Assembly (NCBI GenBank): GCA_964500985.1
Contig: CAZCRB010000002.1
Span: 36 to 64,035 of the forward strand
Length of the DNA: 64,000 bases
Direction of reading: 5' to 3'
Source of the DNA: an uncultured Eubacteriales bacterium
Lineage (GTDB): Bacteria > Actinomycetota > Coriobacteriia > Anaerosomatales > PHET01
In this document: positions 1 through 64,000 of the stretch, piece by piece
Position numbering within the stretch: the stretch's first letter is position 1
How the letters are laid out: every line of letters starts with the position of its first letter
Translations under genes and position numbers: made by a program
The notes under the pieces: generated by a model
Database searches by the model: none
The model's input: the letters and a program-made list of their open reading frames with translations, nothing else
Told to the model about the DNA's origin: nothing

Positions 1-105
1 CCTGCGGGAGTTCGGGCATGAGTCATCCTCCTCATTCGAATGCGGGGTATCGCCCCGACCATCGAGGCACCTGCGATTGTAGACGATACCCTGCCCTGCG
101 CCGCG

Positions 106-1104
106 TCAGGCGGTCTGACGGATTTGACGTGAGCCCGCACACAACGACTCGGACACGTGCCCCGTGAACGCACGAGGTGCGTAGAGCGGTCGTCGAAACG
201 GATTCCCGGCGTCGGTCCAGGGCTCATCGAGCAGATACGCCCCGGTCAGCGCGGAGACGAACCCCGCCGCCTCGGCATCCATGTTGTCGCAGTTGTGGAG
301 CAGCAGAGCCTCGATCGTGCTCGGCCGCCGCGGTGATCCGAACTCCGTCTCGCCGTGATGGGAGGCGATGGCGTGCTCGAGGAGCGCTTGGGCGTGCGCA
401 CGCATCCGGGCCTGGGCCGCGGCGCATCCCACTCGCCGCAACCCGAGCACCACGTGCCCGAGCAGCCGCCCCTCGTCGGTGCAGCCGATTCCCGGGCCGA
501 CACACAGTTCTTCGACCTTGCCGACGTCGTGAAGCAGTGCCGCGGCGACGAGGAGGTCCCGGTCCACGCCCGAATACGCATCGGCGGCGGACACGCACAG
601 TCTCGCGACCGACAGGGTGTGCTCCAAAAGGCCACCGCGATAGACGTGATGGCGGGACTGCGAGCCCGGACATGCGCAGAAGCGCTCGAAGAACACGGGC
701 TCCCCGAAGACGGACCTCAGAACCCGGCGCAACTGCGTGTCAGAGACGGTGCCGACGATCGACTTGAGCTCGGCGACCATCTCGTCGTTCGAACGGGGCG
801 AGCGCGCGAGCAGCTCGTCCGCATCGTAGGCGTCTGCGGGCGCCAGGGAATCGACGCTGAGGCGCTTGGACCCCCGGAACGTCGACACCGTCCCGCACAC
901 GCGGACCGCCGCCCCACTGGGGACCGCAGCCGCCGCGGCCGAAGGGCGAAAGTGGACCGCGGGTATCGATCCGGTGCGATCCGACAGCTCAAGGGCCAGG
1001 TAGGCGTCTCCCGTCCGGGCAGCTCGCATGTCCCGCGACCGCACCACGAACACCGCATCGACGCGGGCGCCTTCGGTCATCTCGTTCACGTAGCGTGCCC
1101 TCAT
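106..1104 (-). CDS. YhaM/CBF1-like 3'-5' exoribonuclease (OB-fold + HD domain)
   Basis: N-terminal OB-like segment (GDAYLALELSDRTGSI) and HD motifs (HHVYRGGLLEHT, LLHDVGK, HHG, D). Start placed at MRARYV. Confidence 0.85.
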   Translation of the reverse strand: MRARYVNEMTEGARVDAVFVVRSRDMRAARTGDAYLALELSDRTGSIPAVHFRPSAAAAAVPSGAAVRVCGTVSTFRGSKRLSVDSLAPADAYDADELLARSPRSNDEMVAELKSIVGTVSDTQLRRVLRSVFGEPVFFERFCACPGSQSRHHVYRGGLLEHTLSVARLCVSAADAYSGVDRDLLVAAALLHDVGKVEELCVGPGIGCTDEGRLLGHVVLGLRRVGCAAAQARMRAHAQALLEHAIASHHGETEFGSPRRPSTIEALLLHNCDNMDAEAAGFVSALTGAYLLDEPWTDAGNPFRRPLYAPRAFTGHVSESLCAGSRQIRQTA

Positions 1105-1167
1105 GCCAACGCCTCTCGCTTCGCCGCCAACCTGGCTGCAACGTAGCAAGGGGGTCTGACATCGGTC

Positions 1168-1983
1168 CTACAGCGTGCGCAACCTGACGGCCGCGCCCGG
1201 CTGGACCCCGTAGCGGTCGGCGGCGCTGTCGAGATTCAGCGCAAGAGTCAGCCAACCCGAGGAGTCAACCAACACCACCGGCTCGCCTTCGTCGACGTCG
1301 GAGAAGGTGCGCCCCAGGGGTGCGGTGACGGCGTTGTGCCCCAAGGTCACCTCGAGGCGATCGGCGACCAGCCCGAGTGACTCGATGTCCTCGCCGGGGA
1401 CGTTGAACCTGAGGGACCCGAAGCGGTCGGCCTCGAGCACCTCGCCCACGATGTAGTCACCCTCACGCGAGCAAGGGCCGAACGGTGCCGGACAGAGGCA
1501 ATCGGTGTCGACCGGGGACCCGAGCGACTCGGGCCGCACCCCGCAGGCCAATGCGGCAGCCGCGGGCGCCAGCACGTCGCGTGCATGGAACGTCGGCAGC
1601 GGGCCGCGATAGTCGATCTTGGTGGGATCGATGGCGATGACCTGGACGATGCCGCCGGCGCGCCACGCGGCGGGCAACAGCACGCCGTTGTCCGGACCGA
1701 CCAAACGCGTGCCGTCCGCGGTGACGATGCACAGGTCGGCCCTGCCGCCACCCACGCCGGGGTCGACGACGATGAGGTGGATCGCTTCGGGCAGCTGGTA
1801 CACGCCCGCTGCCGCAGTCGCCGCCGCCTTGCGAACGTCGAACGGAGGGATCTGGTGCCCGAGGTCGACGACATGCGCGAGGGGACACGCGCGATAGATG
1901 ACGGCGTGGCACACACCGACCCACGTGTCTTCGAGCCCGAAGTCCGAGATGAAGCAGATCGTCGACTGCATGCGAACATCCAT
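1168..1983 (-). CDS. SAM hydroxide adenosyltransferase / DUF62 (SAM-dependent chlorinase/fluorinase superfamily)
   Basis: FISDFG, HLIVVDPGVG, GPDNG, TFHARD, DRFGSL and DSSGWL motifs. Confidence 0.9.
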   Translation of the reverse strand: MDVRMQSTICFISDFGLEDTWVGVCHAVIYRACPLAHVVDLGHQIPPFDVRKAAATAAAGVYQLPEAIHLIVVDPGVGGGRADLCIVTADGTRLVGPDNGVLLPAAWRAGGIVQVIAIDPTKIDYRGPLPTFHARDVLAPAAAALACGVRPESLGSPVDTDCLCPAPFGPCSREGDYIVGEVLEADRFGSLRFNVPGEDIESLGLVADRLEVTLGHNAVTAPLGRTFSDVDEGEPVVLVDSSGWLTLALNLDSAADRYGVQPGAAVRLRTL

Positions 1984-2037
1984 CCGTTCACGGTGCGCGG
2001 TTGTTACTATGGTAGTACCCGAGACTGGAGGTTGGCC

Positions 2038-2505
2038 GTGACAGGAGCCCTGAGGAACAGCGCCGCACTAGCCCTCGTCGGCGTCACACTCAGCGTCACC
2101 CTCGCACTGGCCGGCTGTGCGTCCGGACCGCAGTTCGTGGACGAGGGCGCCACCTACACCCTCGACAACGCCAGCACGGCCTTCGACAAGGCCGACACCA
2201 GTGACGTCGCGGGTCTGTCGGTCGGCGACGCGGACGAGCTGCAGCGCAAAGCGCTGTCCGGCTTGCGGTCCCAGGGGGGAGCGGCGGCCGACGCCGCCGA
2301 ACTGATCACGGCGACGTTCCCCAGTGGCGCCCGGTCCGTGCCGGTGTACGTCGAGCGCGCGACGGTCGATGGCGATCCGGCCTTGATCATCGTCGAAGTC
2401 ATCGGACCGAAGGCCGGGACCCTGCAAGATCAGCGGCTCTGGGTGATAAACGAATCCGGAGACGTGCTCTTGTCCGAGACGCGGTCCATCGACGACTCCA
2501 AGTAG
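2038..2505 (+). CDS. Putative lipoprotein
   Basis: GGAGG RBS, GTG start at 2038, hydrophobic signal peptide with lipobox LAGC. Confidence 0.65.
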   Translation: MTGALRNSAALALVGVTLSVTLALAGCASGPQFVDEGATYTLDNASTAFDKADTSDVAGLSVGDADELQRKALSGLRSQGGAAADAAELITATFPSGARSVPVYVERATVDGDPALIIVEVIGPKAGTLQDQRLWVINESGDVLLSETRSIDDSK

Positions 2506-2512
2506 GATCGTC

Positions 2513-2896
2513 TCACGCGCAGAGGCTGCCGTGGTACTCCTCCAGGACGTGCTGAGGGACCTTATCGCCCCATCCGCGCTGCAGCTCGTCCCAGATGTCC
2601 TCCGCGGGCCGACCGCAGTCGGCGAGGTCTGCGACGACGGCGGCTAGCACGAGCCGAGACGTGGCATCACACGGTTTGCGCAGGCGGCCGAGCCGACGCC
2701 GGACGACACCCCAGAAGTACGCGCTGACCCGAGACGGCGCGACCGGCCGCTCCTCGGGGCGCGCCGTGAAGCGAGCACGCGTGGCCCGCTCCGCCGCTGC
2801 GGCCACGTCCAGAGGGACTCCCCGCTCCTCCACCGCCTCGCATACCAGACTCCGGCAGTGCATCGCAACCGATGGCAGGCGTTCTGTCGAGTGCAT
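2513..2896 (-). CDS. Hypothetical protein
   Basis: 127-aa ORF with upstream GAAGGGGAG RBS; fills the gap between neighbours. Confidence 0.55.
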   Translation of the reverse strand: MHSTERLPSVAMHCRSLVCEAVEERGVPLDVAAAAERATRARFTARPEERPVAPSRVSAYFWGVVRRRLGRLRKPCDATSRLVLAAVVADLADCGRPAEDIWDELQRGWGDKVPQHVLEEYHGSLCA

Positions 2897-2954
2897 TGGT
2901 CTCCCCTTCCGAACGTTTGTTCGTAAGGAAGGTAGACCACGGGTCTGACACGCC

Positions 2955-3194
2955 CTAGTCGAGCGGGAACACCGCCGCGATACTCAAGCGGTTCACGGCC
3001 ATGTACGGAGGCCGAAAGAGCTCCTTGCCGGTGGTCGCATCGCACACGAGCGCGTCGGTCACCGCGATGAAGTCCTTGGCCTTGGAGTTCAACGAGTCGG
3101 TGAGCCGACTGTCCGCCAAGACGTGCAGATCGCCCTCGATACGCCAGTTGCCTGAGACGATCACGCACCGGACCTTGTCCTTCGACGTGTACAC
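2955..3194 (-). CDS. Small DUF6812-like hypothetical protein
   Basis: RIEGDLHV..RLTDSLN..FIAVTDA..MAVNR pattern; GAGGGG RBS before GTG at 3194. Confidence 0.6.
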   Translation of the reverse strand: MYTSKDKVRCVIVSGNWRIEGDLHVLADSRLTDSLNSKAKDFIAVTDALVCDATTGKELFRPPYMAVNRLSIAAVFPLD

Positions 3195-3284
3195 GGAGCC
3201 CCCTCGGTAGTTGTTCTCTGGACAAGAATCTAGCGCAAGCACCGCCGGAGGTGAACCCGTTCGCCCGCGGCGGCTACCGCCCGC

Positions 3285-3974
3285 TCAGGAGGACACGCCC
3301 GCCAGCGCGAACAACGCCACGCGCATCAACCCGGCAAGCCAGATCTCGACGAACGTGACCGCCAGGGCGATCGTGGCGGGCAAGATCAGCTGGCTGATGC
3401 GGTCCGCCGCACGGTCGAAGGGCGGCAGCATGCCGATGATGACGAGGTTTATCGCGGTGAAGGTGGCCAAGATGCACAGGGCTATCAGCAGCGGGTAGGC
3501 GATTCCCAGCAACGGCGCGAGCCACCACAACGCCGCCCACGTCACCGGCATCGCGACGACCCACACCGCGAGGCGCCAGGTCGGATCGAGGATCCGTGCT
3601 GACGAGGACCGCTTCCACAGTTCCTCGTTGAGCATCGGCGCCAGGATCGCGGCTGAGGCGAATCCGACGCCCAACCCTGTGATGAGTCGCAGCTCGTTGG
3701 TCGTCGTCCGCAACCCCGCATAGGACGAGAAGCCGTCGAACCCCATCCAGGCGACGAGAAGGCCGAACACGATCCAAGCTGCCGCCCCGGGGAACCCGCG
3801 GCGCCGTTCTCCCCGGTGCAGGAGCGCTACGAGCGCCAGGGACACCACGAACCCGATGTAGATCCCGGTGTCGCGCGCGCACACGGGTGCCTGGATGCCG
3901 CCCCCGAAGAAGGAGCGCTCAGGGAGCTGGTGGCACAGGCCAAAGCCCAACCACTGCAGAAACGCTGAGATCAT
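3285..3974 (-). CDS. DUF2085-family membrane protein
   Basis: CHQLPERSF..PVCARDTGIY motif and several TM helices. The upstream ORF extension is the tRNA sequence, so the start was moved to ATG 3974. Confidence 0.8.
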   Translation of the reverse strand: MISAFLQWLGFGLCHQLPERSFFGGGIQAPVCARDTGIYIGFVVSLALVALLHRGERRRGFPGAAAWIVFGLLVAWMGFDGFSSYAGLRTTTNELRLITGLGVGFASAAILAPMLNEELWKRSSSARILDPTWRLAVWVVAMPVTWAALWWLAPLLGIAYPLLIALCILATFTAINLVIIGMLPPFDRAADRISQLILPATIALAVTFVEIWLAGLMRVALFALAGVSS

Positions 3975-4032
3975 GGCCACCGTCTCGGAAAAGGTAACGG
4001 CGGGCCGCAAGCGGCCCGCCGTCAGTGCCAGA

Positions 4033-4109
<77 letters not shown>

Positions 4110-4213
4110 GCGAGGGGCTATGCTAGCACGCCCCCGCTGGCGAGCCAACCCTTTTGGGCCCAGCACTTTGAACCGGGTGCTTTTGCCGCCGCATCAACGG
4201 GTCGACAGACGCA

Positions 4214-4241
4214 GAGGAGCCCGGCATCCGCCGGGCTCCTC
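4214..4241 (-). terminator. Hairpin after the 24-heme cytochrome gene
   Basis: Perfect 12-bp stem GAGGAGCCCGGC-ATCC-GCCGGGCTCCTC, 33 nt past the stop codon. No strong U tract. Confidence 0.65.
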
Positions 4242-4274
4242 GTCACTCACTTGCGCACGTTCTCGCATGAACCC

Positions 4275-6446
4275 CTAGTTGAGCAGGCCCTTCTTCGCGA
4301 GGTTCACGTGGCAGTTCGCACAGAACGTCGGATCGTGGCACTCGAAGCACGGCTGAGCGCCGTCCTTCTTCACGATGTTCGGGTGGTAGCGCAGCCACGG
4401 CTTGTTGGCAACGGAACCCTTGTGGTGGCACGAGTCGCAGAATGCGGTGTCGTGACAGTTCGCGCACTGGGCCTTGTTGAACTGCTTCTTCGCGAAGCCG
4501 TCCTTGTGCGGGAACTTCTGGGGGTTGCCGTCGTCGATCTGGTGCGACATGTCGAGCTTGTGGCAGCCCTTGCAGAACGCGGAGTTCGGCAGCTGGGCCA
4601 CTTCGCCGGCGTGGCAGTAGGTGCAGACTTCGCCGTCGGACTTGTAGAGCTGCGTGTGTGCCGCAGGCTTCTTGTAGTCGCGAACGAAGTTCTTCGCCTT
4701 GTGCGACGCGGGTACGACCTTGCGCTTCGTGTGGCACGTCACGCAGTCGGTCTTCTTGTGGCACTTCTCGACACACCCGGCGGCGCCGTTGGCATTCACC
4801 GAACCGCCGTGGACCTGAATCCACGGAGTGGTGAACGACGAGCCGACGTGGTGGCAGTTGCTGCACAGCTCCTTCCACGTGTGGCAGTTCTCGCACGTGG
4901 CCTTGGTCTTGCGGCCGCTCACGTGGTTCGTCTTGAACTCAGCGGGGTGCGGCATCTGAAGCTTGTGGCAGCCGGCACAGAAGGGCGCGTTGGGGCCGCC
5001 ATCGCCGTGACAGATCTCGCACGACTCGATGGACTCTTCCGCCGAGAGAGCGTGCTTCGCGGACGGCTGGGCAGGCGTCTTGCCGTATACCGTCACCGTC
5101 GGGGTGGACGGCTTCGTCCAGTACTTCTGCTTGTGAGAGCCGGGAACCACCTTGCGGCTCGTGTGGCAGTCGACGCAGAACTTCTTGTCGTGGCACTTCG
5201 TGCACGACTCGATACCGGACTTGGCGACAGCCTGCGGGTGCTGCTGCGCGGTCCACGGCGACGCGGGATCGAACTCCCACTTCACGGCGGAGCCGTGATG
5301 GCAGTCGTCACAGAAGTGCGTCTTCTCGTTGGCACCGTGACACATCACGCACTTGGCCGGCTGCTGCTTCGAGATGGCCGGGTGACCCGCAGGATCCTCG
5401 GGGCTCTTGGGCTCCTTGAACGCCTCAGGGTGCGGCATCTCCATGCCGTGGCAATCGGTGCAGAACGTGCGCTTGTGGCACGTCTCGCAGTAGAAGATCG
5501 TCTCGACCTTGGGAAGCTTCTCGCCGACGCTCTCGGTGTCGCTCGCCCCGGCGGCCTTCTCCTCTTCGAGCACCTTGGCCACCGCGACCTGCGGAACCGG
5601 CGCAGCGGTACCCTCTGAAGTGGTGCCACCCTCGCGCTCGGCGGCGGACTCGGCCTCGCTGGTCTCGCCCTCGCCCTCGGCACTCAGGGACTCAGCCTTG
5701 GCCTTGGTGGCCTCGGCCTTGTACTCCTTGGCCATCTCACCGTGCGTGGCCGGAGCGAACTCAGAGGTGTTGTGGCTGGCCGGAACCAGATTGAAGCTGG
5801 CGGGGTGGCACGCGGTGCACGCACCCGGGGCCGCCGAGCCCTCTTCCTGGCCATGGCAGCGGAAGCACGCGGTCATCTTCATGAAGTCGGCGTGCTTGCG
5901 GTTGGGCTCACCGGTCTTGGGATCGGTGAGCGTCAAGTCGAAGTTCTCGACGTGCGCGACACGGTTGTGACACACCGGGCACGCCGCGTTGACCTCCGCG
6001 TGCGGCTTGTGGTCGATGATGATGCCCGCGCTCGGGGTCACCGAGCGGGTGTCCAGGTTGTGACACTGCGTGCACTGCTTGGTCTTCATCGTCAGTGACA
6101 CTTCGGATTCAGCGTTGAGCGGGAGCTCGAAGTTATCGGTGATGGTCAGATAGAGCTCGCCCAGTGCCTCGGCTTTGTGCAGGATGAAGATCACCGGATT
6201 GGCATTGACCGGCATGTGGCACGCCATGCAGTTGATCTTGTTGTGCGACGACGCCTGGTATGCCGTGATGGTGTCGTCTTGGACTTTGTGGCAGCCATTA
6301 GCACAGAACCAGTAGGTGGATGTCACCCCCAGCGCCACGATCATGACCGCGGCCAGCACCAGGACGCCGACACCCGTCCAGATGATGTAGCGCGGTCGGC
6401 GTACCGGGTCCTTGAACCCGGCCAGGGAGATCTTGGGCATACGCAT
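4275..6446 (-). CDS. Membrane-anchored NapC/NirT-type multiheme cytochrome c (~24 hemes)
   Basis: N-terminal TM followed by a NapC-like segment (STYWFCANGCH..YQASSH..CMACH). 22 CxxCH plus 2 CxxxCH motifs. Confidence 0.9.
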   Translation of the reverse strand: MRMPKISLAGFKDPVRRPRYIIWTGVGVLVLAAVMIVALGVTSTYWFCANGCHKVQDDTITAYQASSHNKINCMACHMPVNANPVIFILHKAEALGELYLTITDNFELPLNAESEVSLTMKTKQCTQCHNLDTRSVTPSAGIIIDHKPHAEVNAACPVCHNRVAHVENFDLTLTDPKTGEPNRKHADFMKMTACFRCHGQEEGSAAPGACTACHPASFNLVPASHNTSEFAPATHGEMAKEYKAEATKAKAESLSAEGEGETSEAESAAEREGGTTSEGTAAPVPQVAVAKVLEEEKAAGASDTESVGEKLPKVETIFYCETCHKRTFCTDCHGMEMPHPEAFKEPKSPEDPAGHPAISKQQPAKCVMCHGANEKTHFCDDCHHGSAVKWEFDPASPWTAQQHPQAVAKSGIESCTKCHDKKFCVDCHTSRKVVPGSHKQKYWTKPSTPTVTVYGKTPAQPSAKHALSAEESIESCEICHGDGGPNAPFCAGCHKLQMPHPAEFKTNHVSGRKTKATCENCHTWKELCSNCHHVGSSFTTPWIQVHGGSVNANGAAGCVEKCHKKTDCVTCHTKRKVVPASHKAKNFVRDYKKPAAHTQLYKSDGEVCTYCHAGEVAQLPNSAFCKGCHKLDMSHQIDDGNPQKFPHKDGFAKKQFNKAQCANCHDTAFCDSCHHKGSVANKPWLRYHPNIVKKDGAQPCFECHDPTFCANCHVNLAKKGLLN

Positions 6447-6644
6447 CTTCTCCTTGCTGTTCGGTCCCCTGAGAGCCCCTCAGGTGGGCGCTCGCCCACA
6501 CATTCATGAGAACCATATAAGAATGCCACACGAGCCACAACAAAAAGCGTTGTCTCAGGGCACGTTTCGACACGAGAAGGGTGCGTCCTGCCCGCACGCG
6601 ACAAAGAACCGACCACCGGGTCGGGTCGCAGTGCAGATGCGCTG

Positions 6645-7817
6645 CTAGCGGACGAGCAGCGTGTCCGCGAGCCGGTTGAGTTCGCTGATCGCCGACTGGA
6701 TCTGGCGTGAGCCCTCCGCGGCCTGCGTGGAGACCTGCGCCATCTCGCGCATGGAGATGACGACCTGGTCCGAGGCGGTCCGCTGCTGCTGGGTCGCGAT
6801 GGAGATCTGCTTGGCGGAGTCGGTGGTCTGCTCGACTTGGGAGACGATCTTGTCCAGCGAGTCGGCGGTACGGCGGGCAAGCATCTTGCCCTCCTCGACC
6901 TTCTTCTGCGCGCGCTCGGTCGACATGACCAGCGAACTGGCGCTGGACTGGATCTCGCGGACCACGCGGCCGATCTCGGAGGTGGACTCCGTCACCGAGT
7001 CGGCGAGCTTGCGGATCTCCTCGGCCACGACCGCGAAGCCCTTGCCCGCCTCACCGGCGCGCGCGGCCTCGATGGCCGCGTTGAGCGCGAGGATCTTGGT
7101 CTGCTCGGCGATGTCGTCGATGATGACGAGCACACGCCCGATCTCCTGGCTGCGCTCACCGAGCTGCAGGATCCGGTCGGACGCGATCTGCGTGGTCTCG
7201 CGAATCTCGTCGATGCCGCTGGCGGTGTCGGCCACCGCCTGCATGCCCTCCTCCGCAGACGCGAGCGTGCGCTCGGCGATGGCGGCGACGGACTGCGAGT
7301 TCTCTGCGATCTGCTTGGAAGTCTGCGCGAGCTCCTCGACCGTGGCGGAGGTCTCGGTGACCGCAGCGGCCTGCTGGGCGGCGCCACTGGCCTGCTGCTC
7401 CGTGGCAGCGAGAACCTCGCTCGTCAGCGCCCGCACGTCGTTGTTGACGGCCTTGGCCTGACCGAGCATCCCGGTGACCTCGCCAAAGAGCCGGATCACC
7501 TCCTGCTGCATCGCATCGCTGTCGCCGTCCATGTCGACGCGTACGCTGAACCGCTCAGTCGCGACCTCGAGAATGCTTCTGAACATCGATTCGCTCACGG
7601 AGGCGGCCACCATGGCACATACGACGCCGAGTGAGACTCCCGCGACCAGGCACAGCACCCAGAATGCGAGCCATGCGGACGGGCTCTTGGGCTCCACGAA
7701 GAACCCGACGGCCAGCGGGAACAGAATGCCGATGCCGAGACCCGCAGCTCCCATGTAGATGATGAGCTTCCTGCGCGTCGTCCCCATAGCGCCCTTTTTG
7801 GCCACGCCGTCCTCCAC
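6645..7817 (-). CDS. Methyl-accepting chemotaxis protein (2 TM, no obvious sensor domain)
   Basis: [37 protein letters not shown] signalling hairpin. Start uncertain (7817, 7805 or 7787). Confidence 0.93.
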
Positions 7818-7892
7818 TCACCGTCAGCCAGCACTCGTGCCTCGACACATACTATCAGGTGGCGGCCCGCGGCCGAAGGCGCCCAGCGGGGG

Positions 7893-7922
7893 TTGCCTGA
7901 AACATACCCCAAGGGGTATACT
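7893..7922 (+). promoter_or_regulatory. Sigma70-like promoter with overlapping CsoR/RcnR-family-type operator
   Basis: TTGCCT (7893) N18 TATACT (7917). Palindrome ATACCCC-AA-GGGGTAT at 7904-7919 lies in the spacer and overlaps the -10. Confidence 0.7.
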
Positions 7923-7970
7923 CCTGAGCGCAATGGGCCGTCGTCGTCAGCAAGTGAAAGGTACGCGAGA

Positions 7971-8174
7971 ATGACCAGTGTGCGCATCGAGAACAGTGTT
8001 TGCGACCGCTCCCCCGGGTGCCCCGCTCGGCGCGTCTGCCCCAAGGGTGCTATCGTCCCGGTCGAGGGTGGAACCTACCCGGGAGCCAACGGGTACACCA
8101 TCATCGACGAGAAATGCTCCGGCTGTGGCGTCTGCGCACGGGTGTGCGCCGGCGGAGCCGTGCGGCTGAGCTGA
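7971..8174 (+). CDS. Small 4Fe-4S ferredoxin-like protein
   Basis: CDRSPGCPARRVCP and CSGCGVCARVC motifs, 67 aa. Confidence 0.85.
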   Translation: MTSVRIENSVCDRSPGCPARRVCPKGAIVPVEGGTYPGANGYTIIDEKCSGCGVCARVCAGGAVRLS

Positions 8175-8183
8175 GGAGGATCC

Positions 8184-8528
8184 ATGAGTGACCCCATCAT
8201 CGTCGAGGTCTTCGACGTTCCCGCGACCACCGACTGCTTCTCCGGCGGATGAGGACCGTCCTGGTCTCCGGAGGAGATCACGGCAATCGTCCGCGCTGAG
8301 ATCGAGCGCCGCTACGGCGACGACGCACAGGTCCTCTACCACAACGTGGAACAGGACGAGACGCGCTCCACGCACGACAAGCTCATCACCGAGATCGAAG
8401 AGCGCGGGCTGCTCTATCCGGTGACCGTCGTCGACGGCGTGCCCGTCTACGACGGCGCGGTCAGCTACCCGGCGATCATGCGCGCGGTCAACAACAAGCT
8501 GCTGGAGCGCGAGCAGGCCCCCTCGTAG
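8184..8528 (+). CDS. Putative selenoprotein with thioredoxin-like fold (DUF1462/YuzD-like), Sec23
   Basis: GAGGAGG RBS and ATG 8184; in-frame TGA at 8250-8252 within DCFSGG-U-G; SECIS-like hairpin 8262-8280; the frame continues into ORF 8346..8528. Confidence 0.8.
8256..8283 (+). other. Bacterial SECIS-like hairpin
   Basis: TGGTCTCC-GGA-GGAGATCA stem with a G-first loop 17 nt after the UGA. Confidence 0.7.
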
Positions 8529-8545
8529 TGCGCTAGACTCGCCTC

Positions 8546-9691
8546 ATGAGCGAAGTCAGCATCGCGCGCTGCGCGGACTACCAGCTGGATCACATCGAGA
8601 GCGCACTCGACGCCGCCCTCTCCCCGCTCGGGGGGATGGCGGCGTTCGTGTCTCCCGGGGACCGCGTGTTCCTCAAGGTCAACCTGCTCTCGAAGGCATC
8701 GCCCGAGCGGGCGGTGACGACGCACCCCGAAGTCGTCCGGGCGGTCATACGCGCCGTTCGACGTGCCGGAGGGGTCCCGCGCGTCGGGGACAGCCCCGGA
8801 GGGCCCAACACCCCGGGCCAGTGGCGGCGGCTGTGCGAGGAGACCGGCATCGGCGCGGTGTGCGCCGAGGAGGACGCCGAGCTCGTGCTACTCGACGACG
8901 AGTGCACGCGCGTGGCCACGCCGTCGGGCACCCTCTACGGCGCGTTCACGGTCGGCAAGGCCGTGGTCGACGCCGACGTGCTGATCACGCTCCCCAAGTT
9001 CAAGACCCACGGCTTCATGATGTTCACCGGGGCGGTCAAGAACCTGTTCGGGTGCATCCCCGGACTCGAGAAGGCCCAGTTCCACCTCAAGGTCCCCGAC
9101 CGCAACGACTTCGGTTCGATGCTCGTGGATCTCATGCTCGCGGTGTCACCGTCGCTCGCGATCATGGACGCGATCGTCGGCATGGAGGGTGAAGGCCCGG
9201 CAGGCGGCACCCCGCGCGCGGTGGGCGCCCTCATCGCCTCTGCCGACAGCGCTTCGCTCGACGTCGTCGCGAGCGCCATGGCCGGCCTCTCGCCGATGGA
9301 GGTCTACACGAACAAGGCCGCGGCAGCGCGAGGTCTGTGCCCCGAACGCGCCGAGGACGTCGACGTGATCGGCGCCGACTGGCGCTCGCTGTCTCCGGAC
9401 GGCTTCGCGCTCCCCGCGCGCGACCTTTCCGCCATGATGCCGGCGTGGCTCGGCCGTCGCTTGGCGGGATGGACCACCGCGCGGCCGGTACTGGCGCGGC
9501 AGCAGGAGTGCACTCGCTGCGGGAAGTGTGCCGAGACGTGCCCGGTCGACGCGATCACCATCACCGACAAGGGACCGGTATTCGATCGGGATCTGTGCAT
9601 CAGGTGCTACTGCTGCCAGGAACTGTGCCCGCCGCAGGTCATCGGACTGACCGAGCCGCCGCTGGCGAAGTGGATCGGCCGGCGGCGCTGA
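8546..9691 (+). CDS. DUF362 domain protein with C-terminal 2x[4Fe-4S]
   Basis: VFLKVNLL, TTHPEVV, LPKFKTH, GAVKNLFG and DAIVGMEGEGP motifs; CTRCGKCAETCP and CIRCYCCQELCP. Confidence 0.9.
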   Translation: MSEVSIARCADYQLDHIESALDAALSPLGGMAAFVSPGDRVFLKVNLLSKASPERAVTTHPEVVRAVIRAVRRAGGVPRVGDSPGGPNTPGQWRRLCEETGIGAVCAEEDAELVLLDDECTRVATPSGTLYGAFTVGKAVVDADVLITLPKFKTHGFMMFTGAVKNLFGCIPGLEKAQFHLKVPDRNDFGSMLVDLMLAVSPSLAIMDAIVGMEGEGPAGGTPRAVGALIASADSASLDVVASAMAGLSPMEVYTNKAAAARGLCPERAEDVDVIGADWRSLSPDGFALPARDLSAMMPAWLGRRLAGWTTARPVLARQQECTRCGKCAETCPVDAITITDKGPVFDRDLCIRCYCCQELCPPQVIGLTEPPLAKWIGRRR

Positions 9692-9695
9692 CGCC

Positions 9696-10001
9696 TCAGG
9701 GCCGGCCGAAACGGTCGATGAACAGGCCGACCAGCCCAGCCTCCATGAAACGGTCCCACCCGCTCGGCGGTTCGGCGCGAAGCGTCGCGTCGTAGCGGGC
9801 CCTGCTCTCCGCGTCGCGCAGCACCGCGTACGCCTCGTTGATCCGTTGCATGCGACCCGTCGAGACGCGCCGGTCCTCCGGACGGGCGCGATCGGGATGG
9901 TGCTTCATCGAGAGCGCCTTGTAGGCGCGCTCGATCACCTCGGGTTCCGCGTCACGGGTGACTTGGAGCGCGCGATAGTGGTCAACCCTCGCGTGGCTCA
10001 T
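9696..10001 (-). CDS. DnaJ (J-domain) protein
   Basis: HYRALQV..AYKALSMKHHPD..INEAYAVL..RARYD. Confidence 0.88.
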   Translation of the reverse strand: MSHARVDHYRALQVTRDAEPEVIERAYKALSMKHHPDRARPEDRRVSTGRMQRINEAYAVLRDAESRARYDATLRAEPPSGWDRFMEAGLVGLFIDRFGRP

Positions 10002-11992
10002 CAGTGGACCTCACACGAATGCTTGGGGACCCGGGACGGATCGAGGTATATCTCGACCGGGTCGGGGCAGCGCGGATTGGCGAGCTGCATGGACTCTGGG
10101 CAGACGCGCACAACCACCTGGCCGGAGACGTCGGAGTCCGCGGTCGCGGCCTGCGGTGTGCCCAGTGCCATCGCGCCCTTCATGAACTGGGCCCATATCT
10201 TGGCGGGATAGCTGCCACCGGTGACCTTGATCCCGTGCACGTTGGTCATGTCGATCTGTCCCTGCGGGTACCCGACCCACACGGCCGTGCTGATGTCGCC
10301 GGCCCAGCCGACGAACCAGGCGTCCCGATACGACTGCGTGGTCCCCGTCTTGCCCGCGGCCCACGTTCCGATTCGTGCCGCGGAACCCGTTCCGTGCTCG
10401 ACGACGTCGTGGAGCATGAGCGAAGACTCGGCCGCGATGGCCTCGTCGAGCACGCGCTGGCGCGAAAGCTCGGGCTCGTACACCACGGCGCCCGTGTCGG
10501 TCGTGACCTTCTCGATGCCGGAGGGCGCGACATAGACGCCACCGTTGGCGATCGTCCCGTACGCCGACGCCATCTCAAGCGGCGAGACGCCGGTGGTGAG
10601 CCCGCCGAGCGCGATCGCAGGATCCGCATTGACCGGCGAGAGGATGCCGAGCCTTCGGGCCGTCTTGGCGACCTTGTCGGGGCCGACCTTGGTGATCAAC
10701 CGCGCATACACCGCGTTGACGGACCAGCTGGTCGCGGCCTGAAGGGTCATCGAGCCGTGGGTCACCGTGTTCTCGTAGTTCTCCACGTTCCACACGCCGT
10801 CTTTGACCGGGACCGAGAACGGGGCGGCGCTGTAGACGTCCTGCGGACGCACGCCCTGCTCGAGGGCGGTGACGAGCACGAACGGCTTGAACGCCGAACC
10901 GGGCTGCCGGCGGCCCTGCGCGGCGAGGTTGAACTGGTTGCTGGCGAAGTCGCGGCCGCCCACCATCGCGATGACCCGACCGGTGCTGTGGCGAATGGCC
11001 ACGACCGCCGCCTCGGGATCGTCACGCTGGAGCTGACCGGCGGCTTGCTCGGCCATCTTCTGCGCGGGGAGCTCGAGTGAGGTGTAGACCCTCAAGCCGC
11101 CGTTGTACACCCGGTCCGCACCGAGCCGGTCGATGAGGTCCTGCTTGACGTACTCGACGAAGTACGGCGCGACCGGGGGCACGTCGGTCGGCGGCGCGAG
11201 CGCGACGTCGGATGCTTGCGCCTCGTGCGCGGCATCTTGTGAGATGTAGCCCTGTTCCGCCATCAATGACAGCACGAGGTTGCGACGCTTCTTCGCCTCG
11301 ACGGGAGCGCGGAACGGGTCATAGCCGACCGGCGACCGGATCACGCCGGCGAGCATCGCCGCCTCAGGCAGCGTGAGCGTTGATGCCCCCTTGCCAAAGT
11401 AGTGCCGCGCCGCGCTCTCGACGCCGTATGCTCCGTTCCCGAAGTAGACGGTGTTCAGGTACGTCTCGAGCACCTGGTCTTTGTCGGCCTTGGTCTCGAA
11501 CTCGAAAGCGAGAAGCGCCTCGCGGACCTTGCGGGTGAGGGTGCGGTCGCCGTCGGTGAACAGGATCTTGACGAGCTGCTGGGTGATGGTCGACCCGCCC
11601 TCGCGCACCTTCCCCGCCGTCGCGTTGGCCCTGAGCGCTCGTCCTATCGCCTCGATGTCGACGCCGTTGTGCTCGTAGAAGCGGCGGTCCTCGACGGCGA
11701 CGACGGCATCGCGCAGGAACTCCGGCGTGGTGTCCAGCGCGACCACCGTGCGGTCCTGGTCGCCGTGCCACTGCGCGATCGGCGTCCCATCGGCCGCATA
11801 GACGACCGACGTCCTGGGCGTGCGCAACTGGGCGCCGTCGACCCTCAGGTCGGGCAGCGTCTGCGAAAGACTGAAGAGGTAGATGCTGAGCGCCGCAAGC
11901 GCCACCACGACCACGCCGAGGATGCCGGCGACGATCTGGAGTACGGTACGGACGCGCTTGTTCAGCGTCACCGACGTCTCCTCAGGGGCCAT
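10001..11992 (-). CDS. Class A penicillin-binding protein (PBP1A, transglycosylase + transpeptidase)
   Basis: AVEDRRFYEHNG, GGSTITQQL, YLNTVYFG, GSAFKPF, SVN and KTGT motifs; N-terminal TM. Confidence 0.95.
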   Translation of the reverse strand: MAPEETSVTLNKRVRTVLQIVAGILGVVVVALAALSIYLFSLSQTLPDLRVDGAQLRTPRTSVVYAADGTPIAQWHGDQDRTVVALDTTPEFLRDAVVAVEDRRFYEHNGVDIEAIGRALRANATAGKVREGGSTITQQLVKILFTDGDRTLTRKVREALLAFEFETKADKDQVLETYLNTVYFGNGAYGVESAARHYFGKGASTLTLPEAAMLAGVIRSPVGYDPFRAPVEAKKRRNLVLSLMAEQGYISQDAAHEAQASDVALAPPTDVPPVAPYFVEYVKQDLIDRLGADRVYNGGLRVYTSLELPAQKMAEQAAGQLQRDDPEAAVVAIRHSTGRVIAMVGGRDFASNQFNLAAQGRRQPGSAFKPFVLVTALEQGVRPQDVYSAAPFSVPVKDGVWNVENYENTVTHGSMTLQAATSWSVNAVYARLITKVGPDKVAKTARRLGILSPVNADPAIALGGLTTGVSPLEMASAYGTIANGGVYVAPSGIEKVTTDTGAVVYEPELSRQRVLDEAIAAESSLMLHDVVEHGTGSAARIGTWAAGKTGTTQSYRDAWFVGWAGDISTAVWVGYPQGQIDMTNVHGIKVTGGSYPAKIWAQFMKGAMALGTPQAATADSDVSGQVVVRVCPESMQLANPRCPDPVEIYLDPSRVPKHSCEVH

Positions 11993-12081
11993 AGGTCGAG
12001 TACACTTGCTGCCAACCGCCTGAAGCGGGCGGCACGCGGCGCAGCAGCGCCGCCGAGGGAGCGCATGGAGCGACGCACGAC

Positions 12082-12681
12082 ATGGTAGCACGCAAACAAG
12101 GTGCCGACTCTGCCGTCACGGGCACCGTTCAGGCACTCTTCCATGCGTGGCGCGGACTGCTGACGATCGTGGCAGAGGAGCTCTGGGGCGCCGTCCGCTC
12201 CACCCACCAGGGCCTCACCGCGCTCGCCCAAGGTGACGCGCAGGCCCTGACGGGCGGCGTCGCGGTCGCGGGCGGCGTCGCGTTCTTGGGCATCGGTGCC
12301 GCTCTGTCGATCGGGCTCGCTCCGGCAGGCCCCCCGCGAGCCTCCGCCGCGATCGGCGCTGCCGCGACCGTGCTGTGGTCGCTCGCCCGCCTCGCGCTGC
12401 TCCACATCGCCGCCGGCGGCAAGGCCGTGAGACCGGGCACGATCACCGGGGCATGGGCCGCGGGACTGATTCCGTACGCTCTGGCGGTGACGGCTTGGAT
12501 GCACCCGGTCGCGTGGGCGGCCTCCGGACTGCTGACGCTCCTGACCCTGTCGGCGCTGGGCACCGAGGCGCAGGTGGCGAGACGAGCGGTCCTGACCGCG
12601 TGGTCGGTCCAGGCGGCGGCGGTGGTCCTCGGCCGCATCGCAGCCAGCGCGTGGGTCGCCGTCCTGCTCGGCGGCGCCTAG
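12082..12681 (+). CDS. Hypothetical multi-pass membrane protein
   Basis: About 5 hydrophobic segments; fills the gap and converges on the DMT gene. Confidence 0.55.
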   Translation: MVARKQGADSAVTGTVQALFHAWRGLLTIVAEELWGAVRSTHQGLTALAQGDAQALTGGVAVAGGVAFLGIGAALSIGLAPAGPPRASAAIGAAATVLWSLARLALLHIAAGGKAVRPGTITGAWAAGLIPYALAVTAWMHPVAWAASGLLTLLTLSALGTEAQVARRAVLTAWSVQAAAVVLGRIAASAWVAVLLGGA

Positions 12682-13604
12682 AACACCGGCGACTCAGGCG
12701 GGCGCGGTGCCCCCTGCGCGATGCGCGCGGACAACTCCGCACCGACGACTCCGGCGAGAACCAACCCGGCACCCACCATCTGAAGCCCGGTCAGCCGCTC
12801 CCCGAGCACCCACCAGGCCAGCACGATGGTGAACAGCGGCTCGACGGTCGAGACCACGGCGGCCTGCGATGCGCCAAGACCGCGGATCCCTTCCAGGTAG
12901 AGCACGATCGCAAGAAACGTCGGCACCAGCACGATGATGCCGAGCATCACCCATGCCTGCGACTCCCAAGCGGCCGGCGAGAGCGCGCCGACACCGCCGG
13001 CCACCAGCGCTCCCACGGCCGGCAGGAGCATCGCGATGCCGAACGTGTAGGCCATCATCGTCAGTCGCGAGCGCCCGGGCAGCCAGCGATGCGAGAGCAG
13101 ATTGAACAGCGTGTAGCCCACCGCCGCCCCCAAGCCCAGGGCGATGCCCTGCCACTGCGCGTGCACGTCGCTGCTGCCGAGGCCGACGACCAGCGCGCAT
13201 CCCAGGAAGGTCGTGAGCACGGCCAGCCCCTGCTGCCACGTCGCCCGCTCCCCCAAGAACAGCCAGCCCGCGATCGTGACGAGCGCCGGATAGGCGTAGA
13301 GCAGCACGGCGACCACCGATGCGTCGGCGAAGGTGAGCGCGTAGAAGAAGCAGACCGAAGCGGCCCCGTAGCCGGTCAGCGCGAGAATCGCATAGCGCCC
13401 GAGATCCGCCCGCGGCACCAGGAGCGCCCGCGGCGACCGAAGCGATGCGAGGACACCGAGCAGCAACGCCGAGAACGCGAAGCGCCATGCGAGAAGCGGG
13501 AGCGGCTCGGCCCCGGCGTCGTAGGCCAGGGGGGTCAGTACGGCCAGCGTTCCAAAACAGGCTGCCGAGGCGATGACGGCGGCAAGCGCCCACTGTCGCT
13601 TCAC
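12678..13604 (-). CDS. DMT/EamA family transporter
   Basis: About 10 TM; FYALTFADASVVAVLLYAYP and VVSTVEPLF motifs; GAAGGAG RBS before GTG 13604. Confidence 0.9.
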   Translation of the reverse strand: MKRQWALAAVIASAACFGTLAVLTPLAYDAGAEPLPLLAWRFAFSALLLGVLASLRSPRALLVPRADLGRYAILALTGYGAASVCFFYALTFADASVVAVLLYAYPALVTIAGWLFLGERATWQQGLAVLTTFLGCALVVGLGSSDVHAQWQGIALGLGAAVGYTLFNLLSHRWLPGRSRLTMMAYTFGIAMLLPAVGALVAGGVGALSPAAWESQAWVMLGIIVLVPTFLAIVLYLEGIRGLGASQAAVVSTVEPLFTIVLAWWVLGERLTGLQMVGAGLVLAGVVGAELSARIAQGAPRPPESPVF

Positions 13605-13706
13605 GCGCTCTCCTTCTCGAAGTCGGGTGACGCCTACCCTCGCACCGAGCCCGGGTAGCGTCAACCCGCATGATAGACTCGGCGCCGACCTACCCGAGGA
13701 GCCCCG

Positions 13707-14096
13707 TTGACGACGCCTGTGACATCACGAATCCTGCGCTGGATACCCGCTGCCCTGTGGGCCGGCGCCATCTTCGCCGTCTCTTCGGTACCGGGCTCGA
13801 ACATCCCCGGACACTACGGCACGCAGGCACACTTCACCGAGTACGCGATCTTGGCCGCACTCGTCTTCTTCGCACTGCGAGCGACTCGGCCCGCCGCCAC
13901 CGCTGCGATCATCGCGCTGGCCGTGGCATCGGCCTACGGGGTGACCGACGAGTTCCACCAGAGCTTCGTCCCGTTGCGGACACCGGATGTCGTGGACTGG
14001 CTCGTCGACACCGCGGGTGCCGCGTTCGGCGTCGGCGCCGCGCTTGTCATCGACGCTATGGTCTCGCGACGGCGCTCGCGCCGGGCTAGACCCTAG
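13707..14096 (+). CDS. VanZ family membrane protein
   Basis: AHFTEYAIL..YGVTDEFHQSFVPLRTPDVVDWLVDTAG. Confidence 0.88.
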   Translation: MTTPVTSRILRWIPAALWAGAIFAVSSVPGSNIPGHYGTQAHFTEYAILAALVFFALRATRPAATAAIIALAVASAYGVTDEFHQSFVPLRTPDVVDWLVDTAGAAFGVGAALVIDAMVSRRRSRRARP

Positions 14097-15196
14097 TAGA
14101 CCCCGCTCGCTGCGGCGGCGTTGGGGTCGATCCCCAGCTGACGCACCTTGATCTTGAAGTCGTGCGCGTTGTGGGCCATCGCGATCGCGTCATCCAGCGT
14201 GATCTGGCGCTGCTGGTACAGGTTCAGCAGTGACTGGTCGAACGTCTGCATCCCGTAGTACGAGCCCTCTTCCATGGCGTCCCTGATCAGGTACGTCTTG
14301 TCCGGATCGTTGATGTACTCGCGAATCGTGCCCGTCATCACGAGCACCTCGACCGCGGGGACCAGGCCGCCTTGGATCGAGGGGACCAGCCGCAGGCACA
14401 CGATCCCCCGCAGCGTGGACGCGAGCATCAGCCGGACCTGCTTCTGCTGGTAAGGCGGGAAGAAGTCGATGACGCGCGTGATCGTCTCGGTCGCGTCGAT
14501 GGTGTGCAGGGTGGAGAGGACGAGGTTGCCGATCTCGGCCGCGGTCAACGCCGCCGAGACGGTCTCGTGGTCGCGCATCTCGCCGATGAGCACCACGTCC
14601 GGGTCCTGGCGCACGACATGGCGCAGTGCATCGGCGTAGCTATCGGTGTCGATACCGATCTCGCGCTGGTTCACGATGCACTTCACGTCCTGGTGAAGCA
14701 CCTCGATGGGGTCCTCGATGGTGACGATGTGGCCCTCGCGGGTGTGGTTGATGTGATCGATCATCGCCGCGAGCGTCGTGGTCTTGCCCGAGCCCGCCGT
14801 ACCCGTGACCAGGATGAGGCCACGCGGCTCGTCGGCGAGGCGGCGGATCACGGGCGGCAGGCCGAGGTCCTCGATGCTCGCACGGTCGGTGGCGACGCGC
14901 CGCAGGGTCATACCCACGCTGCCGCGCTGGTGGAACACGTTGATGCGAAAGCGGCCCACGCCGGGCAGCGAGTAGGCGAAGTCAGCCTCGCGGTGGTTCT
15001 CGAACGAGCGGAGCTGACGCTCGTCCATCATGCCCACCGCGAGCGTGTGGGTCTGCTCCGACGTCAGCGGGGGCAGCTCATGCAGCAGCACAAGCTTGCC
15101 GTTGAGGCGGATCGCCGGCGGGCTGCCGACCTTGACGTGCAGGTCCGAGCTGCCCCGTTCGCTCATGATCTTCAGCAGTCCGTCGATTTCCGCCAT
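14093..15196 (-). CDS. pilT: Type IV pilus twitching-motility ATPase (PilT/PilU family)
   Basis: GTAGSGKTTT Walker A, TIEDPIE, RQDPDVVLIGEMRD, STLHT and GMQTFDQSL motifs. Confidence 0.93.
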   Translation of the reverse strand: MAEIDGLLKIMSERGSSDLHVKVGSPPAIRLNGKLVLLHELPPLTSEQTHTLAVGMMDERQLRSFENHREADFAYSLPGVGRFRINVFHQRGSVGMTLRRVATDRASIEDLGLPPVIRRLADEPRGLILVTGTAGSGKTTTLAAMIDHINHTREGHIVTIEDPIEVLHQDVKCIVNQREIGIDTDSYADALRHVVRQDPDVVLIGEMRDHETVSAALTAAEIGNLVLSTLHTIDATETITRVIDFFPPYQQKQVRLMLASTLRGIVCLRLVPSIQGGLVPAVEVLVMTGTIREYINDPDKTYLIRDAMEEGSYYGMQTFDQSLLNLYQQRQITLDDAIAMAHNAHDFKIKVRQLGIDPNAAAASGVY

Positions 15197-15326
15197 CGCG
15201 AGTCATCTCCAAGTTCGAACGCGTGTTGGGCCCTAGTCTATCGCACGGCAAGGAGCGCCGGACGCGAAGCGCCCCCTCCGAAATCTATCGTCGTAAGGGG
15301 GCGCCGCCTGAAGTATGAGGTGGAGA

Positions 15327-16349
15327 CTAGGGCCTGCAGGCACCCGCGTAGTCGCCGCGGTCGAGCGCGGAGATCTTCACCACGTCGCCGGTATGCGGAG
15401 CGTGGATGTACATGCCGCCGCCCACGTAGATGCCGACGTGATGGATCGGCGACCCGAAGAACACGAGGTCCCCGGGCGCGAGGTCGCTGCGCGAGACCCG
15501 CTGGCCGCACCCGATCTGGGCGCGCGAGCTGTGCGGAAGCGACACGCCGACCTGTCGATACACGAACATCGTGAAGCCGGAGCAGTCGAACGAGTTGGGA
15601 CCGGCTGCGCCCCAGACATACGGCGCGCCGAGGTAGCGCTTCGCGATGCTGACGACCTCGCTGCGAGCCGCACGGGTCGGCGGCGGGAACTTCTTGCCGC
15701 CCCCGTTGCTCCTGACGAACCGGGGGGCGCGCGCAGCGCGAGCCCGCTCCTCCGCGGCCTCGAGTGCCGCGATCTGTGCCTCGAGTCCGGAGAGCTTGGC
15801 CTTGCGCTGCGCGAGCTGCGCCTGGATGGACTCCTTGTTCTTCTTCATCACCGCGACCTGGACCGCGGCCGCACGTTCCTTTGCCGCGAGGTCCTTGTGC
15901 GCGGCCCGCACCTCGGCGCGCAACTGCTTGAGCTCGGAGACGGACGCCGCGTCGCTCTGGTTGAGCCCCTTGAGCAGGTCCCACGTCGTGGCGAACTCCT
16001 CGAAGGACTGTGCACCGAGAAGCACGTCGAGGAACCCGGTGGGGCCCTGGCGGTACATGTTGTTCGCCCGCGTGCTCAGGTGCGTCTGCACGACATCCAT
16101 GCGCGCTTGGGTCTTCTTGAGCTTCTTCGCCGCGCTGTTCTTCTCGGCGATGAGCTTGTTGTGTTTGGCTTTCGCCTCGTTGTAGCGCTCGGCGGCCACC
16201 TCGACCTTCTTGTCGAGGCGGTCGATCTCCGCCTTCACCGATCGCGCCTGATCGAGTGTCGCGCCAGGCACCGCGTATGCGGGCACGGCGGCGAACACGA
16301 TCACGGCGGCTAGCGCCAATGAGACGAGTGTCCTCGTTCGGCCGGTCAG
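15327..16349 (-). CDS. Secreted coiled-coil + NlpC/P60 peptidoglycan endopeptidase
   Basis: Signal peptide, long coiled coil, PYVWGAAGPNSFDCSGF..HVGIY. Best RBS (GGAGG) precedes a CTG at 16349. Confidence 0.9.
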   Translation of the reverse strand: MTGRTRTLVSLALAAVIVFAAVPAYAVPGATLDQARSVKAEIDRLDKKVEVAAERYNEAKAKHNKLIAEKNSAAKKLKKTQARMDVVQTHLSTRANNMYRQGPTGFLDVLLGAQSFEEFATTWDLLKGLNQSDAASVSELKQLRAEVRAAHKDLAAKERAAAVQVAVMKKNKESIQAQLAQRKAKLSGLEAQIAALEAAEERARAARAPRFVRSNGGGKKFPPPTRAARSEVVSIAKRYLGAPYVWGAAGPNSFDCSGFTMFVYRQVGVSLPHSSRAQIGCGQRVSRSDLAPGDLVFFGSPIHHVGIYVGGGMYIHAPHTGDVVKISALDRGDYAGACRP

Positions 16350-16413
16350 ATCGTTTCCTCCCTGGCATACCGGGGGCTGGGCACTCCGCAGGATTCTACC
16401 ACGAAGCACCCTG

Positions 16414-17307
16414 TCACCCGAAGGCGAAGCACACCGCATCCAGCAGGATGACGGCTGCTCGCTGGTCGTTTCGTTCGTCGGTCGTACCGGATCCGCCCAC
16501 TTCCACGACGACTTGCGGGCAGTCGCCACGGTACGCGGCGACTGCCGTGAGCATCCGCGCCGAGACCGTCTCAGCGTCTTGAAGCCGGACCACGGGCCTT
16601 CCTGCAACAGCAGATGCCATGCCGACGCCGCAGACGAGCAACGCGATGTCCGCGGCACACTCCGACACCTGGTCTGCCGCCACGACGGTGACCCGCGCGT
16701 CGGCGGTGGTGGCCTGAGCGAGGTTGGCCATCCGGTTCGCGACCGCCTCACCGGAGGCGTCGAGCCCCGCCAGGGCGATGCTGACGCGCGACAGCACTTC
16801 GGCCGCGCGCGCCGGCGACCCGTGAGCGGCGGAATGGGACCGCGGCTCCTTGCCCTCCCAGACGTGCCGGAGCGACCTGATGACGCGCACGGTCTCCGGG
16901 CCGACGATCCCGTCGGCGGGAAGACCGGCGTTGCGCTGGAACTCACGCACCGCGCGCTCCGTGAACGCACCGAAGATCGCATCGGGTGCCCCGCACGCAA
17001 ACCCCAGCGCGTTCAGCGCCTGCTGCAACACCGCGACGTCGTGCCCGTGAAAGAACGGCACCCGCAGGTAGAGCATGCGGTCCCCGAGCGTGAAGGTCGC
17101 GTCGACCAGCGCCGACCAGGTCTCATCGCCAACGAGGCCGTCTTCGGACAGACCGTGCTGCAGCTGAAACGCCCTCACGGCGTCGAACGTGCGTCCATAG
17201 AAGACACCATCGACCCCGGTGGGACCGAGCTCGTGACCGAGCACGAGAAGCCGTCGCTGGATGTCTTCGACAGCCGGGCCTCTGTCGCCCGACCGAACAG
17301 GTTTCAT
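16414..17307 (-). CDS. Peptidoglycan-binding domain protein (two PG_binding_1 repeats, CwlM N-terminus-like)
   Basis: DGVFYGRTFDAVRAFQ..DGLVG and DAIFGAFTERAVREFQ..DGIVG repeats. Confidence 0.85.
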   Translation of the reverse strand: MKPVRSGDRGPAVEDIQRRLLVLGHELGPTGVDGVFYGRTFDAVRAFQLQHGLSEDGLVGDETWSALVDATFTLGDRMLYLRVPFFHGHDVAVLQQALNALGFACGAPDAIFGAFTERAVREFQRNAGLPADGIVGPETVRVIRSLRHVWEGKEPRSHSAAHGSPARAAEVLSRVSIALAGLDASGEAVANRMANLAQATTADARVTVVAADQVSECAADIALLVCGVGMASAVAGRPVVRLQDAETVSARMLTAVAAYRGDCPQVVVEVGGSGTTDERNDQRAAVILLDAVCFAFG

Positions 17308-17328
17308 CGGAGCCGTTCCTCCCTACGA

Positions 17329-17676
17329 TCAGCGGTCGCCGCTGTAGCGGTTCCTGAACCGCTCGGCACCCTTTCGCAGGTGCGCCTGGGCGCCGCCGGT
17401 GCGCAAGTACCGCTCGACTTCGAGTGCGAGCACCGGCTCGGGCGCGAAGCGGCAGGGCCTGAGGCGCGGGTCGCCGTCGCAGGATACCACGCGGGCGCGC
17501 GACAGGGCCGACAACACGGGCTCGACGCGAGCCGCCGACATGCCGGTGGCGCGACCGATGCGCTCGACGTCGACAGCCTCGGCGCGGTGCATCTCGAAGT
17601 ACGCGACGACCTCGCGCACGGTCGCCGCGGTCTCCCGGTCGTCGGGCAGGGCCTCCAGCGCCCTGCGCAGACTCAT
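17329..17676 (-). CDS. Hypothetical protein, possibly winged helix
   Basis: 115-aa ORF with GGAGG RBS, in line with the operon. Confidence 0.55.
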   Translation of the reverse strand: MSLRRALEALPDDRETAATVREVVAYFEMHRAEAVDVERIGRATGMSAARVEPVLSALSRARVVSCDGDPRLRPCRFAPEPVLALEVERYLRTGGAQAHLRKGAERFRNRYSGDR

Positions 17677-17712
17677 CTCGAACGCCTCCCTTGGGTGGTG
17701 GAGGGACCGGGC

Positions 17713-19212
17713 TCAGCAGCCGGTGACCTCCACGCGGTTCTTACCCGCGCGCTTCGCCCGGTACATGGCCGCATCGGCCAGCTCGAGCAGCCGCGCGGCA
17801 CTGGACGCATCGCGCGGGAACGAGGCCACACCGACGGACACCGTCCGCTTCACCGGGCCGCTCCCGCCGGTGTCCCAACTCAGATCACCCACGTCGGCAC
17901 GGATCCGGTCCGCCACCGCACTCGCCCCTTCGCAGTCGGTCTCCGGCAGCACCACGACGAACTCCTCGCCGCCGTAGCGCGCAGCGATGTCCATCTCCCG
18001 CAGGTTGCTGCGGATGATTCCCGAGACCGCCTTGAGCACCTTGTCTCCCTGGGGGTGTCCGTAGGCGTCGTTGAACTCCTTGAAGTTGTCGATGTCGAGC
18101 ATGATCAGCGACAGCGGGTGCCCAAAGCGCGCAGAGCGCTTGAACTCCTCCTCGAGGCGCTGCTGGAAGTAGCCGTGGTTGTACAGCTCGGTGAGACGGT
18201 CGGTGACCGACAGGCGCTCGAGCTCACCGTGCAGCAACGCGTTCTGGAGCGAGAGTGAGCTCTGGTTCCCCAGCACCTGCAACCGCTCCATCTCCTGGGG
18301 GGAGAGTTCGCGACGCGTCGCCGAGGCCATGACCATGACCCCGAAGACGTTCTCGCCCGCGCGCAGGGGGACCGCAGCCTGGCTCACGACGTCGCCGCGG
18401 TCCAGCACCCACGCATTCGACGAGACGTCCCGGTCCACGTCGGCCTCTTGCAGCGATCCCTCACGAAACGCGTACCCGAGGATCGTCTCGGATACGGGGA
18501 CGACGTGGCGAAAGGCCGTCTCGGGACGCCCCTGACTGGCCGCCAGCTTGAGCGTCCAGTCATCTCGGCTGAACAGGTAGACGCAGCTGATCTCGGCACC
18601 GAGGATGCCGTTGCACCCGTCGACGATCAACGAGCAGACGTCATCGACGGACGTGAAGTTCGTCAGCGCCTTGAAGAACTCGTGGGTGAAGAAGATCTCC
18701 GCGAGCCGGCTCTCCAGCTCCTCGTTCGCGCGCTCGAGGGCCTCTTTCGAGGTCTGCAGCCGGCGCTCGTGACTCCTGATCTTGTCGTAGGCGACCTGCA
18801 GCTCGACGAAGAGCCGTCCCTGCTCCTCGCCACGCTTCTTGGCGACGAGAAGGTCCCAGACCAGCTCCGAACCGCTCGCTCCGACGAGAGCGACCTGTGC
18901 CGGCTTCTGCGCCTCGAGCTGAGGGTAGATCCGCGGATCGTCGCTGATGTCGATGATCAGATCGAGGTCGGGAACCTGGAACACCTCGACGAGCTGGTCG
19001 GTCACGAACACGCCGAGGTCTTCGCCAAGGCGCACGGAGGGCGACGAGAGGTGCGGGGCGCAGACGGCCACGACGCGCGCGCCCTCCACGTCGTTCATGA
19101 GGCGCAACAGCGACGCGGCGCGGGTACCACCGCCCACGATGGCGAGCGTGATCGGCCCGCGGCTGGAACCGCGGAACTCGCCTGCCCGTTCTATCTCGTC
19201 CATCAGCGTCAT
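17713..19212 (-). CDS. Diguanylate cyclase (Rossmann-like domain, coiled coil, GAF, GGDEF)
   Basis: TDRLTELYN, DIDNFKEFNDAYGHPQGD and RYGGEEF motifs; GAF region; N-terminal AIVGGGTRA. Confidence 0.93.
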   Translation of the reverse strand: MTLMDEIERAGEFRGSSRGPITLAIVGGGTRAASLLRLMNDVEGARVVAVCAPHLSSPSVRLGEDLGVFVTDQLVEVFQVPDLDLIIDISDDPRIYPQLEAQKPAQVALVGASGSELVWDLLVAKKRGEEQGRLFVELQVAYDKIRSHERRLQTSKEALERANEELESRLAEIFFTHEFFKALTNFTSVDDVCSLIVDGCNGILGAEISCVYLFSRDDWTLKLAASQGRPETAFRHVVPVSETILGYAFREGSLQEADVDRDVSSNAWVLDRGDVVSQAAVPLRAGENVFGVMVMASATRRELSPQEMERLQVLGNQSSLSLQNALLHGELERLSVTDRLTELYNHGYFQQRLEEEFKRSARFGHPLSLIMLDIDNFKEFNDAYGHPQGDKVLKAVSGIIRSNLREMDIAARYGGEEFVVVLPETDCEGASAVADRIRADVGDLSWDTGGSGPVKRTVSVGVASFPRDASSAARLLELADAAMYRAKRAGKNRVEVTGC

Positions 19213-19227
19213 CAGTGCCCCACGTCG

Positions 19228-19746
19228 CTACAGCTGCTTCATGCCGAACTGGTAGCTGCGCACCACGACCAGCCCCGTGTCGAGGACGAACTCGACCGTT
19301 CGGGCATGCGCCTCACCTGTATCTTCGGCCACAAGCGGGATCGACATGAGCGCAAGTTGCCGCCTGACCTCGGCGATGTTGCGTTCGCCTATGCCCGCCG
19401 CCTGCGCATCGCCGTGGAACATCGCGGCGCCTCCGACGATCTTGGCCTGCAGCCGACGCCGCACGGAGCCGGCCGCGGCGAGGCGCTCCACGAGCTCCGG
19501 TACCGCCCAGTCGGCGAACCGCGCGCTGCGGCCGTCGACGCTGTCAGACGAGGGGCACGGCAGCATCACGTGCGCGAGTCCGCCGCGGCGCGCGAACGCG
19601 TCGTAGAGCGCGACCCCCACGCACGAGCCGAGAGCGGGCGTCATCAGACGCTCGGGGGCCTCGCCCACGACGATCTCGCCGATGCCCACCTCGATGAGTT
19701 CGATGTCGGTCGAGAAGATGCTGGAGCTGTCGACCTCTTCAGGCAC
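19228..19746 (-). CDS. cheD: Chemoreceptor glutamine deamidase CheD
   Basis: LGSCVGVALYD..GGLAHVMLP..AKIVGGAAMF..IGERN..EDTG. Confidence 0.93.
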   Translation of the reverse strand: MPEEVDSSSIFSTDIELIEVGIGEIVVGEAPERLMTPALGSCVGVALYDAFARRGGLAHVMLPCPSSDSVDGRSARFADWAVPELVERLAAAGSVRRRLQAKIVGGAAMFHGDAQAAGIGERNIAEVRRQLALMSIPLVAEDTGEAHARTVEFVLDTGLVVVRSYQFGMKQL

Positions 19747-19749
19747 CGG

Positions 19750-20361
19750 TCACGCCACCCCGAGACGGCCGAGGATGACCTCGAGGCTGTCGGGGTCGGG
19801 CACGAAGAACAGCGCGGCCTCGACGATCGACCCCTCGTCGATGAAGGAGGTCCGCACGAGCACCGCCTCGTCACCGCCCATCTCGACCTCCGAGACGACG
19901 GCCTCCAGCAGCGCCCCGGCCATGTCGAAAGACAGCGACGGCGCGGAGGGGAGCACGTCGAGGTCGGCCATGCGCGCGATCGCCGCCAAGTATGCGGAGA
20001 TGAGGATCGAGGCGGTGTGCCTGAGCAGCGCCTCCTCCTCGTGGCCGAGCGACTGCGCGGTGCCCACCGGGCGACCGTGCAGCAGGTCGGTCAGCGCCAA
20101 CGCACCGTGTCGATCGGTCATGAACAGCACGCCACCCGAGATGTCACCGAGCAGACGAGAGTAGACGGCGCCAACCAGTCGCTCGGGCCCGCCGAACACG
20201 TAGGGCACACGAGAGAACTCGAGCACTTCGATGCGGGGCACCTCGAGCGCGATCGGCCTGTCCACCAACTGCGACAGCGCGGTGGCGGCGTGGCCCGCGC
20301 CGATCCCGCCGACCTCGCGCAACGCGTCGAGCTGAAGCGCGCTCAGGGCATCGAGCCTCAT
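19750..20361 (-). CDS. cheC: CheY-P phosphatase CheC
   Basis: DALREVGGIGAGHAATALSQL; ATGA overlap with the cheA stop. Confidence 0.9.
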   Translation of the reverse strand: MRLDALSALQLDALREVGGIGAGHAATALSQLVDRPIALEVPRIEVLEFSRVPYVFGGPERLVGAVYSRLLGDISGGVLFMTDRHGALALTDLLHGRPVGTAQSLGHEEEALLRHTASILISAYLAAIARMADLDVLPSAPSLSFDMAGALLEAVVSEVEMGGDEAVLVRTSFIDEGSIVEAALFFVPDPDSLEVILGRLGVA

Positions 20362-22349
20362 ACGATCCACTCCTCGGAAGAGAAGATGGTGCGCGGGTCC
20401 AGGATCAGCATCACGCGGCCGTCCCCAAGGATCGTGGCGCCGCTGAAGCCGCGCGTATCGCGCAGGAGATTGGAGAGCGGCTTGACGACGATCTCGCTGC
20501 GTCCGAGCAGCGCGTCGACGTGCAGGGACTGGATCTCGCCCCCGGACTCGATCAACACGATGCTCGAGCGCGGGTCGGGCAGGGCGTGCGGATCGCTCCC
20601 GAACAACAACGCATCAAGCCGCCTGAGCGGCACGACGGCCCCATCGCGCAGAATCAGCACCAGCGCGCCGTCGACGGTGTCGATCACCGCCTCGGACGCG
20701 AGGAACACCTCGTCGACCGCGGACAGCGGCAGCGCGAACGTCTGGCCGCAGGACTCGACGAGGAGTGCCTGGACGATGGCCAGCGTGAGTGGGAGGCGCA
20801 AGATGAAGTCGGTTCCCTGCCCGAGTCGTGACCGGATCTGGAGGGTGCCGCCGAGGTGCTCGATCTTGCCCTTCACGACATCCATCCCGACGCCACGACC
20901 GGACACCTTCGTGGTGACCTCCGCCGTCGAGAACCCGGGGACGCACGTGAACAACAGGATGTCGCCGTCGTCGTAGTCGGGCCGGTCCCCCGCCTCGACC
21001 AGACCGGTCTTGACGGCTTTGGCCCACACCTTGTCGATATCGATGCCGCGCCCGTCGTCGCTCACGACGATGGCCACGTGATCGCGTTCGCGATTCGCGG
21101 ACAGCAAGATGCGCCCTGCGGGAGGCTTGCCGTGGGCCGCGCGATCATCGGCGGGCTCGATGCCGTGATCGATACTGTTGCGCAGGAGGTGCACGAGCGG
21201 ATCACCGATCTCGTCGAGTACCGTCCTGTCGAGCTCGATGTCGAGCCCGCGCATCTCGAACTCGACCTGTTTGCCCAGATCGAGGGCGAGGTCCCTGACC
21301 ATGCGGGGGAACCGGTTGAAGATGTTGCCGACCGGCACCATGCGGGTCTGCATGACCTCGTACTGCAGGTCCGTCGATATCCGGTGAAGATCGTCGACCG
21401 TCTCGGACAGCTGGGGGTCGGAGCGCTCGTCTGCGATGCGGTTGAGCCTTGAGCGCAGGATGACCAACTCGCCGACCAGGTCGACGAGCGTGTCGAGATG
21501 GCCGATGGCCACGCGCACCGTCTGCGTCTGGGAAAGCTTGGGCAGGTCACGCGTGCGCCGCGCCGGCAGGCGGCGCTGCGAGGAGTCCTCATCTCCCGCT
21601 TCTTGGTCGGAGGCGCTGCGCTTGACGATCGCGACCTCGACGCTTTCGACTTCGCTGACGTGTGCGGCCGCCTCCCGGACAGCCTCGACCGACGAGGCCG
21701 TGTCCAAGACCACCTCGAAGTCGCGACCGAACTGCTCGTCCTCGATCTCCTGTGCGGATGGCCGGGTCTCCACGACCCGCCCGAGGAAGGCCAGCCTCTT
21801 GAGAACCATGTAGGCGCGCACGGACTTCAGGACCGACGCCTCCTCTATGGTCACCTTGAGGAGCATGCGGTCCGACCCGTCGCTGAGCTCGGGCTCGTCC
21901 TCGGTGGTCGCATCGGACGGCACCGACAGCGGTGCGTCGACCGCAGGATCCGCGACGGGCGACGTGCCGGCGTCCGCGCCGAACGACTCCAGCGCGCCGA
22001 TCATCTCCGACGGGTCGATGTCGTTTCGCGCGTTGGACTCGTCGTCGATCAGGTCACGCACGAGGTCGACGGCGACGAGCATCAGCTCCACGGCCTCGCG
22101 CGACGCGGCGAGTTCGCCACGCCGGACGCGATCCATGAACGTCTCCATCTTGTGCGTCAGATCGGCGCTGCGCTCGTAGCCCATCGCCGCCGACATCCCC
22201 TTGAGGGAGTGCGCGCCGCGAAACACCGCTTCGACTGGGGCGGCGTCTCCCGGCTCCGACTCGAGCGCGAGCAGCGCGTCGGTGATCTGCTGAAGGTAAT
22301 CGCCGCTCTCGGCGAGGAAGACGTCGCGGTAGGCGTCCATCTCTCCCAT
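20358..22349 (-). CDS. cheA: Chemotaxis histidine kinase CheA
   Basis: FRGAHSLKGMS Hpt, P2 domain, LVHLLRNSIDHGIE, GRGVGMDVV, CheW-like C-terminus. Confidence 0.96.
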   Translation of the reverse strand: MGEMDAYRDVFLAESGDYLQQITDALLALESEPGDAAPVEAVFRGAHSLKGMSAAMGYERSADLTHKMETFMDRVRRGELAASREAVELMLVAVDLVRDLIDDESNARNDIDPSEMIGALESFGADAGTSPVADPAVDAPLSVPSDATTEDEPELSDGSDRMLLKVTIEEASVLKSVRAYMVLKRLAFLGRVVETRPSAQEIEDEQFGRDFEVVLDTASSVEAVREAAAHVSEVESVEVAIVKRSASDQEAGDEDSSQRRLPARRTRDLPKLSQTQTVRVAIGHLDTLVDLVGELVILRSRLNRIADERSDPQLSETVDDLHRISTDLQYEVMQTRMVPVGNIFNRFPRMVRDLALDLGKQVEFEMRGLDIELDRTVLDEIGDPLVHLLRNSIDHGIEPADDRAAHGKPPAGRILLSANRERDHVAIVVSDDGRGIDIDKVWAKAVKTGLVEAGDRPDYDDGDILLFTCVPGFSTAEVTTKVSGRGVGMDVVKGKIEHLGGTLQIRSRLGQGTDFILRLPLTLAIVQALLVESCGQTFALPLSAVDEVFLASEAVIDTVDGALVLILRDGAVVPLRRLDALLFGSDPHALPDPRSSIVLIESGGEIQSLHVDALLGRSEIVVKPLSNLLRDTRGFSGATILGDGRVMLILDPRTIFSSEEWIV

Positions 22350-23431
22350 CAGGATCCGCCTCCCGACTCGGTCTTTGCGCGAACGGAGCGCCGTATCTCG
22401 GCGGCGACGAGTCCGACCGAGACAACACGCGAAGCCGCGCCGAGTCGCATCGCCGTGCCCGGCATGCCCCACACCACACTGGTCTTCTCGTCCTGGACCA
22501 CCGTGTCCCCGCCGGCCAGCCTGATCGCCTGTGCCCCACGGGCCCCGTCGCAACCCATGCCGGTCAACACGACGCCCACCGATGAGGCCGCGCACGTCTC
22601 GGCGACGCTCTCGAACAGCAGGTCGGCCGCCGGCTTGACGCCGTGCATCGAGGGCTCGTCGCTGAACGCGATCTTGAGCGCGGTGCCGTGACGCTCCACG
22701 CGCATGTGCCGGCCGTGGGGCGCGATGTAGGCGTGCCCGGCACGGACCACCTCTCCGGCCGTCGCCTCGACGACCCGGATCTCGGATTCCGCGTCGATGC
22801 GCTTGGCCAACGATGCCGAAAAGCCCGCTGGCAGGTGCTGAACGACCAGGTACGCCGCCGACATGGAAGCGGGCAGTCCCGCGAACACCCGCTCGAGCGC
22901 AGGCGGGCCGCCCGTCGAGGCGGCGATGGCCACGATCACCGCAGGGGGCCCCTCCGGCGCCGCATCCGCCGTCAGTGACGGAAGCGCGTCGCGCCCGGTC
23001 GGACCCTGCTCTTGCATCGAGGCGAGCCGCTCGGGCGTGATGCGGTTGGCGGTCTTGATCTTCTTGAGCAACACGTCGGTGAGCTCGGTGATCGACCCGG
23101 CCATGCCGGCATGGGGCTTGGGAAGGAAGTCGACCGCGCCCAGCGCCAACGCGCGATACGTCGTGTCGGGGTCGTCGAGCGAGGAGAGCATCACGACACG
23201 CGCGTGAGAATGCTTCCGAATGTGTGGCAACGCCTCGAGCCCGCTGAGTTCGGGCATCTCGATGTCGAGCGTGATGACGTCGGGCTCCAGGTCCCGGGCC
23301 TTCTCGATCGCCTCAACGCCGGTCTTGCCGGTGCCCACGACCATGATGCGCGGGTCCATCGACAGGGCGCGCGTCAGCATCTGCCGTATCAGGGCAGAGT
23401 CGTCGACCACAAGCACCCGGATCTCGCGCAC
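22349..23431 (-). CDS. cheB: Chemotaxis methylesterase CheB (REC + esterase)
   Basis: VLVVDDS, DVITLDIEMP, AASTGGP, QHLP and VVLTGMGCDGA motifs. Confidence 0.95.
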   Translation of the reverse strand: MREIRVLVVDDSALIRQMLTRALSMDPRIMVVGTGKTGVEAIEKARDLEPDVITLDIEMPELSGLEALPHIRKHSHARVVMLSSLDDPDTTYRALALGAVDFLPKPHAGMAGSITELTDVLLKKIKTANRITPERLASMQEQGPTGRDALPSLTADAAPEGPPAVIVAIAASTGGPPALERVFAGLPASMSAAYLVVQHLPAGFSASLAKRIDAESEIRVVEATAGEVVRAGHAYIAPHGRHMRVERHGTALKIAFSDEPSMHGVKPAADLLFESVAETCAASSVGVVLTGMGCDGARGAQAIRLAGGDTVVQDEKTSVVWGMPGTAMRLGAASRVVSVGLVAAEIRRSVRAKTESGGGS

Positions 23432-23442
23432 GCGGCCCTCCG

Positions 23443-23814
23443 TCACCCGGCGTTGGCCTGGAGGCACTTCTTCACGGTCTCGAGCACCTTCGTCGGCTGG
23501 AACGGCTTGACGAGGAAGTCGAGTGCACCCGCCTCGAGCGCCTCGACGATCATCTTCTGCTGGCCCATGGCGCTCACCATGAGAACCCGCGCCTCGGTGT
23601 CCGCGTCGCGGATGGCGCGCAGGGCGGTGATGCCGTCCATCTCGGGCATGGTTATGTCCATGGTGACCAGGTCGGGCTGCAGCTCCGAGTACTTCTCGAC
23701 GGCATCCCGGCCGTTGACGGCCTCGTGGATGACGTAGCCCTCACGGGCGAGAATGTCGCGGATCATCATGCGCATGAAGGCTGCGTCGTCGACGACGAGG
23801 ATCGTCTTAGACAT
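23443..23814 (-). CDS. cheY: Response regulator CheY
   Basis: ILVVDDAAFMRMMIRDIL..MDITMPEMDG..FLVKPF. Confidence 0.95.
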   Translation of the reverse strand: MSKTILVVDDAAFMRMMIRDILAREGYVIHEAVNGRDAVEKYSELQPDLVTMDITMPEMDGITALRAIRDADTEARVLMVSAMGQQKMIVEALEAGALDFLVKPFQPTKVLETVKKCLQANAG

Positions 23815-24298
23815 CCAAGGCCCCTTCCTCGCTGGCATCGGTCGATAGTGCGGGGGCGTACTCGCGGCGCGGGACCGCCTCGTCAAGGTCGAGAAGTATC
23901 ACGAGGTCACCATCGCGCTCCACGACGCCGGTGAACGCGCGCGCCGTCTCGCCGGAGAGCACACCCTCTGGGACAGGCCGAACGGAGTCGATCGGGAACT
24001 CGGCGACCTCGCTCGCGGAGTCGACCGCGAGCCCCACCGGCCCCGCCTGCCCCTCGGCGACGACGATCCGTGACATGGGGCCGGGCTCGAACGCGGCGCG
24101 CGTGAAGCGCTTGCGCAGGTCGACGATCGGGATGACGCGGCCCCTCAGATTCACCACGCCAAGGACCGCCTCCGGGGAGCGCGGCACGGGCGTGGCCTCC
24201 TCGTAGCGGATGATTCCGCTGACGGTCGCCACGGGAAGGCCGTACTCTTCATCTCCGAGCCGGAACAGGACGTAGCTCGCCGAGACGCGGTCGCTCAC
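23807..24298 (-). CDS. cheW: Coupling protein CheW
   Basis: FRLGDEEYGL..GVVNLRGRVIPIVDL. Confidence 0.95.
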   Translation of the reverse strand: MSDRVSASYVLFRLGDEEYGLPVATVSGIIRYEEATPVPRSPEAVLGVVNLRGRVIPIVDLRKRFTRAAFEPGPMSRIVVAEGQAGPVGLAVDSASEVAEFPIDSVRPVPEGVLSGETARAFTGVVERDGDLVILLDLDEAVPRREYAPALSTDASEEGALDV

Positions 24299-24307
24299 GA
24301 CACCCTC

Positions 24308-25624
24308 CTACTCGACCTTGAATCGGTGAACGGTGTCGTCGAGTCGCTGCGCCATGTCCGCCAGGTCCTGAGCCGACGCGGTGATCTCCTGCATGCACGC
24401 CGTCTGCTCTTCGGCCGCGGCGGCCGTCTCCTCGGCCGAGGCCGCGTTCTGCTCGACCACGGCTGCGATCTCGTGCATCGCGCGGTCCACTTCGAAGGTG
24501 CGCTGGGCCTGCTGGCCCATCGAGTTCGCGATCGTCGCGGCGAGTGCCGAGGTGCGCGAGACCGCGTCGGTGATGGCCCGCAACGACTCGTTGGTGCGGC
24601 CCACGACCTCGCTTCCGACCTCAACCTCACGCGTTCCGATCTCCATGTAGCGCACGGCCTTGGCGGTCTCGGCCTGGACCTCCTTGATGAGCTCGCCGAT
24701 CTGCTCGGCGGCACGTCCCGAGCCCTCGGCGAGCTTGCGGACCTCTTCAGCGACGACCGAGAACCCGCGTCCCGACTCGCCGGCGCGCGCGGCCTCGATC
24801 GCGGCGTTGAGGGACAGCAGGTTCGTCTGGTCGGCGATCTGGGTGATCACGTCGACGATCCCACCGATCTGCTCGCTGCGCTTCCCGAGCACCTCGACCG
24901 ACTCGGCGAGCGTCTCGATGGCCTGCTGGACCTCGCCGATCTTGACGATGGCCTGCTCGGTGGCCTCCTCGCCCCTGCGTGCGAGCGAGCCAGCCTCCTC
25001 GGTGGTCTTGACCGCCTCGCTGGCCTGCACCGCCACTTGCTCGGTCGTCGCCGCGATCAGCGCCATCGAGCGGCTCGTGTCGTCTACCTTGCGCGACTGC
25101 AGCTCGGCTCCATGCGCGATCTGTTGGACCGAAGAGGAAATCTCGATCGTTGAGGAATTGATCTCCTCGGACGAAGCGCTCAGCTCGGACGCGGCCGCCG
25201 AGACGGACTCGGCGGACCGACGCACCGACGACGCGATGTCGGAGAGGGACGAGATAAGGGCGTTGCATTCGGTCGCCAGCGCGCCGATCTCGTCGTTGTG
25301 GTGAACCTCGGCGCGGACCATGAGGTCGCCCTGCCCGGCCTCGACCATGACGCCGCCGAGGTCACGCAGCGGCCGCAGGATCCGCTTCTTGAACTGCACG
25401 CGCCACAGCCACGTGCCGACCGGCGCCATGAGGAGCATGGCTACAGCCCCGAACGCGATGACCGGCAACATCTCGGACCACGAAAGCTTCAGGTACCACT
25501 CAGCGAAGAACGCCGTGACGACCAGACCGAACATCACGGCGGGTCCGATCGCAACCCACGTGAGCACCGTGAAGATGAACGACAAGCCACCTCGCATTGA
25601 GCTGTGACGATGCTCCTGAGCCAT
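24308..25624 (-). CDS. Methyl-accepting chemotaxis protein (2 TM + HAMP)
   Basis: HAMP (RPLRDL..DEIGALA) and [21 protein letters not shown] hairpin. Confidence 0.95.
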
Positions 25625-25666
25625 CGAACGACGCTCCTTCCTTGCGTTTCGCTCGACCGGACGGCG

Positions 25667-26512
25667 CTACGGCCGCACGGGCTTTCGGTATATCCGTTCC
25701 TTGCCGTCGATCGCCTCGAATGCGATCGCCGCTTCCGGCGACAGCTTCTCGCTGCGCCCCAACACCAAGTAGCCACCGCGGTTCAGTGACCGGTAGAAGT
25801 TGTCAAGAACGCGCGCCTGCTGCGCGCGATCGAAGTAGATGAACACGTTGCGGCACATCACGAGGTCGATCACGCGCAGAGGGGCCTCGTCGAACAGGCT
25901 CCTCTGCTGGAAGCGCACGAGCTTCCTGACCTCGGGAACGATCTCGAATGTGCCGGGTCCCGCCATCCGAGTGAATCGTACCTGATAACCGGGTGCGATG
26001 CGCTTGAGCATGGCCGAGTCGTACACGCCCCGTTCGGCCTTGGCGAGCGCCTCCGGGTCGAGGTCGGTCGCCGTGACCGAGATGAGGAAGCGTGGGGCCT
26101 CCGGGCCGAGGGCATCGAGCAGCGCCATGGCGATCGAGTACGGCTCCTCGCCGGTCGCACAGCCGGCCGACCATATCCTGATGGTGCGGTTGCGCCCGGT
26201 GCGCTTGGCCTCGATCAGCGGCGGCAGCACGTTGCGCTTGATCTGGTCCCAGACGACCTTGTCCCTGAAGAACTCGGTCACGTTGATGGTGAGCGTGTCG
26301 AGCAGCTGTGCGTACTCGCCACTGTCCTGATCCAGCCGATCGGCGTACTGCCGGTACGAATGGAGCTCCAGCACGCGCATGCGAGCGGCGATTCGGCGCT
26401 CAAGGTAGGCGCGCCGATAGAGGCCGAGATCGATGCCGCGCGCGTCGTTGACCCGCGAGATCAGCTTATCGATGTTGCCGCGATACAGCTGCGAGCCAGA
26501 CGCGTCCGGCAA
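25667..26512 (-). CDS. cheR: Chemotaxis methyltransferase CheR
   Basis: TINVTEFFRD, IWSAGCATGEEPYS and CRNVFIYF motifs; TTG start after a purine-rich RBS. Confidence 0.95.
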   Translation of the reverse strand: MPDASGSQLYRGNIDKLISRVNDARGIDLGLYRRAYLERRIAARMRVLELHSYRQYADRLDQDSGEYAQLLDTLTINVTEFFRDKVVWDQIKRNVLPPLIEAKRTGRNRTIRIWSAGCATGEEPYSIAMALLDALGPEAPRFLISVTATDLDPEALAKAERGVYDSAMLKRIAPGYQVRFTRMAGPGTFEIVPEVRKLVRFQQRSLFDEAPLRVIDLVMCRNVFIYFDRAQQARVLDNFYRSLNRGGYLVLGRSEKLSPEAAIAFEAIDGKERIYRKPVRP

Positions 26513-26624
26513 TCCCTCTCCCCCTGTCAGAGCCAGCACGCCGACCCGAGCGGGTGACGAGCGCACTTCAGTCTATATAATAGTACGCAGAGCGTCGTTG
26601 CGAGCACCCCTCGGAGGTACGCAA

Positions 26625-27680
26625 GTGAGTTCATCCACAGTGACCCGTACCGCGCTCTCCGTGGTCTTGGCGGTCGCGTTGCTCGCTGCCTCCGCCACGA
26701 TGGCGTGGGCCGCGGCCTTCGACTTCCAGGCACGCTCGACGGTGCCCGCCGGCGTCACCATCGCCGGCACCGACCTCTCAGGCATGTCCGAGGCTCAGGC
26801 GCGCAGCGCCATCGAGTCCGCGGTCTCCTCGCCGGTCATGCGCCCCGTCGCCGTCACGGCAGACGGGAAGCAGTTCACGTTCGACCCGCGAGGCGCCGTG
26901 ACCGTCGACGTCGACGCCATGCTCGGCGAGGCGTTCGCGCCGCGGCGCAAGGCAGCCCTCGTCGCGCGCCTGCGCAGCGACGTGGCCGGTACGCCGCTCA
27001 CCACCGAGGTCGAGCCCCGCTACAGCGTCGACGCGACCGCACTGGCCGAGTGGCTGTCCGGCGTCGCCAAACAAGTCGACCGGCGCGCGGTCAACGCGTC
27101 GCTGACCGTCGAGAACAGCGCGGTGCGCATCGTTCCCGAAGCGTCGGGGCGCAAGACCGACCCGGATGGCGCGGCCAAGGCGCTCGCCGCCGCGTTCGCA
27201 GGTCAGGCGGCGCTTGCCGATACGACGCGCACCGTCGTGTTGCCCGTAGCGGAAGTCGCGCCCAAGGTGAAAGCGTCGAGCTTCGGCAAGACCATCGTCG
27301 TGGACCTCTCCGAGCGCAAGATCCGGCTCTTCAACGGTGCCACCCTCGAGAAGACCTACCGGTGCGCAATCGGAACACCCGATCACCCCACCCCGGCCGG
27401 GCACTTCGAGATCGTCCAGAAGCGCTACATGCCGACATGGATGAACCCGGGCAGCGAGTGGGCCAAGAGCATGCCCAAGTCCATCCCGCCGGGGCCGACG
27501 AACCCGCTGGGCACGCGGGCGCTCAACCTGAGCGCGTCGGGGATACGGTTCCACGGCACGACGAACATCGGGTCGGTCGGAACGGCCGCGAGCCACGGCT
27601 GCATGCGCATGGTGCGCGGCGACATCGAGGACCTCTACGATCGCGTCGAGGTCGGGACGCAGGTCTACATCGTCAGGTAG
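26625..27680 (+). CDS. L,D-transpeptidase (YkuD) with PG_binding_4-type domain
   Basis: Signal peptide; GIRFHGT..ASHGCMRM catalytic motif; GGAGG RBS before GTG 26625. Confidence 0.92.
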   Translation: MSSSTVTRTALSVVLAVALLAASATMAWAAAFDFQARSTVPAGVTIAGTDLSGMSEAQARSAIESAVSSPVMRPVAVTADGKQFTFDPRGAVTVDVDAMLGEAFAPRRKAALVARLRSDVAGTPLTTEVEPRYSVDATALAEWLSGVAKQVDRRAVNASLTVENSAVRIVPEASGRKTDPDGAAKALAAAFAGQAALADTTRTVVLPVAEVAPKVKASSFGKTIVVDLSERKIRLFNGATLEKTYRCAIGTPDHPTPAGHFEIVQKRYMPTWMNPGSEWAKSMPKSIPPGPTNPLGTRALNLSASGIRFHGTTNIGSVGTAASHGCMRMVRGDIEDLYDRVEVGTQVYIVR

Positions 27681-27694
27681 ACCGTCATGGTCGG

Positions 27695-29275
27695 CTAGCG
27701 CGCGACGACGGTCCGATCGAGGGCCGCGCTGACGTTGCCGAGCGCATCGGCGAACGAACCCGCAGGTGCCTGCACGCGGACCTGACGCCCCGTGACCAGC
27801 TTGCTGGTACGCAACCGGACGGTCGTGCCGTCCGTGCTGAGCGAGACACCCCTGAGCAGCGCTCCCTTGACCACGAAGTCACCGGCGGTGACGGTGCCGG
27901 CGCTCAGGGCCTCAGAGAACCTCACGTCGATGGCGTATGCACTGACTTGGCGGATGTGGATGGCTGAGGGGCCCTTGGTGTCGAGGGTGAACGAACGCGT
28001 GGCGGCCTGGCTCGAGTTGCCCGCCGCATCCCGCGTGATCGCGCTGACGGTGACCGGGGAGAGCTCACCCTTCGGCGTGACCCAGGAGTACGACCACGTG
28101 GCGAGCGTCGGACTCGCGCCAGCCGTCAGGGAAGCCACCGACGACTGCCAGGAGCTCCCGTTCCAGTACGCACCGTCCGCGTCACGGCGGACTCGAACCG
28201 TCACCGACTGGATCGCCGTTGCCGGGTCGACCGAAGCGGTGCCCGTAATCTGCACGGCACTCGGCCCGCCGACTGTCGCGGCAGCTGCCGGAGCGGTCAC
28301 CGCCGCAGTCGGCTGAGTGAGCCGAGCGGGCACCGACGCAGACGTCACCTCGACGGCTCGCCCGTACCCGGTCGTGGCGTCCCACACCTGCACCGCGTAG
28401 CGATACGCGGTGCCGCCCGGAGCCGTGGTGTCGACGAACGACACCGTCGCGGCCTGGTCGACGATCCTGGCCGGGGTGATCTCGGACCAAGTGGAGGTGC
28501 CTTGCGGCGCGCGGTACACGCGGTAGCCGATGGTGCGCTCCTCCATCACGGTGCTCGCCACGGCGCGGTAAGGCCGCAGCCACGACACCGTGACGTCACT
28601 GCCGGAGACCGCCGTCGCGAGCGAGCGCACGGGCCCGTACTTCCAGCCCTGTATCGCGACGTCGTCGAGCGTGACCCCCTCGCCCTCCGTCGGCGAGCCG
28701 AAGTTCTCGTACTGGTCGAACCACTTGAACACGACGTCACCGGCGGTCCGGGACAGCGACGAGAAGCGCGGGTCTGCGGTGAGGTCGTACTCGAGCCGGC
28801 TCCAGCCGTTGAGGGTGGTCAGCGGGAGCCCGCTGATCGTGGAGCTCGTCGGAACGCTCTTGGCCGACCACTCGACGCCAAAGGAGTTCGCGTCGGATAC
28901 GCCGAGGCTCGGCATCGTGTAGTAGAACACCAGCGAGGACTCGTAGTAGTCGGCGGCCTGCGACAGGTCGAACGTCGCATAGCCCTTCGAGTCGGCTGCG
29001 TAGTAGGGCCAAGTGGTGCCGTTGGTACCCGAACACCACAGGCCGTTGAGCCCTGAGCGCTTGCGCTTGGCGGAAGGCGCCCACCACGCCGTGCTCGCCG
29101 GGATGCCGCCGATGGGTGACGTGAAGTACGTGGGTGTCGTGCCCGACTCGAAGCCCTCACTGATGAAGGTGGCCGGGGAGGTCGTGGGGCCGGCCGCGAA
29201 AGCCGGTGTCACGCCCAGTGAGACGACGAGTACGGTGGCGACCGCGGTCCTGAGGATCCGATGCATCTCGCTCAA
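27695..29275 (-). CDS. Secreted multidomain surface protein (jelly-roll/MAM-like, FN3, Ig-like, SbsA-Ig-like)
   Basis: Signal peptide; EGFESG..LDDVAI jelly-roll; FN3 (VTVSW..GYRVYR..YRYAVQ); TLDTKGP Ig boundary; Thr/Ala-rich. Confidence 0.7.
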   Translation of the reverse strand: MSEMHRILRTAVATVLVVSLGVTPAFAAGPTTSPATFISEGFESGTTPTYFTSPIGGIPASTAWWAPSAKRKRSGLNGLWCSGTNGTTWPYYAADSKGYATFDLSQAADYYESSLVFYYTMPSLGVSDANSFGVEWSAKSVPTSSTISGLPLTTLNGWSRLEYDLTADPRFSSLSRTAGDVVFKWFDQYENFGSPTEGEGVTLDDVAIQGWKYGPVRSLATAVSGSDVTVSWLRPYRAVASTVMEERTIGYRVYRAPQGTSTWSEITPARIVDQAATVSFVDTTAPGGTAYRYAVQVWDATTGYGRAVEVTSASVPARLTQPTAAVTAPAAAATVGGPSAVQITGTASVDPATAIQSVTVRVRRDADGAYWNGSSWQSSVASLTAGASPTLATWSYSWVTPKGELSPVTVSAITRDAAGNSSQAATRSFTLDTKGPSAIHIRQVSAYAIDVRFSEALSAGTVTAGDFVVKGALLRGVSLSTDGTTVRLRTSKLVTGRQVRVQAPAGSFADALGNVSAALDRTVVAR

Positions 29276-29279
29276 CTCC

Positions 29280-30074
29280 CTAGCGCGCGGCTGGCAAGGT
29301 GGCCGCCACGTCGAGGGCGTGCTGTTTCAGTTCGGCCGCGGAGACGCCCGGCTGAGCGGTCGCAATCACTTCGAACGCATACCGGCCGCGCGAGAACGCC
29401 ACGACGGCGACGCGAACACCGTCGGTGCCGAAGTACGCGTCCGGCACGACCCCCACAGCGACTTTCGCGCCGTCTTGCGCGTATGCCTCGCCGTCCACCT
29501 TGGTCACGAACTCCTTGGCGGCGGCGGCAGAACCCCGGTCGTGGGCGTTCACGATCACGCGAACGACCTGCCGAGAAGGCGCCGTCCGCGCCTCGGGCTC
29601 GAAGGTCACCAGCGCGTCTTTACCCTCGACGACCACGCTACCCGCCGACCAGCCCGTGATGGCGGCAGGCAGGAGAGCCGCGAGCTTGATCTCCTTGAGA
29701 TAGGCATCCTGCGAAGGCTGCGTACTGGGCTTCGCCGGCGGCTTGGCGCCTGCGTCGGCGTTCGCCTTCTCGGCCTCGTCGATCCGGTCGAGCACCGTGC
29801 GCGCCGCAGCGTTGGCCGCGTCGAGCTTGAGTGCCTGCTGGGCAAGCTGGCGGGCAGCGGCGGTGTCCTCACGCGAGGCGGCCGCCTGTGCGTCGGCAGC
29901 CAGCCCCTGCGCCTGCAGCTCAGCCGACTGCGCTGTGTTCTGAGCGGGCTCGTCGGCCGACTTTGGCGACGAGACGGCCGCCACGACGAAGATGACCACT
30001 GCGAGAGCGACGACCGCGGCGGTGAGCCACAGGACCCGCTTCACGCCCGGGGTCAAAACGGTGCCCTTACCCAT
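29280..30074 (-). CDS. Membrane-anchored hypothetical protein (TPR-like helix, Pro/Lys linker, conserved C-terminal domain)
   Basis: N-terminal TM; C-terminal YFGTDGVRVAVVAF shared with 42767..43603. Confidence 0.75.
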   Translation of the reverse strand: MGKGTVLTPGVKRVLWLTAAVVALAVVIFVVAAVSSPKSADEPAQNTAQSAELQAQGLAADAQAAASREDTAAARQLAQQALKLDAANAAARTVLDRIDEAEKANADAGAKPPAKPSTQPSQDAYLKEIKLAALLPAAITGWSAGSVVVEGKDALVTFEPEARTAPSRQVVRVIVNAHDRGSAAAAKEFVTKVDGEAYAQDGAKVAVGVVPDAYFGTDGVRVAVVAFSRGRYAFEVIATAQPGVSAAELKQHALDVAATLPAAR

Positions 30075-30129
30075 GTCCTACCTCCATACCATGCCCGCGT
30101 GTGGTGTTCCGGCCACCCGCGCGCATCGT

Positions 30130-33100
30130 CTATCGGCTATACGATTTCGCCACCAGCGGTAGCGTGTGGCAGTCCGCGGTGCACGAGCCGCCCGTGCCGC
30201 TCGGTGTCCAGGTGAACGGGCCGCTGCCGGCCCAGTATCGGAGCAGATGTTCCTGCTGAGGTACGCCGTGGCTCGCATGGCACGCCTCGCAGGCGACGCC
30301 GAACGATGCGTGCCGCGCGTGCAGCGGGGTGCCGGGCGAACCCGACGCATAGAAGCCGCTACGGTCGCCGGCCACGCCGTCATCGGCGCCGGTGCCGTAC
30401 ACCGATTCCTTGTGGCACCGGTAGCACAGCATGCCGCTGTCGGCAGAGGTCGCCCCACGATACGGGCGCTGCAGCAGCGGAGCGTCCGGCGAGCGATGCG
30501 GTCCGCTCGGGCCGGAAGCCGATGAGGTCCCATGACACGAACCGCACCGGATCGTGCCACCGACCGCCGCCGCGGTCGTCATGGTCGAGCCGGTGGCGTT
30601 CGTCGACGTGTCCAGCGATCCCTCGATCGGATGGTACGAGGCGCCCAGCGTGTTGACCTGTGAAGCGATGCGGGTACGCGCGGGGGCCGCGGGATCCCAC
30701 TTCGAGTGGCAGAAGAAGCACGCCTCGTACTCCGCGGCTGCGCGGACGGGACCCGTCAGGGTCAGCGTGGTTGCCGTCGAGTTCTCGACCGCGACGCCAC
30801 GGGCACCGATCAACTCGCCGGGCAGGGCCGCCGTGTCGGCGGCGCCCGACTTGGCCAGATGCGAGTCATGGCAGTCGGCGCACTCGACATGGCGCGAGGC
30901 AGGGCTCGACTCGGTCGAGACGTGCGATGCGACCGCCGCACCCACCGGGTGCCGCGACGGCCCCACAGCGCCGAGGTCGGCCACGAGCACGGTCGCCGCG
31001 GTGCCGCCGACCTCCGCGCCACCGGCCGTCAACGCGAAGGCGGGGGTGACGTCGGTACCGGACCCGTTGGGCGTGTAGACAGCGATACGCGGCTCGACCG
31101 CGGTGGACGTACGAGTGAAGGCGCCGGCGAGCGCAACGAGCAGGTCTTTGTCGCCATCGCCGTCAGCGTCGCCAAACGCCAATGACGCGGCGTTGGTCCG
31201 CGTCCCGGTTGAGTGGTTGACCGCCGACCCGAACCCGCCACCGGCCGCCTGCTCGATGACGCGCACGCCGCTCGCGCCGTTCGAATCGGCATAGGCGAGC
31301 GCCACTTCGGCCCCGGACGTTCCCGCGGGCGTCACCCCATCGAGTATGTCGGCCGCAAGGATCGCGGTCGGCACGGTGCCCGCCGGCAACGGTCCGCCGC
31401 CATCGGCATAACGGGCGCCGGAGCCGTCGAAGAACGAGACCGTCTCGGAAGGAACCGCCGAGCTCACGCTGGCCACCGCGATCTCGCGCTTCGCGGAATC
31501 GCCGTCGAGGTCCGCGACCGCCACGGCGACCGGCTGGTCGTTGGTCGGATACGTGCCGCTCTCGACGGGCGTACCCGTCACGGCGGAGTAGATGCTCAGC
31601 TCGTCAGTGGCCTCAAAGGTGAGCACCAGCTCGGACTGCACTCCGGCGGCGATGTCGCCCGCCGCGATGGCGGAGGGCACCCGGGACAGCGGCAGCGAAC
31701 CGACGGCGTCGAGTGAGCCGCCACTGAGCCTCAAGACCCTGAGGACATCGTCCGCGGTCACGACGATGACCTCGGGCAGGCCGCTCGGATCCGCTTCCAC
31801 GTCGGCGACGGCAAGCAGCCTGACCACGGAACCGCCGGGCACCGAGAGCAACCGCGAACCGATGCCGCCCGCCTCGGCGTCCCGCTCAACGAGCGCGAGC
31901 TGGGCTGCGGCGGCGTCGGCGACGAGCAGCTCCTTGACGCCGTCCCCATCGATGTCGCCGGCTGCGGCGGCACCGACCGCCGAGACCGGCGCGACCTCAC
32001 GCGGTCCGACCGGCTCTGCGGCCGCCGTCGCGATGCGGGCGAACACCTGGACGCGCCCGTACTGCGCGCTCGCAGCCGAGCCCCAGGCGCCGATCACCTC
32101 GAGGCCCGGGGTGGTGGGCGCATAGCGCAGCGCCGCGAAGTCCGTGGATGCCGGACCGGACGAATCGTGGCAGGAGTCGCACAACGCACGGCCCTGCGCC
32201 TGGAGCATGTCGGGAACCACGGAACCGGACGCATCGGTGGCACCCATGACCGCGTGACAGGCCTGGCATTCGCCGACGCGGCGCGACATTGGCGCGTCCA
32301 CCCACTCGCCCGCAACGGTCACCGTCGCCGTCGAGGAGGCGTGGGACGAGCCCGGATACGTCGCCGCACCGGACCAAGTCCCGAGCGAGGCTCCGTGACA
32401 GCCGAAGCACTGGGTGCGGTCGTTGGCGGTCACGGTGGCCGGCACCGAGGCCGACGGGGTCGTCAGGCGCGTCCTCAGCGAGGGTGCCACCGGCGATCCG
32501 TGGGGGTCGTGACACGCCGAGCAGACGATCGCCGTGCCGCCGGCCGCCGTCGGGATGCGCGAGTGCGGGGTCTGCTGCCAGACGGCGAGTCCGGGAAACG
32601 CGCTGCCCGGGCGCACGCCGTGGCAGGTACCGCAGACGGCATCACCCGAGAAGACCAGCGTGCCGGTCGCCGTCGCCGTCCGCAACAGTGCCGCATACGG
32701 GGTACCACTGGCGTTTCGTGCCGCGCCGTGGGTGTCGTGGCACGTGCTGCACTGCTTGGAGGGCCCAAAGGCCGAGGCCGACGGCTCAAGCGAGTGACCG
32801 GACGCCGTTGAGAACGCGCTTTCGACGTCGGAACCGGAGCCCAGAGCATCGACCCCATGACACGAGAAGCACAGCCCCGTGTCGCCAAGGCCCCCCGAAC
32901 CCACGAGCAGCGCGTTGCGCGACGGGGAGTCGGAAGTGGGCTTGAACGCGGTGGCGTCATTGAACGACGTGTGGCCCCGATGACACATGGCGCAGGTGTC
33001 GGTGTCGGCCGATGTCGACACGTGTGGCGGGGCGACGGTGCCGGCGGTCGCAGCACTCGGGAACGCGATCGCGCATGCGACCGCAAACACGGCGAAGGCC

Positions 33101-33153
33101 GCGAGGGCTGAACCCCCGCGGCCTAGAGCGTATGTCCGAGTGCGTGGCGTCAC
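30130..33153 (-). CDS. Secreted multiheme cytochrome c with central FG-GAP/VCBS beta-propeller (~14 hemes)
   Basis: Signal peptide; 8 CxxCH, then repeats (GDIDGDGVKELLV, ADLDGDSAKREIAV, GDADGDGDKDLLV), then 5 CxxCH and 1 CxxxCH. Confidence 0.88.
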   Translation of the reverse strand: MTPRTRTYALGRGGSALAAFAVFAVACAIAFPSAATAGTVAPPHVSTSADTDTCAMCHRGHTSFNDATAFKPTSDSPSRNALLVGSGGLGDTGLCFSCHGVDALGSGSDVESAFSTASGHSLEPSASAFGPSKQCSTCHDTHGAARNASGTPYAALLRTATATGTLVFSGDAVCGTCHGVRPGSAFPGLAVWQQTPHSRIPTAAGGTAIVCSACHDPHGSPVAPSLRTRLTTPSASVPATVTANDRTQCFGCHGASLGTWSGAATYPGSSHASSTATVTVAGEWVDAPMSRRVGECQACHAVMGATDASGSVVPDMLQAQGRALCDSCHDSSGPASTDFAALRYAPTTPGLEVIGAWGSAASAQYGRVQVFARIATAAAEPVGPREVAPVSAVGAAAAGDIDGDGVKELLVADAAAAQLALVERDAEAGGIGSRLLSVPGGSVVRLLAVADVEADPSGLPEVIVVTADDVLRVLRLSGGSLDAVGSLPLSRVPSAIAAGDIAAGVQSELVLTFEATDELSIYSAVTGTPVESGTYPTNDQPVAVAVADLDGDSAKREIAVASVSSAVPSETVSFFDGSGARYADGGGPLPAGTVPTAILAADILDGVTPAGTSGAEVALAYADSNGASGVRVIEQAAGGGFGSAVNHSTGTRTNAASLAFGDADGDGDKDLLVALAGAFTRTSTAVEPRIAVYTPNGSGTDVTPAFALTAGGAEVGGTAATVLVADLGAVGPSRHPVGAAVASHVSTESSPASRHVECADCHDSHLAKSGAADTAALPGELIGARGVAVENSTATTLTLTGPVRAAAEYEACFFCHSKWDPAAPARTRIASQVNTLGASYHPIEGSLDTSTNATGSTMTTAAAVGGTIRCGSCHGTSSASGPSGPHRSPDAPLLQRPYRGATSADSGMLCYRCHKESVYGTGADDGVAGDRSGFYASGSPGTPLHARHASFGVACEACHASHGVPQQEHLLRYWAGSGPFTWTPSGTGGSCTADCHTLPLVAKSYSR

Positions 33154-34535
33154 GCGCCAGCGCCCTCCTTCTCGGCGCCAAGCGCCGTTTCGACATCTGT
33201 CGGGTCAGGGACTCGTCCCTGCTCGGCGGCAACATCCACCGCTCTCATAAGCGCGGCATATGCCAACTGCGGCTCAGTGTCCTCAGGAATCGCACTCGCG
33301 ATACGGTCGGCCCACGAAGGCGCGGCGCCATCGAGCGATGCGCGCATGAGCCAGGCCACCGCCGCAGCGGCGCTATAGGGCGAATCAGCCATGCCGACGT
33401 CGTTGAGTTCGGTGAACTCCCACGACACCTTCAGGCCGGACGCGAACGCCTCTTCGACCTCCGGAGCGACCCCCGGCGGAATCAGCAGAACGAGGATCGC
33501 GACGCCCTTGAGGGCCCAGCGAAGCTCCATGAGCGTGCTGGCGATCTTGGCACGCAGGTCGGCGGGGGCGCCGGTGAACATGTCGAACCGGTCGAGGATG
33601 ATCGCGGTCGCACGATAGCGGGCCTGCGCGTAACGGAGGATGGCGGCGAGGGTCTTTGTCGGGGCCTTGGAGATCTTGAGCTCCTCGGCCATCGAACCGG
33701 TGCCCTGGGCGACGTAAGCGCGGATACCGCGGGCCACGACCGGCGACAGCGACTCCTCGGTTGCAGCCACGACGTAGTCGCGCACGAGCGCATCGACGTC
33801 GACCGTCTCGCCCGGCGGCAGCTCCCGCTCGCGCACCTCACCGAGGGGCGTGACGAACGCATCGGCCATCGGGTCGTCGAGCGCGGCCTCGTCATCGGGG
33901 ACGGCACCGTCCTCGCCGGGGTCCGAGTCGAGGCGGTCGAGGCGGGCGGTGGCCACCCGCATGAGCACTTCCGTGTCCTCCGCGCCCTCGCGGGTCATCT
34001 CGGGCGCGCCGAACACGCGTGCGACGAAGGCGGCAGGATCGGCGTCCAGCTCTGCGATCAGCGCAGTGACGTCCGCGTCCACGAGAAGCGCCGACCACTG
34101 GTCCAGCGACGAGACCGGTTCCACGAGCATCTTGCGAGTCCAAGCGGCCAGCATCAGGTCGCACCCACCGCCGCTGACGCGCTCCGCAGCCGCGGAGAGC
34201 ACCGCACGGACGCGACCCACGCGCATCATGTCCAGCGGCACGTAGACTCCGAGAACGCCCTCGACCGGGTCCTGCTCGGCGAGGGACTTCATGACCTGGG
34301 CAAGGGCGGCGACCGGATAGAACGGCGGCACCTTGTCGGTCTTGGCAACGGCGATCGGCCGCATCTCTGCCTCGTCGGCGGTGCGGTCGATTGCCGCGAG
34401 AACGCCGAGCGCGGCGGAGCGGACGCTCAGCCGATTACCCATGGGATCGTACTCGCCGGCCTCGGTCGGCGTGAAGGGATTCGCGACGAGTCCGAGCGAA
34501 CGAGGGCCGCCCGTGGCGGCATCGAGTTCAGGCAC
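33150..34535 (-). CDS. Hypothetical protein, possibly degenerate AAA/ExeA-like ATPase
   Basis: GLVANPF N-terminus and Walker-B-like IILDRFD, but no Walker A; GTGA overlap with the next gene. Confidence 0.6.
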   Translation of the reverse strand: MPELDAATGGPRSLGLVANPFTPTEAGEYDPMGNRLSVRSAALGVLAAIDRTADEAEMRPIAVAKTDKVPPFYPVAALAQVMKSLAEQDPVEGVLGVYVPLDMMRVGRVRAVLSAAAERVSGGGCDLMLAAWTRKMLVEPVSSLDQWSALLVDADVTALIAELDADPAAFVARVFGAPEMTREGAEDTEVLMRVATARLDRLDSDPGEDGAVPDDEAALDDPMADAFVTPLGEVRERELPPGETVDVDALVRDYVVAATEESLSPVVARGIRAYVAQGTGSMAEELKISKAPTKTLAAILRYAQARYRATAIILDRFDMFTGAPADLRAKIASTLMELRWALKGVAILVLLIPPGVAPEVEEAFASGLKVSWEFTELNDVGMADSPYSAAAAVAWLMRASLDGAAPSWADRIASAIPEDTEPQLAYAALMRAVDVAAEQGRVPDPTDVETALGAEKEGAGA

Positions 34536-34620
34536 GCGTATGCACTTCCTTACCTCTGGGGCTCTGGGACGAATCGGCCGGATTCCTGCGCCCGTCGGGC
34601 GCTACCCCGTAGTGTCTTAG

Positions 34621-34626
34621 ATTATA
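34621..34626 (-). promoter_or_regulatory. -10 box (TATAAT) for the 34535..27695 operon
   Basis: Perfect TATAAT 86 nt upstream of the start. -35 region is non-consensus; a half-site of the island palindrome lies at 34654-34660. Confidence 0.5.
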
Positions 34627-34699
34627 GGCTTTCAGCAAAGTTTGTGCACCGTTGTTACAAGCCAGACGCGCAGGTGATGAGCACGCCGCAGAGCCGCGA

Positions 34700-34732
34700 G
34701 AGGGCCCCGGACGAATGTCGTCCGGGGCCCTC
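34700..34732 (-). terminator. Hairpin after OmcS-like gene 1
   Basis: Perfect 15-bp stem GAGGGCCCCGGACGA-ATG-TCGTCCGGGGCCCTC. Confidence 0.7.
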
Positions 34733-34769
34733 CGTTGCACGCCCCTGGGCGTGGGTGCCTGGTTGCGCG

Positions 34770-36062
34770 CTACTTGTTGTGGCAGCGCTCGCACACGCCG
34801 CGGTTGTCGGTGCGCAGAAGCGCGCTCGACACGTTCGGGGTGACGCCGGCCTTGCCACCAACGAGCGTGGTGGTGGGCTCGACGGTCCACGTAACGACTG
34901 CGGTCGGGTGATTCACGAGGCGGGCATTGGCCCAACCGCTCATCTGAGCAGCGGTGCCGTGCGCACGGTGGCACGTCAGGCAACCGAGGTTGTCCTGAAG
35001 CTCGTACTCACCGCGAGCGGCCGTGCTGTTGGGACGGCGCTCGAGCGGCAGAACGCTCGAGGTGACCGCGTCGCTACCCCAGCCGTTGAGCTGGGTCACC
35101 GTGACCGGGGCCACGTTGACAGGGTGGCGGTGGCGAGCACGCGCGCCGACCGAAGCGGTCCCGCCGGTCACGCTGAGCGTGCCGTTGGCATCGCGAGCGA
35201 CCGTGCCGTTGGACTCGAACTGGCCGTAGTCCAGCGTGCCGGTGCGATCGTCGTACTGGGTGTGGCAAGCCGCACACCAGGTCGACATCGAACGATAGGC
35301 GGTACCCGAGTAGCCAGCCGGGAACTTGAACGCGTACTCCGCGGTCGTGTAGTTCGGGCGATACGACGCCATCTGGGTCGCGCCGGGGTTGTGCTTGAGC
35401 CAGCCGCCGTTGATCGCCGAGGCGTTCGAGTTGACGGGGTAGCCCTGCTCAGCCGAGAAGACGAACGGCTGGGGGGTGTCGCCGTTGTAACCACCGACGG
35501 TGACACCGTTGACCGTGTCCTTCAGCAGGCGGTAGTTCGACGAACCGTGCGGATCGTGGCAACCGGTGCAGGTGAGGTTCGTGCCGCCGGAAGCGGAGGA
35601 ACCCGAGCCCCACATCGGATCGGTGGCCGCACCCTTGTCCATGTCGTGCATGGAGGTCGAGATGCCGGTGTTGAACGCACCACCGTTCAGGCCGCCGAGG
35701 AACGCGGAGTTGGTCTCATACATGATCGAGCCGCCCGCGGTCTGAGTCGCAGACCCGGAAGGGCCGGAGTCGAAGAGGCCCATCTCTACGTTGGTCGAAG
35801 CGCCCGGAGCACCGTCGCCGTGGCAGGCGTAGCAGAACTCCTCCATCGTCTGCGCAGATGACACGAGCAGAGCGCTGTGGTCATTGCCCGCAACGTCTTC
35901 CCATGACAGGTTCGAGAACGAGGTGTGAGCGCGGTGACAGCCGGCGCACGCGTCGGTGTCCAGTGCATAGCCGCCGTGCGGTCCGAAGTTGGCGAACGCA
36001 GAACCGGCGGTCGCGAAGAGCGCTACAACGCTGATCGCGAGGATGATTGCTAGTTTCTTCAC
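34770..36062 (-). CDS. Secreted OmcS-like hexaheme cytochrome c (hydrogenase module)
   Basis: Sec signal peptide; 6 CxxCH in 430 aa; HGG..CAGCHRAH, CHDPHG..YRLL, MSTWCAACH, RHP, CLTCHRAH; C-terminal CERCHNK. Confidence 0.82.
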   Translation of the reverse strand: MKKLAIILAISVVALFATAGSAFANFGPHGGYALDTDACAGCHRAHTSFSNLSWEDVAGNDHSALLVSSAQTMEEFCYACHGDGAPGASTNVEMGLFDSGPSGSATQTAGGSIMYETNSAFLGGLNGGAFNTGISTSMHDMDKGAATDPMWGSGSSASGGTNLTCTGCHDPHGSSNYRLLKDTVNGVTVGGYNGDTPQPFVFSAEQGYPVNSNASAINGGWLKHNPGATQMASYRPNYTTAEYAFKFPAGYSGTAYRSMSTWCAACHTQYDDRTGTLDYGQFESNGTVARDANGTLSVTGGTASVGARARHRHPVNVAPVTVTQLNGWGSDAVTSSVLPLERRPNSTAARGEYELQDNLGCLTCHRAHGTAAQMSGWANARLVNHPTAVVTWTVEPTTTLVGGKAGVTPNVSSALLRTDNRGVCERCHNK

Positions 36063-36079
36063 TCAGTTCACCCCCTTCT

Positions 36080-38236
36080 CTAGTGGACCGCGCACGCGAT
36101 GCACGGATCGAAGGACTGGGCAACACGCAGGGCCTCAACGCCACCACCGGCACCGCCGGCGATCGGGGCACCAGCACCACCCTTGGCCGCAGTCTTGGTC
36201 AGAGAGTACTCGACGTTGAGCATCGACTGCTCCATCGGGCCCTCGACGCCGCTGTGGTCCTTGGGCGATGCGTTCCAGGTGGTCGGCACGATGCACTGGT
36301 AGCGATCGATCTTACCCGCGGTGATCGTGCACATGTGCATGAGAGCACCACGCGGAGCCTCGGTCGCACCAAAGCCCTCGGTCGTACCGGGGTTCGGGGC
36401 CATCTGGTAGTACGAGTCGGCGCCCACCGGCAGAATGCTGAGCTGCTTGAGCCAGCCCCCGTCGGCGAACGTCACGGGCAGCGCGGCGGTTGCCGGAGCT
36501 GCGACGGCGCCGATCATCTGCTGGATCAGCACGAGCGACTCGATCGCGCGGGCGCGCAGGCGGTCCATGTTGGACAGCCCGGCCTTGAGACCGAGTACCC
36601 AGTCAGCCACGGGGCCGGTGATGACCGCGTGAGCGTGCTGGTAGGCCGTGACGATCGTGGCCTTGTCGAGACCGGAGATGACCGTGTCGTCGACCACGAG
36701 GTCGGGGCCGCCACCCGCGAGGCCGCCGACAACCGTCAGCGTGGCCACGCCGGAACGGACACACGCGACCGCGAGGTCGGGGTGGATCAGCTTGGGCTCG
36801 AGGCCGGTGACCGCACCGTCGACCTTCTTGTACGCGGCGTAGCCGGTGATCCCGGGCGCAGCGACGGTCGAGGCCAGGGTCTGGCCGCCCTTGAAGATGC
36901 CGTTGACGGCCAGGCGCGCGAGCGGCCCGACCTCCATCGGGTTGCCGTTCCAGCGCGGGGCCTTGAGCCAGGAGTACTTGGCGTCATCGGTGCGCAGCGG
37001 AGCGGTGCGGACCTCGGTGCGGGGGTTCGTGATGTCGGTCGCCGCATCGATGACGGCGGTGCCGTCGGCGTTGAGGGCCGTGACCGAACCCTGATAGCGC
37101 GAGTACGTGATGTGCTCACGCAGGTTGTTGTGCACGTCGGTCTTCGAGATGAACGACTTGGTGCCGCCAGCCAGGTAGGTGGCCTTGAGCATGAAGCCGC
37201 GGCCGATACCCAGCGTGCCGTTGGTCTGCGGGAACGCACCCCATGCGAGGAAGTTGCCGCAGCCGCCGCCCCAGCCGGTGTTGGTAGCGTCCGGATCGCC
37301 AGCGGCGCTCTTGTTGCCAAGCGCCCACAGCGTCGGGTACGCGCCCTTCAGCAGGGTGGCGTTGTCGAGGTTGTCGTAGTTCGGGTACAGCGCGCCGAGC
37401 GCAAGGAACAGCGGCACGTACTCGCGAACGATGAAGTCACCGATCTCCGTCATCATCGAGCGGAAGCGGGTGATCTTGGTCGACAGGTCCTCGTTCTTGT
37501 TGGTGGTGACGCCACCGCCGACGAAGCACGAGGTCATCGGCATACGTCCGGCGAACATCGCGCCGGCCTCGAAGGTGAGGCGACGGATGCGCAGCGCCTT
37601 GACGTACTGCTTGATGACCGCCGACCACAGCTCCTTGGAGAAGCCCTCGACATCGACCGGCAGCGTGCCATGGGCAGCGTCAGCCGGATTGGCAGCCGCA
37701 CCGTTGCCCTGCGAGAGCAGGAGCGGGTGGTAGAAGCTGTCGTCGAAGTACGGCGTCCACGGCGGGACGTTGGGGCCCTGAACGTAGCTCGGGGCGGCAA
37801 GGTGATACATGTGCGTGATGCTCGACATGAGGAACTCGGCCGAGAGCACGAGGTTGCGGACGTGAACCGCCTTCTCCGGGATGCCCTGACCGGTCGGCAC
37901 GGGTACCGTGCTGCTGCCGTCGGTGCTCGAGAGCTGGTTGCCGCCCTTGACCCACGTCTGGAAGCAGTCGTTGTAGCCGAGGACCGAATCGACCGCGAAG
38001 GTCGAGGCCTGGCCGTGCGGTACCGGACACACACCGCAGATGCGCTGCGTGAACGTGATCGCATCGTTGATGTCGCGGCCGATGAGGAAGTTCTCAAAGC
38101 CACGCCACAGGTTGCCGTGGACGTCGGCGCCGGTTACTTTCTCGGCGTCGGTGCGACCGGCGATCGGGGCGGTGGTGAGCTTCACGCCGAGGTGACCCTC
38201 GATGCGTGAAATAGGATCGACTTCCTTGATTGCCAT
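36080..38236 (-). CDS. [NiFe] hydrogenase large subunit, group 1 (1a/Hys-like, Cys form)
   Basis: DPISRIEGH; L1 QRICGVCPVPH; EAPRGAL; L2 FDPCIACAVH followed directly by the stop codon. Confidence 0.95.
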   Translation of the reverse strand: MAIKEVDPISRIEGHLGVKLTTAPIAGRTDAEKVTGADVHGNLWRGFENFLIGRDINDAITFTQRICGVCPVPHGQASTFAVDSVLGYNDCFQTWVKGGNQLSSTDGSSTVPVPTGQGIPEKAVHVRNLVLSAEFLMSSITHMYHLAAPSYVQGPNVPPWTPYFDDSFYHPLLLSQGNGAAANPADAAHGTLPVDVEGFSKELWSAVIKQYVKALRIRRLTFEAGAMFAGRMPMTSCFVGGGVTTNKNEDLSTKITRFRSMMTEIGDFIVREYVPLFLALGALYPNYDNLDNATLLKGAYPTLWALGNKSAAGDPDATNTGWGGGCGNFLAWGAFPQTNGTLGIGRGFMLKATYLAGGTKSFISKTDVHNNLREHITYSRYQGSVTALNADGTAVIDAATDITNPRTEVRTAPLRTDDAKYSWLKAPRWNGNPMEVGPLARLAVNGIFKGGQTLASTVAAPGITGYAAYKKVDGAVTGLEPKLIHPDLAVACVRSGVATLTVVGGLAGGGPDLVVDDTVISGLDKATIVTAYQHAHAVITGPVADWVLGLKAGLSNMDRLRARAIESLVLIQQMIGAVAAPATAALPVTFADGGWLKQLSILPVGADSYYQMAPNPGTTEGFGATEAPRGALMHMCTITAGKIDRYQCIVPTTWNASPKDHSGVEGPMEQSMLNVEYSLTKTAAKGGAGAPIAGGAGGGVEALRVAQSFDPCIACAVH

Positions 38237-38260
38237 CTAACGTTTCCCTCCTTCCATCAC

Positions 38261-39685
38261 TTAGAGGATCACGAACGGCAGGAAGGCGTCCGGATAGCCC
38301 TTTTCCGTGCAAGCCATGCACGGGTGGCCACCGGCGACGCAGTTGCCGCCCTTGTTTCCGTTGGTTCCACCGACTCCGTAGTCGAGCGTGGAGTCGTTGC
38401 GCGGGTTCTGGCCGTTCCAGCCGTGAGGACCACAGAGAGTCATGGTCTGCGGGCCCTTGCAGCCGATGAGCTGCAGGCAGCCCGGCTCGCCCGGCTTGGT
38501 CGCGAACACGCCGTTGAGGGCGTCCTGGTAGCGCTTGCAGTACGGACCGTGCAGCGGCACACCGTAGACAGCCTTGAGGCGGCGCTGCTTGTCGACCGCG
38601 CTCGCGTTGATCGACACGTTCAGTCCGGCGCCATTGCGGTGCAGGATCTTGAGCGGGCCGTCAGCGCCGACTGCGGACTGGGTGAAGTCCACGAGCCACG
38701 CAACGACTGTCAGCACGAACCACCACGGGTTGGTCGGGCAACCGGGGACCGCGACGACCTTGTCGGCGGCAGCGATACCCGCCGCGCCGCACTTGGTCCG
38801 CAGGAACTCCTCGGTGCCAAGAGCACCGGTCTGGCCCTCGCCCAGGATCGGCGAGACACATGCCGGGTATCCACCGAAGCACGCACACTGGCCGATCGGG
38901 ATGATCGCGGCGCACTTGGGGTGGGTGGCGAGATCCTTGACGGTCTCGTCAAACGAATGCTCGGCGGTGCCGGCCTCGTTCATGCCGATGGAACACCACG
39001 CGGCGCCATCGTGCAGCGCGCCGTCGCCGGCGTTCCAGTAGCCGCCCTCGTCCTTGGGCTGAATCGAGCCCTCGACGACGAGAACGAACGGGGTGGAGGC
39101 GCCGGCCGTGTCCTTGCGGAGCTGGTCGAGCCACTGGTACGCGAGGTCGCCGCCCATACCCATGACCGTCTCATGATACTGAAGGTCGATGAAGTCGATG
39201 AGCACGTCGGCGATCGTCGCGACGAAAGCGCTGTTGCCGCCATTGGTGCCGGCAGACTCGAAGTTCACGCCGGTACCCGAAAGGGCACTCGCGGCGCTGG
39301 ACTCGAAGATGGTGCGGTGACCGTACGGGTGATCCGCACCGGTCTCCTTGGTGATGCCGAGAGCGGCCGCAGTGGCCGAGCCGGCTACGTTCCCGCCGTC
39401 GCCGTTGCCACCAACGGCGTAGTCGAGAGCCTTCAGCGTAGAGATGCTGGTGCCCTCGATAGCGGTGCCTCTGACGTCTTCGAAGAGACCCAGAAGCGAG
39501 GTCGAGCAGCCCGTGCACTCCGCGCCATGAACCCAAACCACCTTGGGCTTGTCGGTCCATGCGCCCGTCCATACGGAGCCGTGAGCAAATGCTTCGGCGA
39601 CCTTTGCGAGGTCGACTTGGCTCATGCCCATGGCCGCTGCCAGGGTGCCCAACCGGGTGACAAACTGTCGCCTGGTTATCGCCAT
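38261..39685 (-). CDS. [NiFe] hydrogenase small subunit with Tat signal
   Basis: ITRRQF twin-arginine motif; HGAECTGCS, GQCACFGG, PGCP, HGPYC, GCKGP and GHPCMAC motifs. Confidence 0.95.
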   Translation of the reverse strand: MAITRRQFVTRLGTLAAAMGMSQVDLAKVAEAFAHGSVWTGAWTDKPKVVWVHGAECTGCSTSLLGLFEDVRGTAIEGTSISTLKALDYAVGGNGDGGNVAGSATAAALGITKETGADHPYGHRTIFESSAASALSGTGVNFESAGTNGGNSAFVATIADVLIDFIDLQYHETVMGMGGDLAYQWLDQLRKDTAGASTPFVLVVEGSIQPKDEGGYWNAGDGALHDGAAWCSIGMNEAGTAEHSFDETVKDLATHPKCAAIIPIGQCACFGGYPACVSPILGEGQTGALGTEEFLRTKCGAAGIAAADKVVAVPGCPTNPWWFVLTVVAWLVDFTQSAVGADGPLKILHRNGAGLNVSINASAVDKQRRLKAVYGVPLHGPYCKRYQDALNGVFATKPGEPGCLQLIGCKGPQTMTLCGPHGWNGQNPRNDSTLDYGVGGTNGNKGGNCVAGGHPCMACTEKGYPDAFLPFVIL

Positions 39686-39944
39686 GCTGTCCCTAACCTC
39701 CTTCACACACTCTGAAGTGCTGGTTTTCCGTTGCCGAGTGGAGCGGATGAAGAAAGGCCACCTCCTTTACGCGAGCCCCATCTCGGGTTCGGTCGGAGGC
39801 GGCCTTGTCATCAGGACAGCGAAGACACCGAACGAGGGACACTGCGCCCCGTGTGGGGAATGGTGTCCTGGTCTCGTTCGAGGGCCCGATTGCCGGCTCC
39901 GACCCGTCGTACGTGATATTCGGTTTTTCAAGGCGTAACACCGT

Positions 39945-40003
39945 TTGTAACGGTTGTTACATTACCTCTGGCTAATCCTATCGCGCCCGTCCGAGGCGGT
40001 CAA
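39945..40003 (-). promoter_or_regulatory. Hydrogenase operon promoter with palindromic operator
   Basis: TTGACC (40003-39998) N17 TAGGAT (39980-39975); operator TTGTAACGGTTGTTACAT at 39945-39962. Confidence 0.75.
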
Positions 40004-40041
40004 CGATAAGTTCGCTAATTCTCGACAGAATCTTCACGTTC

Positions 40042-41559
40042 TCAGCTGGTCGGCGGCTGGTCACCGGCGCGATCCGCGTACTTCTTGGAGAGCGGTGTCC
40101 GCGCGATGAACTCCTCGCTGTCGACCACGGGTGCCTCAAGGACACGTGCGATACGACGCAGCTCGGCGTCCTCGGTGCAGAAGAGCTTCGCGCGCTGTGC
40201 GACCGCCATGATGCCCGCGTCTCGCCAACTCAGCTCATAGCGCTCCTGCAGTGCGCGTGCATCCGACTCGGAGAACTCGACGGGATTCAGCAGTTCGGCG
40301 AGCGAGATGCCGTCCTGGGCGAGGCCCTTGAGGTCCTCGTAGTCCTCCGTCATGACCTCCCAGCGCACGCGGCGGATGTCCATGCGCGCGATCTCGCCTG
40401 CGGCGAACAGCGCGTACACGAAGTCAGGCGTGGCGAAGTAGCGGCGGCGGCGCAGCAACAGCAGCAGCGGCAGGAGCAGCAGCGGCGAGAGGCACAGCAG
40501 CCACCCGGTCGGCGTTGTGGGCGTCGGAATCGGGTTGGCGGCCGCCGGCCAGCCCCACACCTGGATGCGCCCGTTGGCGGTGTCGGCGATGAATATGCGG
40601 CGGCGGGCGTCGACCGACGTGTCGTTGGGGTAGCTGAACTGCCCCTCCAGCACGCCATGCTCGCCGAAGGAGACGACCTTCTCGGCCTTGCGAGCGTCCC
40701 AGATGGTGCCGTCGTGGGCGAGCGTGTCGATGACCACCAGACGGCGCGGCTCTTCCTTCTTGAGCTTGGGCAGGAAGTCGAACCCGCGCGGGAGTCCCTG
40801 CGTGATGACCATCCGCTTGTACTCGCCCGCCCGGTCGAAGACCTGGATGCGGCGGTTGTTGGAATCGGCGACCCAGACCTCGTTACCGATGACCTTGATC
40901 GAGTTGGGGAACTGGAAGACCCCGGGGCCCTCCGACGCCTCGTTGACGAGGCCGGCGGTGCCCACGCTACGACGGAACGTGCCGTCGGGCGCGAAGATGA
41001 GCATGCGGTGGCCGTTGAGTATCTCGGTCACGTAGAGGGTGCCGTCGGGCGCAAAGTCCAAGGCGACGGGCGCCCACTGGAAGCCCTGCGTATCGAACTT
41101 GGGAAGCTGGTCGGCGGGCAGCTTGGGATCGAACTGCTTCTTGAACTTGCCGTCCTTCGAGAAGATGAACACGCCCTTCTTGCGGCGGTCCGTCACGTAG
41201 TAGTCCCCCGTCTTGGGGTGCTGCGCGACGTAGAGCGGGACGAGCAGATTGCCCTTGCCCCAAGTCGCGATGTGCGTGCCGCGAGGCGTGAACACCTCGA
41301 TGGCGCCCTTGCGCGAATCGGTCACGAGGACCTTGTTGTCGGCGGAGAGCACCCCGAGCGGCCTGACCAGCTGGCTCTGCCCGGCACCCGAGAAGGAGTA
41401 CAGGTACTGCGGGGCGGGCAGCAGCTCGGCTTGGTTGAAGTCGATCTGCACACCGATCGTCCGCGTGTTGCGGTAGTTGACGTACGCGGCGCCGATGAGC
41501 GCCAGCAAGACGATGAGCGCGACTATCGCGATGATCTGACGGATTCGCCTGCGAGACAT
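40042..41559 (-). CDS. NHL-repeat beta-propeller protein with two TM anchors and a PIN-like C-terminal tail (copy 1)
   Basis: NHL repeats (FQFPNSI..VADSNNRRIQVF; FSYPND..IADTANGRIQV); TM at both ends; tail RDAGIMAVA..CTEDAELRR. Confidence 0.85.
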   Translation of the reverse strand: MSRRRIRQIIAIVALIVLLALIGAAYVNYRNTRTIGVQIDFNQAELLPAPQYLYSFSGAGQSQLVRPLGVLSADNKVLVTDSRKGAIEVFTPRGTHIATWGKGNLLVPLYVAQHPKTGDYYVTDRRKKGVFIFSKDGKFKKQFDPKLPADQLPKFDTQGFQWAPVALDFAPDGTLYVTEILNGHRMLIFAPDGTFRRSVGTAGLVNEASEGPGVFQFPNSIKVIGNEVWVADSNNRRIQVFDRAGEYKRMVITQGLPRGFDFLPKLKKEEPRRLVVIDTLAHDGTIWDARKAEKVVSFGEHGVLEGQFSYPNDTSVDARRRIFIADTANGRIQVWGWPAAANPIPTPTTPTGWLLCLSPLLLLPLLLLLRRRRYFATPDFVYALFAAGEIARMDIRRVRWEVMTEDYEDLKGLAQDGISLAELLNPVEFSESDARALQERYELSWRDAGIMAVAQRAKLFCTEDAELRRIARVLEAPVVDSEEFIARTPLSKKYADRAGDQPPTS

Positions 41560-41601
41560 GCTTGCGCTGTCCTCTCCGTGAAGGGAACTTCGGGATCGCT
41601 T

Positions 41602-42636
41602 CTACTTGCCGAGTGACGCCTGGAGCTGCGCGATCTCTTTGTTGCTCGTGTCGAGCTTCGCGGCCTCGGTGAGGACCTGCTTCGCGCCCTTCTTGTCGCC
41701 CTTGGCGATGAGGATCTTGGCGTGAAGTATCGCAGCATCGACATCGCTCGGCTCGAGCGCGCGTGCGAGCAGGACCGCCTCGACCGCCTCGTCCAAGCGC
41801 TTGTCGGCGTAGGCGGCCTGGGCCTGCTTCAGCGCGTCTTCGCCGCTACCGAGCTTCTCGAGGGCCTTGCGCGGCAGGTCGGCCTCGGGGGCGAGGTCCG
41901 CGGCTTTGCGCAGGTGCACGGCCGAGTTGATCTTGTCGTTGCGCGCCAGGAGGATGATCCCGTAAAGGTAGTGGGCCTCAGCGTAGTTCGGATCGAAGGC
42001 GAGGGCGGCATCAAGCTGCTCGAGGGCGGCGTCATCGTCCTCGAGCCCGTGGAGGGACTGCGCGAGGAGGTAGTAGGTGTCGGACGCGTCCTTGCGGATG
42101 CGCAACGACGCCTTGAAGAAGCCGGCGGCATCCTCGTAGCGCTTGTCGTCGAGGGCGATCTCGCCCAGATGGAACAGCGCGGTCTCGCGGCGCTGGTTGA
42201 TGTTCTCCATCGTCTGGCCCTCGGTCAGCTCGACGACCTTGGTGAAGTAGCGCTCTGCGTTGGCGGTGTCCTTGGTCTCCATGGCGACGAGGCCGAGGTC
42301 GAGGTACGCGCCCGTGTGCTTGTTGTCTAGCTTGATGGCGGCCTTGAACTGCTCGGTGGCATCACGGTAGACGCCGGCCGAAGCGAGCGCCTCACCGTAG
42401 CGAACGCGGGCCGCCGCGCTGTTGGGGTTCTTCTTGACGAAGTTGCGGAGCTCGACCAGCGCGCGCTGGGCCGGGGTGGCCGTCGCCTCGACGCGAGTGC
42501 TCTGCCAGATGGTGTAGCCGAACAGCGCGGCAAGGCCGAGGACTCCGGCGACGAGCGCGATGATGACGTAGCGAAGAAGCGAATCGGTCCGGTCGGAACG
42601 GACGTCGGGCGTGGCGCCCGATGCGTGTTCTGTCAT
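41602..42636 (-). CDS. Membrane-anchored TPR protein (copy 1)
   Basis: N-terminal TM; multiple TPR repeats (ALAFDPNYAEAHYLYG). Confidence 0.88.
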   Translation of the reverse strand: MTEHASGATPDVRSDRTDSLLRYVIIALVAGVLGLAALFGYTIWQSTRVEATATPAQRALVELRNFVKKNPNSAAARVRYGEALASAGVYRDATEQFKAAIKLDNKHTGAYLDLGLVAMETKDTANAERYFTKVVELTEGQTMENINQRRETALFHLGEIALDDKRYEDAAGFFKASLRIRKDASDTYYLLAQSLHGLEDDDAALEQLDAALAFDPNYAEAHYLYGIILLARNDKINSAVHLRKAADLAPEADLPRKALEKLGSGEDALKQAQAAYADKRLDEAVEAVLLARALEPSDVDAAILHAKILIAKGDKKGAKQVLTEAAKLDTSNKEIAQLQASLGK

Positions 42637-42694
42637 GCGAGTCCCTTACCTTGTCTGATCGCGTGCCGGAGGCCTGCCGGGGCCTGAATCCAGC

Positions 42695-42741
42695 TTGTAA
42701 CTGTTGTTACGAACGATACTCGGCGCCCACAGGAGCGTCAA
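42695..42741 (-). promoter_or_regulatory. TPR-NHL (copy 1) promoter with palindromic operator
   Basis: TTGACG (42741-42736) N17 TATCGT (42718-42713); operator TTGTAACTGTTGTTACGA at 42695-42712. Confidence 0.75.
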
Positions 42742-42766
42742 CCGCGCCCCCACGTGGCGCCGCATG

Positions 42767-43603
42767 CTAGGGAAGCTGCTTGACCACCTCGGTGATCGCG
42801 CTCTTGAGCGAGTCCGGCGAACCGCTCTTGACCGCCGCCATCTCCACGGCCACCATCACCGAGGCGTCCGTGAAGCCTACGACCGCGAAACGACGGCCAT
42901 CGGTACCGAAGTACACGTCGTGCCCGTTGACCTTGAAGGTCGCGGCGTCCTTGGGATAGCGCTGCTTGACCTGACTGGTCAGCGCCTTCTGCGCATCCGC
43001 GCCGGTCCGGAACTGCTCCGCCGAGATCACGAGCTGGACGACATCGGCGTTGCCGGCCGGCAGGTACTGACGCGTGACGGACAAGGCATCGTTGGCTGCC
43101 TTTCGCGCGGTGTAGCCCGTGATCGCATCGGGAACCCACGCCGCCAACGCACCATTGGGCGTGACCCCCGGATCCGGCGTGGACGTGGGATTCTTGGTCC
43201 CACCCGAGCCCGACGACCCCTTGTCGGATGTCGGCGACTTGCCGGCGTTGATCGCGTCGAGCTGGGATGCGGCGCTCTTGAAGCCGGCGTCCCCGGCGAC
43301 AACCGCGGCGAGCTTCTCTTTGGCGGTGGTCAGATCGCCCGCCGCGAGCGCGCTCTGTGCCTGTGCATAGAGGGCCTCGAGCTTGCGATGCTTGTCGCAC
43401 ACGATCGTCTTCTCCTTGACGCGGTACTTGGCCGCGTCCTTCGAAGGTACCTCGATGGTGCGCACGCTGTCGGAGACCTCGTGCCCGTAGGTGCACATGA
43501 CGCGCTCGCCGGTCTGAACCTCGACTTTGCGCTGACACCCGGCGAGCGAACCCGCGCTCAGCGCGAGAACGAGTGCGAGCACCGCGAGCAGTGGTCTTCT
43601 CAT
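42767..43603 (-). CDS. Lipoprotein, paralog of 29280..30074
   Basis: Lipobox LAGC after ATG 43603 (ATGA overlap with the upstream gene); C-terminal YFGTDGRRFAVVGF. Confidence 0.8.
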   Translation of the reverse strand: MRRPLLAVLALVLALSAGSLAGCQRKVEVQTGERVMCTYGHEVSDSVRTIEVPSKDAAKYRVKEKTIVCDKHRKLEALYAQAQSALAAGDLTTAKEKLAAVVAGDAGFKSAASQLDAINAGKSPTSDKGSSGSGGTKNPTSTPDPGVTPNGALAAWVPDAITGYTARKAANDALSVTRQYLPAGNADVVQLVISAEQFRTGADAQKALTSQVKQRYPKDAATFKVNGHDVYFGTDGRRFAVVGFTDASVMVAVEMAAVKSGSPDSLKSAITEVVKQLP

Positions 43604-45045
43604 CCCTGGTCCTTCCGCGGCCCGCGCGCGAGCAGCGCGAGCGCAATCGAGAACACCGCGGCGGCCGCACCGACCACGCACGACACGAGTGCGACGGGCG
43701 CGGCCACGGGTTCGAGAACAAGAGCAGCATACTCCGTGCCGTAAGCCTGCTGAACCTCGGCCGGCACAAACGAACTCCACGTCTGAAGCGTGACGGCAGT
43801 GAGCATCGGGTACGCGGCAGCGCACGCCAACGACGCGATTCCCGCCGAGACGACCGCGCCGGTCGAGCGCTCAGGCAGCGCGAGGGCAGCGGTCAGCGCA
43901 AGCGCGCACGCTGCGAAGACCAGCCATCCGCCCGCCGACGCGTACCCCGGCTGCAGCCACGTTCCGCTGAAGAACGCCTCGCCGGTCCCCCGCCCCTCGG
44001 CTGTGGCGCGGATCGCCGGCAGGAACAGGGCCACAGACGAGCCGACGAAGGCCACGGACGCGATGGCGATGGCGATGGCTGCAAGGTTGCGTCGGCCACG
44101 GCCGATCTTGTCGACTGACCGGGATGGCGCCTGCGCGAACCAGACCGCCGCCGCGGAGGCGAGCACCGCCGCAGCTCCGGACAACGCGCCGGCCCACGAA
44201 ACGGGATCGGGACCGAAAGACGCCGTCGCCTTCTCCAGCAGGGTCAGCGCGCTGACCGCGACCGGAGCGACGAGCAGGGCCGTTGAGGCGCGCGCTACAC
44301 CCTGCGCGCCGACGGACCGGACCCACCCCATGGCGAACACCGCGACCGCCAACCCCAGCGCGATGAGTCCTGGCCAGGCGCGCTCAAGGGACGTGGACTG
44401 CCCTGCGACCGCAGGGAGCGCCCAGAGCAGTGCCGGAACCGCCGCGCCGATGACCGCCAGAGCGACGGTGCGACGTGCGCCGATTCTGAGCGCCACCACC
44501 CGCAGAGAGATCGACGCGACCGCAAACGCCGCACCCGCGGCGAGCATGACCAGCTCGGGCACTGGGAACTTGATGAAGGGCGAGAACGAACTCGGGCGCT
44601 CCCAATTGGCGAGCAGCGCCGCTGAGCCCGCCAGTGCGCCGACGGCACCCGCAATCCCCGAGAGTGCCGTGCGAGGCTTGTGGGCGAAGAACGCCAGCGC
44701 CACGCACAGAGCGCCCCACGCCACCGTGGTGAAGAACAGGACCTCGGAGCCGGACGGCGCATCGCTGGACCGCTGGGCAAGGGCGATGAGGGGGGCGGCC
44801 CAGAACGCGGTGGCGCCCGCCACTACGGCGAGGACGAGCTCGGAACGGCTTTGCGCCCAGAGCGACCGCATCGGCACGAGGCCCTCAGCGATCAGGACCA
44901 CGACCAGAGCCACTCCCAGAGACGCCCCCAGTATCAGGGCGTCCGGAAGACCTTCCATGAGGACCGTCGTGATGACGAATGTCGCCGCCGCCCCGACGAG
45001 GGACGAAGCGATTGCCAGAAGGTGTTTGGGGGCGAATCGGGCCAC
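43600..45045 (-). CDS. Polytopic membrane protein, EamA/DMT-like with C-terminal extension
   Basis: About 13-14 hydrophobic segments; GVARASTALLVAPV DMT-like motif. Confidence 0.65.
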   Translation of the reverse strand: MARFAPKHLLAIASSLVGAAATFVITTVLMEGLPDALILGASLGVALVVVLIAEGLVPMRSLWAQSRSELVLAVVAGATAFWAAPLIALAQRSSDAPSGSEVLFFTTVAWGALCVALAFFAHKPRTALSGIAGAVGALAGSAALLANWERPSSFSPFIKFPVPELVMLAAGAAFAVASISLRVVALRIGARRTVALAVIGAAVPALLWALPAVAGQSTSLERAWPGLIALGLAVAVFAMGWVRSVGAQGVARASTALLVAPVAVSALTLLEKATASFGPDPVSWAGALSGAAAVLASAAAVWFAQAPSRSVDKIGRGRRNLAAIAIAIASVAFVGSSVALFLPAIRATAEGRGTGEAFFSGTWLQPGYASAGGWLVFAACALALTAALALPERSTGAVVSAGIASLACAAAYPMLTAVTLQTWSSFVPAEVQQAYGTEYAALVLEPVAAPVALVSCVVGAAAAVFSIALALLARGPRKDQG

Positions 45046-45074
45046 GGTCCTCCTTGCATGCCGTTCTCATCCGA

Positions 45075-45112
45075 CGGAAAGGGCCGGGGTCGCGTGCCCC
45101 CCGGCCCTTCCG
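45075..45112 (-). terminator. Hairpin after OmcS-like gene 2
   Basis: Inverted repeat GGAAAGGGCCGGGG..CCCCGGCCCTTCC. Confidence 0.65.
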
Positions 45113-45141
45113 ACGGTATCAGATTGTGATGCGAGAACCGG

Positions 45142-46446
45142 CTACTTGTTGTGGCAGGACTCGCACACGCCCCGGTTGTCCAGGCGCAACAGCGCGCTGG
45201 GGCTGGCCGGGAACTGGTTGCGGGCGACGCCGTCAGTGTCGACGACGAGGGTGCCCGTGGCCGCGTAGCCCGTCATCGCTGCCGCAGTACCGTGGGCACG
45301 GTGGCAGGTCAGGCACTCGATCCAGTCACTGTCCGTCTTGGCGGGTGCGCCGACGGTCGAGGACTCGTTGAGCGAGTTGGCAAGCGGGATCGGCAGCGCA
45401 CCGATCACCATGGACGACTTGTCAGGACCGTTGTAGGTGCTGAGCTCGACGTTCATGGGGTGGCGGTGGCGCAGACGGTAGTTGCCGCCGTCGCCAGCGT
45501 CGTACATGGTCGCGGAGGCCGCGTACGTAGTGCCATCGGAGCGCGTGATCACGCGAACCGGCTGCAGGTACGTGCTGTGGCACCCGGTGCACCAACCGCT
45601 CATGCCCTTGGTCGGGTCCTCGACGAGGTTGCCTGCGGCAGCCTGCTTCATGTCGTAGCCCTTGGCGTAGCGCGGCGTGGTGTAGTCAGGCTGGTAGCTC
45701 GGGTAGGCCGTGTGCAGGCGGAAGCCGCCGGCGGGCCAGCCGCGCTCAGTCGACGAGACGAAGCCGTCGGGATCCGGGTTCACCGAGCTGTTGGTGTTGT
45801 CGTAACCACCCACGCGGTTGCCGTTGACCATCGACTTCAGGATGCGGTAGTTGGCGCTGCCGTGCGGGTCGTGGCAGGTCGCACAGTCCATCTTGACTGC
45901 GGTCGACTCACCCTTGTCGCGCGGCTTGCCGTTGGTCGGATCGGTACCAGGCGAACCATCAGTGGTCGCGTCGGTGGCCGACTTGCCGTAGTAGCCACCG
46001 CCGTACGCACCCCACGACGCACCCTGGTACATGTGCACCGAGGAGACCGGCACGGTGACCGTGGCCCCGAGCGAGGTGTCGTACTTCTGCATGGTGCTGA
46101 AACCGCCGCCGTTGAGGACACCGTTCTGGACACCGTAGAGCGTGCCCTCGTAGATGCCGTTCTCGACGTTGGTGTCGGCGCCCTGCGCGCTGCCGTCGTG
46201 GCAGGCGTAGCAGAACTGGTACATCTCGGTCGCGGTGCTCACGAGCAGTGCGCTGTGGTCGTTCGCGCCAGCGTCCTGCCACGTGATCGAGCTGACGGAG
46301 GTGTGCGCCCGGTGACAACCGGCACATGCGTCGGTATCGGCCACGTAGTTGCCGTGGATCGCGAAGTTGGCGTTCGCGGCGACAGGGACCATGAGCGCCA
46401 CGAGGGCGGCCAGGGCGAATGCGAGTGCGAATCTCTTGGTAGTCAT
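45142..46446 (-). CDS. Secreted OmcS-like hexaheme cytochrome c (formate dehydrogenase module)
   Basis: Signal peptide; 6 CxxCH in 434 aa; HGN..CAGCHRAH, CHDPHG..YRIL, MSGWCTGCH, RHP, CLTCHRAH; C-terminal CESCHNK. Confidence 0.82.
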   Translation of the reverse strand: MTTKRFALAFALAALVALMVPVAANANFAIHGNYVADTDACAGCHRAHTSVSSITWQDAGANDHSALLVSTATEMYQFCYACHDGSAQGADTNVENGIYEGTLYGVQNGVLNGGGFSTMQKYDTSLGATVTVPVSSVHMYQGASWGAYGGGYYGKSATDATTDGSPGTDPTNGKPRDKGESTAVKMDCATCHDPHGSANYRILKSMVNGNRVGGYDNTNSSVNPDPDGFVSSTERGWPAGGFRLHTAYPSYQPDYTTPRYAKGYDMKQAAAGNLVEDPTKGMSGWCTGCHSTYLQPVRVITRSDGTTYAASATMYDAGDGGNYRLRHRHPMNVELSTYNGPDKSSMVIGALPIPLANSLNESSTVGAPAKTDSDWIECLTCHRAHGTAAAMTGYAATGTLVVDTDGVARNQFPASPSALLRLDNRGVCESCHNK

Positions 46447-46449
46447 GCC

Positions 46450-47388
46450 CTACACCTCCCCACCGGTCAGCGCTTCGGACTCGTTCTTGGTCCGGCGGGC
46501 GGAAAGCGCCGCAAGACCGCCGACGACGAGCGTCGGCAGGAGAAGCTTAGCACCAGTGCCCGACAGCATGCTCGACGCCATCGGAGCGACGTGATCCTCG
46601 ATGAACGGATCAGCCTTGGGCGGCGCGAGCAGGAAGTTCTTGCTCGCCCAGAACATCGAACCGCTACCGATCCAGTTCTTGGTGCCGGCGGCGGGACCCG
46701 AGGTGAGGGTGTAGCCGTTGGCCGGATCCTCGAGGTACTTGATGATGTTGTCGCGGGCGTCCCACTTCATCGCCTTGGCCGGGCAGCTCGACACGCACGC
46801 CGGCTCATGAGCGAGCTCGGGCACGATCGGCACCGGCAGCGCGCCGGTGCTCAGAGTGATGCTGCTGACCCAGTTGCCCGAGGCGTCCTTCACGGCACGC
46901 GTGGGCAGGGCGGTCGCGGGATCGACCACGCCATCGGCGCCGGCGCGACCGTTGCACAGGGTGCACTTGTTCATCTTGACGTCGGTGGTGTCCTCGTAAG
47001 CGACGCCGACCTTGGGATAGCCGCCGCGCTGACAGCCGAACTCACACGGCTTGGGACCCGGGCCCACTTTGCAGACGTTGGGCTTGCACAGCGCCTTGTC
47101 GACGCTGACCGCACCGGTTGCCTCTTTCTTCATGGCACCGAGCGGGCAGGCCTTGACGCAGGGCGGGTCGTAACAGTGCCAGCAGGTGTAGCGCATGAAC
47201 GCGCCCATATCCGAACGCTTGAGGCTCTTGATCGCCAGCCGCTGACGCGGGTTGACGACGGAGCGCTGCGGGATCACCTGGGCGATGTTGTCGGGGTTCT
47301 TGAGACCCCACTCGCGCTTACAGGCGATGACACAGCCGTTGCAGCGCATGCACTTATCGACATCCTGGAATACTGCCATCACAGTCAT
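46450..47388 (-). CDS. fdhB: Formate dehydrogenase iron-sulfur (beta) subunit with C-terminal TM
   Basis: CMRCNGCVIAC, CWHCYDPPCVKACP and KCTLC..PACVSSCP motifs; C-terminal hydrophobic helix as in FdnH. Confidence 0.85.
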   Translation of the reverse strand: MTVMAVFQDVDKCMRCNGCVIACKREWGLKNPDNIAQVIPQRSVVNPRQRLAIKSLKRSDMGAFMRYTCWHCYDPPCVKACPLGAMKKEATGAVSVDKALCKPNVCKVGPGPKPCEFGCQRGGYPKVGVAYEDTTDVKMNKCTLCNGRAGADGVVDPATALPTRAVKDASGNWVSSITLSTGALPVPIVPELAHEPACVSSCPAKAMKWDARDNIIKYLEDPANGYTLTSGPAAGTKNWIGSGSMFWASKNFLLAPPKADPFIEDHVAPMASSMLSGTGAKLLLPTLVVGGLAALSARRTKNESEALTGGEV

Positions 47389-47401
47389 CGGTCACACCTC
47401 C

Positions 47402-50400
47402 CTACATCTTCTCGAGTCGGCAGAGACAGGCCTTGAACTCAGGGATCGTCGTGTTCGCGTCCATCGCGTCGATGGTCAGGTCGTTCGCCCGCGAACCGGT
47501 CGACAGACCCTGCTCGCCCCAGTGCCACGGAATTGCCACGACACCCTGGGCCACACGCTGGTTGGACTGGATTCCCACGCCGACACGGGCGACGAAGCCC
47601 TTGCCGTAGTTGTCGAGCGCGTTGACGACGCCCTGGGCGTTGGTGTTGCCGTCGGTGCGGGCGGTGACGACCTTGACGTAGTCGCCATCCGCGATGCCGA
47701 GCAGGCGTGCGTCGACGTTGTTGAGCTCGATCCACGGCTCCGGCTCGGCCTCGACGTTCCACCAGTTGTTACGGGTGATGGGGCCGCCCTGGAAGTGCTC
47801 GACGCACCGGATGGTGGTCAGCACCAGCGGGTACTTGCTCGGCTTACCGATGGTCGTGCCGTCGTAGATCAGGTTCAGAGGACCGGCAGCCTGGATAGCG
47901 GTGCTATCGGCGCTGTTGTAGCCCCAGACCAGATCGCCGAGGTCATCGGCGCGCGGAGTCTCGTACGGCTCGGTGTGCGCCGGGAAGCGACCGGGCTCGA
48001 CGTGGATCGCCGGAGCGGTCCCGTTTGCGAGATACGGCTTGTCGGCGAGCACGTGCGAAGTCGGCGCAAGGATCGTGCGGTACCAACGCGAGTAGTTGTA
48101 GATCGTCGTGCCGGTGGGAGCCCACGCGCTCTGGCCCTTCGGGGAGAAGAGGCGCACGCACGAGTCCGGACCCATGAAGAAGTCCGACTGGTCACCGACG
48201 ACTTCGGCGTTGTTGTACAGCACGCGGCGGTTGACGAGCCACGAGTAGCCCCACTTGTGGGAAGCGAGGGTGCCGTACGGATCCTGGCGGTCACGGCTCT
48301 TGGAGCGGTTCGAGACTTCCCAGGTGCTGTAGGCGCCGTAGAGGCGACCCATGCCCTTGGCGGTGTCGTAGCCCTCCGTGTAGATCCAGATCGTACCGCC
48401 GGCAGAGACGCTGCTCGTGTACTCGCGGAACACCATCTCAGCGACGAACTCGGAGCCCTGGACCTTGGTTGAGGTCGCGGGGTTGAGCGCGGCGTAGGTG
48501 GTGCCGGCGCCGGTCCACGCACCAGGCGTGGCGTAGTCGATCGTCAGGCCGGTCGTGTCGCTGCCTGCCGCGGTGAACGCAACCGCGCCACCGGGAGTCC
48601 AACCGTACGGCGTGCCGTAGAGGTTGGCGTAGGCGGCCTTGGAAGCCCAGCCCTGGACGGACTCGATGTGAGCGAAGCAGTCAGCGTCGTTGAGCGCCTT
48701 GGCGAACCGGAGCAAGAGCTCGTTGTCGTCCTTGCTGTTGCCCTTGGGGTCAACGGCCTTGTAGCGCCACTGCAGGGTACGACCGGAGTTCGTGGCCGCG
48801 CCCGCCTTCTCGACGTGGGCCGCCGACGGGATCAGGTACGTGACACCCGTGCACTTGCGGGACACCGCAGCGGTCTCGTTCATGAACATGTCGACGCAGA
48901 CGAGCGTGTCGAGGTTGTAGAGCCCCTCGCGGACCTTCGCCTGGTTCGGCTCGGTGACGGCGGGGTTCTGTCCCCACACGACGAGCGACTGGATGCGGGT
49001 CGCGTCGGTGTGCGTCATGTACCTGAACATCTTGATGTGGTTGAAGCCGTTGCCCTTGGGCCACAACGAGTACGCCTTGTCCACGATGGCGCGCCGTGCG
49101 GCGAGCGTGGTGGCGCTGGTCGCAGCGGAGTATCCGCCGAACCACTTGAGCGTCATGTTGTAGAACCCGCGCTGTTGCAGCTGCATGGCGCCCGTGTTGT
49201 AGGCGTCGTCGTAGCTGTTGTCCATCTTGGAACGCACGGTGCCGCTGAAGTCAGTGGTCCCGGTGGTTCCGGACAGAGGCAGGCCCCACAGCCCGTCCAT
49301 GTACTTGCCGAACGCCTTGTTGGTGTCCGTACCGTCCACGGCCGTGACCTGGGTGCCCGGGTTGCCCGAGTAGCCGGGGATGTTGCCGTAGAGCAGGCCC
49401 ATGTCCGTCGAACCCTGGACATTGTGGATGCCGCGCAGCGCGTTGATGCCGCCGCCGGCGCGTCCCGTGTTGCCCATCATCGACTGCAGGTTGGCCATTG
49501 CCTTGACGTTCTGCGCACCGTAGGTGTGCTGCGTCAGACCCATGGCGTACAGGATCGTCGTGGCGCGGTAGCCGGCCTGCGGTGCCTGGTCGGTATCGAC
49601 CGTGTAGGTGACGAGAACCTTGTCGCCTGCGTTGATGCCGCCCGCGACGGCGACGCGCTTGAGCGTGCCGAGCGAACGCGAGTTGGTACCGGCGACCACG
49701 GTGTAATGCGTACCGGCCGTGTAGGTGGTCAGACCATCAAGGCTCTTGACCGAGGCAACGGACAGGTTCCAGCCCCACATCGGCACCGCGTCAGGAACGC
49801 CGGCGGTGTCGGTCAGGCGCACCACGCGGTCGGTGAACGTGACGTTCGACGACACGGAGGAGCAGCGGCTGTTCTGGATGATCGCGTCACCGACGAGCGC
49901 GATGTCGGCGACCGTGCAGCCGCAGATGTCGGCAACGACGGTGTCACTGTAGGCGGCAAGGTGCTGCTTCATGCGCGAGAACACCGTGCCGGCGGCGTCA
50001 CACGCGGCGGCCTTCTTGGGGAAGTTCGAGATCAGCAGGTTGTTGGTCTCGGTGCCCAAGGGGGTTCCGCCGGTGGTGGTGACGGTACCGCGATCGTAGT
50101 CCGTGCCGTTGAGCATGAACCGCGCGTCGGTGTACTTGGAGCTGCCCGCCACGGTGGCGACCTGCGTGCTCGCGTGCGTTGCGTCGCCGTCCGTGAAGAA
50201 CGTGCCGTTGCCGCTCTGGTTCAGGTACGCCCAGTACTCGGTCTTCGTGGCGGCGGGGATCTCGGTGCCGTCAGCGAAGTACGTCGTCTGGTCGGTCCGC
50301 ATCTTCTCGATGATGTAGGCCATCACGCCGTTGGCCAACGCGATGTCGGTTCCGGGACGGATGCGGACGTAGTCATCGGCCTGCAGCGCGGTGCGCGTCT

Positions 50401-51283
50401 TGCGGGGGTCGATGACGATGAAGCGCGCAGGCTTCTTGTTGGCACGGTCACCCGAGAAGTACTGCTTGGGGAAGCGTGCGCGGTTGACGTGCGCCATGCA
50501 CGCCGGGTGGTTCTCAGTGGGGTTGGCACCCCACGCGATAACGAGCGAAGCATTGGCGATGTCCGCCCAATGGTTCGTCATCGCGCCTCGTCCGAATGCG
50601 GCGGCCAGACCGGCCACCGTGGACGAGTGTCATATACGGGCCTGATGCTCGACGTTGCTGGTACCGAAGTTCGCGATGATCTTGCGGTACAGGTAGTTCG
50701 ACTCGTTGTTCATGTGCGAACTACCGAGGAACGCAACGGTCTTGCTGTTGTACTTCATCGAGCCCGGCACCCAGTTGGTGGCGTCGGCGTCACGCGCCGT
50801 CTTGAGGCGAGTGGCGATATCGGCCAGCGCGGTGTCGATCGGCACGGCGGACCAAGGGCCATCGCCGGTGCGCTTGTACGCGATCGGGTTGCTGGTGCCG
50901 TCGGCCGCGAACACGTTGTCGACCGGGTGCGTGCCCGTGAACGCGCCGATACGGCGCGGGTTGTTCACGAGCTGGAGCGCCCCTGCGCCCTTGGCACACA
51001 GGCCGCCCGAGTTCATGGGCGACTCGAAGTCACCGTAGACGTCTACAACGACCGTCGGGTCGGATTTCTTGACGACGACGCGCTGCCCGCAGCTTGCGGA
51101 GCAGTACGGGCACGTCGTCGTGGTGATCTGGTAGTCAGCTGAGTTCTCGTACGCGGACGCCTTTTCAGGATCGTACGCGAACTCGAGGCCGCAACCGACC
51201 ACCGCGGTGGCAGCTGCGGCGGTTTTGATGAAGTCACGCCTGGTGACCCCACCAACCGGCTGCCCGGTGTCCCTAGTTGCCAT
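47402..51283 (-). CDS. fdhA: Selenocysteine-containing Mo/W formate dehydrogenase alpha subunit (Tat-exported, 1293 aa, Sec218)
   Basis: ORFs 50630..51283 and 47402..50617 are in frame across TGA 50632-50630 in EHQARI-U-HSSTVAGLAAAFGRGAMTNHW. Tat motif TRRDF; CPYC..C..LCAKG; ALRGIHNVQG; EFKACLCRLEK. Confidence 0.95.
50587..50627 (-). other. SECIS element of fdhA
   Basis: CTCGTCC-A-CGGTGGCC-GGTCT-GGCCGCCG-CATTC-GGACGAG directly after the UGA; GGUCU loop as in the fdhF-type SECIS. Confidence 0.88.
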
Positions 51284-51426
51284 ACCTCGTTCCCTTCCGA
51301 GTCATGGACATGGCATGTATGGCTTGCGAGAAAACTGAGCTCCCACCCCTCACCGGGGCGTTGCTCGGCGCCGGCCTGAGCCAGCCCTCCTTTCCGTGCA
51401 GTGTGGTGCCGTGCCTGCGGGAGCGG

Positions 51427-51480
51427 ACAACAAAAAGACCGGCATCCGAGACAGCCGTAGGCCGTACCCATGCTCCGGTC
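51427..51480 (-). terminator. Leader (attenuator) terminator upstream of fdhA
   Basis: GACCGG..CCGGTC stem followed by TTTTTGTTGT, about 145 nt upstream of the start codon. Confidence 0.6.
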
Positions 51481-51599
51481 GAAGAACACATATGCGGACG
51501 AGCCTCCCTTACCCTGGGTCGTAGCGCGACAACGAGCGGGCCATTGCCGGTGGCTTCCACTCAGGACTCCCCGTTTGCCGGCGAGAAGCCCGTCGCGCC

Positions 51600-51698
51600 G
51601 ATTCTCTTTCCAAGGCGGGAGGCGCCACCGTTTCCAGTGACACCCTATCGGCCCGAGTACCGTGGCAAGACGCGGTAGGTCGCGGGGGCTCGAGAATC
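51600..51698 (-). ncRNA. Molybdenum/tungsten cofactor (Moco/Tuco) riboswitch, P3-less type
   Basis: P1 GATTCTC/GAGAATC; AGGG, P4 with GAAA loop (GTCACTG-GAAA-CGGTGGC), GCCTCCC, TGGAAAG; located in the leader of a molybdopterin enzyme. Confidence 0.82.
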
Positions 51699-51754
51699 GT
51701 CCATATCCTGTTGTATCAAGCGGTCGCACTGCTCGTCGAAGAGACTTCTGTGCC

Positions 51755-51815
51755 TTGTAACACGAGTTACAAGTACCGCACGTTCACCTTACTCTCGGGC
51801 GCAACCCCGCGTCAA
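51755..51815 (-). promoter_or_regulatory. FDH operon promoter with palindromic operator
   Basis: TTGACG (51815-51810) N18 TAAGGT (51791-51786); perfect-arm operator TTGTAACACGAGTTACAA at 51755-51772. Confidence 0.75.
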
Positions 51816-51842
51816 TGGGAGAACACTCACGATTTCTCCACA

Positions 51843-53402
51843 TTACGAGGGGGACGGCTTGGCCCCTTTACCGCTGCCGAGGTACATCGACTTGAACTCC
51901 TCGACGTCGACCACGCGCACGTCGGCGAGCACGCCGATCCTGCGCAGGTCGCGGTCCTCGGTGCCGAGTGCGCGTGCGCGCTGGGCCATGGAGACCACGA
52001 TAGCCTCACGCTGGGCCACATCGAGACGATCGACGAGCGCACGGGCGTCGGACTCGGAGTACTGCTCGAACTCTATGAGCTCGGTCAGCGTGACACCGTC
52101 GACCACCTTGCCCTCGTAGGCCGCGAGGTCCTCTTCCGGTGCCACCAGGCGCAGTCTGCGGCGATCAGCGACCGCGCGGATCTCGCCGGCTGCGGCGAGT
52201 GAGTCGACGAAGTCGGGCGTCACGACGATGCGGACACGGCGGCGCAGGAGCAGCAGCGGGAGGAGGAGCAACGGCGACAGGCACAGCAGCCAGCCGAGCG
52301 GCGTGGTGGGGGCGGCGACCGCAGGCGGCTGCGCGACCGGCCAGCCCCAGACCTGGACCTGGTTGTTGTCGCGGTCGGTCACGTAGATGCGCGCCCCGCT
52401 CACGGCGACGTCGTTGGGATAGTTGAACTGCCCGGGGCCGAAGCCCTGGCTGCCGAACTGCGTGAGCCGCTTGCCGTCGAGGTCGTAGACGTCGACGGTG
52501 TGCGCGACGGCATCGACCGCGTAGAGACGCTGCTTGGCATCGATGGCGATACCGCGCGGTATGCCCGAGGTGTCGACGAAGCGCTTGAACTCGCCCTTCT
52601 CGTCGAACACCTGGACCCGGCGGTTGTCACCGTCGGAGACGAAGATCTCCCCGCGTCGCGAGACGGCCAGGCCGTTGGGGAAGTAGAAGCCGCCGGGAGA
52701 CTCCTCGGCAGACTTGACCTGTACGGTCTTGCCGACGGTCGCCGTGCGGCTGCCGTCTTCACTGAAGATCATCAGCTGGTGCTTGCTGGTGTTGTCCACG
52801 TCGGTGACGCGCAGCGCGCCGGCGCTGTCGAACGTGAGTGCGAGCGGCGTCCAGTCGAGCGTCTCGTTCTTGGGCTCGAACATCTTCTTGAACGCGCCCT
52901 GCGTGCTGAAGATGACGATGTTGCGAAGTCTGCGGTCGGTGACCCACACCTCGTCGCCCTTGACGGCGAGATGCACGGGGCTCTGCAGGTTGCCGTCGGC
53001 CGTCTTGGCGAACGAGCGCACGTAGCGGCCGTTACGGGTGAACGCGCTGATGCGGTTGTGGCCGAAGTCCGCGACGAACACGGTCTGCCCGTCGGTGGAC
53101 ACGCCCACCCCGATCGGGCGATCGAGCGCGCTTGCTCCCTGCCCGGTGATCGAGAAGAGGTACTGCGGCGGGTCGATCATCGCCTCAGGTGCGGCTATGT
53201 CGACGCTGGGCAGTCTGCGGTTCTGGATGAAGTAGTAGGTGGAGTACGCGAGCAACGCCAGGAGCACGACGAGCAGCGACAGCAGCAGGATGCGCTTGCG
53301 CACCTCACGCTTGGTCAACTTCGGCCTCCCCTGTGTGCGGGGAGCCTCCGGCTGCGGCGGAACCTGTGGTGCGTTCGTGGCGGACATCTCGTCAGGAGCC
53401 AT
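51843..53402 (-). CDS. NHL-repeat beta-propeller protein with two TM anchors and a PIN-like tail (copy 2)
   Basis: Same architecture as 40042..41559, including GWLLCLSPLLLLPLLLL and SESDARAL..TEDRDLRR. Confidence 0.85.
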   Translation of the reverse strand: MAPDEMSATNAPQVPPQPEAPRTQGRPKLTKREVRKRILLLSLLVVLLALLAYSTYYFIQNRRLPSVDIAAPEAMIDPPQYLFSITGQGASALDRPIGVGVSTDGQTVFVADFGHNRISAFTRNGRYVRSFAKTADGNLQSPVHLAVKGDEVWVTDRRLRNIVIFSTQGAFKKMFEPKNETLDWTPLALTFDSAGALRVTDVDNTSKHQLMIFSEDGSRTATVGKTVQVKSAEESPGGFYFPNGLAVSRRGEIFVSDGDNRRVQVFDEKGEFKRFVDTSGIPRGIAIDAKQRLYAVDAVAHTVDVYDLDGKRLTQFGSQGFGPGQFNYPNDVAVSGARIYVTDRDNNQVQVWGWPVAQPPAVAAPTTPLGWLLCLSPLLLLPLLLLRRRVRIVVTPDFVDSLAAAGEIRAVADRRRLRLVAPEEDLAAYEGKVVDGVTLTELIEFEQYSESDARALVDRLDVAQREAIVVSMAQRARALGTEDRDLRRIGVLADVRVVDVEEFKSMYLGSGKGAKPSPS

Positions 53403-54396
53403 CGGTCACCCGTTTCAGTCCCGCTTCTGCGTCCTTGTTGCCCGGGTCCGCCGCCAACGCGCGACGGTACGCGAGCGCTGCCGCGTTCAGGTTCTTGCTC
53501 TGTTCGTAGAGCTGGCCCACCGCGAGCAGCGCAGGCGCCGACGCCGGATCGAGCGCTGCGGCGACGCGAGCCTCTACCAGCGCGGCCTTGGGGTCACTCG
53601 CTTTGAGGCTCTGCGCCTTGGCCAGACGCGCGCTGACGGTTCCCAGCTTCGCGAGCGCCTCAGCCGGCTTCTCGGCCTTGGGCGCCGAGTCCGCGGAGGT
53701 GCGGAAGTGCTCGGCTGCGCCCGCGACGTCACCGTCGGCGAGAAGCACGTTGCCGTAGTCGTAGTTGGCCTCGGGCATCTTGGGGTCGAACAGCAGCGTC
53801 GCCTCGAGCTCCTCGCGGTACTCGTCTTCGCTGCCGAGCTCGCGGAAGCAGACGGCGAGCGCGTAGTGGGAGTCGGACGCGTCACGGCGGATGCGGATGG
53901 CCTCCTTGAAGTTGCGCGCGGCCTCCTCGTACTCCTTCTGCTCCATCAACGCGGTGCCCAGATAGAAGTACGCGGTCTCCAGCTCGGCGTTCTGCCGGGT
54001 CATGTCCGTGCCCTGGAGCAGGTCGACGACCTTCTGGAAGTAGTTCTCACCGACCTTGTACTGCTTCTGCTTCAGCGCGATGAACCCGAGACCGGACAGC
54101 GCCGGCGCGTAGTCCTTGCGCACCTTGAGGATCTGCTCGTACTGCGTGGCGGCCTCGCGGTCGCGCCCGGCGACCGAGTAGGTCTGGGCGAGGCGCATAC
54201 GCGTGTCGATATCGTTGGGATTGGCGCGTACCTGCGCGATGAGCCCGCCGATGGCTCGAGCCGCCGGCGTGGAAGCCTCCACCGTGCGATTGCTCTGCCA
54301 TACCGAGTAGCCGAGAAAGACGCCGAGCCCCAGAACGAGGACGGCGACGACCGCGATGGCGGCATCGAGAGGACGTACCGACTTCAGGTCGGGCAC
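53392..54396 (-). CDS. Membrane-anchored TPR protein (copy 2)
   Basis: N-terminal TM; TPR repeats (LLFDPKMPEANYDYG); AAGGAG RBS before GTG 54396. Confidence 0.88.
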   Translation of the reverse strand: MPDLKSVRPLDAAIAVVAVLVLGLGVFLGYSVWQSNRTVEASTPAARAIGGLIAQVRANPNDIDTRMRLAQTYSVAGRDREAATQYEQILKVRKDYAPALSGLGFIALKQKQYKVGENYFQKVVDLLQGTDMTRQNAELETAYFYLGTALMEQKEYEEAARNFKEAIRIRRDASDSHYALAVCFRELGSEDEYREELEATLLFDPKMPEANYDYGNVLLADGDVAGAAEHFRTSADSAPKAEKPAEALAKLGTVSARLAKAQSLKASDPKAALVEARVAAALDPASAPALLAVGQLYEQSKNLNAAALAYRRALAADPGNKDAEAGLKRVTDGS

Positions 54397-54466
54397 GCGA
54401 AGCACTCCTTACCCTGTGAGCGCCGGGCCTGCCGGGGCCCGTGCGGCGCGCATCGTTTCGAGATCG

Positions 54467-54504
54467 AATCTAGCGACGCGCCAACATTGTGTCAATTGTT
54501 ACGA
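54467..54504 (-). promoter_or_regulatory. TPR-NHL (copy 2) promoter with palindromic operator
   Basis: TTGACA (54495-54490) N17 TAGATT (54472-54467); operator TTGTGTCAATTGTTACGA at 54487-54504 covers the -35. Confidence 0.7.
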
Positions 54505-54550
54505 AGTCGCACCGCGACCCCGCGCTTGCCGAACCGAGATCAGTGCCGGA

Positions 54551-56167
54551 TCAGATGTTCAGATCCGAGTGGCACTGGATGCACAGCTCGGCTCCCGGAT
54601 ACGGGGCGATCACCTGGTTCTGGTAGTCGACCGCTCCGTGGCAGCCGTAGCACAAGCGAACATCGTGCCCCGCGTCGGGAAGCCCACCGGTACTGGTCTG
54701 ACCTTCATGCTGCTTGGACGCCCCTGACGTGGTGAACCCGATGTGGCAGTCGTCGCAGGTGTAGGGCTTGCCCTTCTTCTTCGCGACATTGAAATGCACC
54801 GCGTGCTCGGCGAAGCCCTTGTTCTTGAGCTTGGTGGGCTGATTGGTCTTCATCTGCGGATGGCACGGCGTGCAGTTCTCCTTGACGAGCTCGGCTCGCG
54901 ACACCGACGCGTGGTGGCACTTCTGACACGAATCGCGATTCGTGTGGCACACATTGCAGTCCTCGTTGGGAACGCCCGGCGCGGGTTTGTGGTTCTCGAT
55001 CCAGCCGACCGGGTGCGGCATGACCGTCTTGTGGCAGCGCTTGCACGACTTGTCCGTGTGGCACGAACCGCAGGCGCCCTTGCCGTCGAGGAACTTGCCC
55101 CCGTGCTTGGCGCGCCAGTCAGCGCGCTTGTGGTCGGTGGGGATGACCGCGACGCCCGGCGCATTGGGGCTCGTCTTCTTGCCGGTATGGCAGCCGACAC
55201 AGAAGGCCGAAGGGTGACACATGGCGCAGTAGGCGGGGTCCTGGTTTGCGATGACCTTGTGCGTGCCCTTGATGAACCGCTTGGTGTGGTTCGCGGGCGT
55301 CAGGTCGAACTCCTTGGGGTGACACGCTTCGCACTTCTCGGTGGCCACCTGGCCCTGGCCGTTGTGCTGCAGGCCGTGACAGCGGTAGCACGACTGCATG
55401 TCGGGAACGACGACCCGCTCCTCTTTGTGCGCGAAGGTCGGGTGGCACGCCTCGCACGAGTAGTTGCGCTGCAGGTGCGTCGCGTGCGCGAAGATCAGGC
55501 GGCCGGGCGTGATCGCGTCGAGGTCCGGGTGGCAGTAGACGCACTGTGACATCGTGACCGGGCCGTCAGGATAGATCAGGATCGACGGGCCCTTGGGGCG
55601 CTCGCCCACGGTGGGATGATAGATGTTGGGGATCGCCGGGACCGGCGGCACCGACTTGGCGTGGCACTCGTTGCAGTCCTTGGGCGCGTCGTGACACATC
55701 ATGCAGCGGTTCACGCCACCGCGCTTGGCGGCATCCGCGTGCGGGACCTTGGCCCAGTCCTTCGAGTGGGTGGTCGGACGCAGCTCGAACGACGGCGTGT
55801 GGCAGTCTTCGCACTTGCCGGTCGCGAGCTCCCCCTGGGGACCGTGCTGGACGCCGTGGCAGGCGAAGCACACGTCCATGGGAACGCGCTCGGTCACCCC
55901 GTCGCGGTGGGGCATGCGCGAATGGCAGCCGTCGCAACTGATGAGCAGGTGGTTACCGTGGCTGAACGTCAGCCCGGGGACGTTGACGTCGCCCAGATCG
56001 AGATGGCACGGCGCACACTGCGAAGGCGAGATGGGCGCGCCGGTGTCGATGGGCTGATCGGTCGTGGCCGCATCGGTGAAAGCCGCGGGCGCAAGCAGGA
56101 AGGCGGCCGCGAGCACTATCGCGGCCACCCCCCAGAGCACTATCCGTATGTCGTGGCGGCGAATCAC
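54551..56167 (-). CDS. 20-heme cytochrome c
   Basis: N-terminal signal/TM; 20 CxxCH; internal duplication of a six-heme unit. Confidence 0.92.
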   Translation of the reverse strand: MIRRHDIRIVLWGVAAIVLAAAFLLAPAAFTDAATTDQPIDTGAPISPSQCAPCHLDLGDVNVPGLTFSHGNHLLISCDGCHSRMPHRDGVTERVPMDVCFACHGVQHGPQGELATGKCEDCHTPSFELRPTTHSKDWAKVPHADAAKRGGVNRCMMCHDAPKDCNECHAKSVPPVPAIPNIYHPTVGERPKGPSILIYPDGPVTMSQCVYCHPDLDAITPGRLIFAHATHLQRNYSCEACHPTFAHKEERVVVPDMQSCYRCHGLQHNGQGQVATEKCEACHPKEFDLTPANHTKRFIKGTHKVIANQDPAYCAMCHPSAFCVGCHTGKKTSPNAPGVAVIPTDHKRADWRAKHGGKFLDGKGACGSCHTDKSCKRCHKTVMPHPVGWIENHKPAPGVPNEDCNVCHTNRDSCQKCHHASVSRAELVKENCTPCHPQMKTNQPTKLKNKGFAEHAVHFNVAKKKGKPYTCDDCHIGFTTSGASKQHEGQTSTGGLPDAGHDVRLCYGCHGAVDYQNQVIAPYPGAELCIQCHSDLNI

Positions 56168-56192
56168 GAAGTCTGCCGCAGCTCCTTTGTCG

Positions 56193-57488
56193 TCACTGAC
56201 CGCGTATGCGGTTGATCACCTGCATCAGCGGATTCTCCTCGGCGGCCGACTGCTTCTGGTGGATCAGAGCGGCCGCGTCCGCACCGAACTGCTCGTCCGA
56301 ACCGCTGTGGCAACCTTCCTGACCACAGGTGGTTCCGACGTTCTTCGCGTTGACCGAGGACTCGGGGTCGGCCGAGGGCAGGACCTCGTGGGCCTCGTGG
56401 CACTGCCAGCAGGCAGGAGCATCCGGCGCGCCGGCCTTGTAGGCCTTGCCGTGATAGTAGTCGTCGTAGGTGTCGTAGTCATCACCGTGCTGCTTGCAGC
56501 GTGCGCAGGTGCGATAGGCGGCCGAGTGCATCCGGGCCTTGGCGGCCTCGGTGTTCGACTTGTTGATGAAGTGGCCACCGTGGCACGAGGCACAGGTCGC
56601 GGCATCGAAGTTGCCCTCGTTGACCTGCTTGCCGTGGATCGACTTCTCCCACTCGGGCACCGGGGCAGACAGCGAGGTCTCCTCGGACGCGCGGTGGCAG
56701 TCAGCGCAGGCGTAGCCGGCGTTGACGTTCCACAGCGGGGTGCGCGAGGGCTTGTCGTCATAGCGGTAGTCCACGTGGCACTGCTGGCAGCTCAGGTCGC
56801 GGTGCGCCGAGAGCTCGAGACCCGAGACCTGGAACGACTTGCTGCCGCTCATGGACTGCTTGAGGAGCTGCGACTGCTCGTGGCAGCTCATGCAGCCGTC
56901 GCCCGCGTCGTAGTCCCAGCTCTTGGGCGCCCACTCCACGAGCTCGCGATCGTGGCAGTCGGTGCAGGTCTCAGGGGTGTGGCACATCGCGCACCGGGTG
57001 TTGAACGCCTCCTCGGCGGGCTTCACGTGCGGCTCGCCCTTCCACCCGAACGTGTGGAACGCGGGGCGCAGGCGCTCGCGCGGGGTGACGTGGCAGTCCT
57101 CGCACTTGCCCGTGGCGAGGATGCCCATGGAGCCGTGCCGCAGCCCGTGGCAGTCGAAGCAGCCCTTCATCGTGGGGCGCTCGGTACCCTCGGGACGGTG
57201 CGGGAAACGCGAGTGGCACGAGGAGCACTGCAGCACGATGTGGTTACCGTGGCTGAAGATCACCTCGGACGAGTAGTTCTTGGTCTTGGCGATGTTGCCG
57301 TGGCACGCGCGACACGTCTGCTCGACGACCGGGGCACCGAGGTCGATGACCACGCTGTTCCCACTGTCGAGCGGCGTCGATACGTCAGCCGCGAACGCGG
57401 CACCCGCCCCCAGAACGGCGAAGAACGCCGATGCGGCGAGCGCGAGGGCGAGCAGCCTGCCGGGGCGTGCTCGGAACCGAAGCGCCAT
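56193..57488 (-). CDS. Multiheme cytochrome c (11 CxxCH + 2 atypical)
   Basis: Signal peptide from ATG 57488; atypical CARCKQH and CGQEGCH motifs. Confidence 0.9.
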   Translation of the reverse strand: MALRFRARPGRLLALALAASAFFAVLGAGAAFAADVSTPLDSGNSVVIDLGAPVVEQTCRACHGNIAKTKNYSSEVIFSHGNHIVLQCSSCHSRFPHRPEGTERPTMKGCFDCHGLRHGSMGILATGKCEDCHVTPRERLRPAFHTFGWKGEPHVKPAEEAFNTRCAMCHTPETCTDCHDRELVEWAPKSWDYDAGDGCMSCHEQSQLLKQSMSGSKSFQVSGLELSAHRDLSCQQCHVDYRYDDKPSRTPLWNVNAGYACADCHRASEETSLSAPVPEWEKSIHGKQVNEGNFDAATCASCHGGHFINKSNTEAAKARMHSAAYRTCARCKQHGDDYDTYDDYYHGKAYKAGAPDAPACWQCHEAHEVLPSADPESSVNAKNVGTTCGQEGCHSGSDEQFGADAAALIHQKQSAAEENPLMQVINRIRGQ

Positions 57489-57538
57489 GTTGTCCCTTAC
57501 CTTTCGCGTTGGGGTCCCCGCGAAGCGCGGACCCATCC

Positions 57539-58465
57539 TTACCCCTGTCCGGTGATCCACGAGCCGATCTGCTGGACCGCTCCGCCGATGGCGTTTCTGG
57601 CGGCATCGATGGCCGACCAGAACGGAATCGATGCGTAGACGTCCTCTTTGCTGTGAACAAGCTGGCCGTACTCGACAAACGCCTCATCGGTGTTGATGTG
57701 GCACTTGTCCTCCATGCTGCACGTCTCGGGCAGCCTCACGGGGTTGACCATCGAGTTGCGGTTCTTGGCCGGCAGGATTTCGTGGGTGCCGTGGCAGTCC
57801 CAGCATGCCGGCGAATCGTAGGCGCCGCGCTGGTAGGCGGCGCCGTGGTAGTAGTCCATGTAGGTGGTCGCGAACTCCTCGTGGCACTGCCCGCAGACGT
57901 CGAGCGCCGAGGAGTGATAGACGGCCTGGGCCGCCGTATCCTCTTTGCTCGGGATCCCGTGGCCGCCGTGGCAGTCGCCGCACAGCGGCACGCGGGCGGG
58001 CTTGCCGGCCGCGACGCGCGCCGCGGCCGTGGCACTGGCGTCCTCGCCCGGCTTACCGGCCGGCGAGTGGGCACTCGAGGCGTAGGCCGAGAAGGCTTCG
58101 GCGTGGCAGTTCTTGCACGCCAGTTTGGCGACCGCACGCCAGTCCTCGCCGTTGACGACGTTGTCGTGCGGCGTCTTGTAGGCGAAGTCGATGTGGCAAC
58201 CGGTGCACGCGACGTCTTTGTGAGCCGACTCGTTGAGGATCTCGGTGTTCACATAGATCGACGTGGTCGAGTCAACGGTCGTCTTCACGAGGTTGGGATC
58301 GGAGTGGCAGACCGTGCAGCCCGACTTGCCCTCCGTGGGGAGCGTGAAGTCGAGGTTGTAGGTCTGGGTCGCGGGTACGGCCGGCTTGGCCGCCGCCCCC
58401 GCGACAGCGGGAACCGCAAGCAGGACCGCGAGGGCCGCGACTGCTATGAGGGTCCGAAAGCGCAC
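57539..58465 (-). CDS. Multiheme cytochrome c (6 CxxCH + 1 atypical), CbcL-heme-domain-like
   Basis: Signal peptide from GTG 58465; SAH..CTGCH, CGDCHGGH, YHG..ACWDCHGTH motifs. Confidence 0.88.
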   Translation of the reverse strand: MRFRTLIAVAALAVLLAVPAVAGAAAKPAVPATQTYNLDFTLPTEGKSGCTVCHSDPNLVKTTVDSTTSIYVNTEILNESAHKDVACTGCHIDFAYKTPHDNVVNGEDWRAVAKLACKNCHAEAFSAYASSAHSPAGKPGEDASATAAARVAAGKPARVPLCGDCHGGHGIPSKEDTAAQAVYHSSALDVCGQCHEEFATTYMDYYHGAAYQRGAYDSPACWDCHGTHEILPAKNRNSMVNPVRLPETCSMEDKCHINTDEAFVEYGQLVHSKEDVYASIPFWSAIDAARNAIGGAVQQIGSWITGQG

Positions 58466-58490
58466 GTGCGGGTCTCCGATGCCGGGTGTG

Positions 58491-59345
58491 CTAGACGTGC
58501 TCGGCCGTGGCGTAGGCCGGGACCGTCTCGGGTGCGTGAACGTCGTCCTCGCCGTGGCCGTCATGATCGCCGTGGCCGTCGTCCTCGTGGCCCGCATTGC
58601 GGTCGAGGGCACCCAGGCCGAAGAAGTCGAGGAAGGCCGGGAAGTCCTCGGTGACCGACAGGTACACGTGGATGGTGGTCAGGATGATGAACAGCCAGTT
58701 GATCACATAGTGGGCGGTACGCACCCACCACACGTTGGTCGCGCCGATGAGCGTGGCGACCAGCTGCTGGAAGCTCATGTCGATCAGCGGGAACTGGAAG
58801 CGCCACAGCATCAGGCCGGTGATGGCCTGCAGGATCAGCAGCGGCACGAACAGGATGTAGGTGCCCTTCTGCATCACGTTGTACTTGCCGAGGTGCGGCT
58901 TGGAAGGCTTCACGAAGATGTAGTAGAGGATGACCTTGGGCGCGGTCGTGATGTCACGCTTGGTGACCGCGAACTCCTTGTAGTCACGCTGGCGCGACGC
59001 GAAGGCGTACCAGAGGCGCACGACGAGGTTGATGATGACGATGATCATCGCGATGTAGTGCACCCAGCGCATCCCGGTCCGCCCGTAGTTGAAGAACGGG
59101 AAGCGGATGTACATGCCGGAGATCGCCAGAGCGATCATCGCCGCCACGTGCTGGAAGTGCAGGACCTTGGGCAGCGCGGGCGGATGGCTGTCATGGTGCG
59201 GCCATGCCCACTCCTTGCCGAACCTGCGCTTGGCGCGACCCGTCAGGATGTTACCGACGAAGTGCGCGGATAGGCCGAGCAGCACCACCGTGTACAGCGA
59301 TGTGAACACGACGTCGAGCCAGACATTCAGTTGCGTCAGTCCCAC
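58491..59345 (-). CDS. Cytochrome b subunit (HyaC/FdnI-like di-heme b, quinone-interacting)
   Basis: TM histidines (HFQH, WVHY, TAHY, TIHVY) and GKYNVMQK motif; His-rich C-terminal tail. Confidence 0.88.
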   Translation of the reverse strand: MGLTQLNVWLDVVFTSLYTVVLLGLSAHFVGNILTGRAKRRFGKEWAWPHHDSHPPALPKVLHFQHVAAMIALAISGMYIRFPFFNYGRTGMRWVHYIAMIIVIINLVVRLWYAFASRQRDYKEFAVTKRDITTAPKVILYYIFVKPSKPHLGKYNVMQKGTYILFVPLLILQAITGLMLWRFQFPLIDMSFQQLVATLIGATNVWWVRTAHYVINWLFIILTTIHVYLSVTEDFPAFLDFFGLGALDRNAGHEDDGHGDHDGHGEDDVHAPETVPAYATAEHV

Positions 59346-59466
59346 GAACTGACACCCCCTACTCCCTATGAGTCACCCGGACGCCGGGCGGTCCACTTCC
59401 CAGTCCGCTGCCCGAGAGGGCCACCGGCCCGCGTTGTCCGGACGCGTGCGGCACGATCTGGAAAGC

Positions 59467-59515
59467 TTGTAACAGCAGTTACGAGCAGAATAGGCACGGC
59501 GAGCGCGAGTGTCAA
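59467..59515 (-). promoter_or_regulatory. Cytochrome b/multiheme operon promoter with palindromic operator
   Basis: TTGACA (59515-59510) N17 TATTCT (59492-59487); operator TTGTAACAGCAGTTACGA at 59467-59484. Confidence 0.8.
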
Positions 59516-59538
59516 CGAAGCGAGCGCCTCTCGGACAC

Positions 59539-59784
59539 TCACCGATCGGTGATCTCGGCACGCACGGCCACCGCGATCTGGGCGTTGGAAAGGTAGCGCT
59601 CGGCCCTCTCGGCGTCCGCTACCTCGACGCGCAACGCGATACCGCAGGTGGCAGAGACCGAGGCCGGGGCGGGGATGGGCACGACGTCGATTCCCATGTC
59701 GTCGAGAAGCGCCTCGGCATCGAGCGCGTCATGGGTGGACGCGAAGCCGTAGACGATGAAGGGCCGCTCGCCGGCGGCGCTCAC
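59539..59784 (-). CDS. DUF3343 family protein (putative Se/S carrier-like)
   Basis: FASTHDALDAE..VVPIPAP..SATCGIALR pattern. Confidence 0.8.
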   Translation of the reverse strand: MSAAGERPFIVYGFASTHDALDAEALLDDMGIDVVPIPAPASVSATCGIALRVEVADAERAERYLSNAQIAVAVRAEITDR

Positions 59785-60962
59785 GAGAGCTCACCGACCA
59801 GCTCGCGCAACGCGGACAGTGCCGCAGCGACGTCGTAGCGCGTGTTGCCGTAACCCAGCCCGAACCGCAGGGCCCCGCCACCGAGCGTGCCGAGCGTCTC
59901 GTGCGCCCAGGGAGCACAGTGCAGTCCGGCGCGCACCGCGATGCCGAACCGGCGGTCGAGCGCGAAGGCGAGACGGTCGGCATCGATCGCGGGGTGGACG
60001 GCCGAGACGACCGGCACACGGGGCTCGCCAGGCTCGGGACCGAGAACGCGGAACCCCAGCTCGAGCAGCCCGACGAGCAGGTCCTGTGTGAGGCGGGCCT
60101 CGGCCGTGCGCTGTTCGGCGGCGTGCTCGGCCAGCCAGCGCACGGACGCGCCGAGACCGAGGATGCCGGGGGTGTTGGGCGTTCCCGCCTCGTAGCGGTC
60201 GGGACGCGCCGTGGGCTGGAGCGGCTCCTCGCTTCCGCCGGAACCGGTGCCGCCGGTGACGAGCGGGTCGGCGTCGACGTGACCCGCGAGGTAGAGCACG
60301 CCGATGCCCTGCGGACCGAGCAGGCCCTTGTGGCCCGAGCAGGCCCAGGCATCGACACCCAGGGCGGCCAGGTCGACCGGCAGGTGCCCGCCGGCCTGGG
60401 CGCCGTCGACCACGAGCAGCGCATCGTGCGCGTGCGCGACGTCGGCGAGATCAGCGATGGGCTGGATCGCCCCGGTCACGTTGCCGGCGTGCTGGGCGAT
60501 GACGGCGCGGGTGGGGGCGGCGCGGACCGCGGACTCGAGCTCGTCGGCATCGACGACGCCGGCCTCATCGGTCTGGACGACGACGACCTCGACACCGCGC
60601 GCGACCAGCGTGTTGAGCGGGCGTGCGACGGCGTTGTGCTCGACCGACGTCGTCACCACGCGGTCACCGGGTCGGACCAGCCCGAGGATCGCGAGGTTGG
60701 TGGCGTAGGTGCAGCCGGGCTGGAACAGCAGGTCGTGGGTATCGGGCACCCCGAGGAAGGCGGCGATGTCGCGGCGGGCCGCATGGATGGCGCGCGTCGT
60801 CTGCAGCGCGAGGCGGTAGGCACCGCGCCCGGGGTTGCCGCCGTAGGTCACCACGGAGCCGGCGAGCGCCTCTGCGACGCCCGGCGGCTTGGGCCACGAG
60901 GTGGCGCCGTGATCGAGGTAGATGACCTCGCGCGTGTCCGGGCCGGCGGCGTCCGACGACAT
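59781..60962 (-). CDS. Class V PLP aminotransferase; cysteine desulfurase/selenocysteine lyase-like
   Basis: YLDHGATSWPKP, VEHNAV, VDGAQ, SGHKGLLGPQG, EAGTPN and RAGLHCAP motifs. Confidence 0.9.
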   Translation of the reverse strand: MSSDAAGPDTREVIYLDHGATSWPKPPGVAEALAGSVVTYGGNPGRGAYRLALQTTRAIHAARRDIAAFLGVPDTHDLLFQPGCTYATNLAILGLVRPGDRVVTTSVEHNAVARPLNTLVARGVEVVVVQTDEAGVVDADELESAVRAAPTRAVIAQHAGNVTGAIQPIADLADVAHAHDALLVVDGAQAGGHLPVDLAALGVDAWACSGHKGLLGPQGIGVLYLAGHVDADPLVTGGTGSGGSEEPLQPTARPDRYEAGTPNTPGILGLGASVRWLAEHAAEQRTAEARLTQDLLVGLLELGFRVLGPEPGEPRVPVVSAVHPAIDADRLAFALDRRFGIAVRAGLHCAPWAHETLGTLGGGALRFGLGYGNTRYDVAAALSALRELVGELS

Positions 60963-61448
60963 CTAGGCGTGCCCGCCGCCCGCCATCATCTCGACGGCGT
61001 GCTCAAGCTGATCGGCGACGAAGGCGAACGACTCGCGCGCGGCCTTCTCGGAACCGGGGAAGTTGATGATGAGGGTGCGCCCGCGCAGGGCGGACACGGC
61101 GCGCGAGAGCATCGCGCGGCCGGTGATCTCGAGCGAACGCTGGCGCAGGTAGTCCGCGATCCCGGGAACCATGCGTTCCGCGACGTCCGCGGTCGCCTCG
61201 GGCGTGTTGTCGCGGGGACCGAGGCCGGTGCCCCCGCACGTGAAGACGACGTCGGCCTCCTCCACGTCGGCCATGTCCATCAGCGACGCGGTGATGCATT
61301 CGCGGTCGTCCGGGCAGACGTGGTAGGCGACCACGAGCCACCCGCGCTCCTCGGCCAACTCGATCAGGGCACGGCCGGCGGTGTCGTCGGCCTCGCCGCG
61401 CGAGCGGGTGTCCGAGCATGTCAGCACGCCGATTCTCAGTTCAGCCAC
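60963..61448 (-). CDS. mog: Molybdopterin adenylyltransferase (MogA/MoaB family)
   Basis: LTCSD, TCGGTGLGPRDNTPEA, MLSRA and INFPGS motifs. Confidence 0.9.
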   Translation of the reverse strand: MAELRIGVLTCSDTRSRGEADDTAGRALIELAEERGWLVVAYHVCPDDRECITASLMDMADVEEADVVFTCGGTGLGPRDNTPEATADVAERMVPGIADYLRQRSLEITGRAMLSRAVSALRGRTLIINFPGSEKAARESFAFVADQLEHAVEMMAGGGHA

Positions 61449-61495
61449 GCCGCTCTCCCCTGGCCGGACCGGCGGCATCGGCCGCCGGCGCGTGT

Positions 61496-62050
61496 CTACT
61501 CAGATGCTATCTTGCGACATTCGTTGGCCGCGCGCACCTCTGCGGATGCCGCGAGCGAGTCTTCCGGCGAGCGATCGCACGTCCCGTCACCGATCTCGGT
61601 GACCTCGACCACGTCGCCAACGACGACGTCACCGGGCACCCGAACGACCGCGAAGATGCCCTCGCGCGGCATGACGCAGTCGCCGGCCTGGTAGTAGATC
61701 GCGCACTTGGTGTGGCAGACCTTCCCGACCTGCGAGAGCTCGAGCACGGCGGTCTCGCCGACGCGGATGATGGTGCCCACAGGCAGCGTCATCAGATCCA
61801 CGCCCTGCGTGGTGATGTTCTCGGCGAAGTCGCCGGGGCCGACGTCGAGCCCCTTGGCCCGCATCGAGTCGATGGACTCGCCGGCCAGCAGCGAGACCTG
61901 GCGATGCCAGTCGCCGGCGTGCGCGTCACCCTCGAAGCCGCGGTCGAGCACGAGCGTGCCGCGCTCGAACCGCTGCTTGCGGACGGTCTTTTTCTCCGAC
62001 AGGTTCACCGAGACGACGCGTCCGGTGCGCCCGAGCGTGGTTTCACTCAT
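61496..62050 (-). CDS. MOSC domain protein
   Basis: [37 protein letters not shown]. Confidence 0.88.
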
Positions 62051-62547
62051 CGCGACTCCTCCTTGCGGGTCCAGGTGCCGGACTTGCCGCCCTCTTTGAG
62101 CACGAGTCGCACCTCGCCGATCTCCATGCCGCGGTCGACGGCCTTGCACATGTCGTAGAGCGTGAGCGCGGCGACAGCGGCCGCCGTGAGCGCCTCCATC
62201 TCGACGCCGGTCTTGCCGTCGGTCTCGGCGGTCGCGGTGACGTGGACGCCGTGCCGGGACTGGTGCTCGGGCTCGAGCTCGACGCTGACTCGCGTCAGCG
62301 ACAGCGGGTGGCACAACGGTATCAGCTCGCTCGTGCGCTTCGCAGCCATGATGCCGGCTATGCGTGCGGTCGCGAGCACGTCGCCTTTGGGTGCGCGGCC
62401 CTCGACGATCATGTTGAGCGTGGCGTGCTCCATGGCGATGAACGCCTCGGCCACCGCGCGGCGGTGCGTGACCGCCTTGTCGGCGACGTCGACCATGTGG
62501 GCGTTGCCGCTCGCGTCGAGATGCGTGAGTCGGGCTTCGTCGGCCAT
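62047..62547 (-). CDS. moaC: Cyclic pyranopterin monophosphate synthase MoaC
   Basis: [32 protein letters not shown] and KEGGKSG motifs. Confidence 0.95.
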
Positions 62548-62549
62548 GC

Positions 62550-63584
62550 TCACCCTCCTATCTGGCTCATGCGCCGCTCGGTACCGACGCGCATGTTGTG
62601 GCTCTCGGGCTTGTCGTTCAAGGCGCGCTTCACTGCGGCGCGGACGTCCTCGTCGGTGCCCGTGCGCAAGACCGTGCGAACGTCGAGCTCGTGGTCGGAG
62701 AACAGGCACGGGCGCAGCCGGCCGTCGGCGGTCAGCCGCAGGCGGTTGCACTCTGCACAGAAGTGGTGGGACAGCGGCGAGATGACTCCCACCGTGCCGC
62801 GCGCGCCCTCGAAGCGGTAGTAGCGGGCGGGGCCCCAGCCGCCGGGGGCCGCCTCGCGCGCGACCGGCAGAAGCTCGCCGAGCCCTGCAGCGGCAGCTTC
62901 GGAGGCGATACGCTCGAGCACCTCGTCACTGGGCACGGAGTCCTCGCGGGTCCAGCCGGCCTCATCGGAGGTGCCATCGGTGTGACAGCCGGTCCCCTCC
63001 TCGGCATCGCCGAGCGGCATGTACTCGATGAAGCGGACGTGCAGCGGCCGCTCGAGCGTCAGGCGTGCGAATCCGAGCAGGTCCTGGTGCAGCGAACGGA
63101 CGACGACGACGTTGAGCTTGACCGGGTCGAAACCGGCATCGAACGCGGCGTCGAGCCCGGCCAGCGCGCCGGCAAGCGAGCCGCCGCGCGTGATCTGCTC
63201 GTAGACCGCCGGGTCGAGCGAGTCGAGCGACACGTTGACCCGCGACAGGCCGGCCTCGCGCAACTCGGCGGCGTAGCGCGGCAGCAGCGTGGCGTTGGTG
63301 GTCAGCGCGACCGAGTCGAGCCCGGGCAGCGCGAGGAGCTCGCGCACCAGGTCCGGGACACCGCGGCGCACGAGCGGCTCTCCGCCGGTCAGGCGCACCT
63401 TGCTGATGCCCTCCTCGGCCGCGATGCGCGCGAGCCTGACGATCTCCTCGAAGGTCAGGATCTCCTCGTGGGGCTTGAAGGCGACACCGTCGGCAGGCAT
63501 GCAGTAGCGGCAGCGCAGGTTGCAGCGGTCGGTGATGCTGATCCGCAGGTAGTCGATGCGGCGGCCGTGCGCGTCAGTCGCCAT
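62550..63584 (-). CDS. moaA: GTP 3',8-cyclase MoaA (radical SAM)
   Basis: [32 protein letters not shown] motifs; C-terminal MSQIGG. Confidence 0.96.
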
Positions 63585-64000
63585 CTGCAGCACCCGCCAG
63601 GAACTTGTCGACGATGAGGTCCGCCACTCCGGCGGCATCATCGAGCGCGAAACGTGGCACGCCGTCGCACGCGACGGCGCTGTTGTCCGTCACGAGCGCC
63701 AACATCTCGGACGGATCGCAGACGATCTCGTCGGAGCGGGCGAGGCGCGAGACCTCGATGCGGTTGACGCCCTCGCGCTTGAACCCCTCGGTGAGCAGGA
63801 TGTCGCACCCGGAGTCCGCCGCGACGCGCGCGAGCATCGGCAGCGTCATCTCGGAGGCGACCTGGCTGATCAGCGCGAACTTGTCCGGGCTCGAGACCAT
63901 CGTGGTGACCGCGCCCGCGCGGGCGTGGCGCCACGAGTCCTTGCCGGGCGTGTCGATGTCGTAGTCGTGGACGTGGTGCTTGACGGTGGCGACGCGCCAT
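63574..64000 (-). CDS. mobB: Molybdopterin-guanine dinucleotide biosynthesis protein MobB (5' end outside the window)
   Basis: VATVKHHVHDYDIDTPGKDSWRHARAGA and LLTEGFKRE motifs. Confidence 0.9.
   Translation of the reverse strand, partial: WRVATVKHHVHDYDIDTPGKDSWRHARAGAVTTMVSSPDKFALISQVASEMTLPMLARVAADSGCDILLTEGFKREGVNRIEVSRLARSDEIVCDPSEMLALVTDNSAVACDGVPRFALDDAAGVADLIVDKFLAGAADGD

What the first reader, a model, noticed from the sequence alone, without database searches (positions are those of the whole stretch)
45142..46446. OmcS-like hexaheme 2: a diverged paralog dedicated to the FDH operon
It has the same six-heme scaffold as 34770..36062 (DTDACAGCHRAHTS, HSALLVS, RHRHP, CLTCHRAHGT, LLRxDNRGVCExCHNK), but the inter-motif loops differ strongly. 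This suggests an old duplication with loops specialised for different partner enzymes, similar to the omcS/omcT paralog pair.
Basis: partly seen in the sequence, partly recalled or inferred. Interest (0 to 1): 0.75.

Follow-up and report, generated by a model that had tools for sequence, protein, structure and literature searches.

The report
OmcS-family hexahaem cytochrome wired to formate dehydrogenase
This gene encodes a six-haem cytochrome related to the Geobacter "nanowire" protein OmcS, and in uncultured Gram-positive Actinobacteria one copy sits in the formate dehydrogenase operon and a sister copy in a hydrogenase operon, probably as each enzyme's electron outlet.

Summary
ORF 45142..46446 (-) encodes a 434-aa secreted protein with six CxxCH motifs. 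It is 37% identical (E 4e-77) to the paralog at 34770..36062.

The OmcS likeness is real homology. A family profile hits OmcS (6EF8) over its full length at E 1e-11, with all six haem motifs colinear and the His16, His147 and His335 equivalents conserved. A reciprocal OmcS-family profile hits all 77 family members, well above controls shuffled with the motifs kept.

The gene starts 3 nt after fdhB of a TAT-exported, selenocysteine formate dehydrogenase.

Across 78 related loci, 42 of 42 FDH-linked copies and 19 of 21 hydrogenase-linked copies fall into separate clades. The hydrogenase clade has bootstrap 82 and the FDH clade 60. Individual MAGs carry both paralogs.

Three deeper-branching loci show one hexahaem next to both enzymes or ahead of fdhAB. 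Thermoleophilia and Chloroflexi have TPR-NHL-hexahaem with no enzyme.

Most likely it is the c-type electron-transfer partner ("gamma subunit") of FDH. It would link FdhB to a conserved multihaem/cytochrome b network.

Filament formation is untested. The structure model was too poor to use. I rate it a new variant of a known kind, of moderate to high interest.

The parts
45142..46446 (-). HEX2: 434-aa OmcS-family hexahaem cytochrome c (the finding)
   Evidence: Intact ORF with six CxxCH motifs. The family profile hits OmcS 6EF8 at E 1.1e-11 over the full length. A reciprocal OmcS profile gives 38.6 bits, E 6.8e-9.
46369..46446 (-). Signal peptide (residues 1-26, predicted cleavage A24-N25-A26|N27)
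   Evidence: Hydrophobic N-terminus. A24 and N27 are invariant and A26 is nearly invariant in 37 homologs. The mature N-terminus NF..HG resembles the mature OmcS start.
46312..46326 (-). Haem motif 1, CAGCH(41-45), followed by H48 (CHRAH), the equivalent of OmcS His16
   Evidence: hmmalign to OmcS C9/C12/H13/H16. Invariant in the family.
46198..46212 (-). Haem motif 2, CYACH(79-83)
   Evidence: Aligned to OmcS C47/C50/H51.
45871..45885 (-). Haem motif 3, CATCH(188-192), followed by DPH195
   Evidence: Aligned to OmcS C140/C143/H144/H147. Pfam Paired_CXXCH_1 at 2.2e-16.
45577..45591 (-). Haem motif 4, CTGCH(286-290)
   Evidence: Aligned to OmcS C239/C242/H243.
45301..45315 (-). Haem motif 5, CLTCH(378-382), followed by RAH385
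   Evidence: Aligned to OmcS C328/C331/H332/H335.
45151..45165 (-). Haem motif 6, CESCH(428-432), two residues from the C-terminus
   Evidence: Aligned to OmcS C400/C403/H404.
46450..47388 (-). FdhB: 4x[4Fe-4S]-type ferredoxin subunit with a hydrophobic C-terminal tail. It ends 3 nt before the HEX2 start.
   Evidence: Pfam Fer4_11. NCBIfam best partial hits are HybA, HmcB, DmsB and FDH3 beta. Tail LLLPTLVVGGLAALSARRTK.
47402..51283 (-). FdhA: TAT-exported molybdopterin formate dehydrogenase catalytic subunit, read through an in-frame TGA
   Evidence: TAT signal, Fe4S4 domain, Molybdopterin and Molydop_binding domains; TIGR01553 at 2.5e-101.
50630..50632 (-). In-frame TGA, predicted selenocysteine codon of FdhA
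   Evidence: Translation ...VEHQARI*HSSTVAGLAAAFGRGAMTNHW. This matches the conserved Sec/Cys active-site context of FDH-N type enzymes (established knowledge).
43600..45045 (-). MEM481: polytopic membrane protein downstream of HEX2. DMT/EamA-like fold with an extra C-terminal domain. Not a redox protein.
   Evidence: AF2 pLDDT 92. Foldseek hits YddG 5i20 (TMt 0.75) and LicB 7paf. No conserved His or Cys. Conserved after HEX2 in most FDH loci.
42767..43603 (-). Predicted lipoprotein (UNK352; likely start MRRPLLAV...LAGC), conserved after MEM481
   Evidence: Lipobox in the sequence. Synteny. No Pfam family.
51843..53402 (-). NHL_b: membrane-anchored NHL beta-propeller protein upstream of fdhA
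   Evidence: Pfam NHL at 4.6e-24. Two TM segments. Conserved position in loci.
53392..54405 (-). TPR_b: N-terminally anchored TPR protein, first gene of the module
   Evidence: Pfam TPR families, with a weak CcmH/CycH TPR hit. A promoter-like site lies at 54467..54495.
54551..59345 (-). Upstream conserved electron-transfer block: cytochrome b (58491..59345), 6-haem MHC357, 11-haem MHC455 and 20-haem MHC538
   Evidence: Pfam Ni_hydr_CYTB, Cytochrome_C7 and others. Haem counts. Conserved upstream of TPR-NHL in most loci.
34770..36062 (-). HEX1: paralogous hexahaem cytochrome, 17 nt after the [NiFe]-hydrogenase large subunit
   Evidence: Member of the hydrogenase-linked clade.
36080..39706 (-). 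HydS (TAT signal, no C-terminal TM helix) and HydL, a [NiFe]-hydrogenase. The paralogous TPR_a (41602..42636) and NHL_a (40042..41559) lie upstream.

Best explanation
HEX2 is a secreted, all-bis-His hexahaem cytochrome c of the OmcS family. It serves as the dedicated c-type electron-transfer partner, in effect the gamma subunit, of an extracytoplasmic selenocysteine formate dehydrogenase in a monoderm actinobacterium (Coriobacteriia/Anaerosomatales-like).

Proposed path: formate is oxidised by FdhA outside the membrane. Electrons run through the FdhB iron-sulfur chain into the six-haem chain of HEX2. From there they pass to the conserved neighbouring multihaem cytochromes (MHC538, MHC455, MHC357) and the FdnI/HyaC-family cytochrome b. 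The final destination is extracellular Fe(III) or an electrode, or the membrane. The chain can plausibly run in reverse, from a cathode towards CO2 reduction.

The paralog HEX1 does the same for the TAT-exported [NiFe]-hydrogenase. The whole TPR-NHL-(enzyme)-hexahaem module was duplicated and each copy became fixed to one enzyme.

Shown here: the sequence features, the OmcS homology, the synteny, the separation of clades by partner enzyme, and co-expression in a relative. Inferred: the location outside the membrane, direct FdhB-to-HEX2 electron transfer, the downstream acceptors, and the direction of flow.
For: Homology to OmcS:
- The family profile hits 6EF8 at E 1.1e-11 over the full length.
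- All six haem motifs are colinear, and the His16, His147 and His335 equivalents are conserved.
- Pairwise tblastn gives 22-27% identity over 400-480 aa to OmcS relatives in 38 of 78 loci.
- A reciprocal OmcS profile hits 77 of 77 family members (median 38 bits). Motif-preserving shuffles reach at most 22.9 bits, and the best other window multihaem cytochrome scores 10.6 bits.

Non-catalytic wire: six canonical CxxCH motifs plus six invariant extra His (H31, H48, H138, H195, H329, H385) point to bis-His ligation with no open coordination site.

Enzyme partnership:
- There is a 3-nt gap to fdhB.
- FdhB lies immediately upstream in all 42 FDH-clade copies that are linked to an enzyme. HydL lies upstream of 19 hydrogenase-clade copies.
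- The operon has no cytochrome b or NrfD-type subunit. The downstream membrane protein has a DMT transporter fold and no conserved His or Cys.
- HydS has a TAT signal and no membrane anchor, as in soluble periplasmic hydrogenases that reduce c-type cytochromes.

Expression: in Coriobacteriaceae sp. EMTCatB1 (locus L021), the adjacent genes 1c0408 (FDH large subunit), 1c0407 (hybA-like) and 1c0406 (multihaem cytochrome) are among the top 10% of transcripts on a working biocathode. For 1c0406 the first three values in the supplementary table are 2716, 901 and 437, which I read as the closed-circuit, open-circuit and BrES means (PMC7943316).

Physiology: cultured Anaerosomatales grow on H2 or formate with Fe(III) or sulfur compounds, carry about 17 multihaem cytochromes, and have no detectable quinones (PMC9686372).
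Against: No biochemical evidence exists for this protein or any family member.

The AF2 model of HEX2 was poor (mean pLDDT 64, haem regions below 50), and Foldseek found nothing. Fold-level support is therefore missing.

Synteny does not prove a physical complex.

Four Thermoleophilia copies nested in the FDH clade have no adjacent enzyme. L042 and L059 have one hexahaem between hydL and fdhA. 'Dedicated' therefore holds for the Coriobacteriia lineage, not the whole family.

Bootstrap support for the FDH clade is only 60, and the tree is neighbour-joining.

That 1c0406 is the HEX2 ortholog is inferred from gene order only.

How energy would be conserved if electrons leave directly to extracellular acceptors is not explained.
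Confidence: 0.7

Rival explanations
1. HEX2 polymerises like OmcS into an extracellular or cell-wall-spanning cytochrome filament. FDH and hydrogenase dock onto their own filament type, so the enzymes are plugged directly into nanowires. TPR and NHL would be the monoderm assembly or anchoring factors.
For: The family is homologous to OmcS over its full length. It keeps the equivalent of His16, which in OmcS ligates haem 5 of the neighbouring subunit, and His332 of haem 5. The only other PDB sequences the family touches are OmcE nanowire subunits: 7tfs at E 0.05 and 9yuq at E 0.004. HEX has no membrane anchor after signal cleavage and HydS has no anchor, so something must retain them at a monoderm surface. 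TPR-NHL-HEX is the invariant core, even where no enzyme is present. P. hydrogeniphila forms thin appendages only when grown on ferrihydrite (PMC9686372).
Against: CxxCHxxH is a common intramolecular ligand arrangement, so conservation of H48 does not show inter-subunit ligation. Of the four OmcS-family paralogs in G. sulfurreducens, only OmcS itself is known to form a wire (PMC12977616). No homologs of the window's companion genes lie next to OmcS relatives. No oligomer model could be made here.
Confidence: 0.2
2. HEX2 is a generic, freely exchanging periplasm-like electron carrier, comparable to the Desulfovibrio type I cytochrome c3 pool, and is not specific to FDH. The operon position would reflect co-regulation only.
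For: L042 and L059 have a single hexahaem between the two enzyme gene sets. Only one shared column is conserved with a different residue in the two clades. Geobacter periplasmic cytochromes show little specificity (title of ref 10).
Against: Both paralogs are retained side by side in the same genomes. Each keeps its own enzyme neighbour across about 60 loci and forms its own clade. Clade-specific indels cover 48 and 24 columns. The TPR and NHL companions were duplicated along with them. A freely diffusing carrier is hard to retain outside a monoderm membrane.
Confidence: 0.08
3. HEX2 is itself a catalytic multihaem reductase, for example for nitrite, sulfite, tetrathionate or metals. FDH would feed it as a self-contained formate:X oxidoreductase.
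For: Multihaem enzymes such as NrfA and octahaem reductases exist, and OcwA of Thermincola resembles them (my own knowledge). The FDH-cytochrome pairing would suit a formate-dependent reductase.
Against: All six motifs are canonical CxxCH, with no CxxCK. Six invariant distal His are available for six haems. There is no significant match to any NrfA, HAO or Otr family in Pfam, NCBIfam or PDB. The same scaffold serves a hydrogenase and, in other loci, a giant surface cytochrome.
Confidence: 0.02

Closest known systems
OmcS (GSU2504) of Geobacter sulfurreducens, PDB 6EF8/6NEF, the hexahaem nanowire cytochrome
   Same: Similar size (407 aa mature vs about 408 aa). Six CxxCH motifs in the same order and similar spacing, with the last motif at the extreme C-terminus. 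The CHxxH (His16), DPH (His147) and RAH (His335) ligand motifs are conserved. Statistically significant full-length profile similarity in both directions.
   Different: Only about 22-27% identity. The host is a monoderm actinobacterium. The gene is embedded in a dehydrogenase operon rather than the omcS-omcT-osc cluster. Its companions are TPR, NHL, a DMT-like protein and a lipoprotein, none of which were found next to OmcS relatives. Filament formation is unknown.
OmcT, OscC (GSU2501) and OmcJ, the OmcS paralogs in Geobacter
   Same: They are paralogous hexahaems of one family arising by repeated duplication, and their functions other than wire formation are still open (PMC12977616).
   Different: The Geobacter paralogs are tandem or scattered and have no known enzyme partner. 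Here each paralog has a fixed enzyme neighbour and its own clade.
Dedicated cytochrome c3 subunits of periplasmic dehydrogenases in Desulfovibrio (FdhABC3, and HynAB with type I c3). This comparison rests on my own knowledge.
   Same: A TAT-exported FDH or hydrogenase lacks a cytochrome b subunit and hands electrons to a c-type multihaem cytochrome encoded next to it or dedicated to it. The hydrogenase small subunit has no membrane anchor.
   Different: Those partners are about 13-kDa tetrahaem class III cytochromes. HEX2 is a 45-kDa hexahaem of the OmcS family and gives no Cytochrom_CIII match. The host has no outer membrane to enclose a periplasm.
FdnGHI / HyaABC type enzymes with a cytochrome b gamma subunit (Pfam PF01292)
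   Same: FdhA (Sec, TAT) and FdhB with a C-terminal hydrophobic tail resemble FdnG and FdnH. A PF01292 cytochrome b is encoded at the head of the same conserved gene block.
   Different: The cytochrome b gene lies about 12 kb upstream of HEX2, ahead of three multihaem cytochrome genes. It is not the third gene of the FDH operon, where a c-type hexahaem sits instead.
OmcE-type tetrahaem nanowire cytochromes (7TFS; 9YUQ from Desulfuromonas soudanensis)
   Same: They are the only other PDB sequences that show any similarity: E 0.05 over haems 2-3 and E 0.004 over haems 4-5.
   Different: The similarity is marginal and local. They have four haems in about 220 aa. I do not claim membership.

Membership tests
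OmcS family (hexahaem cytochrome, 6EF8) | Six CxxCH haem-binding motifs in a secreted protein of about 400 aa | tested here: met
   Six motifs, 434-aa precursor, signal peptide. All but a few of the 78 relatives also have six.
OmcS family (hexahaem cytochrome, 6EF8) | Significant full-length, colinear sequence similarity to OmcS | tested here: met
   Profile against PDB: E 1.1e-11, query 39-411 vs chain 8-406. Reciprocal OmcS profile: 38.6 bits for HEX2, against at most 22.9 bits for 385 motif-preserving shuffles. tblastn finds 400-480-aa alignments.
OmcS family (hexahaem cytochrome, 6EF8) | Bis-histidine ligation of all six haems | tested here: inconclusive
   Six invariant non-motif His are present in 37 homologs. 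Three of them align with OmcS His16, His147 and His335. The other three lie in loops that the alignment does not place reliably. Actual ligation is not observable from sequence.
OmcS family (hexahaem cytochrome, 6EF8) | Inter-subunit ligation (His16 of one subunit to haem 5/His332 of the next) and polymerisation into a filament | not testable with these tools
   The residues are conserved (H48 and H382). No multimer or haem-aware modelling was available.
OmcS family (hexahaem cytochrome, 6EF8) | OmcS fold | tested here: inconclusive
   AF2 model has mean pLDDT 64 and pTM 0.66, with the haem regions below 50. Foldseek against PDB gives no hit with E <= 0.001.
OmcS family (hexahaem cytochrome, 6EF8) | Genomic association with the osc (OmcS companion) assembly and secretion genes | tested here: not met
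   tblastn with the window's TPR, NHL, MEM481 and lipoprotein sequences against 78 loci around OmcS relatives gave only sporadic repeat hits. The osc proteins themselves could not be retrieved, because Shen et al. 2025 is not held.
Class III cytochrome c3 partner of periplasmic FDH/hydrogenase | Gene adjacent to and co-oriented with the dehydrogenase subunit genes | tested here: met
   3-nt and 17-nt gaps. Conserved in 42 and 19 loci respectively.
Class III cytochrome c3 partner of periplasmic FDH/hydrogenase | Tetrahaem c3 fold and family | tested here: not met
   No PF02085 hit. PF14537 scores only 27.6 bits, with no stretch passing on its own.
NapC/NrfH/CymA quinol dehydrogenases | N-terminal membrane anchor plus a tetrahaem domain matching the family model | tested here: not met
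   TIGR03153 scores 17.4 bits against a cutoff of 134, for HEX1 only. The N-terminus has an AxA cleavage site.
MtrC/OmcA/MtrF decahaem surface cytochromes | Full match to the domain II/IV pentahaem domain | tested here: not met
   PF22113 scores 32.9 bits over 66 residues only, positions 75-142 of 176. The DmsE decahaem model scores 34 bits against a cutoff of 192.

The most novel reading that the evidence does not exclude
The two hexahaems polymerise into OmcS-type nanowires in a Gram-positive cell envelope. The formate dehydrogenase and the [NiFe]-hydrogenase would each be physically mounted on its own filament type. This would make natural enzyme-terminated nanowires that let cells oxidise H2 or formate against distant Fe(III) minerals, or make H2 or formate from a cathode or a syntrophic partner, without quinones. 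TPR and NHL would be a previously unrecognised monoderm nanowire assembly system.
Probability: 0.18. Interest if true: 0.9.

Novelty: new variant of a known kind. Interest (0 to 1): 0.62.

Why it matters
OmcS is the reference cytochrome nanowire, yet how electrons enter such wires is debated. Its relatives outside Gram-negative metal reducers are barely characterised.

Here an OmcS-family protein is placed by gene order directly behind the two classic primary dehydrogenases of anaerobic lithotrophy. The lineage (OPB41/Anaerosomatales and relatives) is widespread in the deep subsurface. Its members grow on H2 or formate with Fe(III), and one dominates a methane-producing biocathode.

If the partnership is real, it gives a concrete and testable electron path for H2- or formate-driven iron reduction and for cathodic H2 or formate production in monoderm bacteria.

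It also offers a natural experiment on partner specificity: the same scaffold, two enzymes, and an apparently undivided state in a deeper branch. And it provides a natural design for wiring hydrogenases and CO2-reducing formate dehydrogenases to electrodes.

The open-access papers I could search describe the FDH-cytochrome cluster (PMC7943316) and the cytochrome inventory (PMC9686372). Neither recognises the OmcS homology or the paralog-per-enzyme pattern.

Tried and rejected

2. Single-sequence phmmer against PDB missed OmcS and gave only OmcE at E 0.05. The profile was needed.

3. I asked whether the downstream membrane protein MEM481 is the quinone-reactive or haem b anchor of the FDH. I rejected this. 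It has no conserved His or Cys. It has a DMT/EamA transporter fold. It has no Pfam or PDB sequence hit.

4. I looked for shared companion genes between this cluster and loci around OmcS relatives, and found none.

5. I tried to read Shen et al. 2025 (the osc machinery), but it is not held. Only second-hand descriptions were available.

6. I considered NrfH/NapC, MtrC/DmsE and class III c3 membership. All scores are far below the family cutoffs.

7. I considered a catalytic multihaem enzyme and rejected it on ligand counting.

8. Literature searches pairing OmcS with Coriobacteriia found no paper, and those pairing it with OPB41, Anaerosomatales, Actinomycetota or Geothermincolia found none that makes the connection.

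9. UNK461 (downstream of HEX1) and the predicted lipoprotein have no recognisable family.
Full report
**1. The observation**

The minus-strand ORF 45142..46446 is intact: 434 aa, ATG start, GC3 0.88 in a window of 67% GC.
- It starts with a Sec-type signal peptide with an A-x-A site (…VAANA|NFAIHG).
- It carries exactly six CxxCH motifs, at residues 41, 79, 188, 286, 378 and 428. The last one is two residues from the C-terminus.
- The ORF at 34770..36062 (430 aa) has the same six motifs. It is 37% identical (E 4e-77), with 84 gap positions in 472 alignment columns.

One detail is wrong: the His of HSALLVS is not conserved among homologs.

**2. Is it OmcS-like?**

Pfam and NCBIfam give only generic multihaem signatures: Paired_CXXCH_1, plus weak partial MtrC, c7 and DmsE matches far below the family cutoffs. 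A single-sequence search of PDB sequences missed OmcS and gave only OmcE (7TFS) at E 0.05.

A profile built from 37 homologs of both paralogs (A1) changes the picture.
- Its best PDB hit by eight orders of magnitude is OmcS (6EF8/6NEF), at E 1.1e-11. The match covers profile positions 39-411 and OmcS residues 8-406.
- Aligned to that profile, all six haem motifs of OmcS are colinear with those of HEX2 and HEX1: C9/C12/H13, C47/C50/H51, C140/C143/H144, C239/C242/H243, C328/C331/H332 and C400/C403/H404.
- Three extra histidines coincide. H48 matches OmcS His16, H195 matches His147, and H385 matches His335. From established knowledge of the 6EF8 structure, His16 is the residue that ligates haem 5 (His332) of the neighbouring subunit in the filament.

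I tested the reverse direction with controls.
- A profile built from 117 OmcS relatives, taken from loci L079-L156, hits all 77 members of the actinobacterial family. The median is 38 bits. HEX2 scores 38.6 bits (E 6.8e-9 at PDB-size Z) and HEX1 scores 37.4 bits.
- 385 shuffles that keep every CxxCH motif in place but permute the segments between them reach at most 22.9 bits.
- The best of the other multihaem cytochromes in the window scores 10.6 bits.
- Pairwise tblastn finds 22-27% identity over 400-480 residues in 38 of 78 OmcS-relative loci.

The resemblance is therefore homology and not motif coincidence. One homolog, P0205, already carries the name 'c-type cytochrome OmcS' from its source.

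The family has six invariant non-motif histidines: H31, H48, H138, H195, H329 and H385. That is enough for six bis-His haems, which argues for a wire and against a catalytic haem.

The structural route failed. The AF2 model had mean pLDDT 64, with the haem regions below 50, and Foldseek found nothing.

**3. Genomic anatomy**

HEX2 starts 3 nt after a 312-aa four-cluster ferredoxin subunit, FdhB. FdhB has a hydrophobic C-terminal tail, …LLLPTLVVGGLAALSARRTK. Before it lies a TAT-signal molybdopterin formate dehydrogenase, FdhA. The reading frame of FdhA continues through a TGA at 50630..50632 inside HQARI-U-HSSTVAGL…FGRGAMTNHW, the classic selenocysteine site.

Downstream of HEX2 come two genes.
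- A 481-aa polytopic membrane protein. It gave a confident AF2 model (pLDDT 92). Its first ~300 residues have the DMT/EamA transporter fold (YddG 5I20 at TMt 0.75; LicB). It has no conserved His or Cys. It is therefore not a quinone or haem subunit.
- A predicted lipoprotein.

Upstream of fdhA lie, in order of increasing distance:
- a membrane-anchored NHL propeller protein and a membrane-anchored TPR protein;
- a 20-haem, an 11-haem and a 6-haem cytochrome;
- a PF01292 cytochrome b, the family of FdnI and HyaC.

The paralog HEX1 sits 17 nt after the large subunit of a [NiFe]-hydrogenase. The small subunit of that enzyme has a TAT signal but no C-terminal membrane helix. The module is again preceded by its own TPR and NHL genes. 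It is followed by an unknown 461-aa protein and a 1,007-aa, 13-haem FG-GAP cytochrome. The N-terminal 220 residues of that cytochrome are themselves homologous to the hexahaem N-terminus (E 6e-12).

**4.

Size and distribution of the family:
- More than 1,500 proteins at 90% clustering.
- 237, 840 and 1,556 representatives at 50% clustering, at E thresholds 1e-30, 1e-10 and 1e-3 respectively.
- At least 410 hits in species-representative genomes.
- Almost all come from uncultured Coriobacteriia/Anaerosomatales. Some are from Thermoleophilia, Geothermincolia-like Actinomycetota and one Chloroflexi MAG.

In 78 loci with 10-kb flanks the gene order is strikingly conserved:
- [cyt b][MHC357][MHC455][MHC538][TPR][NHL][FdhA][FdhB][HEX][DMT-like][lipoprotein]
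- [TPR][NHL][HydS][HydL][HEX][UNK461][MHC1007]

I extracted 77 hexahaems and labelled each by the gene immediately upstream. I then built a neighbour-joining tree on 347 columns, with 100 bootstraps and OmcS as outgroup.
- All 19 hydrogenase-linked Coriobacteriia copies fall in one clade of 25 sequences with bootstrap 82. That clade has no FDH-linked member.
- All 42 FDH-linked copies fall in another clade of 46 sequences with bootstrap 60. That clade has no hydrogenase-linked member.
- The same MAGs contribute to both clades. Examples are C14-13 (L025 and L045), Kmv32 (L015 and L048) and La2_metabat2.009 (L073 and L060).
- Identity on shared columns is 57-58% within clades and 46% between them. 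There are 48 hydrogenase-clade-only and 24 FDH-clade-only columns.

**5. Exceptions that inform the history**

- Three deeper-branching loci (L042, L059, L066) are sister to the FDH clade with weak support. In L042 and L059 a single hexahaem lies between the two enzymes: …TPR-NHL-hydS-hydL-HEX-fdhA-fdhB. In L066 the hexahaem sits at the contig edge directly ahead of fdhA-fdhB.
- Thermoleophilia (L023, L030, L061) have cyt b-MHCs-TPR-NHL-HEX(-HEX) with no enzyme. One Chloroflexi locus (L077) and L075 also lack an enzyme next to the hexahaem; NHL lies directly upstream of the first of three tandem copies in L077, and about 1 kb upstream in L075.
- A sub-clade inside the hydrogenase clade (L064, L071, L074) follows a ~1,900-aa protein that combines a BNR/Ycf48-like propeller, FN3 domains and multihaem domains.

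The simplest reading has three steps. TPR-NHL-hexahaem is an old cytochrome module. Dehydrogenase genes were then inserted next to the hexahaem. In Coriobacteriia the whole module was duplicated, and each copy became fixed to one enzyme.

**6. Mechanism**

The FDH operon has no cytochrome b or NrfD-type subunit. The hydrogenase small subunit has no anchor. The hexahaem gene is translationally coupled to the last enzyme subunit gene. The best-supported role is therefore that of the c-type 'gamma subunit', the immediate redox partner of FdhAB (HEX2) and of HydSL (HEX1).

This works like the cytochrome c3 partners of periplasmic FDH and hydrogenase in Desulfovibrio (my own knowledge), but it uses an OmcS-family scaffold. 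From the hexahaem, electrons would reach the conserved neighbouring multihaem cytochromes and the cytochrome b. They would then go outward to Fe(III) or an electrode, or into the membrane.

Two papers give physiological context.
- In Coriobacteriaceae sp. EMTCatB1 (my locus L021), the adjacent genes 1c0408, 1c0407 and 1c0406 are annotated as FDH large subunit, hybA-like and multihaem cytochrome. They are among the most abundant transcripts on a methane-producing biocathode. For 1c0406 the first three table values are 2716, 901 and 437, which I read as the closed-circuit, open-circuit and BrES means (PMC7943316). The authors proposed cathode to cytochromes to hydrogenase/FDH, which is the reverse direction.
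- Cultured Anaerosomatales grow on H2 or formate with Fe(III) or sulfur compounds, encode 17-18 multihaem cytochromes, and have no detectable quinones (PMC9686372).

Neither paper recognises the OmcS homology. My searches found no open paper linking OmcS to these lineages.

**7. What remains open**

Whether the hexahaems polymerise is unknown.
- In favour: conservation of the His16 equivalent, the lack of any anchor, the constant TPR/NHL companions, and the fact that the only other PDB sequences the family touches are OmcE nanowire subunits (7TFS; 9YUQ, a D. soudanensis OmcE homolog).
- Against: CxxCHxxH is a common intramolecular ligand arrangement. [quoted passage not shown] None of this cluster's companion genes occur next to OmcS relatives.

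Energy conservation is also unexplained if electrons go straight from an outside-facing dehydrogenase to an outside acceptor.

**8. Verdict**

I classify it as a new variant of a known kind: OmcS-family cytochromes recruited as enzyme-specific partners of formate dehydrogenase and hydrogenase in monoderm Actinobacteria. Interest is moderate to high, because it ties a nanowire-family protein directly to primary dehydrogenases and is readily testable in a cultured relative.

Noticed in passing
window 43600..45045 (-): A conserved 481-aa membrane protein follows HEX2. It has no Pfam family. Its confident AF2 model shows a DMT/EamA transporter fold plus an extra C-terminal part with several TM helices and beta hairpins. 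Invariant motifs include LANWERPSSFSPF and WIPAEVQQxYGTEYA, and there are no conserved His or Cys. Its role in an FDH-cytochrome operon is unexplained.
   Followed up: partly
L042 6835..14370; L059 4..7852; L066 164..7754: In deeper-branching Actinomycetota MAGs a single hexahaem gene lies between hydSL and fdhAB (L042, L059) or directly ahead of fdhAB (L066). This may be the undivided ancestral state before the duplication seen in the window.
   Followed up: partly
L023, L030, L061 (Thermoleophilia); L077 (Chloroflexi); L075: These loci have a hexahaem, sometimes 2-3 tandem copies, with NHL (and in most a TPR gene) upstream and no dehydrogenase next to it. This suggests TPR-NHL-hexahaem is the conserved core and the enzymes are later insertions or losses.
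   Followed up: partly
L064 4152..9959; L071 4769..10603; L074 4230..9968: A third sub-clade of the hexahaem is preceded by a ~1,900-aa protein that combines BNR/Ycf48-like propellers, FN3 domains and a C-terminal multihaem region. This looks like a giant surface cytochrome partner.
   Followed up: partly
window 40042..41559 and 51843..53402 (-); 41602..42636 and 53392..54405 (-): There are two paralogous pairs of NHL propeller proteins and N-terminally anchored TPR proteins, one pair ahead of each enzyme-hexahaem module. Each NHL protein has an N-terminal TM helix, the propeller, a second TM helix and a cytoplasmic tail of about 130 aa. The TPR proteins show a weak CcmH/CycH-type TPR resemblance. 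They may be assembly or anchoring factors.
   Followed up: partly
window 30130..33153 (-): A 1,007-aa cytochrome with 13 CxxCH motifs and FG-GAP repeats. Its first ~220 residues are homologous to the N-terminal half (haems 1-3) of the hexahaem (E 6e-12). The OmcS-like module therefore also occurs fused into a larger protein.
   Followed up: partly
PDB matches of the family: Apart from OmcS, the only PDB sequences with any similarity are OmcE-type nanowire subunits: 7TFS at E 0.05 over haems 2-3, and 9YUQ at E 0.004 over haems 4-5. The literature says OmcS and OmcE share little sequence similarity. This family might bridge them, but the signal is weak.
   Followed up: no
window 36080..38236 (-): The [NiFe]-hydrogenase large subunit is long (718 aa, with insertions). 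It ends exactly at ...DPCIACAVH, without the usual C-terminal extension that a maturation protease removes. Its best NCBIfam matches are NiFeSe-type models, well below cutoff.
   Followed up: no
window 33150..34535 (-): A 461-aa acidic protein with no signal peptide follows HEX1 in most hydrogenase-linked loci. It has no recognisable family, only a faint AAA_16 hint at E 0.21.
   Followed up: no
window 54551..59345 (-): A conserved block comprises a PF01292 cytochrome b (284 aa) and 6-, 11- and 20-haem cytochromes, at the head of the FDH module. It is a candidate membrane entry or exit point for the whole system. The start of the 6-haem ORF overlaps the cytochrome b ORF, so its true start is uncertain.
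   Followed up: partly
window 19228..26566 (-), 14093..15196 (-), 4275..6446 (-): A complete chemotaxis operon (CheA, CheB, CheR, CheC, CheD and MCPs), a GGDEF-GAF protein, a PilT/T2SSE-type ATPase and a further 723-aa multihaem cytochrome lie next to the cytochrome island.
   Followed up: no

What the first reader, a model, noticed from the sequence alone, without database searches (positions are those of the whole stretch)
49590..49855. ~90-aa beta-rich domain inserted into the FDH catalytic subunit
Between the segments matching FdnG 'VV..ICG......V...' and 'TT.LYA.G.TQH', which are only about 10 residues apart in FdnG, there is an insert VTFTDRVVRL..SVKSLDGLTTYTAGTHYTVV..GTLKRVA..INAGDKVLVTYT. 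The Y..G.[DH]Y.V...G...R....I..G..V.V.Y pattern resembles Ig-like domains of phage tail and surface proteins. It helps make the subunit 1293 aa against about 1000 aa. It is a candidate attachment domain, paralleling the hydrogenase inserts.
Basis: partly seen in the sequence, partly recalled or inferred. Interest (0 to 1): 0.62.

Follow-up and report, generated by a model that had tools for sequence, protein, structure and literature searches.

The report
Phage-type Ig-like domain inside formate dehydrogenase
A surface loop of an exported, selenocysteine-containing formate dehydrogenase carries an ~86-residue all-beta domain whose relatives are the decorative Ig-like domains of phage tail proteins. 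Related enzymes have copies of the same domain in at least four other loops, so it looks like a mobile surface accessory and not part of the catalytic machinery.

Summary
It lies on the minus strand, at aa ~479-564 of a 1293-aa FdhA with a Tat signal and a selenocysteine (window 49592-49849; HMM envelope 49586-49864).

- **Discrete insert.** Of the 120 nearest FdhA sequences (window protein plus 119 homologue clusters), 112 have a short loop here and 8 have the insert.
- **Independent fold.** AF2 gives pLDDT 89 and six beta strands.
- **Phage relatives.** A profile of the insert finds 439 proteins among 1.84 billion. Apart from a few FdhAs, these are almost all phage virion proteins: tail tube/major tail protein with Ig-like domain, tail sheath, baseplate J, portal. 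NCBIfam NF052337 (tail_tube_6XGR, phage YSD1) matches 17 of 18 FdhA copies.
- **Several insertion sites.** The same domain sits in at least four other loops of related FdhAs, with up to three copies per protein and a patchy distribution on the tree.
- **Context is clade-wide.** The whole clade (Coriobacteriia/Actinomycetota MAGs) shares one cluster: cyt b, three multihaem cytochromes, TPR, NHL, FdhA, FdhB, a 6-haem cytochrome, a membrane protein and a lipoprotein. This holds with or without the insert, so cytochrome adjacency is not specific to the insert.
- **Hydrogenase inserts differ.** They are not this domain.

Best reading: a position-tolerant surface decoration for low-affinity adhesion or latching. 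Function is untested. The combination is new for a known enzyme and a known domain type.

The parts
49592..49849 (-). Inserted domain proper, FdhA aa ~479-564, relative to insert-less close relatives. About 86 aa, six beta strands.
   Evidence: Alignment with 119 homologue clusters. AF2 of aa 474-566 gives pLDDT 89.1, and the same strands appear in the context model. Profile hits to phage virion proteins.
49586..49864 (-). HMM envelope of the domain (aa 474-566), including the conserved junction residues CSS... and ...TDQ.
   Evidence: hmmsearch of the 8-copy and 25-copy profiles against the six-frame window: a single hit, E 1e-30 and 6.5e-21.
47402..51283 (-). Host gene fdhA. Tat-exported molybdo/tungstopterin formate dehydrogenase catalytic subunit, 1293 aa.
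   Evidence: PDB phmmer hit to D. vulgaris FdhA at 4e-99. Pfam Molybdop_Fe4S4, Molybdopterin, Molydop_binding and TAT_signal.
50630..50632 (-). In-frame TGA read as selenocysteine (aa 218, HQARIUHSS).
   Evidence: Aligns with the Sec/Cys of the D. vulgaris FdhA active site. A hairpin follows directly downstream.
50579..50627 (-). Candidate SECIS hairpin immediately 3' of the UGA.
   Evidence: RNA fold dG -27.4 kcal/mol, z -2.07 against shuffles. Not tested further.
51185..51283 (-). Twin-arginine signal peptide (TRRDFIK...).
   Evidence: Pfam TAT_signal and alignment to the D. vulgaris FdhA signal.
46450..47388 (-). FdhB, a four-cluster ferredoxin subunit with a C-terminal TM helix.
   Evidence: Pfam Fer4_11 and Fer4_7. 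Hydrophobic C-terminus.
45142..46446 (-). Six-haem c-type cytochrome that always follows FdhB in the clade.
   Evidence: 6 CxxCH motifs, Pfam Paired_CXXCH_1. Conserved in the genome loci that extend past fdhB.
43600..45045 (-). Polytopic membrane protein (~12-15 TM), a conserved cluster member.
   Evidence: Hydropathy. Conserved in loci. No Pfam hit.
42767..43603 (-). Lipoprotein (~278 aa from M75, lipobox LAGC), a conserved cluster member.
   Evidence: Sequence. Conserved in loci.
51843..54405 (-). Membrane-anchored TPR protein (53392-54405) and NHL beta-propeller protein (51843-53402), directly upstream of fdhA.
   Evidence: Pfam. N-terminal TM helices. Conserved in loci.
54551..59345 (-). 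Cytochrome b (58491-59345) plus 6-, 11- and 20-haem cytochromes. This is the upstream part of the cluster.
   Evidence: Pfam and CxxCH counts. Present in most loci.

Best explanation
The insert is a copy of a mobile, promiscuous beta-sandwich ('Ig-like') decoration domain. Its main home is the exposed surface of phage virion proteins: tail tube, tail sheath, baseplate and portal. The closest characterised relative is the inserted domain 2 of the YSD1 tail-tube protein. Here the domain has been spliced into a variable loop of FdhA (surface exposure inferred, not measured). FdhA is the catalytic subunit of a Tat-exported formate dehydrogenase held on the outer face of the membrane by the TM helix of FdhB. 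The organism is probably a monoderm Coriobacteriia-type actinobacterium. The domain takes no part in catalysis or in the FeS/haem electron path.

It most likely works as a position-tolerant accessory module that makes weak contacts, either with cell-wall glycopolymers or with neighbouring proteins of the FDH-cytochrome assembly. Such contacts would retain, orient or stabilise the enzyme in the wall zone.

Shown: the fold, the homology, the multi-site and patchy distribution, and the context. Inferred: the exposure, the binding role and the partner.
For: **Discrete insertion, independent fold.** Conserved flanks. AF2 pLDDT 89.1 alone, and blocks of 66-91 (seven of nine at or above 80) with the same strands inside a 1059-aa model.

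**Homology to phage virion domains.**
- A profile search of 1.84e9 proteins gives 439 hits. Of the best 150 only three are FdhAs.
- Of 130 others scanned, 95 match PHROG 807 'major tail protein with Ig-like domain' and 37 match tail sheath; others match portal, head decoration and fibre families. Further hits carry Baseplate_J and Phage-tail_3.
- The alignments cover the full domain.
- NCBIfam NF052337 tail_tube_6XGR matches 17 of 18 FdhA copies (best 9e-12; window copy 8e-5).
- Foldseek against BFVD gives TM 0.67-0.72 and 24-27% identity to phage structural proteins.
- YSD1 domain 2 is an inserted six-stranded Ig-like sandwich that latches neighbouring subunits (PMC7385642).

**Position tolerance.** The same family occurs at sites A (after aa 372; 11 proteins), B (8), C (after ~650; 2), ~760 (1) and D (~935-975; 2). 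P0009 has three copies, and its site-B copy is closest to its own site-A copy. Carriers are scattered on the FdhA tree.

**Retained and native.**
- The frame is intact and the fold motif is kept at 24-47% identity, while the core is 56-67% identical.
- GC3 is 0.86 against 0.89±0.04 for the gene.

**Extracytoplasmic setting.** Tat signal, FdhB TM helix, and TM-anchored TPR and NHL partners.
Against: - No binding partner or ligand is identified.
- The position of the loop on the 3D enzyme was not measured, because the tools return no coordinates.
- Patchy presence among otherwise identical gene clusters also fits a dispensable or neutral passenger.
- The window copy's own hits to the phage families are weak (PHROG 807 E 0.009; NF052337 8e-5). 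The link rests on the family profile.
- PDB profile searches did not retrieve 6XGR itself.
- Foldseek against the PDB gave nothing below E 0.1.
- tblastn against isolate phages found nothing.
Confidence: 0.6

Rival explanations
1. It is a specific docking domain that attaches FdhAB to a multihaem cytochrome or nanowire, or to the TPR/NHL scaffold encoded next door.
For: The gene sits in a dense cytochrome/TPR/NHL cluster. Ig-like domains often mediate protein-protein contacts. YSD1 domain 2 is a protein-protein latch.
Against: The partner genes are present in the 73 related loci (as far as each contig extends) whether or not FdhA has the domain. The domain sits in at least five different loops in different relatives, in 1-3 copies. 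That is hard to reconcile with a fixed docking geometry. None of the neighbouring proteins carries the domain.
Confidence: 0.15
2. It is a neutral or nearly neutral passenger. A phage-derived module was inserted by illegitimate recombination into a permissive loop and is tolerated without a function.
For: Patchy distribution with apparent losses (P0005 sits inside the carrier clade without it). The insert evolves faster than the core. The enzyme clade tolerates many other loop expansions.
Against: The frame is intact and the fold-defining motif is conserved across hosts whose cores have diverged to 56-67% identity. The domain has been fixed independently at several sites and duplicated within one gene. 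It is found only in FdhA, not in the neighbours. These points suggest at least weak selection.
Confidence: 0.2
3. It is an oligomerisation latch. As in the YSD1 tail tube, the domain wraps onto a neighbouring FdhA and promotes arrays or oligomers of the enzyme on the membrane surface.
For: Homology to the family modelled on YSD1_22, whose inserted domain 2 performs this role.
Against: No evidence for FdhA oligomers here. The variable insertion sites would give different lattice geometries. The mapping of the NF052337 match onto domain 2 is inferred, not shown residue by residue.
Confidence: 0.05

Closest known systems
[quoted passage not shown]
   Same: A beta-sandwich of about 80 aa and six strands. 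It is itself an insertion into a loop of a host fold and is exposed on the outside. There is profile-level sequence homology: 17 of 18 FdhA copies hit NF052337 and 4 of 8 hit PHROG 807.
   Different: The host protein is a respiratory molybdoenzyme, not a virion protein. No ring of identical neighbours is known that it could latch. The residue-level mapping to domain 2 is inferred. PDB sequence and fold searches did not retrieve 6XGR.
Extra Ig-like domains of phage tail sheath proteins and other virion proteins (Evseev et al. 2022, PMC9230969; the 'Ig-like domains on phages' concept)
   Same: The same sequence family occurs as one or more inserted copies in tail sheath (PHROG 23), baseplate J, portal and head-decoration proteins. 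It is non-essential, exposed and horizontally exchanged. Proposed roles are weak carbohydrate adhesion or stabilisation.
   Different: There is no Pfam model for this family. It is not Big_1, Big_2, FN3 or I-set. The host here is cellular and enzymatic.
Periplasmic FdhAB of Desulfovibrio vulgaris (6SDR/9QM0) and FdnGHI of E. coli (1KQF)
   Same: The host enzyme shares the Tat signal, FS0 cluster domain, Sec-His active-site motif, conserved Arg (NALRG-HNVQG), MGD-binding domains, and an FdhB with four clusters and a TM tail.
   Different: About 280 residues longer, with the phage-type domain at aa 479-564 plus clade-wide expansions. The partners are multihaem c cytochromes, TPR and NHL proteins.
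FDH within a multihaem-cytochrome cluster in Anaerosomatales (Parvivirga hydrogeniphila MCL4079376-90; PMC9686372)
   Same: Same lineage (Coriobacteriia/OPB41-type MAGs dominate the relatives). Same idea of a molybdopterin oxidoreductase embedded in a multihaem cluster.
   Different: That paper does not describe domain insertions in FdhA. The identity of the window organism is unknown.

Membership tests
Sec-containing periplasmic/extracytoplasmic formate dehydrogenase alpha subunit (FdhA/FdnG type) | Tat signal, N-terminal 4Fe-4S (FS0) domain, and molybdopterin and MGD-binding domains | tested here: met
   Pfam TAT_signal, Molybdop_Fe4S4, Molybdopterin and Molydop_binding. PDB hits at 4e-99 to 8e-85 to FdhA/FdnG.
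Sec-containing periplasmic/extracytoplasmic formate dehydrogenase alpha subunit (FdhA/FdnG type) | Active-site Sec/Cys-His pair and the conserved Arg of the NALRG(H)xNVQG motif | tested here: met
   HQARI-U-HSS aligns with the D. vulgaris EHQARICHS. INALRGIHNVQGSTD aligns with VNALRGESNVQGSTD.
Sec-containing periplasmic/extracytoplasmic formate dehydrogenase alpha subunit (FdhA/FdnG type) | Formate oxidation / CO2 reduction activity | not testable with these tools
   Needs an enzyme assay.
Phage virion Ig-like decoration domain of the YSD1 domain-2 / PHROG 807 type | Significant profile-level sequence similarity to family members | tested here: met
   439 hits at E<=1e-3, down to 1e-17 for tail sheath proteins. 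Full-domain alignments. NF052337 matches 17 of 18 copies. The window copy alone is weak (8e-5; PHROG 807 0.009).
Phage virion Ig-like decoration domain of the YSD1 domain-2 / PHROG 807 type | Small six-stranded beta-sandwich fold | tested here: inconclusive
   AF2 gives six strands with pLDDT 89. BFVD matches have TM 0.67-0.72. Against the PDB nothing falls below E 0.1, the best TM is 0.61 (phi812 baseplate), and 6XGR is not retrieved.
Phage virion Ig-like decoration domain of the YSD1 domain-2 / PHROG 807 type | Occurs as an insertion or appendage on the exposed face of a larger host fold, often in several copies | tested here: met
   It is inserted in loops of FdhA at 5 sites, with 1-3 copies. 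Surface exposure itself is inferred.
Classical phage/bacterial Ig-like Pfam families (Big_1, Big_2, FN3, I-set) | Match to the Pfam model | tested here: not met
   There is no such hit. Only sub-threshold DUF7927, SWM_repeat and DUF4815 appear.
   No ligand or partner can be inferred. The context does not co-vary with the insert.

The most novel reading that the evidence does not exclude
An extracytoplasmic respiratory enzyme clade in monoderm Actinomycetota has repeatedly captured a phage virion decoration domain into different surface loops and keeps it under selection. The domain would act as a wall-polymer-binding or lattice-forming module that organises surface arrays of FDH feeding multihaem electron conduits. 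That would be domestication of a phage adhesion module for the architecture of extracellular electron transfer.
Probability: 0.2. Interest if true: 0.7.

Novelty: new variant of a known kind. Interest (0 to 1): 0.5.

Why it matters
The enzyme (FdhAB) and the domain type (phage Ig-like decoration) are both known. Their combination appears undescribed: I found no paper on it and no Pfam model for the domain.

- **Evolution.** Recurrent insertion of one phage module at five or more loops of one enzyme is a clean natural example of domain capture from the virosphere into core energy metabolism. It also maps permissive loops of a biotechnologically important CO2-reducing enzyme.
- **Engineering.** Those loops could be useful sites for tags or immobilisation handles.
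- **Physiology.** If the domain binds wall polymers or partners, it bears on how Gram-positive bacteria hold large redox enzymes at the cell surface next to multihaem conduits.
- **If it is neutral.** The finding is then an evolutionary curiosity.

Tried and rejected
1. The + strand translation of the given coordinates is nonsense. The feature is on the minus strand.
2. Same domain in the hydrogenase subunits or anywhere else in the window: no hit with the 8-copy or the 25-copy HMM. The hydrogenase inserts are compositionally different.
3. Insert correlated with cytochrome adjacency: rejected. The cluster is clade-wide.
4. Single ancestral insertion at this site: not supported. Carriers are scattered, and P0009's site-B copy resembles its own site-A copy most.
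5. Recent foreign acquisition: rejected. GC3 is native.
6. Pfam assignment of the domain: none.
7. PDB sequence-profile searches for a solved relative gave only noise (SprA, Spa2) and a weak 8rk3 tail protein. 6XGR was not retrieved.
8. Foldseek against the PDB: no match below E 0.1.
9. tblastn of two copies against 50,697 isolate phage genomes: no match.
10. The full-length context model was poor (pLDDT 59), and the tools give no coordinates. The position of the loop relative to FdhB or the substrate funnel could not be determined.
11. A literature search for FdhA domain boundaries was unproductive.
12. Cluster look-up of the best non-FDH hits gave no taxonomy.
Full report
**1. What is at the coordinates**

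The interval 49590-49855 makes no sense on the + strand. On the minus strand it is codons 477-565 of a long reading frame, 51283..47402. Reading the in-frame TGA at codon 218 as selenocysteine gives a 1293-aa protein. It has:
- a twin-arginine signal (TRRDFIK);
- an FS0 4Fe-4S domain;
- molybdopterin and MGD-binding domains (Pfam);
- best solved relatives in the Sec-containing FdhA of Desulfovibrio vulgaris (E 4e-99), D. gigas FDH and E. coli FdnG.

The active-site HQARI-U-HSS and the NALRG-HNVQG arginine motif align with those enzymes. A stable hairpin follows the UGA (dG -27.4 kcal/mol, z -2.07), as expected for a bacterial SECIS.

**2. Is it an insert?**

HMMER's alignment to D. vulgaris FdhA breaks between query 328 and 572. 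I aligned the protein with the 119 nearest homologue clusters from a 5.8-billion-protein search. Most of them are post-Sec fragments, because gene callers stop at TGA.

In this set of 120 sequences (the window protein plus 119 homologue clusters) the stretch between VVADICG and TTxLYAMG is 32-53 residues in 112 proteins and 99-121 in eight: the window protein, P0002, P0004, P0009, P0070, P0081, P0103 and P0112. The flanks (...NSRCSS and D(Q/P)xxxxYRATT) are conserved in all. The feature is therefore a discrete insertion of ~75-86 residues that replaces a short loop. In the window it is aa ~479-564 (49849..49592).

It accounts for only about a third of the ~280 extra residues relative to D. vulgaris FdhA. 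The remainder is clade-wide expansion at aa 329-448, 649-758 and 865-1008.

**3. Does it fold on its own?**

AlphaFold2 on aa 474-566 with an 8-sequence alignment gave mean pLDDT 89.1, pTM 0.78 and six beta strands. In a 1059-aa context model that was poor overall (pLDDT 59), the insert blocks still scored 66-91 (seven of the nine at or above 80) with the same strand pattern.

**4. What is the domain?**

- Pfam has no model for it. Only sub-threshold DUF7927, SWM_repeat and DUF4815 appear.
- A profile of the eight copies, searched against 1.84 billion representative proteins, found 439 proteins at E<=1e-3 and 23 at <=1e-10. Many carry 2-17 tandem copies.
- Only three of the best 150 are FdhAs.
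- Of 130 others scanned against PHROGs, 95 match PHROG 807 'major tail protein with Ig-like domain' and 37 match tail sheath (PHROG 23). Others match portal, head decoration, tail fibre and virion structural proteins.
- Pfam on the long hits shows Phage_sheath_1, Baseplate_J, Sheath_initiator and Phage-tail_3.
- The HMMER alignments cover the whole domain. They share the motif vtDEsvtLtGttA..L....v.V.s.dG.ttY..gtDYtvdy..GtitR...g.I..G.tV.V.Yty.
- NCBIfam NF052337, 'tail_tube_6XGR', matches 17 of 18 FdhA copies (best 9e-12; the window copy 8e-5; profile positions 114-169 of 245).

6XGR is the tail tube of the flagellotropic phage YSD1. Its protein YSD1_22 has an inserted 'domain 2', a sandwich of two three-stranded sheets (a DE-variant Ig-like fold). 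That domain wraps onto the neighbouring subunit and latches the hexameric ring (PMC7385642; PMC8718954). That the NF052337 match falls in domain 2 is my inference from the profile positions and the six-strand model. I could not show it residue by residue.

Foldseek of the insert model against predicted viral structures gave TM 0.67-0.72, rmsd 2.3-3.1 Å and 24-27% identity to phage structural proteins.

The weaker results were:
- Against the PDB nothing fell below E 0.1. The best TM was 0.61, to a phi812 baseplate protein.
- PDB sequence-profile searches did not return 6XGR.
- tblastn against isolate phage genomes found nothing.

The homology is thus solid at family-profile level and modest for the window copy alone (PHROG 807 E 0.009).

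**5. The unexpected part: one domain, many loops**

Searching the domain profile back against the FdhA relatives showed the same family at other positions:

| Site | Position (window numbering) | Proteins carrying it |
|---|---|---|
| A | after aa ~372 | 11 |
| B | aa 474-566 (the window's site) | 8 |
| C | after ~650 | 2, plus three genome loci |
| C2 | ~760 | 1 |
| D | ~935-975 | 2 |

Twenty-one of the 120 sequences carry at least one copy. P0009 has three (A, B and D) that are 53-58% identical to each other. Its site-B copy is closest to its own site-A copy, not to other site-B copies.

On a neighbour-joining tree of the conserved core, site-B carriers form one small clade: window, P0002, P0004 and P0070, with P0005 lacking the insert. 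There are also four isolated tips, and site-A carriers are equally scattered. Site B has therefore been filled more than once. The domain spreads within and between these genes, and it is also lost.

The insert evolves faster than the core (24-47% versus 56-67% identity). It keeps its frame and its fold motif. Its GC3 (0.86) is that of the gene (0.89±0.04), so it is an old resident.

**6. Context**

All genes are on the minus strand, in this order:
- cytochrome b (58491-59345);
- 6-, 11- and 20-haem cytochromes;
- a TM-anchored TPR protein;
- a TM-anchored NHL propeller;
- FdhA;
- FdhB with a C-terminal TM helix;
- a 6-haem cytochrome;
- a polytopic membrane protein;
- a lipoprotein.

A parallel module follows: TPR, NHL, NiFe hydrogenase small and large subunits, and a paralogous 6-haem cytochrome (38% identical).

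A scan of one genome per GTDB species returned 73 loci. Apart from one divergent Altarchaeum sequence and one untitled 'metagenome' chromosome record, they come from MAGs titled Coriobacteriia, Coriobacteriales, Anaerosomatales, Actinomycetes or Actinomycetota (one titled Aeromicrobium sp.), or from ENA MAGs carrying the label 'uncultured Eubacteriales', which I take to be generic. They share this cluster almost gene for gene, whether or not FdhA has the domain. Within those loci the domain occurs only inside FdhA, never in a neighbour.

A paper on cultivated Anaerosomatales already noted a molybdopterin oxidoreductase/FDH inside a multihaem cluster in the Fe(III)-reducing, formate- and H2-oxidising Parvivirga hydrogeniphila (PMC9686372). 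Work on Dethiobacter alkaliphilus (a different, non-actinobacterial lineage; no Gram type is given in what I read) suggested that NHL and TPR proteins help assemble surface cytochrome complexes (PMC10376724).

The cytochrome association is therefore a clade property.

**7. Hydrogenase 'parallel'**

HydS has an ~89-aa insertion (aa 74-162) relative to NiFeSe small subunits. HydL has several expansions. They are G/A/S/T-rich and match neither domain profile. The parallel is only that both enzymes are enlarged.

**8. Mechanism**

Shown:
- an independently folded domain of the phage decoration family;
- inserted in a variable loop of an exported FdhA that is membrane-tethered through FdhB;
- the same family tolerated in at least five loops and in multiple copies;
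- sporadic across otherwise identical operons.

Inferred: because position and copy number vary while the electron-transfer partners do not, the domain is unlikely to be a geometry-specific docking element or part of catalysis. The most economical reading is the one proposed for its phage relatives: weak adhesion to surface carbohydrates, or latching and stabilising contacts with neighbours. Transferred to an enzyme that sits in the wall zone of a monoderm cell, that role would be retention or stabilisation. I give this about 0.6.

Rivals:

| Explanation | Confidence |
|---|---|
| Tolerated neutral passenger | ~0.2 |
| Specific cytochrome or scaffold docking | ~0.15 |
| Oligomerisation latch | ~0.05 |

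A subfamily-specific P(M/L)W-x-(W/Y) turn between strands 2 and 3 occurs in the window, P0002, P0004 and P0070. It is a candidate contact site but is untested.

**9. Novelty and verdict**

The enzyme and the domain type are known. The domain family has an NCBIfam and a PHROG footprint and a solved relative. I found no report of it, or of any Ig-like insertion, in formate dehydrogenases.

I rate this a new variant of a known kind with moderate interest (0.5). The functional and contextual claims are only partly supported.

Noticed in passing
window 33150-59345 (minus strand): There are two parallel modules with the same grammar. Each has a TM-anchored TPR protein, a TM-anchored NHL propeller, a two-subunit exported redox enzyme (FdhAB or NiFe HydSL) and a paralogous 6-haem cytochrome (38% identical). 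The FDH module continues with a polytopic membrane protein and a lipoprotein. An upstream cyt b plus 6-, 11- and 20-haem cytochromes precede it. The FDH module is conserved across ~70 Coriobacteriia-type MAG loci.
   Followed up: partly
window 39221-39487 (HydS aa 74-162) and HydL aa 88-115, 168-198, 302-407, 447-580 (gene 36080-38236): The NiFe hydrogenase small subunit (481 aa) has an ~89-aa G/A/S/T-rich insertion right after the proximal-cluster CxGC motif. The large subunit (718 aa) has four expansions relative to NiFeSe hydrogenases. None matches the phage-type domain. Their fold was not examined.
   Followed up: partly
related proteins P0084, P0088, P0097, P0111 (site A ~370-387 aa); P0012, P0036, P0085, P0093, P0095, P0104, P0118, P0120 (site C ~190-205 aa); locus L026: Other members of the FdhA clade carry much larger loop expansions (+90 to +260 aa) that the phage-domain profile does not match and Pfam does not name. 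The clade's loops appear to be general hot spots for insertions.
   Followed up: no
window 50579-50627 (minus strand): A GC-rich hairpin starts 8 nt after the in-frame UGA of fdhA (dG -27.4 kcal/mol, z -2.07). It is a candidate bacterial SECIS element.
   Followed up: partly
window 42767-43825 (minus strand): The mechanical ORF of 352 aa probably starts at M75 (43603). From there it reads MRRPLLAVLALVLALSAGSLAGC, a lipoprotein signal with a lipobox. The upstream 74 codons are Arg/Cys-rich and overlap the preceding membrane-protein gene.
   Followed up: no
FdhA aa 501-506 (window ~49766-49783), and P0002, P0004, P0070: The window's subfamily of site-B copies has a conserved P(M/L)W-x-(W/Y) aromatic turn where other copies have LTGTTAxxL. 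It may be a contact or ligand site.
   Followed up: no
PDB 6h3i (SprA) residues ~699-726; TIGR04189: The T9SS translocon SprA/Sov shows weak matches to the same DY.VDY..G motif (E 0.14 in the PDB search; two FdhA copies hit TIGR04189 at 7e-5). This hints that the domain family also occurs in a cellular outer-membrane machine.
   Followed up: no
window 59781-63641 (minus strand): Molybdenum-cofactor genes (MoaA-like radical SAM, a MOSC domain protein, MogA/MoaB-like) and a class-V aminotransferase/cysteine desulfurase-like gene sit directly upstream of the cytochrome-FDH cluster. The same arrangement is seen in locus L002.
   Followed up: no
window 4275-26566: This region holds a further 723-aa multihaem cytochrome (4275-6446), a chemotaxis set (CheA 20358-22595, CheR 25667-26566, two MCPs), a GAF-GGDEF cyclase (17713-19212), a PilB/T2SSE-type ATPase (14093-15196) and a class A PBP (10001-12091).
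   Followed up: no

What the first reader, a model, noticed from the sequence alone, without database searches (positions are those of the whole stretch)
51600..51698. P3-less Moco riboswitch suggests a tungsten-cofactor-sensing FDH operon
The conserved core (AGGG, GAAA-capped P4, GCCUCCC, UGGAAAG, P1) is present, but P2 runs straight into AGGG with no P3 stem. Established: Moco-motif RNAs lacking P3 were proposed to sense tungsten cofactor. The operon would then be under both operator and cofactor control, and the hexaheme gene would be co-regulated with it.
Basis: partly seen in the sequence, partly recalled or inferred. Interest (0 to 1): 0.62.

Follow-up and report, generated by a model that had tools for sequence, protein, structure and literature searches.

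The report
P3-less pterin-cofactor riboswitch before formate dehydrogenase
A genuine molybdenum/tungsten-cofactor riboswitch of the type that lacks stem P3 lies in the long leader of a selenocysteine formate dehydrogenase operon of an uncultured actinobacterium; relatives put the same RNA type in front of tungstate-transporter genes, so tungsten-cofactor sensing is plausible but unproven.

Summary
Rfam RF01055 matches window 51707..51587 on the minus strand (57.6 bits, gathering score 36), and the P3 hairpin is cleanly deleted. It lies 303 nt upstream of a Tat-signal, selenocysteine (TGA plus SECIS) formate dehydrogenase alpha gene. That gene is followed by an FeS subunit, a hexahaem cytochrome c and a roughly 15-helix membrane protein.

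The element is conserved. 23 of 25 related loci, all uncultured Coriobacteriia/Actinomycetota MAGs, carry a P3-less aptamer at the same place. 18 of 27 base pairs show compensatory changes.

The tungsten reading is partly supported:
- In five of these MAGs, four on the same contig 12-18 kb away, a TupA-type tungstate-binding gene sits behind the same P3-less aptamer.
- In 104 sampled P3-less aptamers, tungstate-transporter genes outnumber ModA 35 to 2.
- The nearest solved enzymes are tungsten formate dehydrogenases.
- No tup, wtp or mod gene lies in the window, and metal specificity cannot be computed.

The leader also holds a promoter, a Rex-like palindromic operator (five sites in the window), a Shine-Dalgarno-like box complementary to aptamer strands, a short leader ORF, a conserved intrinsic terminator and a second structured domain. 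My best inference is an ON switch that works through leader-ORF translation across the terminator. The polarity is unresolved.

This is a new member of a known kind, of moderate interest.

The parts
51587..51707 (-). P3-less RF01055 (Moco/Tuco) riboswitch aptamer. P1 is 51696..51692 paired with 51606..51602; P2 carries the CCUA receptor bulge; P4 is capped by GAAA; P5 is present; P3 is absent.
   Evidence: 57.6 bits, P3 positions deleted; 27 pairs, 18 with compensatory changes across 35 clade aptamers.
51786..51815 (-). Putative promoter: -35 TTGACG (51815..51810), an 18-nt spacer, then -10 TAAGGT (51791..51786).
   Evidence: TTGAC and TAnnnT blocks are conserved in the alignment of 24 leaders. 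The stricter sigma-70 consensus scan found nothing, so this rests on conservation only.
51755..51772 (-). Palindromic operator TTGTAAC-TCGT-GTTACAA, just downstream of the putative -10, with Rex-like geometry.
   Evidence: Conserved in most of the 24 leaders. Five sites in the window against 0.11 expected, all upstream of minus-strand respiratory operons.
51503..51514 (-). Purine box GGGUAAGGGAGG. It resembles a Shine-Dalgarno site. It is complementary to the aptamer core GCCUCCC and, together with its 3' flank, to the P1 5' strand.
   Evidence: GGGUAAGG is almost invariant in the leader alignment: exact in 22 of 24 loci, GGGGUAGG in the other two. Matched-locus duplexes beat mismatched ones (-11.2 against -9.5 kcal/mol, permutation p 0.0002).
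51273..51491 (-). Leader ORF: ATG at 51491, 72 codons, stop TAG at 51275..51273 overlapping codons 3-4 of the formate dehydrogenase gene. It runs through the terminator.
   Evidence: 23 of 24 loci have ATG or GTG within about 12 nt 3' of the box (in a few it abuts or overlaps the box's 3' end). The ORF (10-72 aa) reaches or crosses the terminator's 5' strand in every locus checked. The peptide sequence is not conserved. Translation has not been shown.
51429..51480 (-). Intrinsic terminator: hairpin GACCGG...CCGGUC (51480..51437) followed by UUUUUGUU (51436..51429).
   Evidence: A hairpin of -23 to -35 kcal/mol plus a U-tract is present in all 24 loci. Six of the 7 base pairs at the stem base covary. 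Pairing probability is 0.96-1.00 with or without P1 forced.
51339..51424 (-). Post-terminator structured domain closed by the helix GCUCCC (51424..51419) : GGGAGC (51344..51339). It contains a second SD-like GGAAAGGAGG that has no start codon.
   Evidence: The closing helix covaries among loci: GCUUCCG:CGGAAGC, GUCGC:GCGAC, GCGGAU:AUCCGC (read from the alignment). No Rfam family matches, even at E<=5. Function unknown.
47402..51283 (-). Formate dehydrogenase alpha subunit, 1293 codons. It has a Tat signal (RRDFIK) and an in-frame TGA at 50632..50630 (motif HQARI-U-HSSTV), followed by a SECIS-like hairpin with a GGUCU loop.
   Evidence: best PDB matches are D. vulgaris FdhAB (about 1e-97) and D. 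gigas W-FDH 1h0h (1e-95), ahead of E. coli FdnG (8e-85).
46450..47388 (-). Formate dehydrogenase beta subunit (4Fe-4S dicluster domains).
   Evidence: Fer4_11, Fer4_7. Syntenic in the related loci.
45142..46446 (-). Hexahaem cytochrome c (6 CxxCH, signal peptide). It starts 3 nt after the beta subunit's stop, so it is probably co-transcribed.
   Evidence: syntenic in the related loci.
43600..45045 (-). Polytopic membrane protein (about 15 hydrophobic segments, no Pfam match), conserved downstream partner and a candidate membrane anchor.
   Evidence: Homologues follow the cytochrome gene in most of the related loci that extend that far.

Best explanation
**What is shown.** The feature is a bona fide P3-less member of the Moco/Tuco riboswitch family (RF01055). 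It lies in the roughly 500-nt 5' leader of a periplasm-facing, selenocysteine-containing formate dehydrogenase operon: alpha, beta, hexahaem cytochrome c and a membrane protein. The organism is an uncultured Coriobacteriia (Anaerosomatales-like) bacterium that also encodes multihaem cytochromes and a NiFe hydrogenase. The aptamer, its position and the modules around it are conserved across the clade. In the same clade the same aptamer type sits directly on the ribosome-binding site of TupA-type tungstate-transporter genes.

**What is inferred.**
1. The ligand is the metal-loaded pterin cofactor made from the anion that the Tup transporter imports, that is the tungsten form (Tuco). One signal would then shut off uptake and gate the enzyme that consumes the cofactor.
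2. Gating works through the conserved box GGGUAAGGGAGG. Without ligand the box pairs with the P1 5' strand or the aptamer core. With ligand the closed aptamer releases it.
3. The released box acts as the Shine-Dalgarno site of a short leader ORF. A ribosome translating that ORF across the 5' arm of the conserved intrinsic terminator stops the hairpin from forming. Transcription then reads into the formate dehydrogenase gene, which makes this an ON switch: the apoenzyme is made only when cofactor is available.
4. A Rex-like operator just downstream of the putative -10 adds a second, protein-mediated input shared with neighbouring respiratory operons.
For: **Aptamer.**
- RF01055 at 57.6 bits against a gathering score of 36, with P3 deleted.
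- Present in 23 of 25 related loci.
- 18 of 27 pairs show compensatory changes, and nothing occupies the P3 position.

**Target gene.**
- Tat signal, bis-PGD oxidoreductase domains, and TGA plus a SECIS-like hairpin.
- Nearest solved structures are the tungsten enzymes of D. vulgaris and D. gigas.
- Synteny is conserved.

**Tungsten link.**
- L038 lies on the same contig as FDH locus L020. It carries a P3-less aptamer directly upstream of TupA-like, TupB-like and ATPase genes.
- TupA orthologues (63-77% identity) lie on the contigs of L016, L023, L025 and L020 and in the MAG of L002.
- All 11 close orthologues (L147-L157) have a P3-less RF01055 hit (46-65 bits). In most of them the P1 3' strand GGAAAGGAG is followed within a few nt by AUG.
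- The TupA-like protein matches the tungstate-binding proteins 3lr1 and 5my5 at about 1e-60 and keeps the TTS and SRGD motifs.
- Among 104 sampled P3-less aptamers, the first downstream gene is TupA-like in 27, WtpA in 1, WtpB in 4 and WtpC-like in 3, against ModA in 2.
- Literature: PMC2408646 and PMC11725836.

**Platform.**
- Conserved modules in the leader alignment.
- The unconstrained minimum-free-energy fold pairs the box with the aptamer core or the P1 5' strand in the 8 leaders folded, and is 3-15 kcal/mol more stable than the P1-forced fold.
- The box flank covaries with the P1 5' flank.
- A start codon follows the box in 23 of 24 loci, and the ORF runs into the terminator.
- The terminator is present in all 24 loci.
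Against: - No tup, wtp or mod gene was found in the genes annotated in the window. By synteny tupABC would lie a few kb beyond coordinate 64000. The window's own genome could not be extended.
- The TupA-like proteins score below NCBIfam's equivalog cut-off (199-230 bits against 400).
- P3-less aptamers precede ModA-family genes in L144 and L118, so P3 loss is not an exclusive marker of tungsten.
- Neither Moco nor Tuco has ever been shown to bind these RNAs directly. Deleting P3 from the E. coli RNA simply inactivated it (PMC2408646).
- Polarity is weakly supported. The terminator is predicted to form with probability 0.96-1.00 in both states. Computed accessibility of the box differs little between the states (0.44 against 0.38).
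- One locus (L003) has no start codon after the box. In a few loci the box-to-AUG spacing is 0-3 nt.
- The leader peptide is not conserved, and no transcript or ribosome data exist.
Confidence: 0.55

Rival explanations
1. The aptamer is the same, but the polarity is opposite. Cofactor binding turns the operon OFF, like all characterised Moco/Tuco riboswitches. In one version the enzyme is a Mo-dependent (or metal-promiscuous) formate dehydrogenase that is switched off when the tungsten cofactor is plentiful and another, tungsten-dependent isoenzyme takes over.
For: - Every Moco/Tuco riboswitch with experimental or comparative support so far is an OFF switch: E. coli moaA in PMC2408646, and focA and fetABC1 in PMC11725836.
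- Regulski et al. explicitly proposed Tuco-mediated repression of Mo-enzymes to explain their exceptions.
- One MAG (PHET01) carries two paralogous FDH loci, L013 and L025.
- A terminator downstream of an aptamer is the classic OFF design.
- My accessibility calculation does not separate the two states clearly.
Against: - An OFF switch needs an antiterminator in the ligand-free state, and none is predicted. The terminator forms with probability of at least 0.96 in all 24 leaders, with or without P1.
- The element that competes with the aptamer is the SD-like box, not a terminator strand.
- Repressing a cofactor-consuming enzyme when its cofactor is abundant only makes sense if an isoenzyme exists. 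That has not been shown for the window's genome.
Confidence: 0.25
2. The aptamer senses the molybdenum cofactor, or does not discriminate between Mo and W forms. On this view, loss of P3 is a lineage or architecture variant with no bearing on metal specificity, and the enzyme uses Mo.
For: - Two P3-less aptamers in Actinomycetota/Coriobacteriia MAGs precede ModA-family genes that score above the TIGR01256 cut-off.
- Three sampled P3-less aptamers precede a molybdopterin-dependent aldehyde oxidoreductase of the xanthine-oxidase family.
- The Anaerosomatales description annotates the homologous enzyme as molybdenum-containing and never mentions tungsten (PMC9686372).
- No direct ligand-binding data exist for either subclass (PMC2408646).
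Against: - In this clade the same aptamer type controls TupA-type genes, not ModA-type genes, next to the FDH cluster.
- Tup and Wtp components outnumber ModA 35 to 2 in the sample.
- ModA-class proteins also carry tungstate (argued in PMC2408646).
- The closest solved enzymes are tungsten enzymes.
Confidence: 0.25
3. The riboswitch and terminator form a separate unit, yielding a short attenuated or trans-acting leader RNA. Formate dehydrogenase expression would then be set mainly by the second structured domain and the operator. The leader ORF would be a by-product of a GC-rich sequence.
For: - The terminator is predicted to form in all states.
- A covarying helix closes an about 85-nt domain between the terminator and the FDH ribosome-binding site.
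- Long open frames are common at 67% GC.
- The leader peptide is not conserved.
Against: - ATG or GTG is kept within about 12 nt 3' of a near-perfect SD in 23 of 24 loci while the flanking bases vary. By rough estimate an ATG would occur by chance in about 12% of such windows.
- No promoter-like block is conserved after the terminator.
- The distance and order of the modules are conserved across loci whose FDH alpha N-terminal fragment is only 54-78% identical.
Confidence: 0.1

Closest known systems
Moco/Tuco riboswitch, Rfam RF01055 (E. coli moaA Moco RNA; Regulski et al. 2008, PMC2408646)
   Same: It has the same conserved core: P1, P2 with the tetraloop receptor, GAAA-capped P4, P5, and the AGGG / GCCUCCC / GGAAAG junction. 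It scores well above the family threshold. It sits upstream of a gene for a pterin-cofactor enzyme.
   Different: There is no P3. The E. coli RNA has P3 and needs it. The E. coli platform hides the moaA ribosome-binding site inside P1. Here the regulated gene starts 303 nt away, behind a box, a leader ORF, a terminator and a second structured domain.
P3-less 'Tuco' riboswitches of Eubacterium limosum (WOR1, tupABC, two Fe transporters, focA; PMC11725836)
   Same: It belongs to the same P3-less subclass. The clade also uses one aptamer type for both a tungstate transporter (tupABC) and a pterin-cofactor enzyme operon. Both transcription-terminator and RBS-occluding platforms occur within one clade.
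   Different: In E. limosum the formate dehydrogenase has no riboswitch. Here the FDH operon is the target. The lineage differs (high-GC Coriobacteriia against Firmicutes). The platform proposed here involves a leader ORF and would be ON rather than OFF.
Translation-coupled attenuation, in which a ribosome on a leader ORF blocks an intrinsic terminator (E. coli pyrBI type; named from general knowledge, not tested here)
   Same: A short ORF with a strong Shine-Dalgarno site runs into the 5' arm of an intrinsic terminator. Its translation would prevent termination.
   Different: Here initiation of the leader ORF would be gated by a riboswitch aptamer that competes for the Shine-Dalgarno box, not by RNA polymerase pausing or charged-tRNA supply. 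The resemblance is one of mechanism only and is an inference.
Periplasmic W/Sec formate dehydrogenases FdhAB of Desulfovibrio vulgaris (6sdr) and D. gigas (1h0h), and E. coli FdnGHI (1kqf)
   Same: It shares the Tat-exported bis-PGD catalytic subunit with selenocysteine in the HQAR(I/V)-U-H motif, and an FeS beta subunit.
   Different: The alpha subunit is about 290 residues longer, with large insertions. The electron acceptor encoded next door is a hexahaem cytochrome c plus a roughly 15-helix membrane protein, not a cytochrome b (FdnI) or a soluble cytochrome c3.
Rex operator (TTGTGAA-W4-TTCACAA; PMC2883068)
   Same: It is an 18-bp palindrome with the same spacing and the same outer TTGT...ACAA. 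It lies in front of several respiratory operons in the window.
   Different: The inner half-site bases differ (AAC/GTT instead of GAA/TTC). No Rex gene was looked for. A CRP/FNR-type regulator (TGTA-N8-TACA) would fit equally well.

Membership tests
Rfam RF01055 Moco/Tuco riboswitch | Covariance-model score at or above the curated gathering score (36 bits) over the full model | tested here: met
   57.6 bits, E 3.4e-11, model positions 1-135, not truncated. It is the only credible hit when the region is searched at E<=5.
Rfam RF01055 Moco/Tuco riboswitch | Helices P1, P2, P4 and P5 supported by covariation | tested here: met
   RNAalifold on 35 clade aptamers gives 27 pairs, 18 with compensatory double changes.
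Rfam RF01055 Moco/Tuco riboswitch | Conserved junction nucleotides and the GNRA tetraloop/receptor pair (GAAA on P4, CCUA bulge in P2) | tested here: met
   CCGAG, CCTA, GGG, GGAAAC, GCCTCCC and GGAAAG columns are invariant or nearly so in alignment A1, and all are present in the window sequence.
Rfam RF01055 Moco/Tuco riboswitch | Location in the 5' leader of genes for pterin-cofactor synthesis, transport or use | tested here: met
   It lies 303 nt upstream of a bis-PGD formate dehydrogenase gene on the same strand. The position is conserved in 23 loci.
Rfam RF01055 Moco/Tuco riboswitch | Direct, selective binding of the cofactor and ligand-dependent gene control | not testable with these tools
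   This needs genetics or biochemistry. Even for the E. coli RNA, direct binding has not been shown (PMC2408646).
P3-less ('Tuco') subclass of RF01055 | Absence of the P3 hairpin between P2 and P4 | tested here: met
   The model's P3 positions are deleted. Only 3-6 nt lie between P2 and AGGG in all 35 clade aptamers.
P3-less ('Tuco') subclass of RF01055 | The organism carries tungstate-transport genes (tupA/tupB or wtpA), the criterion of Regulski 2008 | tested here: inconclusive
   None was found in the genes annotated in the 64-kb window. The window's genome could not be extended. The criterion is met in five related MAGs, on the same contig as the FDH locus in four.
P3-less ('Tuco') subclass of RF01055 | The regulated enzyme uses the tungsten rather than the molybdenum cofactor | not testable with these tools
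   The nearest solved structures are tungsten enzymes, but metal choice cannot be read from sequence.
P3-less ('Tuco') subclass of RF01055 | The subclass is associated with W-related and not Mo-specific genes | tested here: inconclusive
   In the sample of 104, Tup/Wtp components number 35, ModA 2 and Mo-type aldehyde oxidoreductase 3. The bias is strong but there are exceptions. No P3-containing control set was scanned.
Selenocysteine formate dehydrogenase (FdnG/FdhA type) | Tat signal, bis-PGD domains, in-frame UGA in the HQAR-U-H motif, with a SECIS hairpin | tested here: met
   RRDFIK signal, PF00384 plus PF01568, TGA at 50632..50630, and a hairpin with a GGUCU loop immediately 3'. The same ORF split is seen in the related loci.
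Leader-ORF (translation-coupled) transcription attenuation | Shine-Dalgarno site plus start codon of a short ORF that overlaps an intrinsic terminator | tested here: met
   The box UAAGG(G)AG(G) with ATG or GTG within about 12 nt 3' of it occurs in 23 of 24 loci. The ORFs of 10-72 aa reach or cross the terminator's 5' arm.
Leader-ORF (translation-coupled) transcription attenuation | The leader ORF is translated, and its translation changes termination | not testable with these tools
   No RNA-seq, term-seq or ribosome data exist for this organism. Only a 161-nt cDNA contig spans the T-tract.
Rex regulon operator | An 18-bp palindrome TTGTGAA-N4-TTCACAA bound by Rex, with a rex gene in the genome | not tested
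   The geometry and outer bases match, but the inner bases differ. No search for rex was made.

The most novel reading that the evidence does not exclude
The leader would be a feed-forward ON switch of a kind not described for this riboswitch family. The tungsten-cofactor-bound aptamer releases a Shine-Dalgarno box. A ribosome then translates a short leader ORF across an intrinsic terminator, and only then is the formate dehydrogenase operon transcribed. The same cofactor would thus repress its transporter (tupABC, by RBS occlusion) and induce its consumer within one genome. A Rex-like operator and a second, unassigned structured RNA domain would add further inputs.
Probability: 0.3. Interest if true: 0.7.

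Novelty: new member of a known kind. Interest (0 to 1): 0.45.

Why it matters
**Tungsten enzymology.** If the P3-less aptamer does report the tungsten cofactor, this operon would be a tungsten/selenium formate dehydrogenase. It would be wired to multihaem cytochromes in a widespread subsurface lineage (Anaerosomatales-like Coriobacteriia). That bears on how these organisms couple formate oxidation to extracellular electron transfer, and on trace-metal needs when cultivating them.

**Riboswitch biology.** The clade offers a natural paired experiment. One aptamer type sits on two platforms in the same genome: RBS occlusion before tupA, and box, leader ORF and terminator before the FDH genes. This could settle two open points. 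The first is whether P3-less RNAs discriminate W from Mo. The second is whether this family includes ON switches.

**If the polarity is the ordinary OFF kind.** The finding then reduces to one more member of a known family.

Tried and rejected
- **Walking out of the window.** I tried to find tup or mod genes by looking up window proteins in the assemblies collection. Two MoaA start variants were not on record, and the FDH beta subunit returned only a 1.4-kb Logan contig. This was abandoned. Synteny in related MAGs was used instead.
- **RNA-only switch models.** I looked for an antiterminator that competes with the terminator. Neither minimum-free-energy folds nor partition-function folds, with or without P1 forced, ever disrupt the terminator. 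A classical antiterminator design is therefore rejected for both polarities.
- **Pairing of the CCGGCA(A) loops with the terminator.** The linker loops could in principle pair with the terminator's CCGG. I rejected this because loci whose terminator stem is CCAG/CUGG keep CCGG in the loop, so there is no covariation (read).
- **A second promoter at the conserved TTGA(C/A)A upstream of the aptamer.** No -10 lies at a workable distance, and transcription would start inside P1. Rejected.
- **The second SD-like GGAAAGGAGG after the terminator as another ORF start.** No start codon follows it. Rejected.
- **RNAalifold on the whole post-terminator region.** It returned no structure because of ragged ends. 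The closing helix was read by eye from the alignment and is reported as unexplained.
- **Public RNA runs.** Only fragmentary contigs of related organisms were found, which is not enough to map 3' ends.
- **Firmicute FDH leaders with P3-less aptamers (L037, L104, L142).** They have a different architecture, so they neither support nor contradict the model.
Full report
**1. The observation**

A scan of the whole window against Rfam 15 at gathering thresholds gives two hits: a tRNA and RF01055. RF01055 is the Molybdenum/Tungsten riboswitch aptamer, and it matches 51707..51587 on the minus strand. The score is 57.6 bits against a gathering score of 36, E 3.4e-11, over the full model.

In the printed alignment the model's P3 hairpin is deleted. 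P2 closes with GGGCC, and three nucleotides later the junction AGGG begins. P1 is UUCUC/GAGAA, a compensated variant of the usual UCUCC/GGAGA. The strand, which was not stated, is minus.

**2. What it controls**

On the same strand an ATG at 51283 opens a 1293-codon frame. It has these features:
- a twin-arginine signal, RRDFIK;
- the molybdopterin oxidoreductase and dinucleotide-binding domains;
- one in-frame TGA at 50632..50630, inside the motif HQARI-U-HSSTV;
- immediately after the TGA, a hairpin with a GGUCU apical loop, typical of a bacterial SECIS element.

Its best matches among solved structures are the W/Sec formate dehydrogenase FdhAB of Desulfovibrio vulgaris (about 1e-97) and the tungsten enzyme of D. 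gigas (1e-95). E. coli FdnG comes next at 8e-85.

The genes that follow are an FeS beta subunit, a cytochrome c with six CxxCH motifs that starts 3 nt after the beta stop, a protein with about 15 hydrophobic segments and no Pfam match, and then further genes.

The neighbourhood on the same strand is as follows:

| Position relative to the operon | Content |
|---|---|
| Upstream | NHL and TPR proteins, three multihaem cytochromes, a cytochrome b |
| Upstream, 59.8-63.9 kb | Cofactor-biosynthesis cluster: cysteine desulfurase, MoaB/MogA, a MOSC protein, MoaC, MoaA, MobB |
| Downstream | A second TPR/NHL pair and a NiFe hydrogenase |

**3. Conservation**

I used the 217-residue N-terminal fragment of the alpha subunit as a query against one genome per species. 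It found 25 loci. All are uncultured Coriobacteriia/Actinomycetota MAGs, apart from one distant Verrucomicrobia hit.

RF01055 is found upstream of the gene in 23 of them, at 51-72 bits. One of the other two is cut 18 nt before the gene, and the other is the distant hit. All aptamers are 118-132 nt long and lack P3. Gene order around them is conserved. An alignment of these 24 aptamers with 11 more from the same clade (section 4) yields 27 consensus pairs, 18 with compensatory double changes. Only 3-6 nt lie between P2 and P4.

The gene content matches what has been described for the cultivated Anaerosomatales, whose Parvivirga cluster joins multihaem cytochromes to a molybdopterin oxidoreductase (PMC9686372). 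The window's own genome is seen only in sludge metagenomes.

**4. Is it a tungsten-cofactor sensor?**

*The published basis.*
- 58 of 176 Moco RNAs lack P3.
- 17 of 19 organisms carrying them have tupA/tupB or wtpA.
- Deleting P3 from the E. coli RNA merely inactivates it, and binding has never been shown directly (PMC2408646).
- A 2024 study of Eubacterium limosum found five P3-less copies, before WOR1, tupABC, two iron transporters and focA (PMC11725836).

*In the window.* I found no tup, wtp or mod gene in the genes I annotated.

*A wider sample.* I scanned the species-representative genomes with a pattern specific to a P3-less junction, GCCG-N2-5-GGGT-N6-7-GGAAAC-N6-GCCTCCC. I clustered the first downstream ORF of 104 aptamers. 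One representative of each of the larger clusters, plus selected singletons, was named against NCBIfam, and the label was extended to the rest of its cluster:

| First downstream gene | Count |
|---|---|
| TupA-like | 27 |
| WtpA | 1 |
| WtpB | 4 |
| WtpC-like ATPase | 3 |
| MoaA | 7 |
| MoeA | 3 |
| Sec-type formate dehydrogenase N-terminal fragment | 4 |
| Molybdopterin aldehyde oxidoreductase | 3 |
| ModA | 2 |

*In the clade itself.*
- One hit, L038, is on the same contig as FDH locus L020, about 17.6 kb upstream. Its aptamer sits directly before TupA-like, TupB-like and ATPase genes, followed by a second such set.
- With that TupA as query, orthologues of 63-77% identity turn up on the contigs of L016, L023, L025 and L020 and in the MAG of L002.
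- All 11 close orthologues have a P3-less RF01055 hit of 46-65 bits.
- The protein matches the tungstate-binding proteins 3lr1 and 5my5 at about 1e-60. It keeps the STTSTQDSG and SRGDDSGTHK motifs.
- By synteny the window's own tupABC would lie a few kilobases beyond coordinate 64000.

In these organisms one aptamer type controls both tungstate uptake and this enzyme. That is what one expects if the ligand is the cofactor built from the imported anion.

*Caveats.* The two ModA cases are in Actinomycetota/Coriobacteriia MAGs. The TupA-like scores fall below NCBIfam's equivalog cut-off. The metal in the enzyme cannot be inferred from sequence.

**5. The expression platform**

The aptamer ends 303 nt before the start codon, and 206-337 nt before it in the relatives (usually about 250-265). 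The alignment of 24 leaders shows a fixed order of modules:

1. A -35/-10 pair, at 51815..51810 and 51791..51786 in the window.
2. The palindrome TTGTAAC-N4-GTTACAA (51772..51755).
3. A hairpin with a CCGGCA loop, and a conserved UUGA(C/A)A.
4. The aptamer.
5. A structured linker with CCGGCAA loops.
6. The box GGGUAAGGGAGG (51514..51503).
7. A start codon (ATG at 51491).
8. A long hairpin GACCGG...CCGGUC followed by a U-tract (51480..51429).
9. A domain of about 85 nt closed by a covarying helix (51424..51419 with 51344..51339).
10. The true ribosome-binding site.

*The terminator.* The hairpin plus U-tract is present in all 24 loci at -23 to -35 kcal/mol, and the base of its stem covaries.

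*The box.* It contains GGGAGGC, the complement of the aptamer core GCCUCCC. With its 3' flank it is also a longer complement of the P1 5' strand than the real P1 3' strand is. Unconstrained folds of the 8 leaders examined pair the box with one or the other of these partners, and they are 3-15 kcal/mol more stable than folds with P1 forced. Duplexes between the P1 5' flank and the box flank of the same locus are more stable than between different loci (-11.2 against -9.5 kcal/mol, permutation p 0.0002). The box is therefore mutually exclusive with the closed aptamer.

*What the freed box does is the uncertain step.* The terminator is predicted to form with probability 0.96-1.00 in both states, so no RNA-only antiterminator exists. 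The box reads UAAGG(G)AGG, a near-perfect Shine-Dalgarno sequence. 23 of 24 loci keep ATG or GTG within about 12 nt 3' of it, while the flanking bases vary. The ORF (10-72 codons, peptide not conserved) reaches or crosses the terminator's 5' arm. In nine loci it ends at a stop overlapping codons 3-4 of the FDH gene.

*My inference.* Ligand binding exposes the box. The leader ORF is translated, and the ribosome prevents terminator formation, giving an ON switch. This would make physiological sense beside the OFF design seen before tupA, where GGAAAGGAG of P1 is itself the ribosome-binding site and AUG follows within a few nucleotides in most copies.

*Weak points.*
- Computed accessibility of the box differs little between the states (0.44 against 0.38).
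- One locus has no start codon after the box.
- Some loci have very short box-to-AUG spacing.
- There are no transcript data.

The ordinary OFF polarity remains a serious rival. It could be combined with the idea that a Mo-type isoenzyme is repressed by the tungsten cofactor.

**6. The operator**

The palindrome occurs five times in the window with up to three mismatches, against 0.11 expected: at 39945, 42695, 51755, 54487 and 59467. Each site lies upstream of a minus-strand operon: hydrogenase, the TPR/NHL pairs, formate dehydrogenase, and cytochrome b with the multihaem genes.

Its geometry and outer bases match the Rex operator TTGTGAA-W4-TTCACAA (PMC2883068), but the inner bases differ. 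It also fits TGTA-N8-TACA, so a CRP/FNR-type regulator is not excluded. The regulator is unidentified.

**7. Verdict**

The feature is real, ancient within its clade and correctly identified. It is a new member of a known riboswitch family, in a lineage and before a gene class where it is not surprising.

The tungsten interpretation is plausible, and the comparative evidence gathered here has strengthened it. It remains a correlation.

The conserved platform of box, leader ORF and terminator could make this an ON switch, the first proposed for this family. That and the metal question are both directly testable in cultivated Anaerosomatales.

Noticed in passing
window 39945-39962, 42695-42712, 51755-51772, 54487-54504, 59467-59484: The palindrome TTGTAAC-N4-GTTACAA occurs five times (0-3 mismatches; 0.11 expected). 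Each site lies upstream of a minus-strand respiratory operon: NiFe hydrogenase, TPR/NHL pairs, formate dehydrogenase, and cytochrome b with multihaem genes. This looks like the regulon of one Rex-like or CRP/FNR-like regulator.
   Followed up: partly
window 51339-51424 (minus): Between the terminator and the FDH ribosome-binding site lies a domain of about 85 nt. It is closed by a helix (GCUCCC:GGGAGC) that covaries among loci, and it contains a second SD-like GGAAAGGAGG with no start codon. No Rfam family matches it. It may be a second regulatory RNA element.
   Followed up: partly
window about 51560-51575 and about 51735-51745 (minus), and the equivalent places in L001-L025: Hairpins with a conserved CCGGCA(A) loop flank the aptamer on both sides. 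The loop sequence is kept even where the terminator's CCGG has changed, so it does not pair with the terminator. Its function is unknown; it may be a protein-binding site or a tertiary contact.
   Followed up: partly
window 50520-50632 (minus): The in-frame stop in the FDH alpha gene is TGA. It is followed by a SECIS-like hairpin, CUCGUCC...GGCC-GGUCU-GGCC...GGACGAG. The same ORF split is present in the related loci, so the clade uses selenocysteine.
   Followed up: partly
window 47402-51283 (minus): The alpha subunit has 1293 codons, about 290 more than FdnG or FdhA. PDB homology is broken into four blocks, which implies large lineage-specific insertions (for example around residues 330-570 and 870-1000).
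   Followed up: no
window 43600-45045 (minus): A 481-residue protein with about 15 hydrophobic segments and no Pfam or other family match follows the hexahaem gene in most related loci that extend that far. It is a candidate novel membrane anchor or quinone-interacting subunit for the FDH/cytochrome complex.
   Followed up: partly
window 59781-63900 (minus): A cofactor-biosynthesis cluster: MobB-like, MoaA, MoaC, a MOSC-domain protein, MoaB/MogA and a class-V cysteine desulfurase. No RF01055 hit lies in the window upstream of it. In several relatives the MOSC-MoaB-desulfurase block directly abuts the TPR/NHL genes before the FDH leader.
   Followed up: partly
window 51843-54405 and 40042-42636 (minus): A TPR-protein/NHL-repeat-protein gene pair is duplicated, one copy on each side of the FDH operon. 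Each copy has an operator-like palindrome in front.
   Followed up: no
window 34770-39766 (minus): NiFe hydrogenase small (Tat signal) and large subunits are followed by a multihaem cytochrome c. This parallels the FDH-cytochrome arrangement.
   Followed up: no
L144:4418-5311 and L118:1135-1965: P3-less RF01055-type aptamers in a Coriobacteriia MAG and an Actinomycetota MAG are followed by ModA-family genes (TIGR01256, 92 and 83.5 bits, above the cut-off). These are exceptions to the rule that P3-less means tungsten.
   Followed up: partly
L038:59-7416: In a clade member the riboswitch-controlled tupABC-like operon is followed by a second TupA-like/TupB-like/ATPase set. The transporter is duplicated in tandem.
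   Followed up: no
window 51312-51472: A 161-nt contig from a soil cDNA run (X18, two mismatches) spans the terminator's 3' arm, the U-tract and the post-terminator region. This is a weak hint that read-through transcripts exist in a close relative.
   Followed up: no
L092 (two matches) and L072 (two matches on opposite strands): Tandem (L092) and divergent (L072) pairs of P3-less aptamers occur in other Actinomycetota MAGs. They recall the tandem arrangements described for Syntrophomonas wolfei.
   Followed up: no
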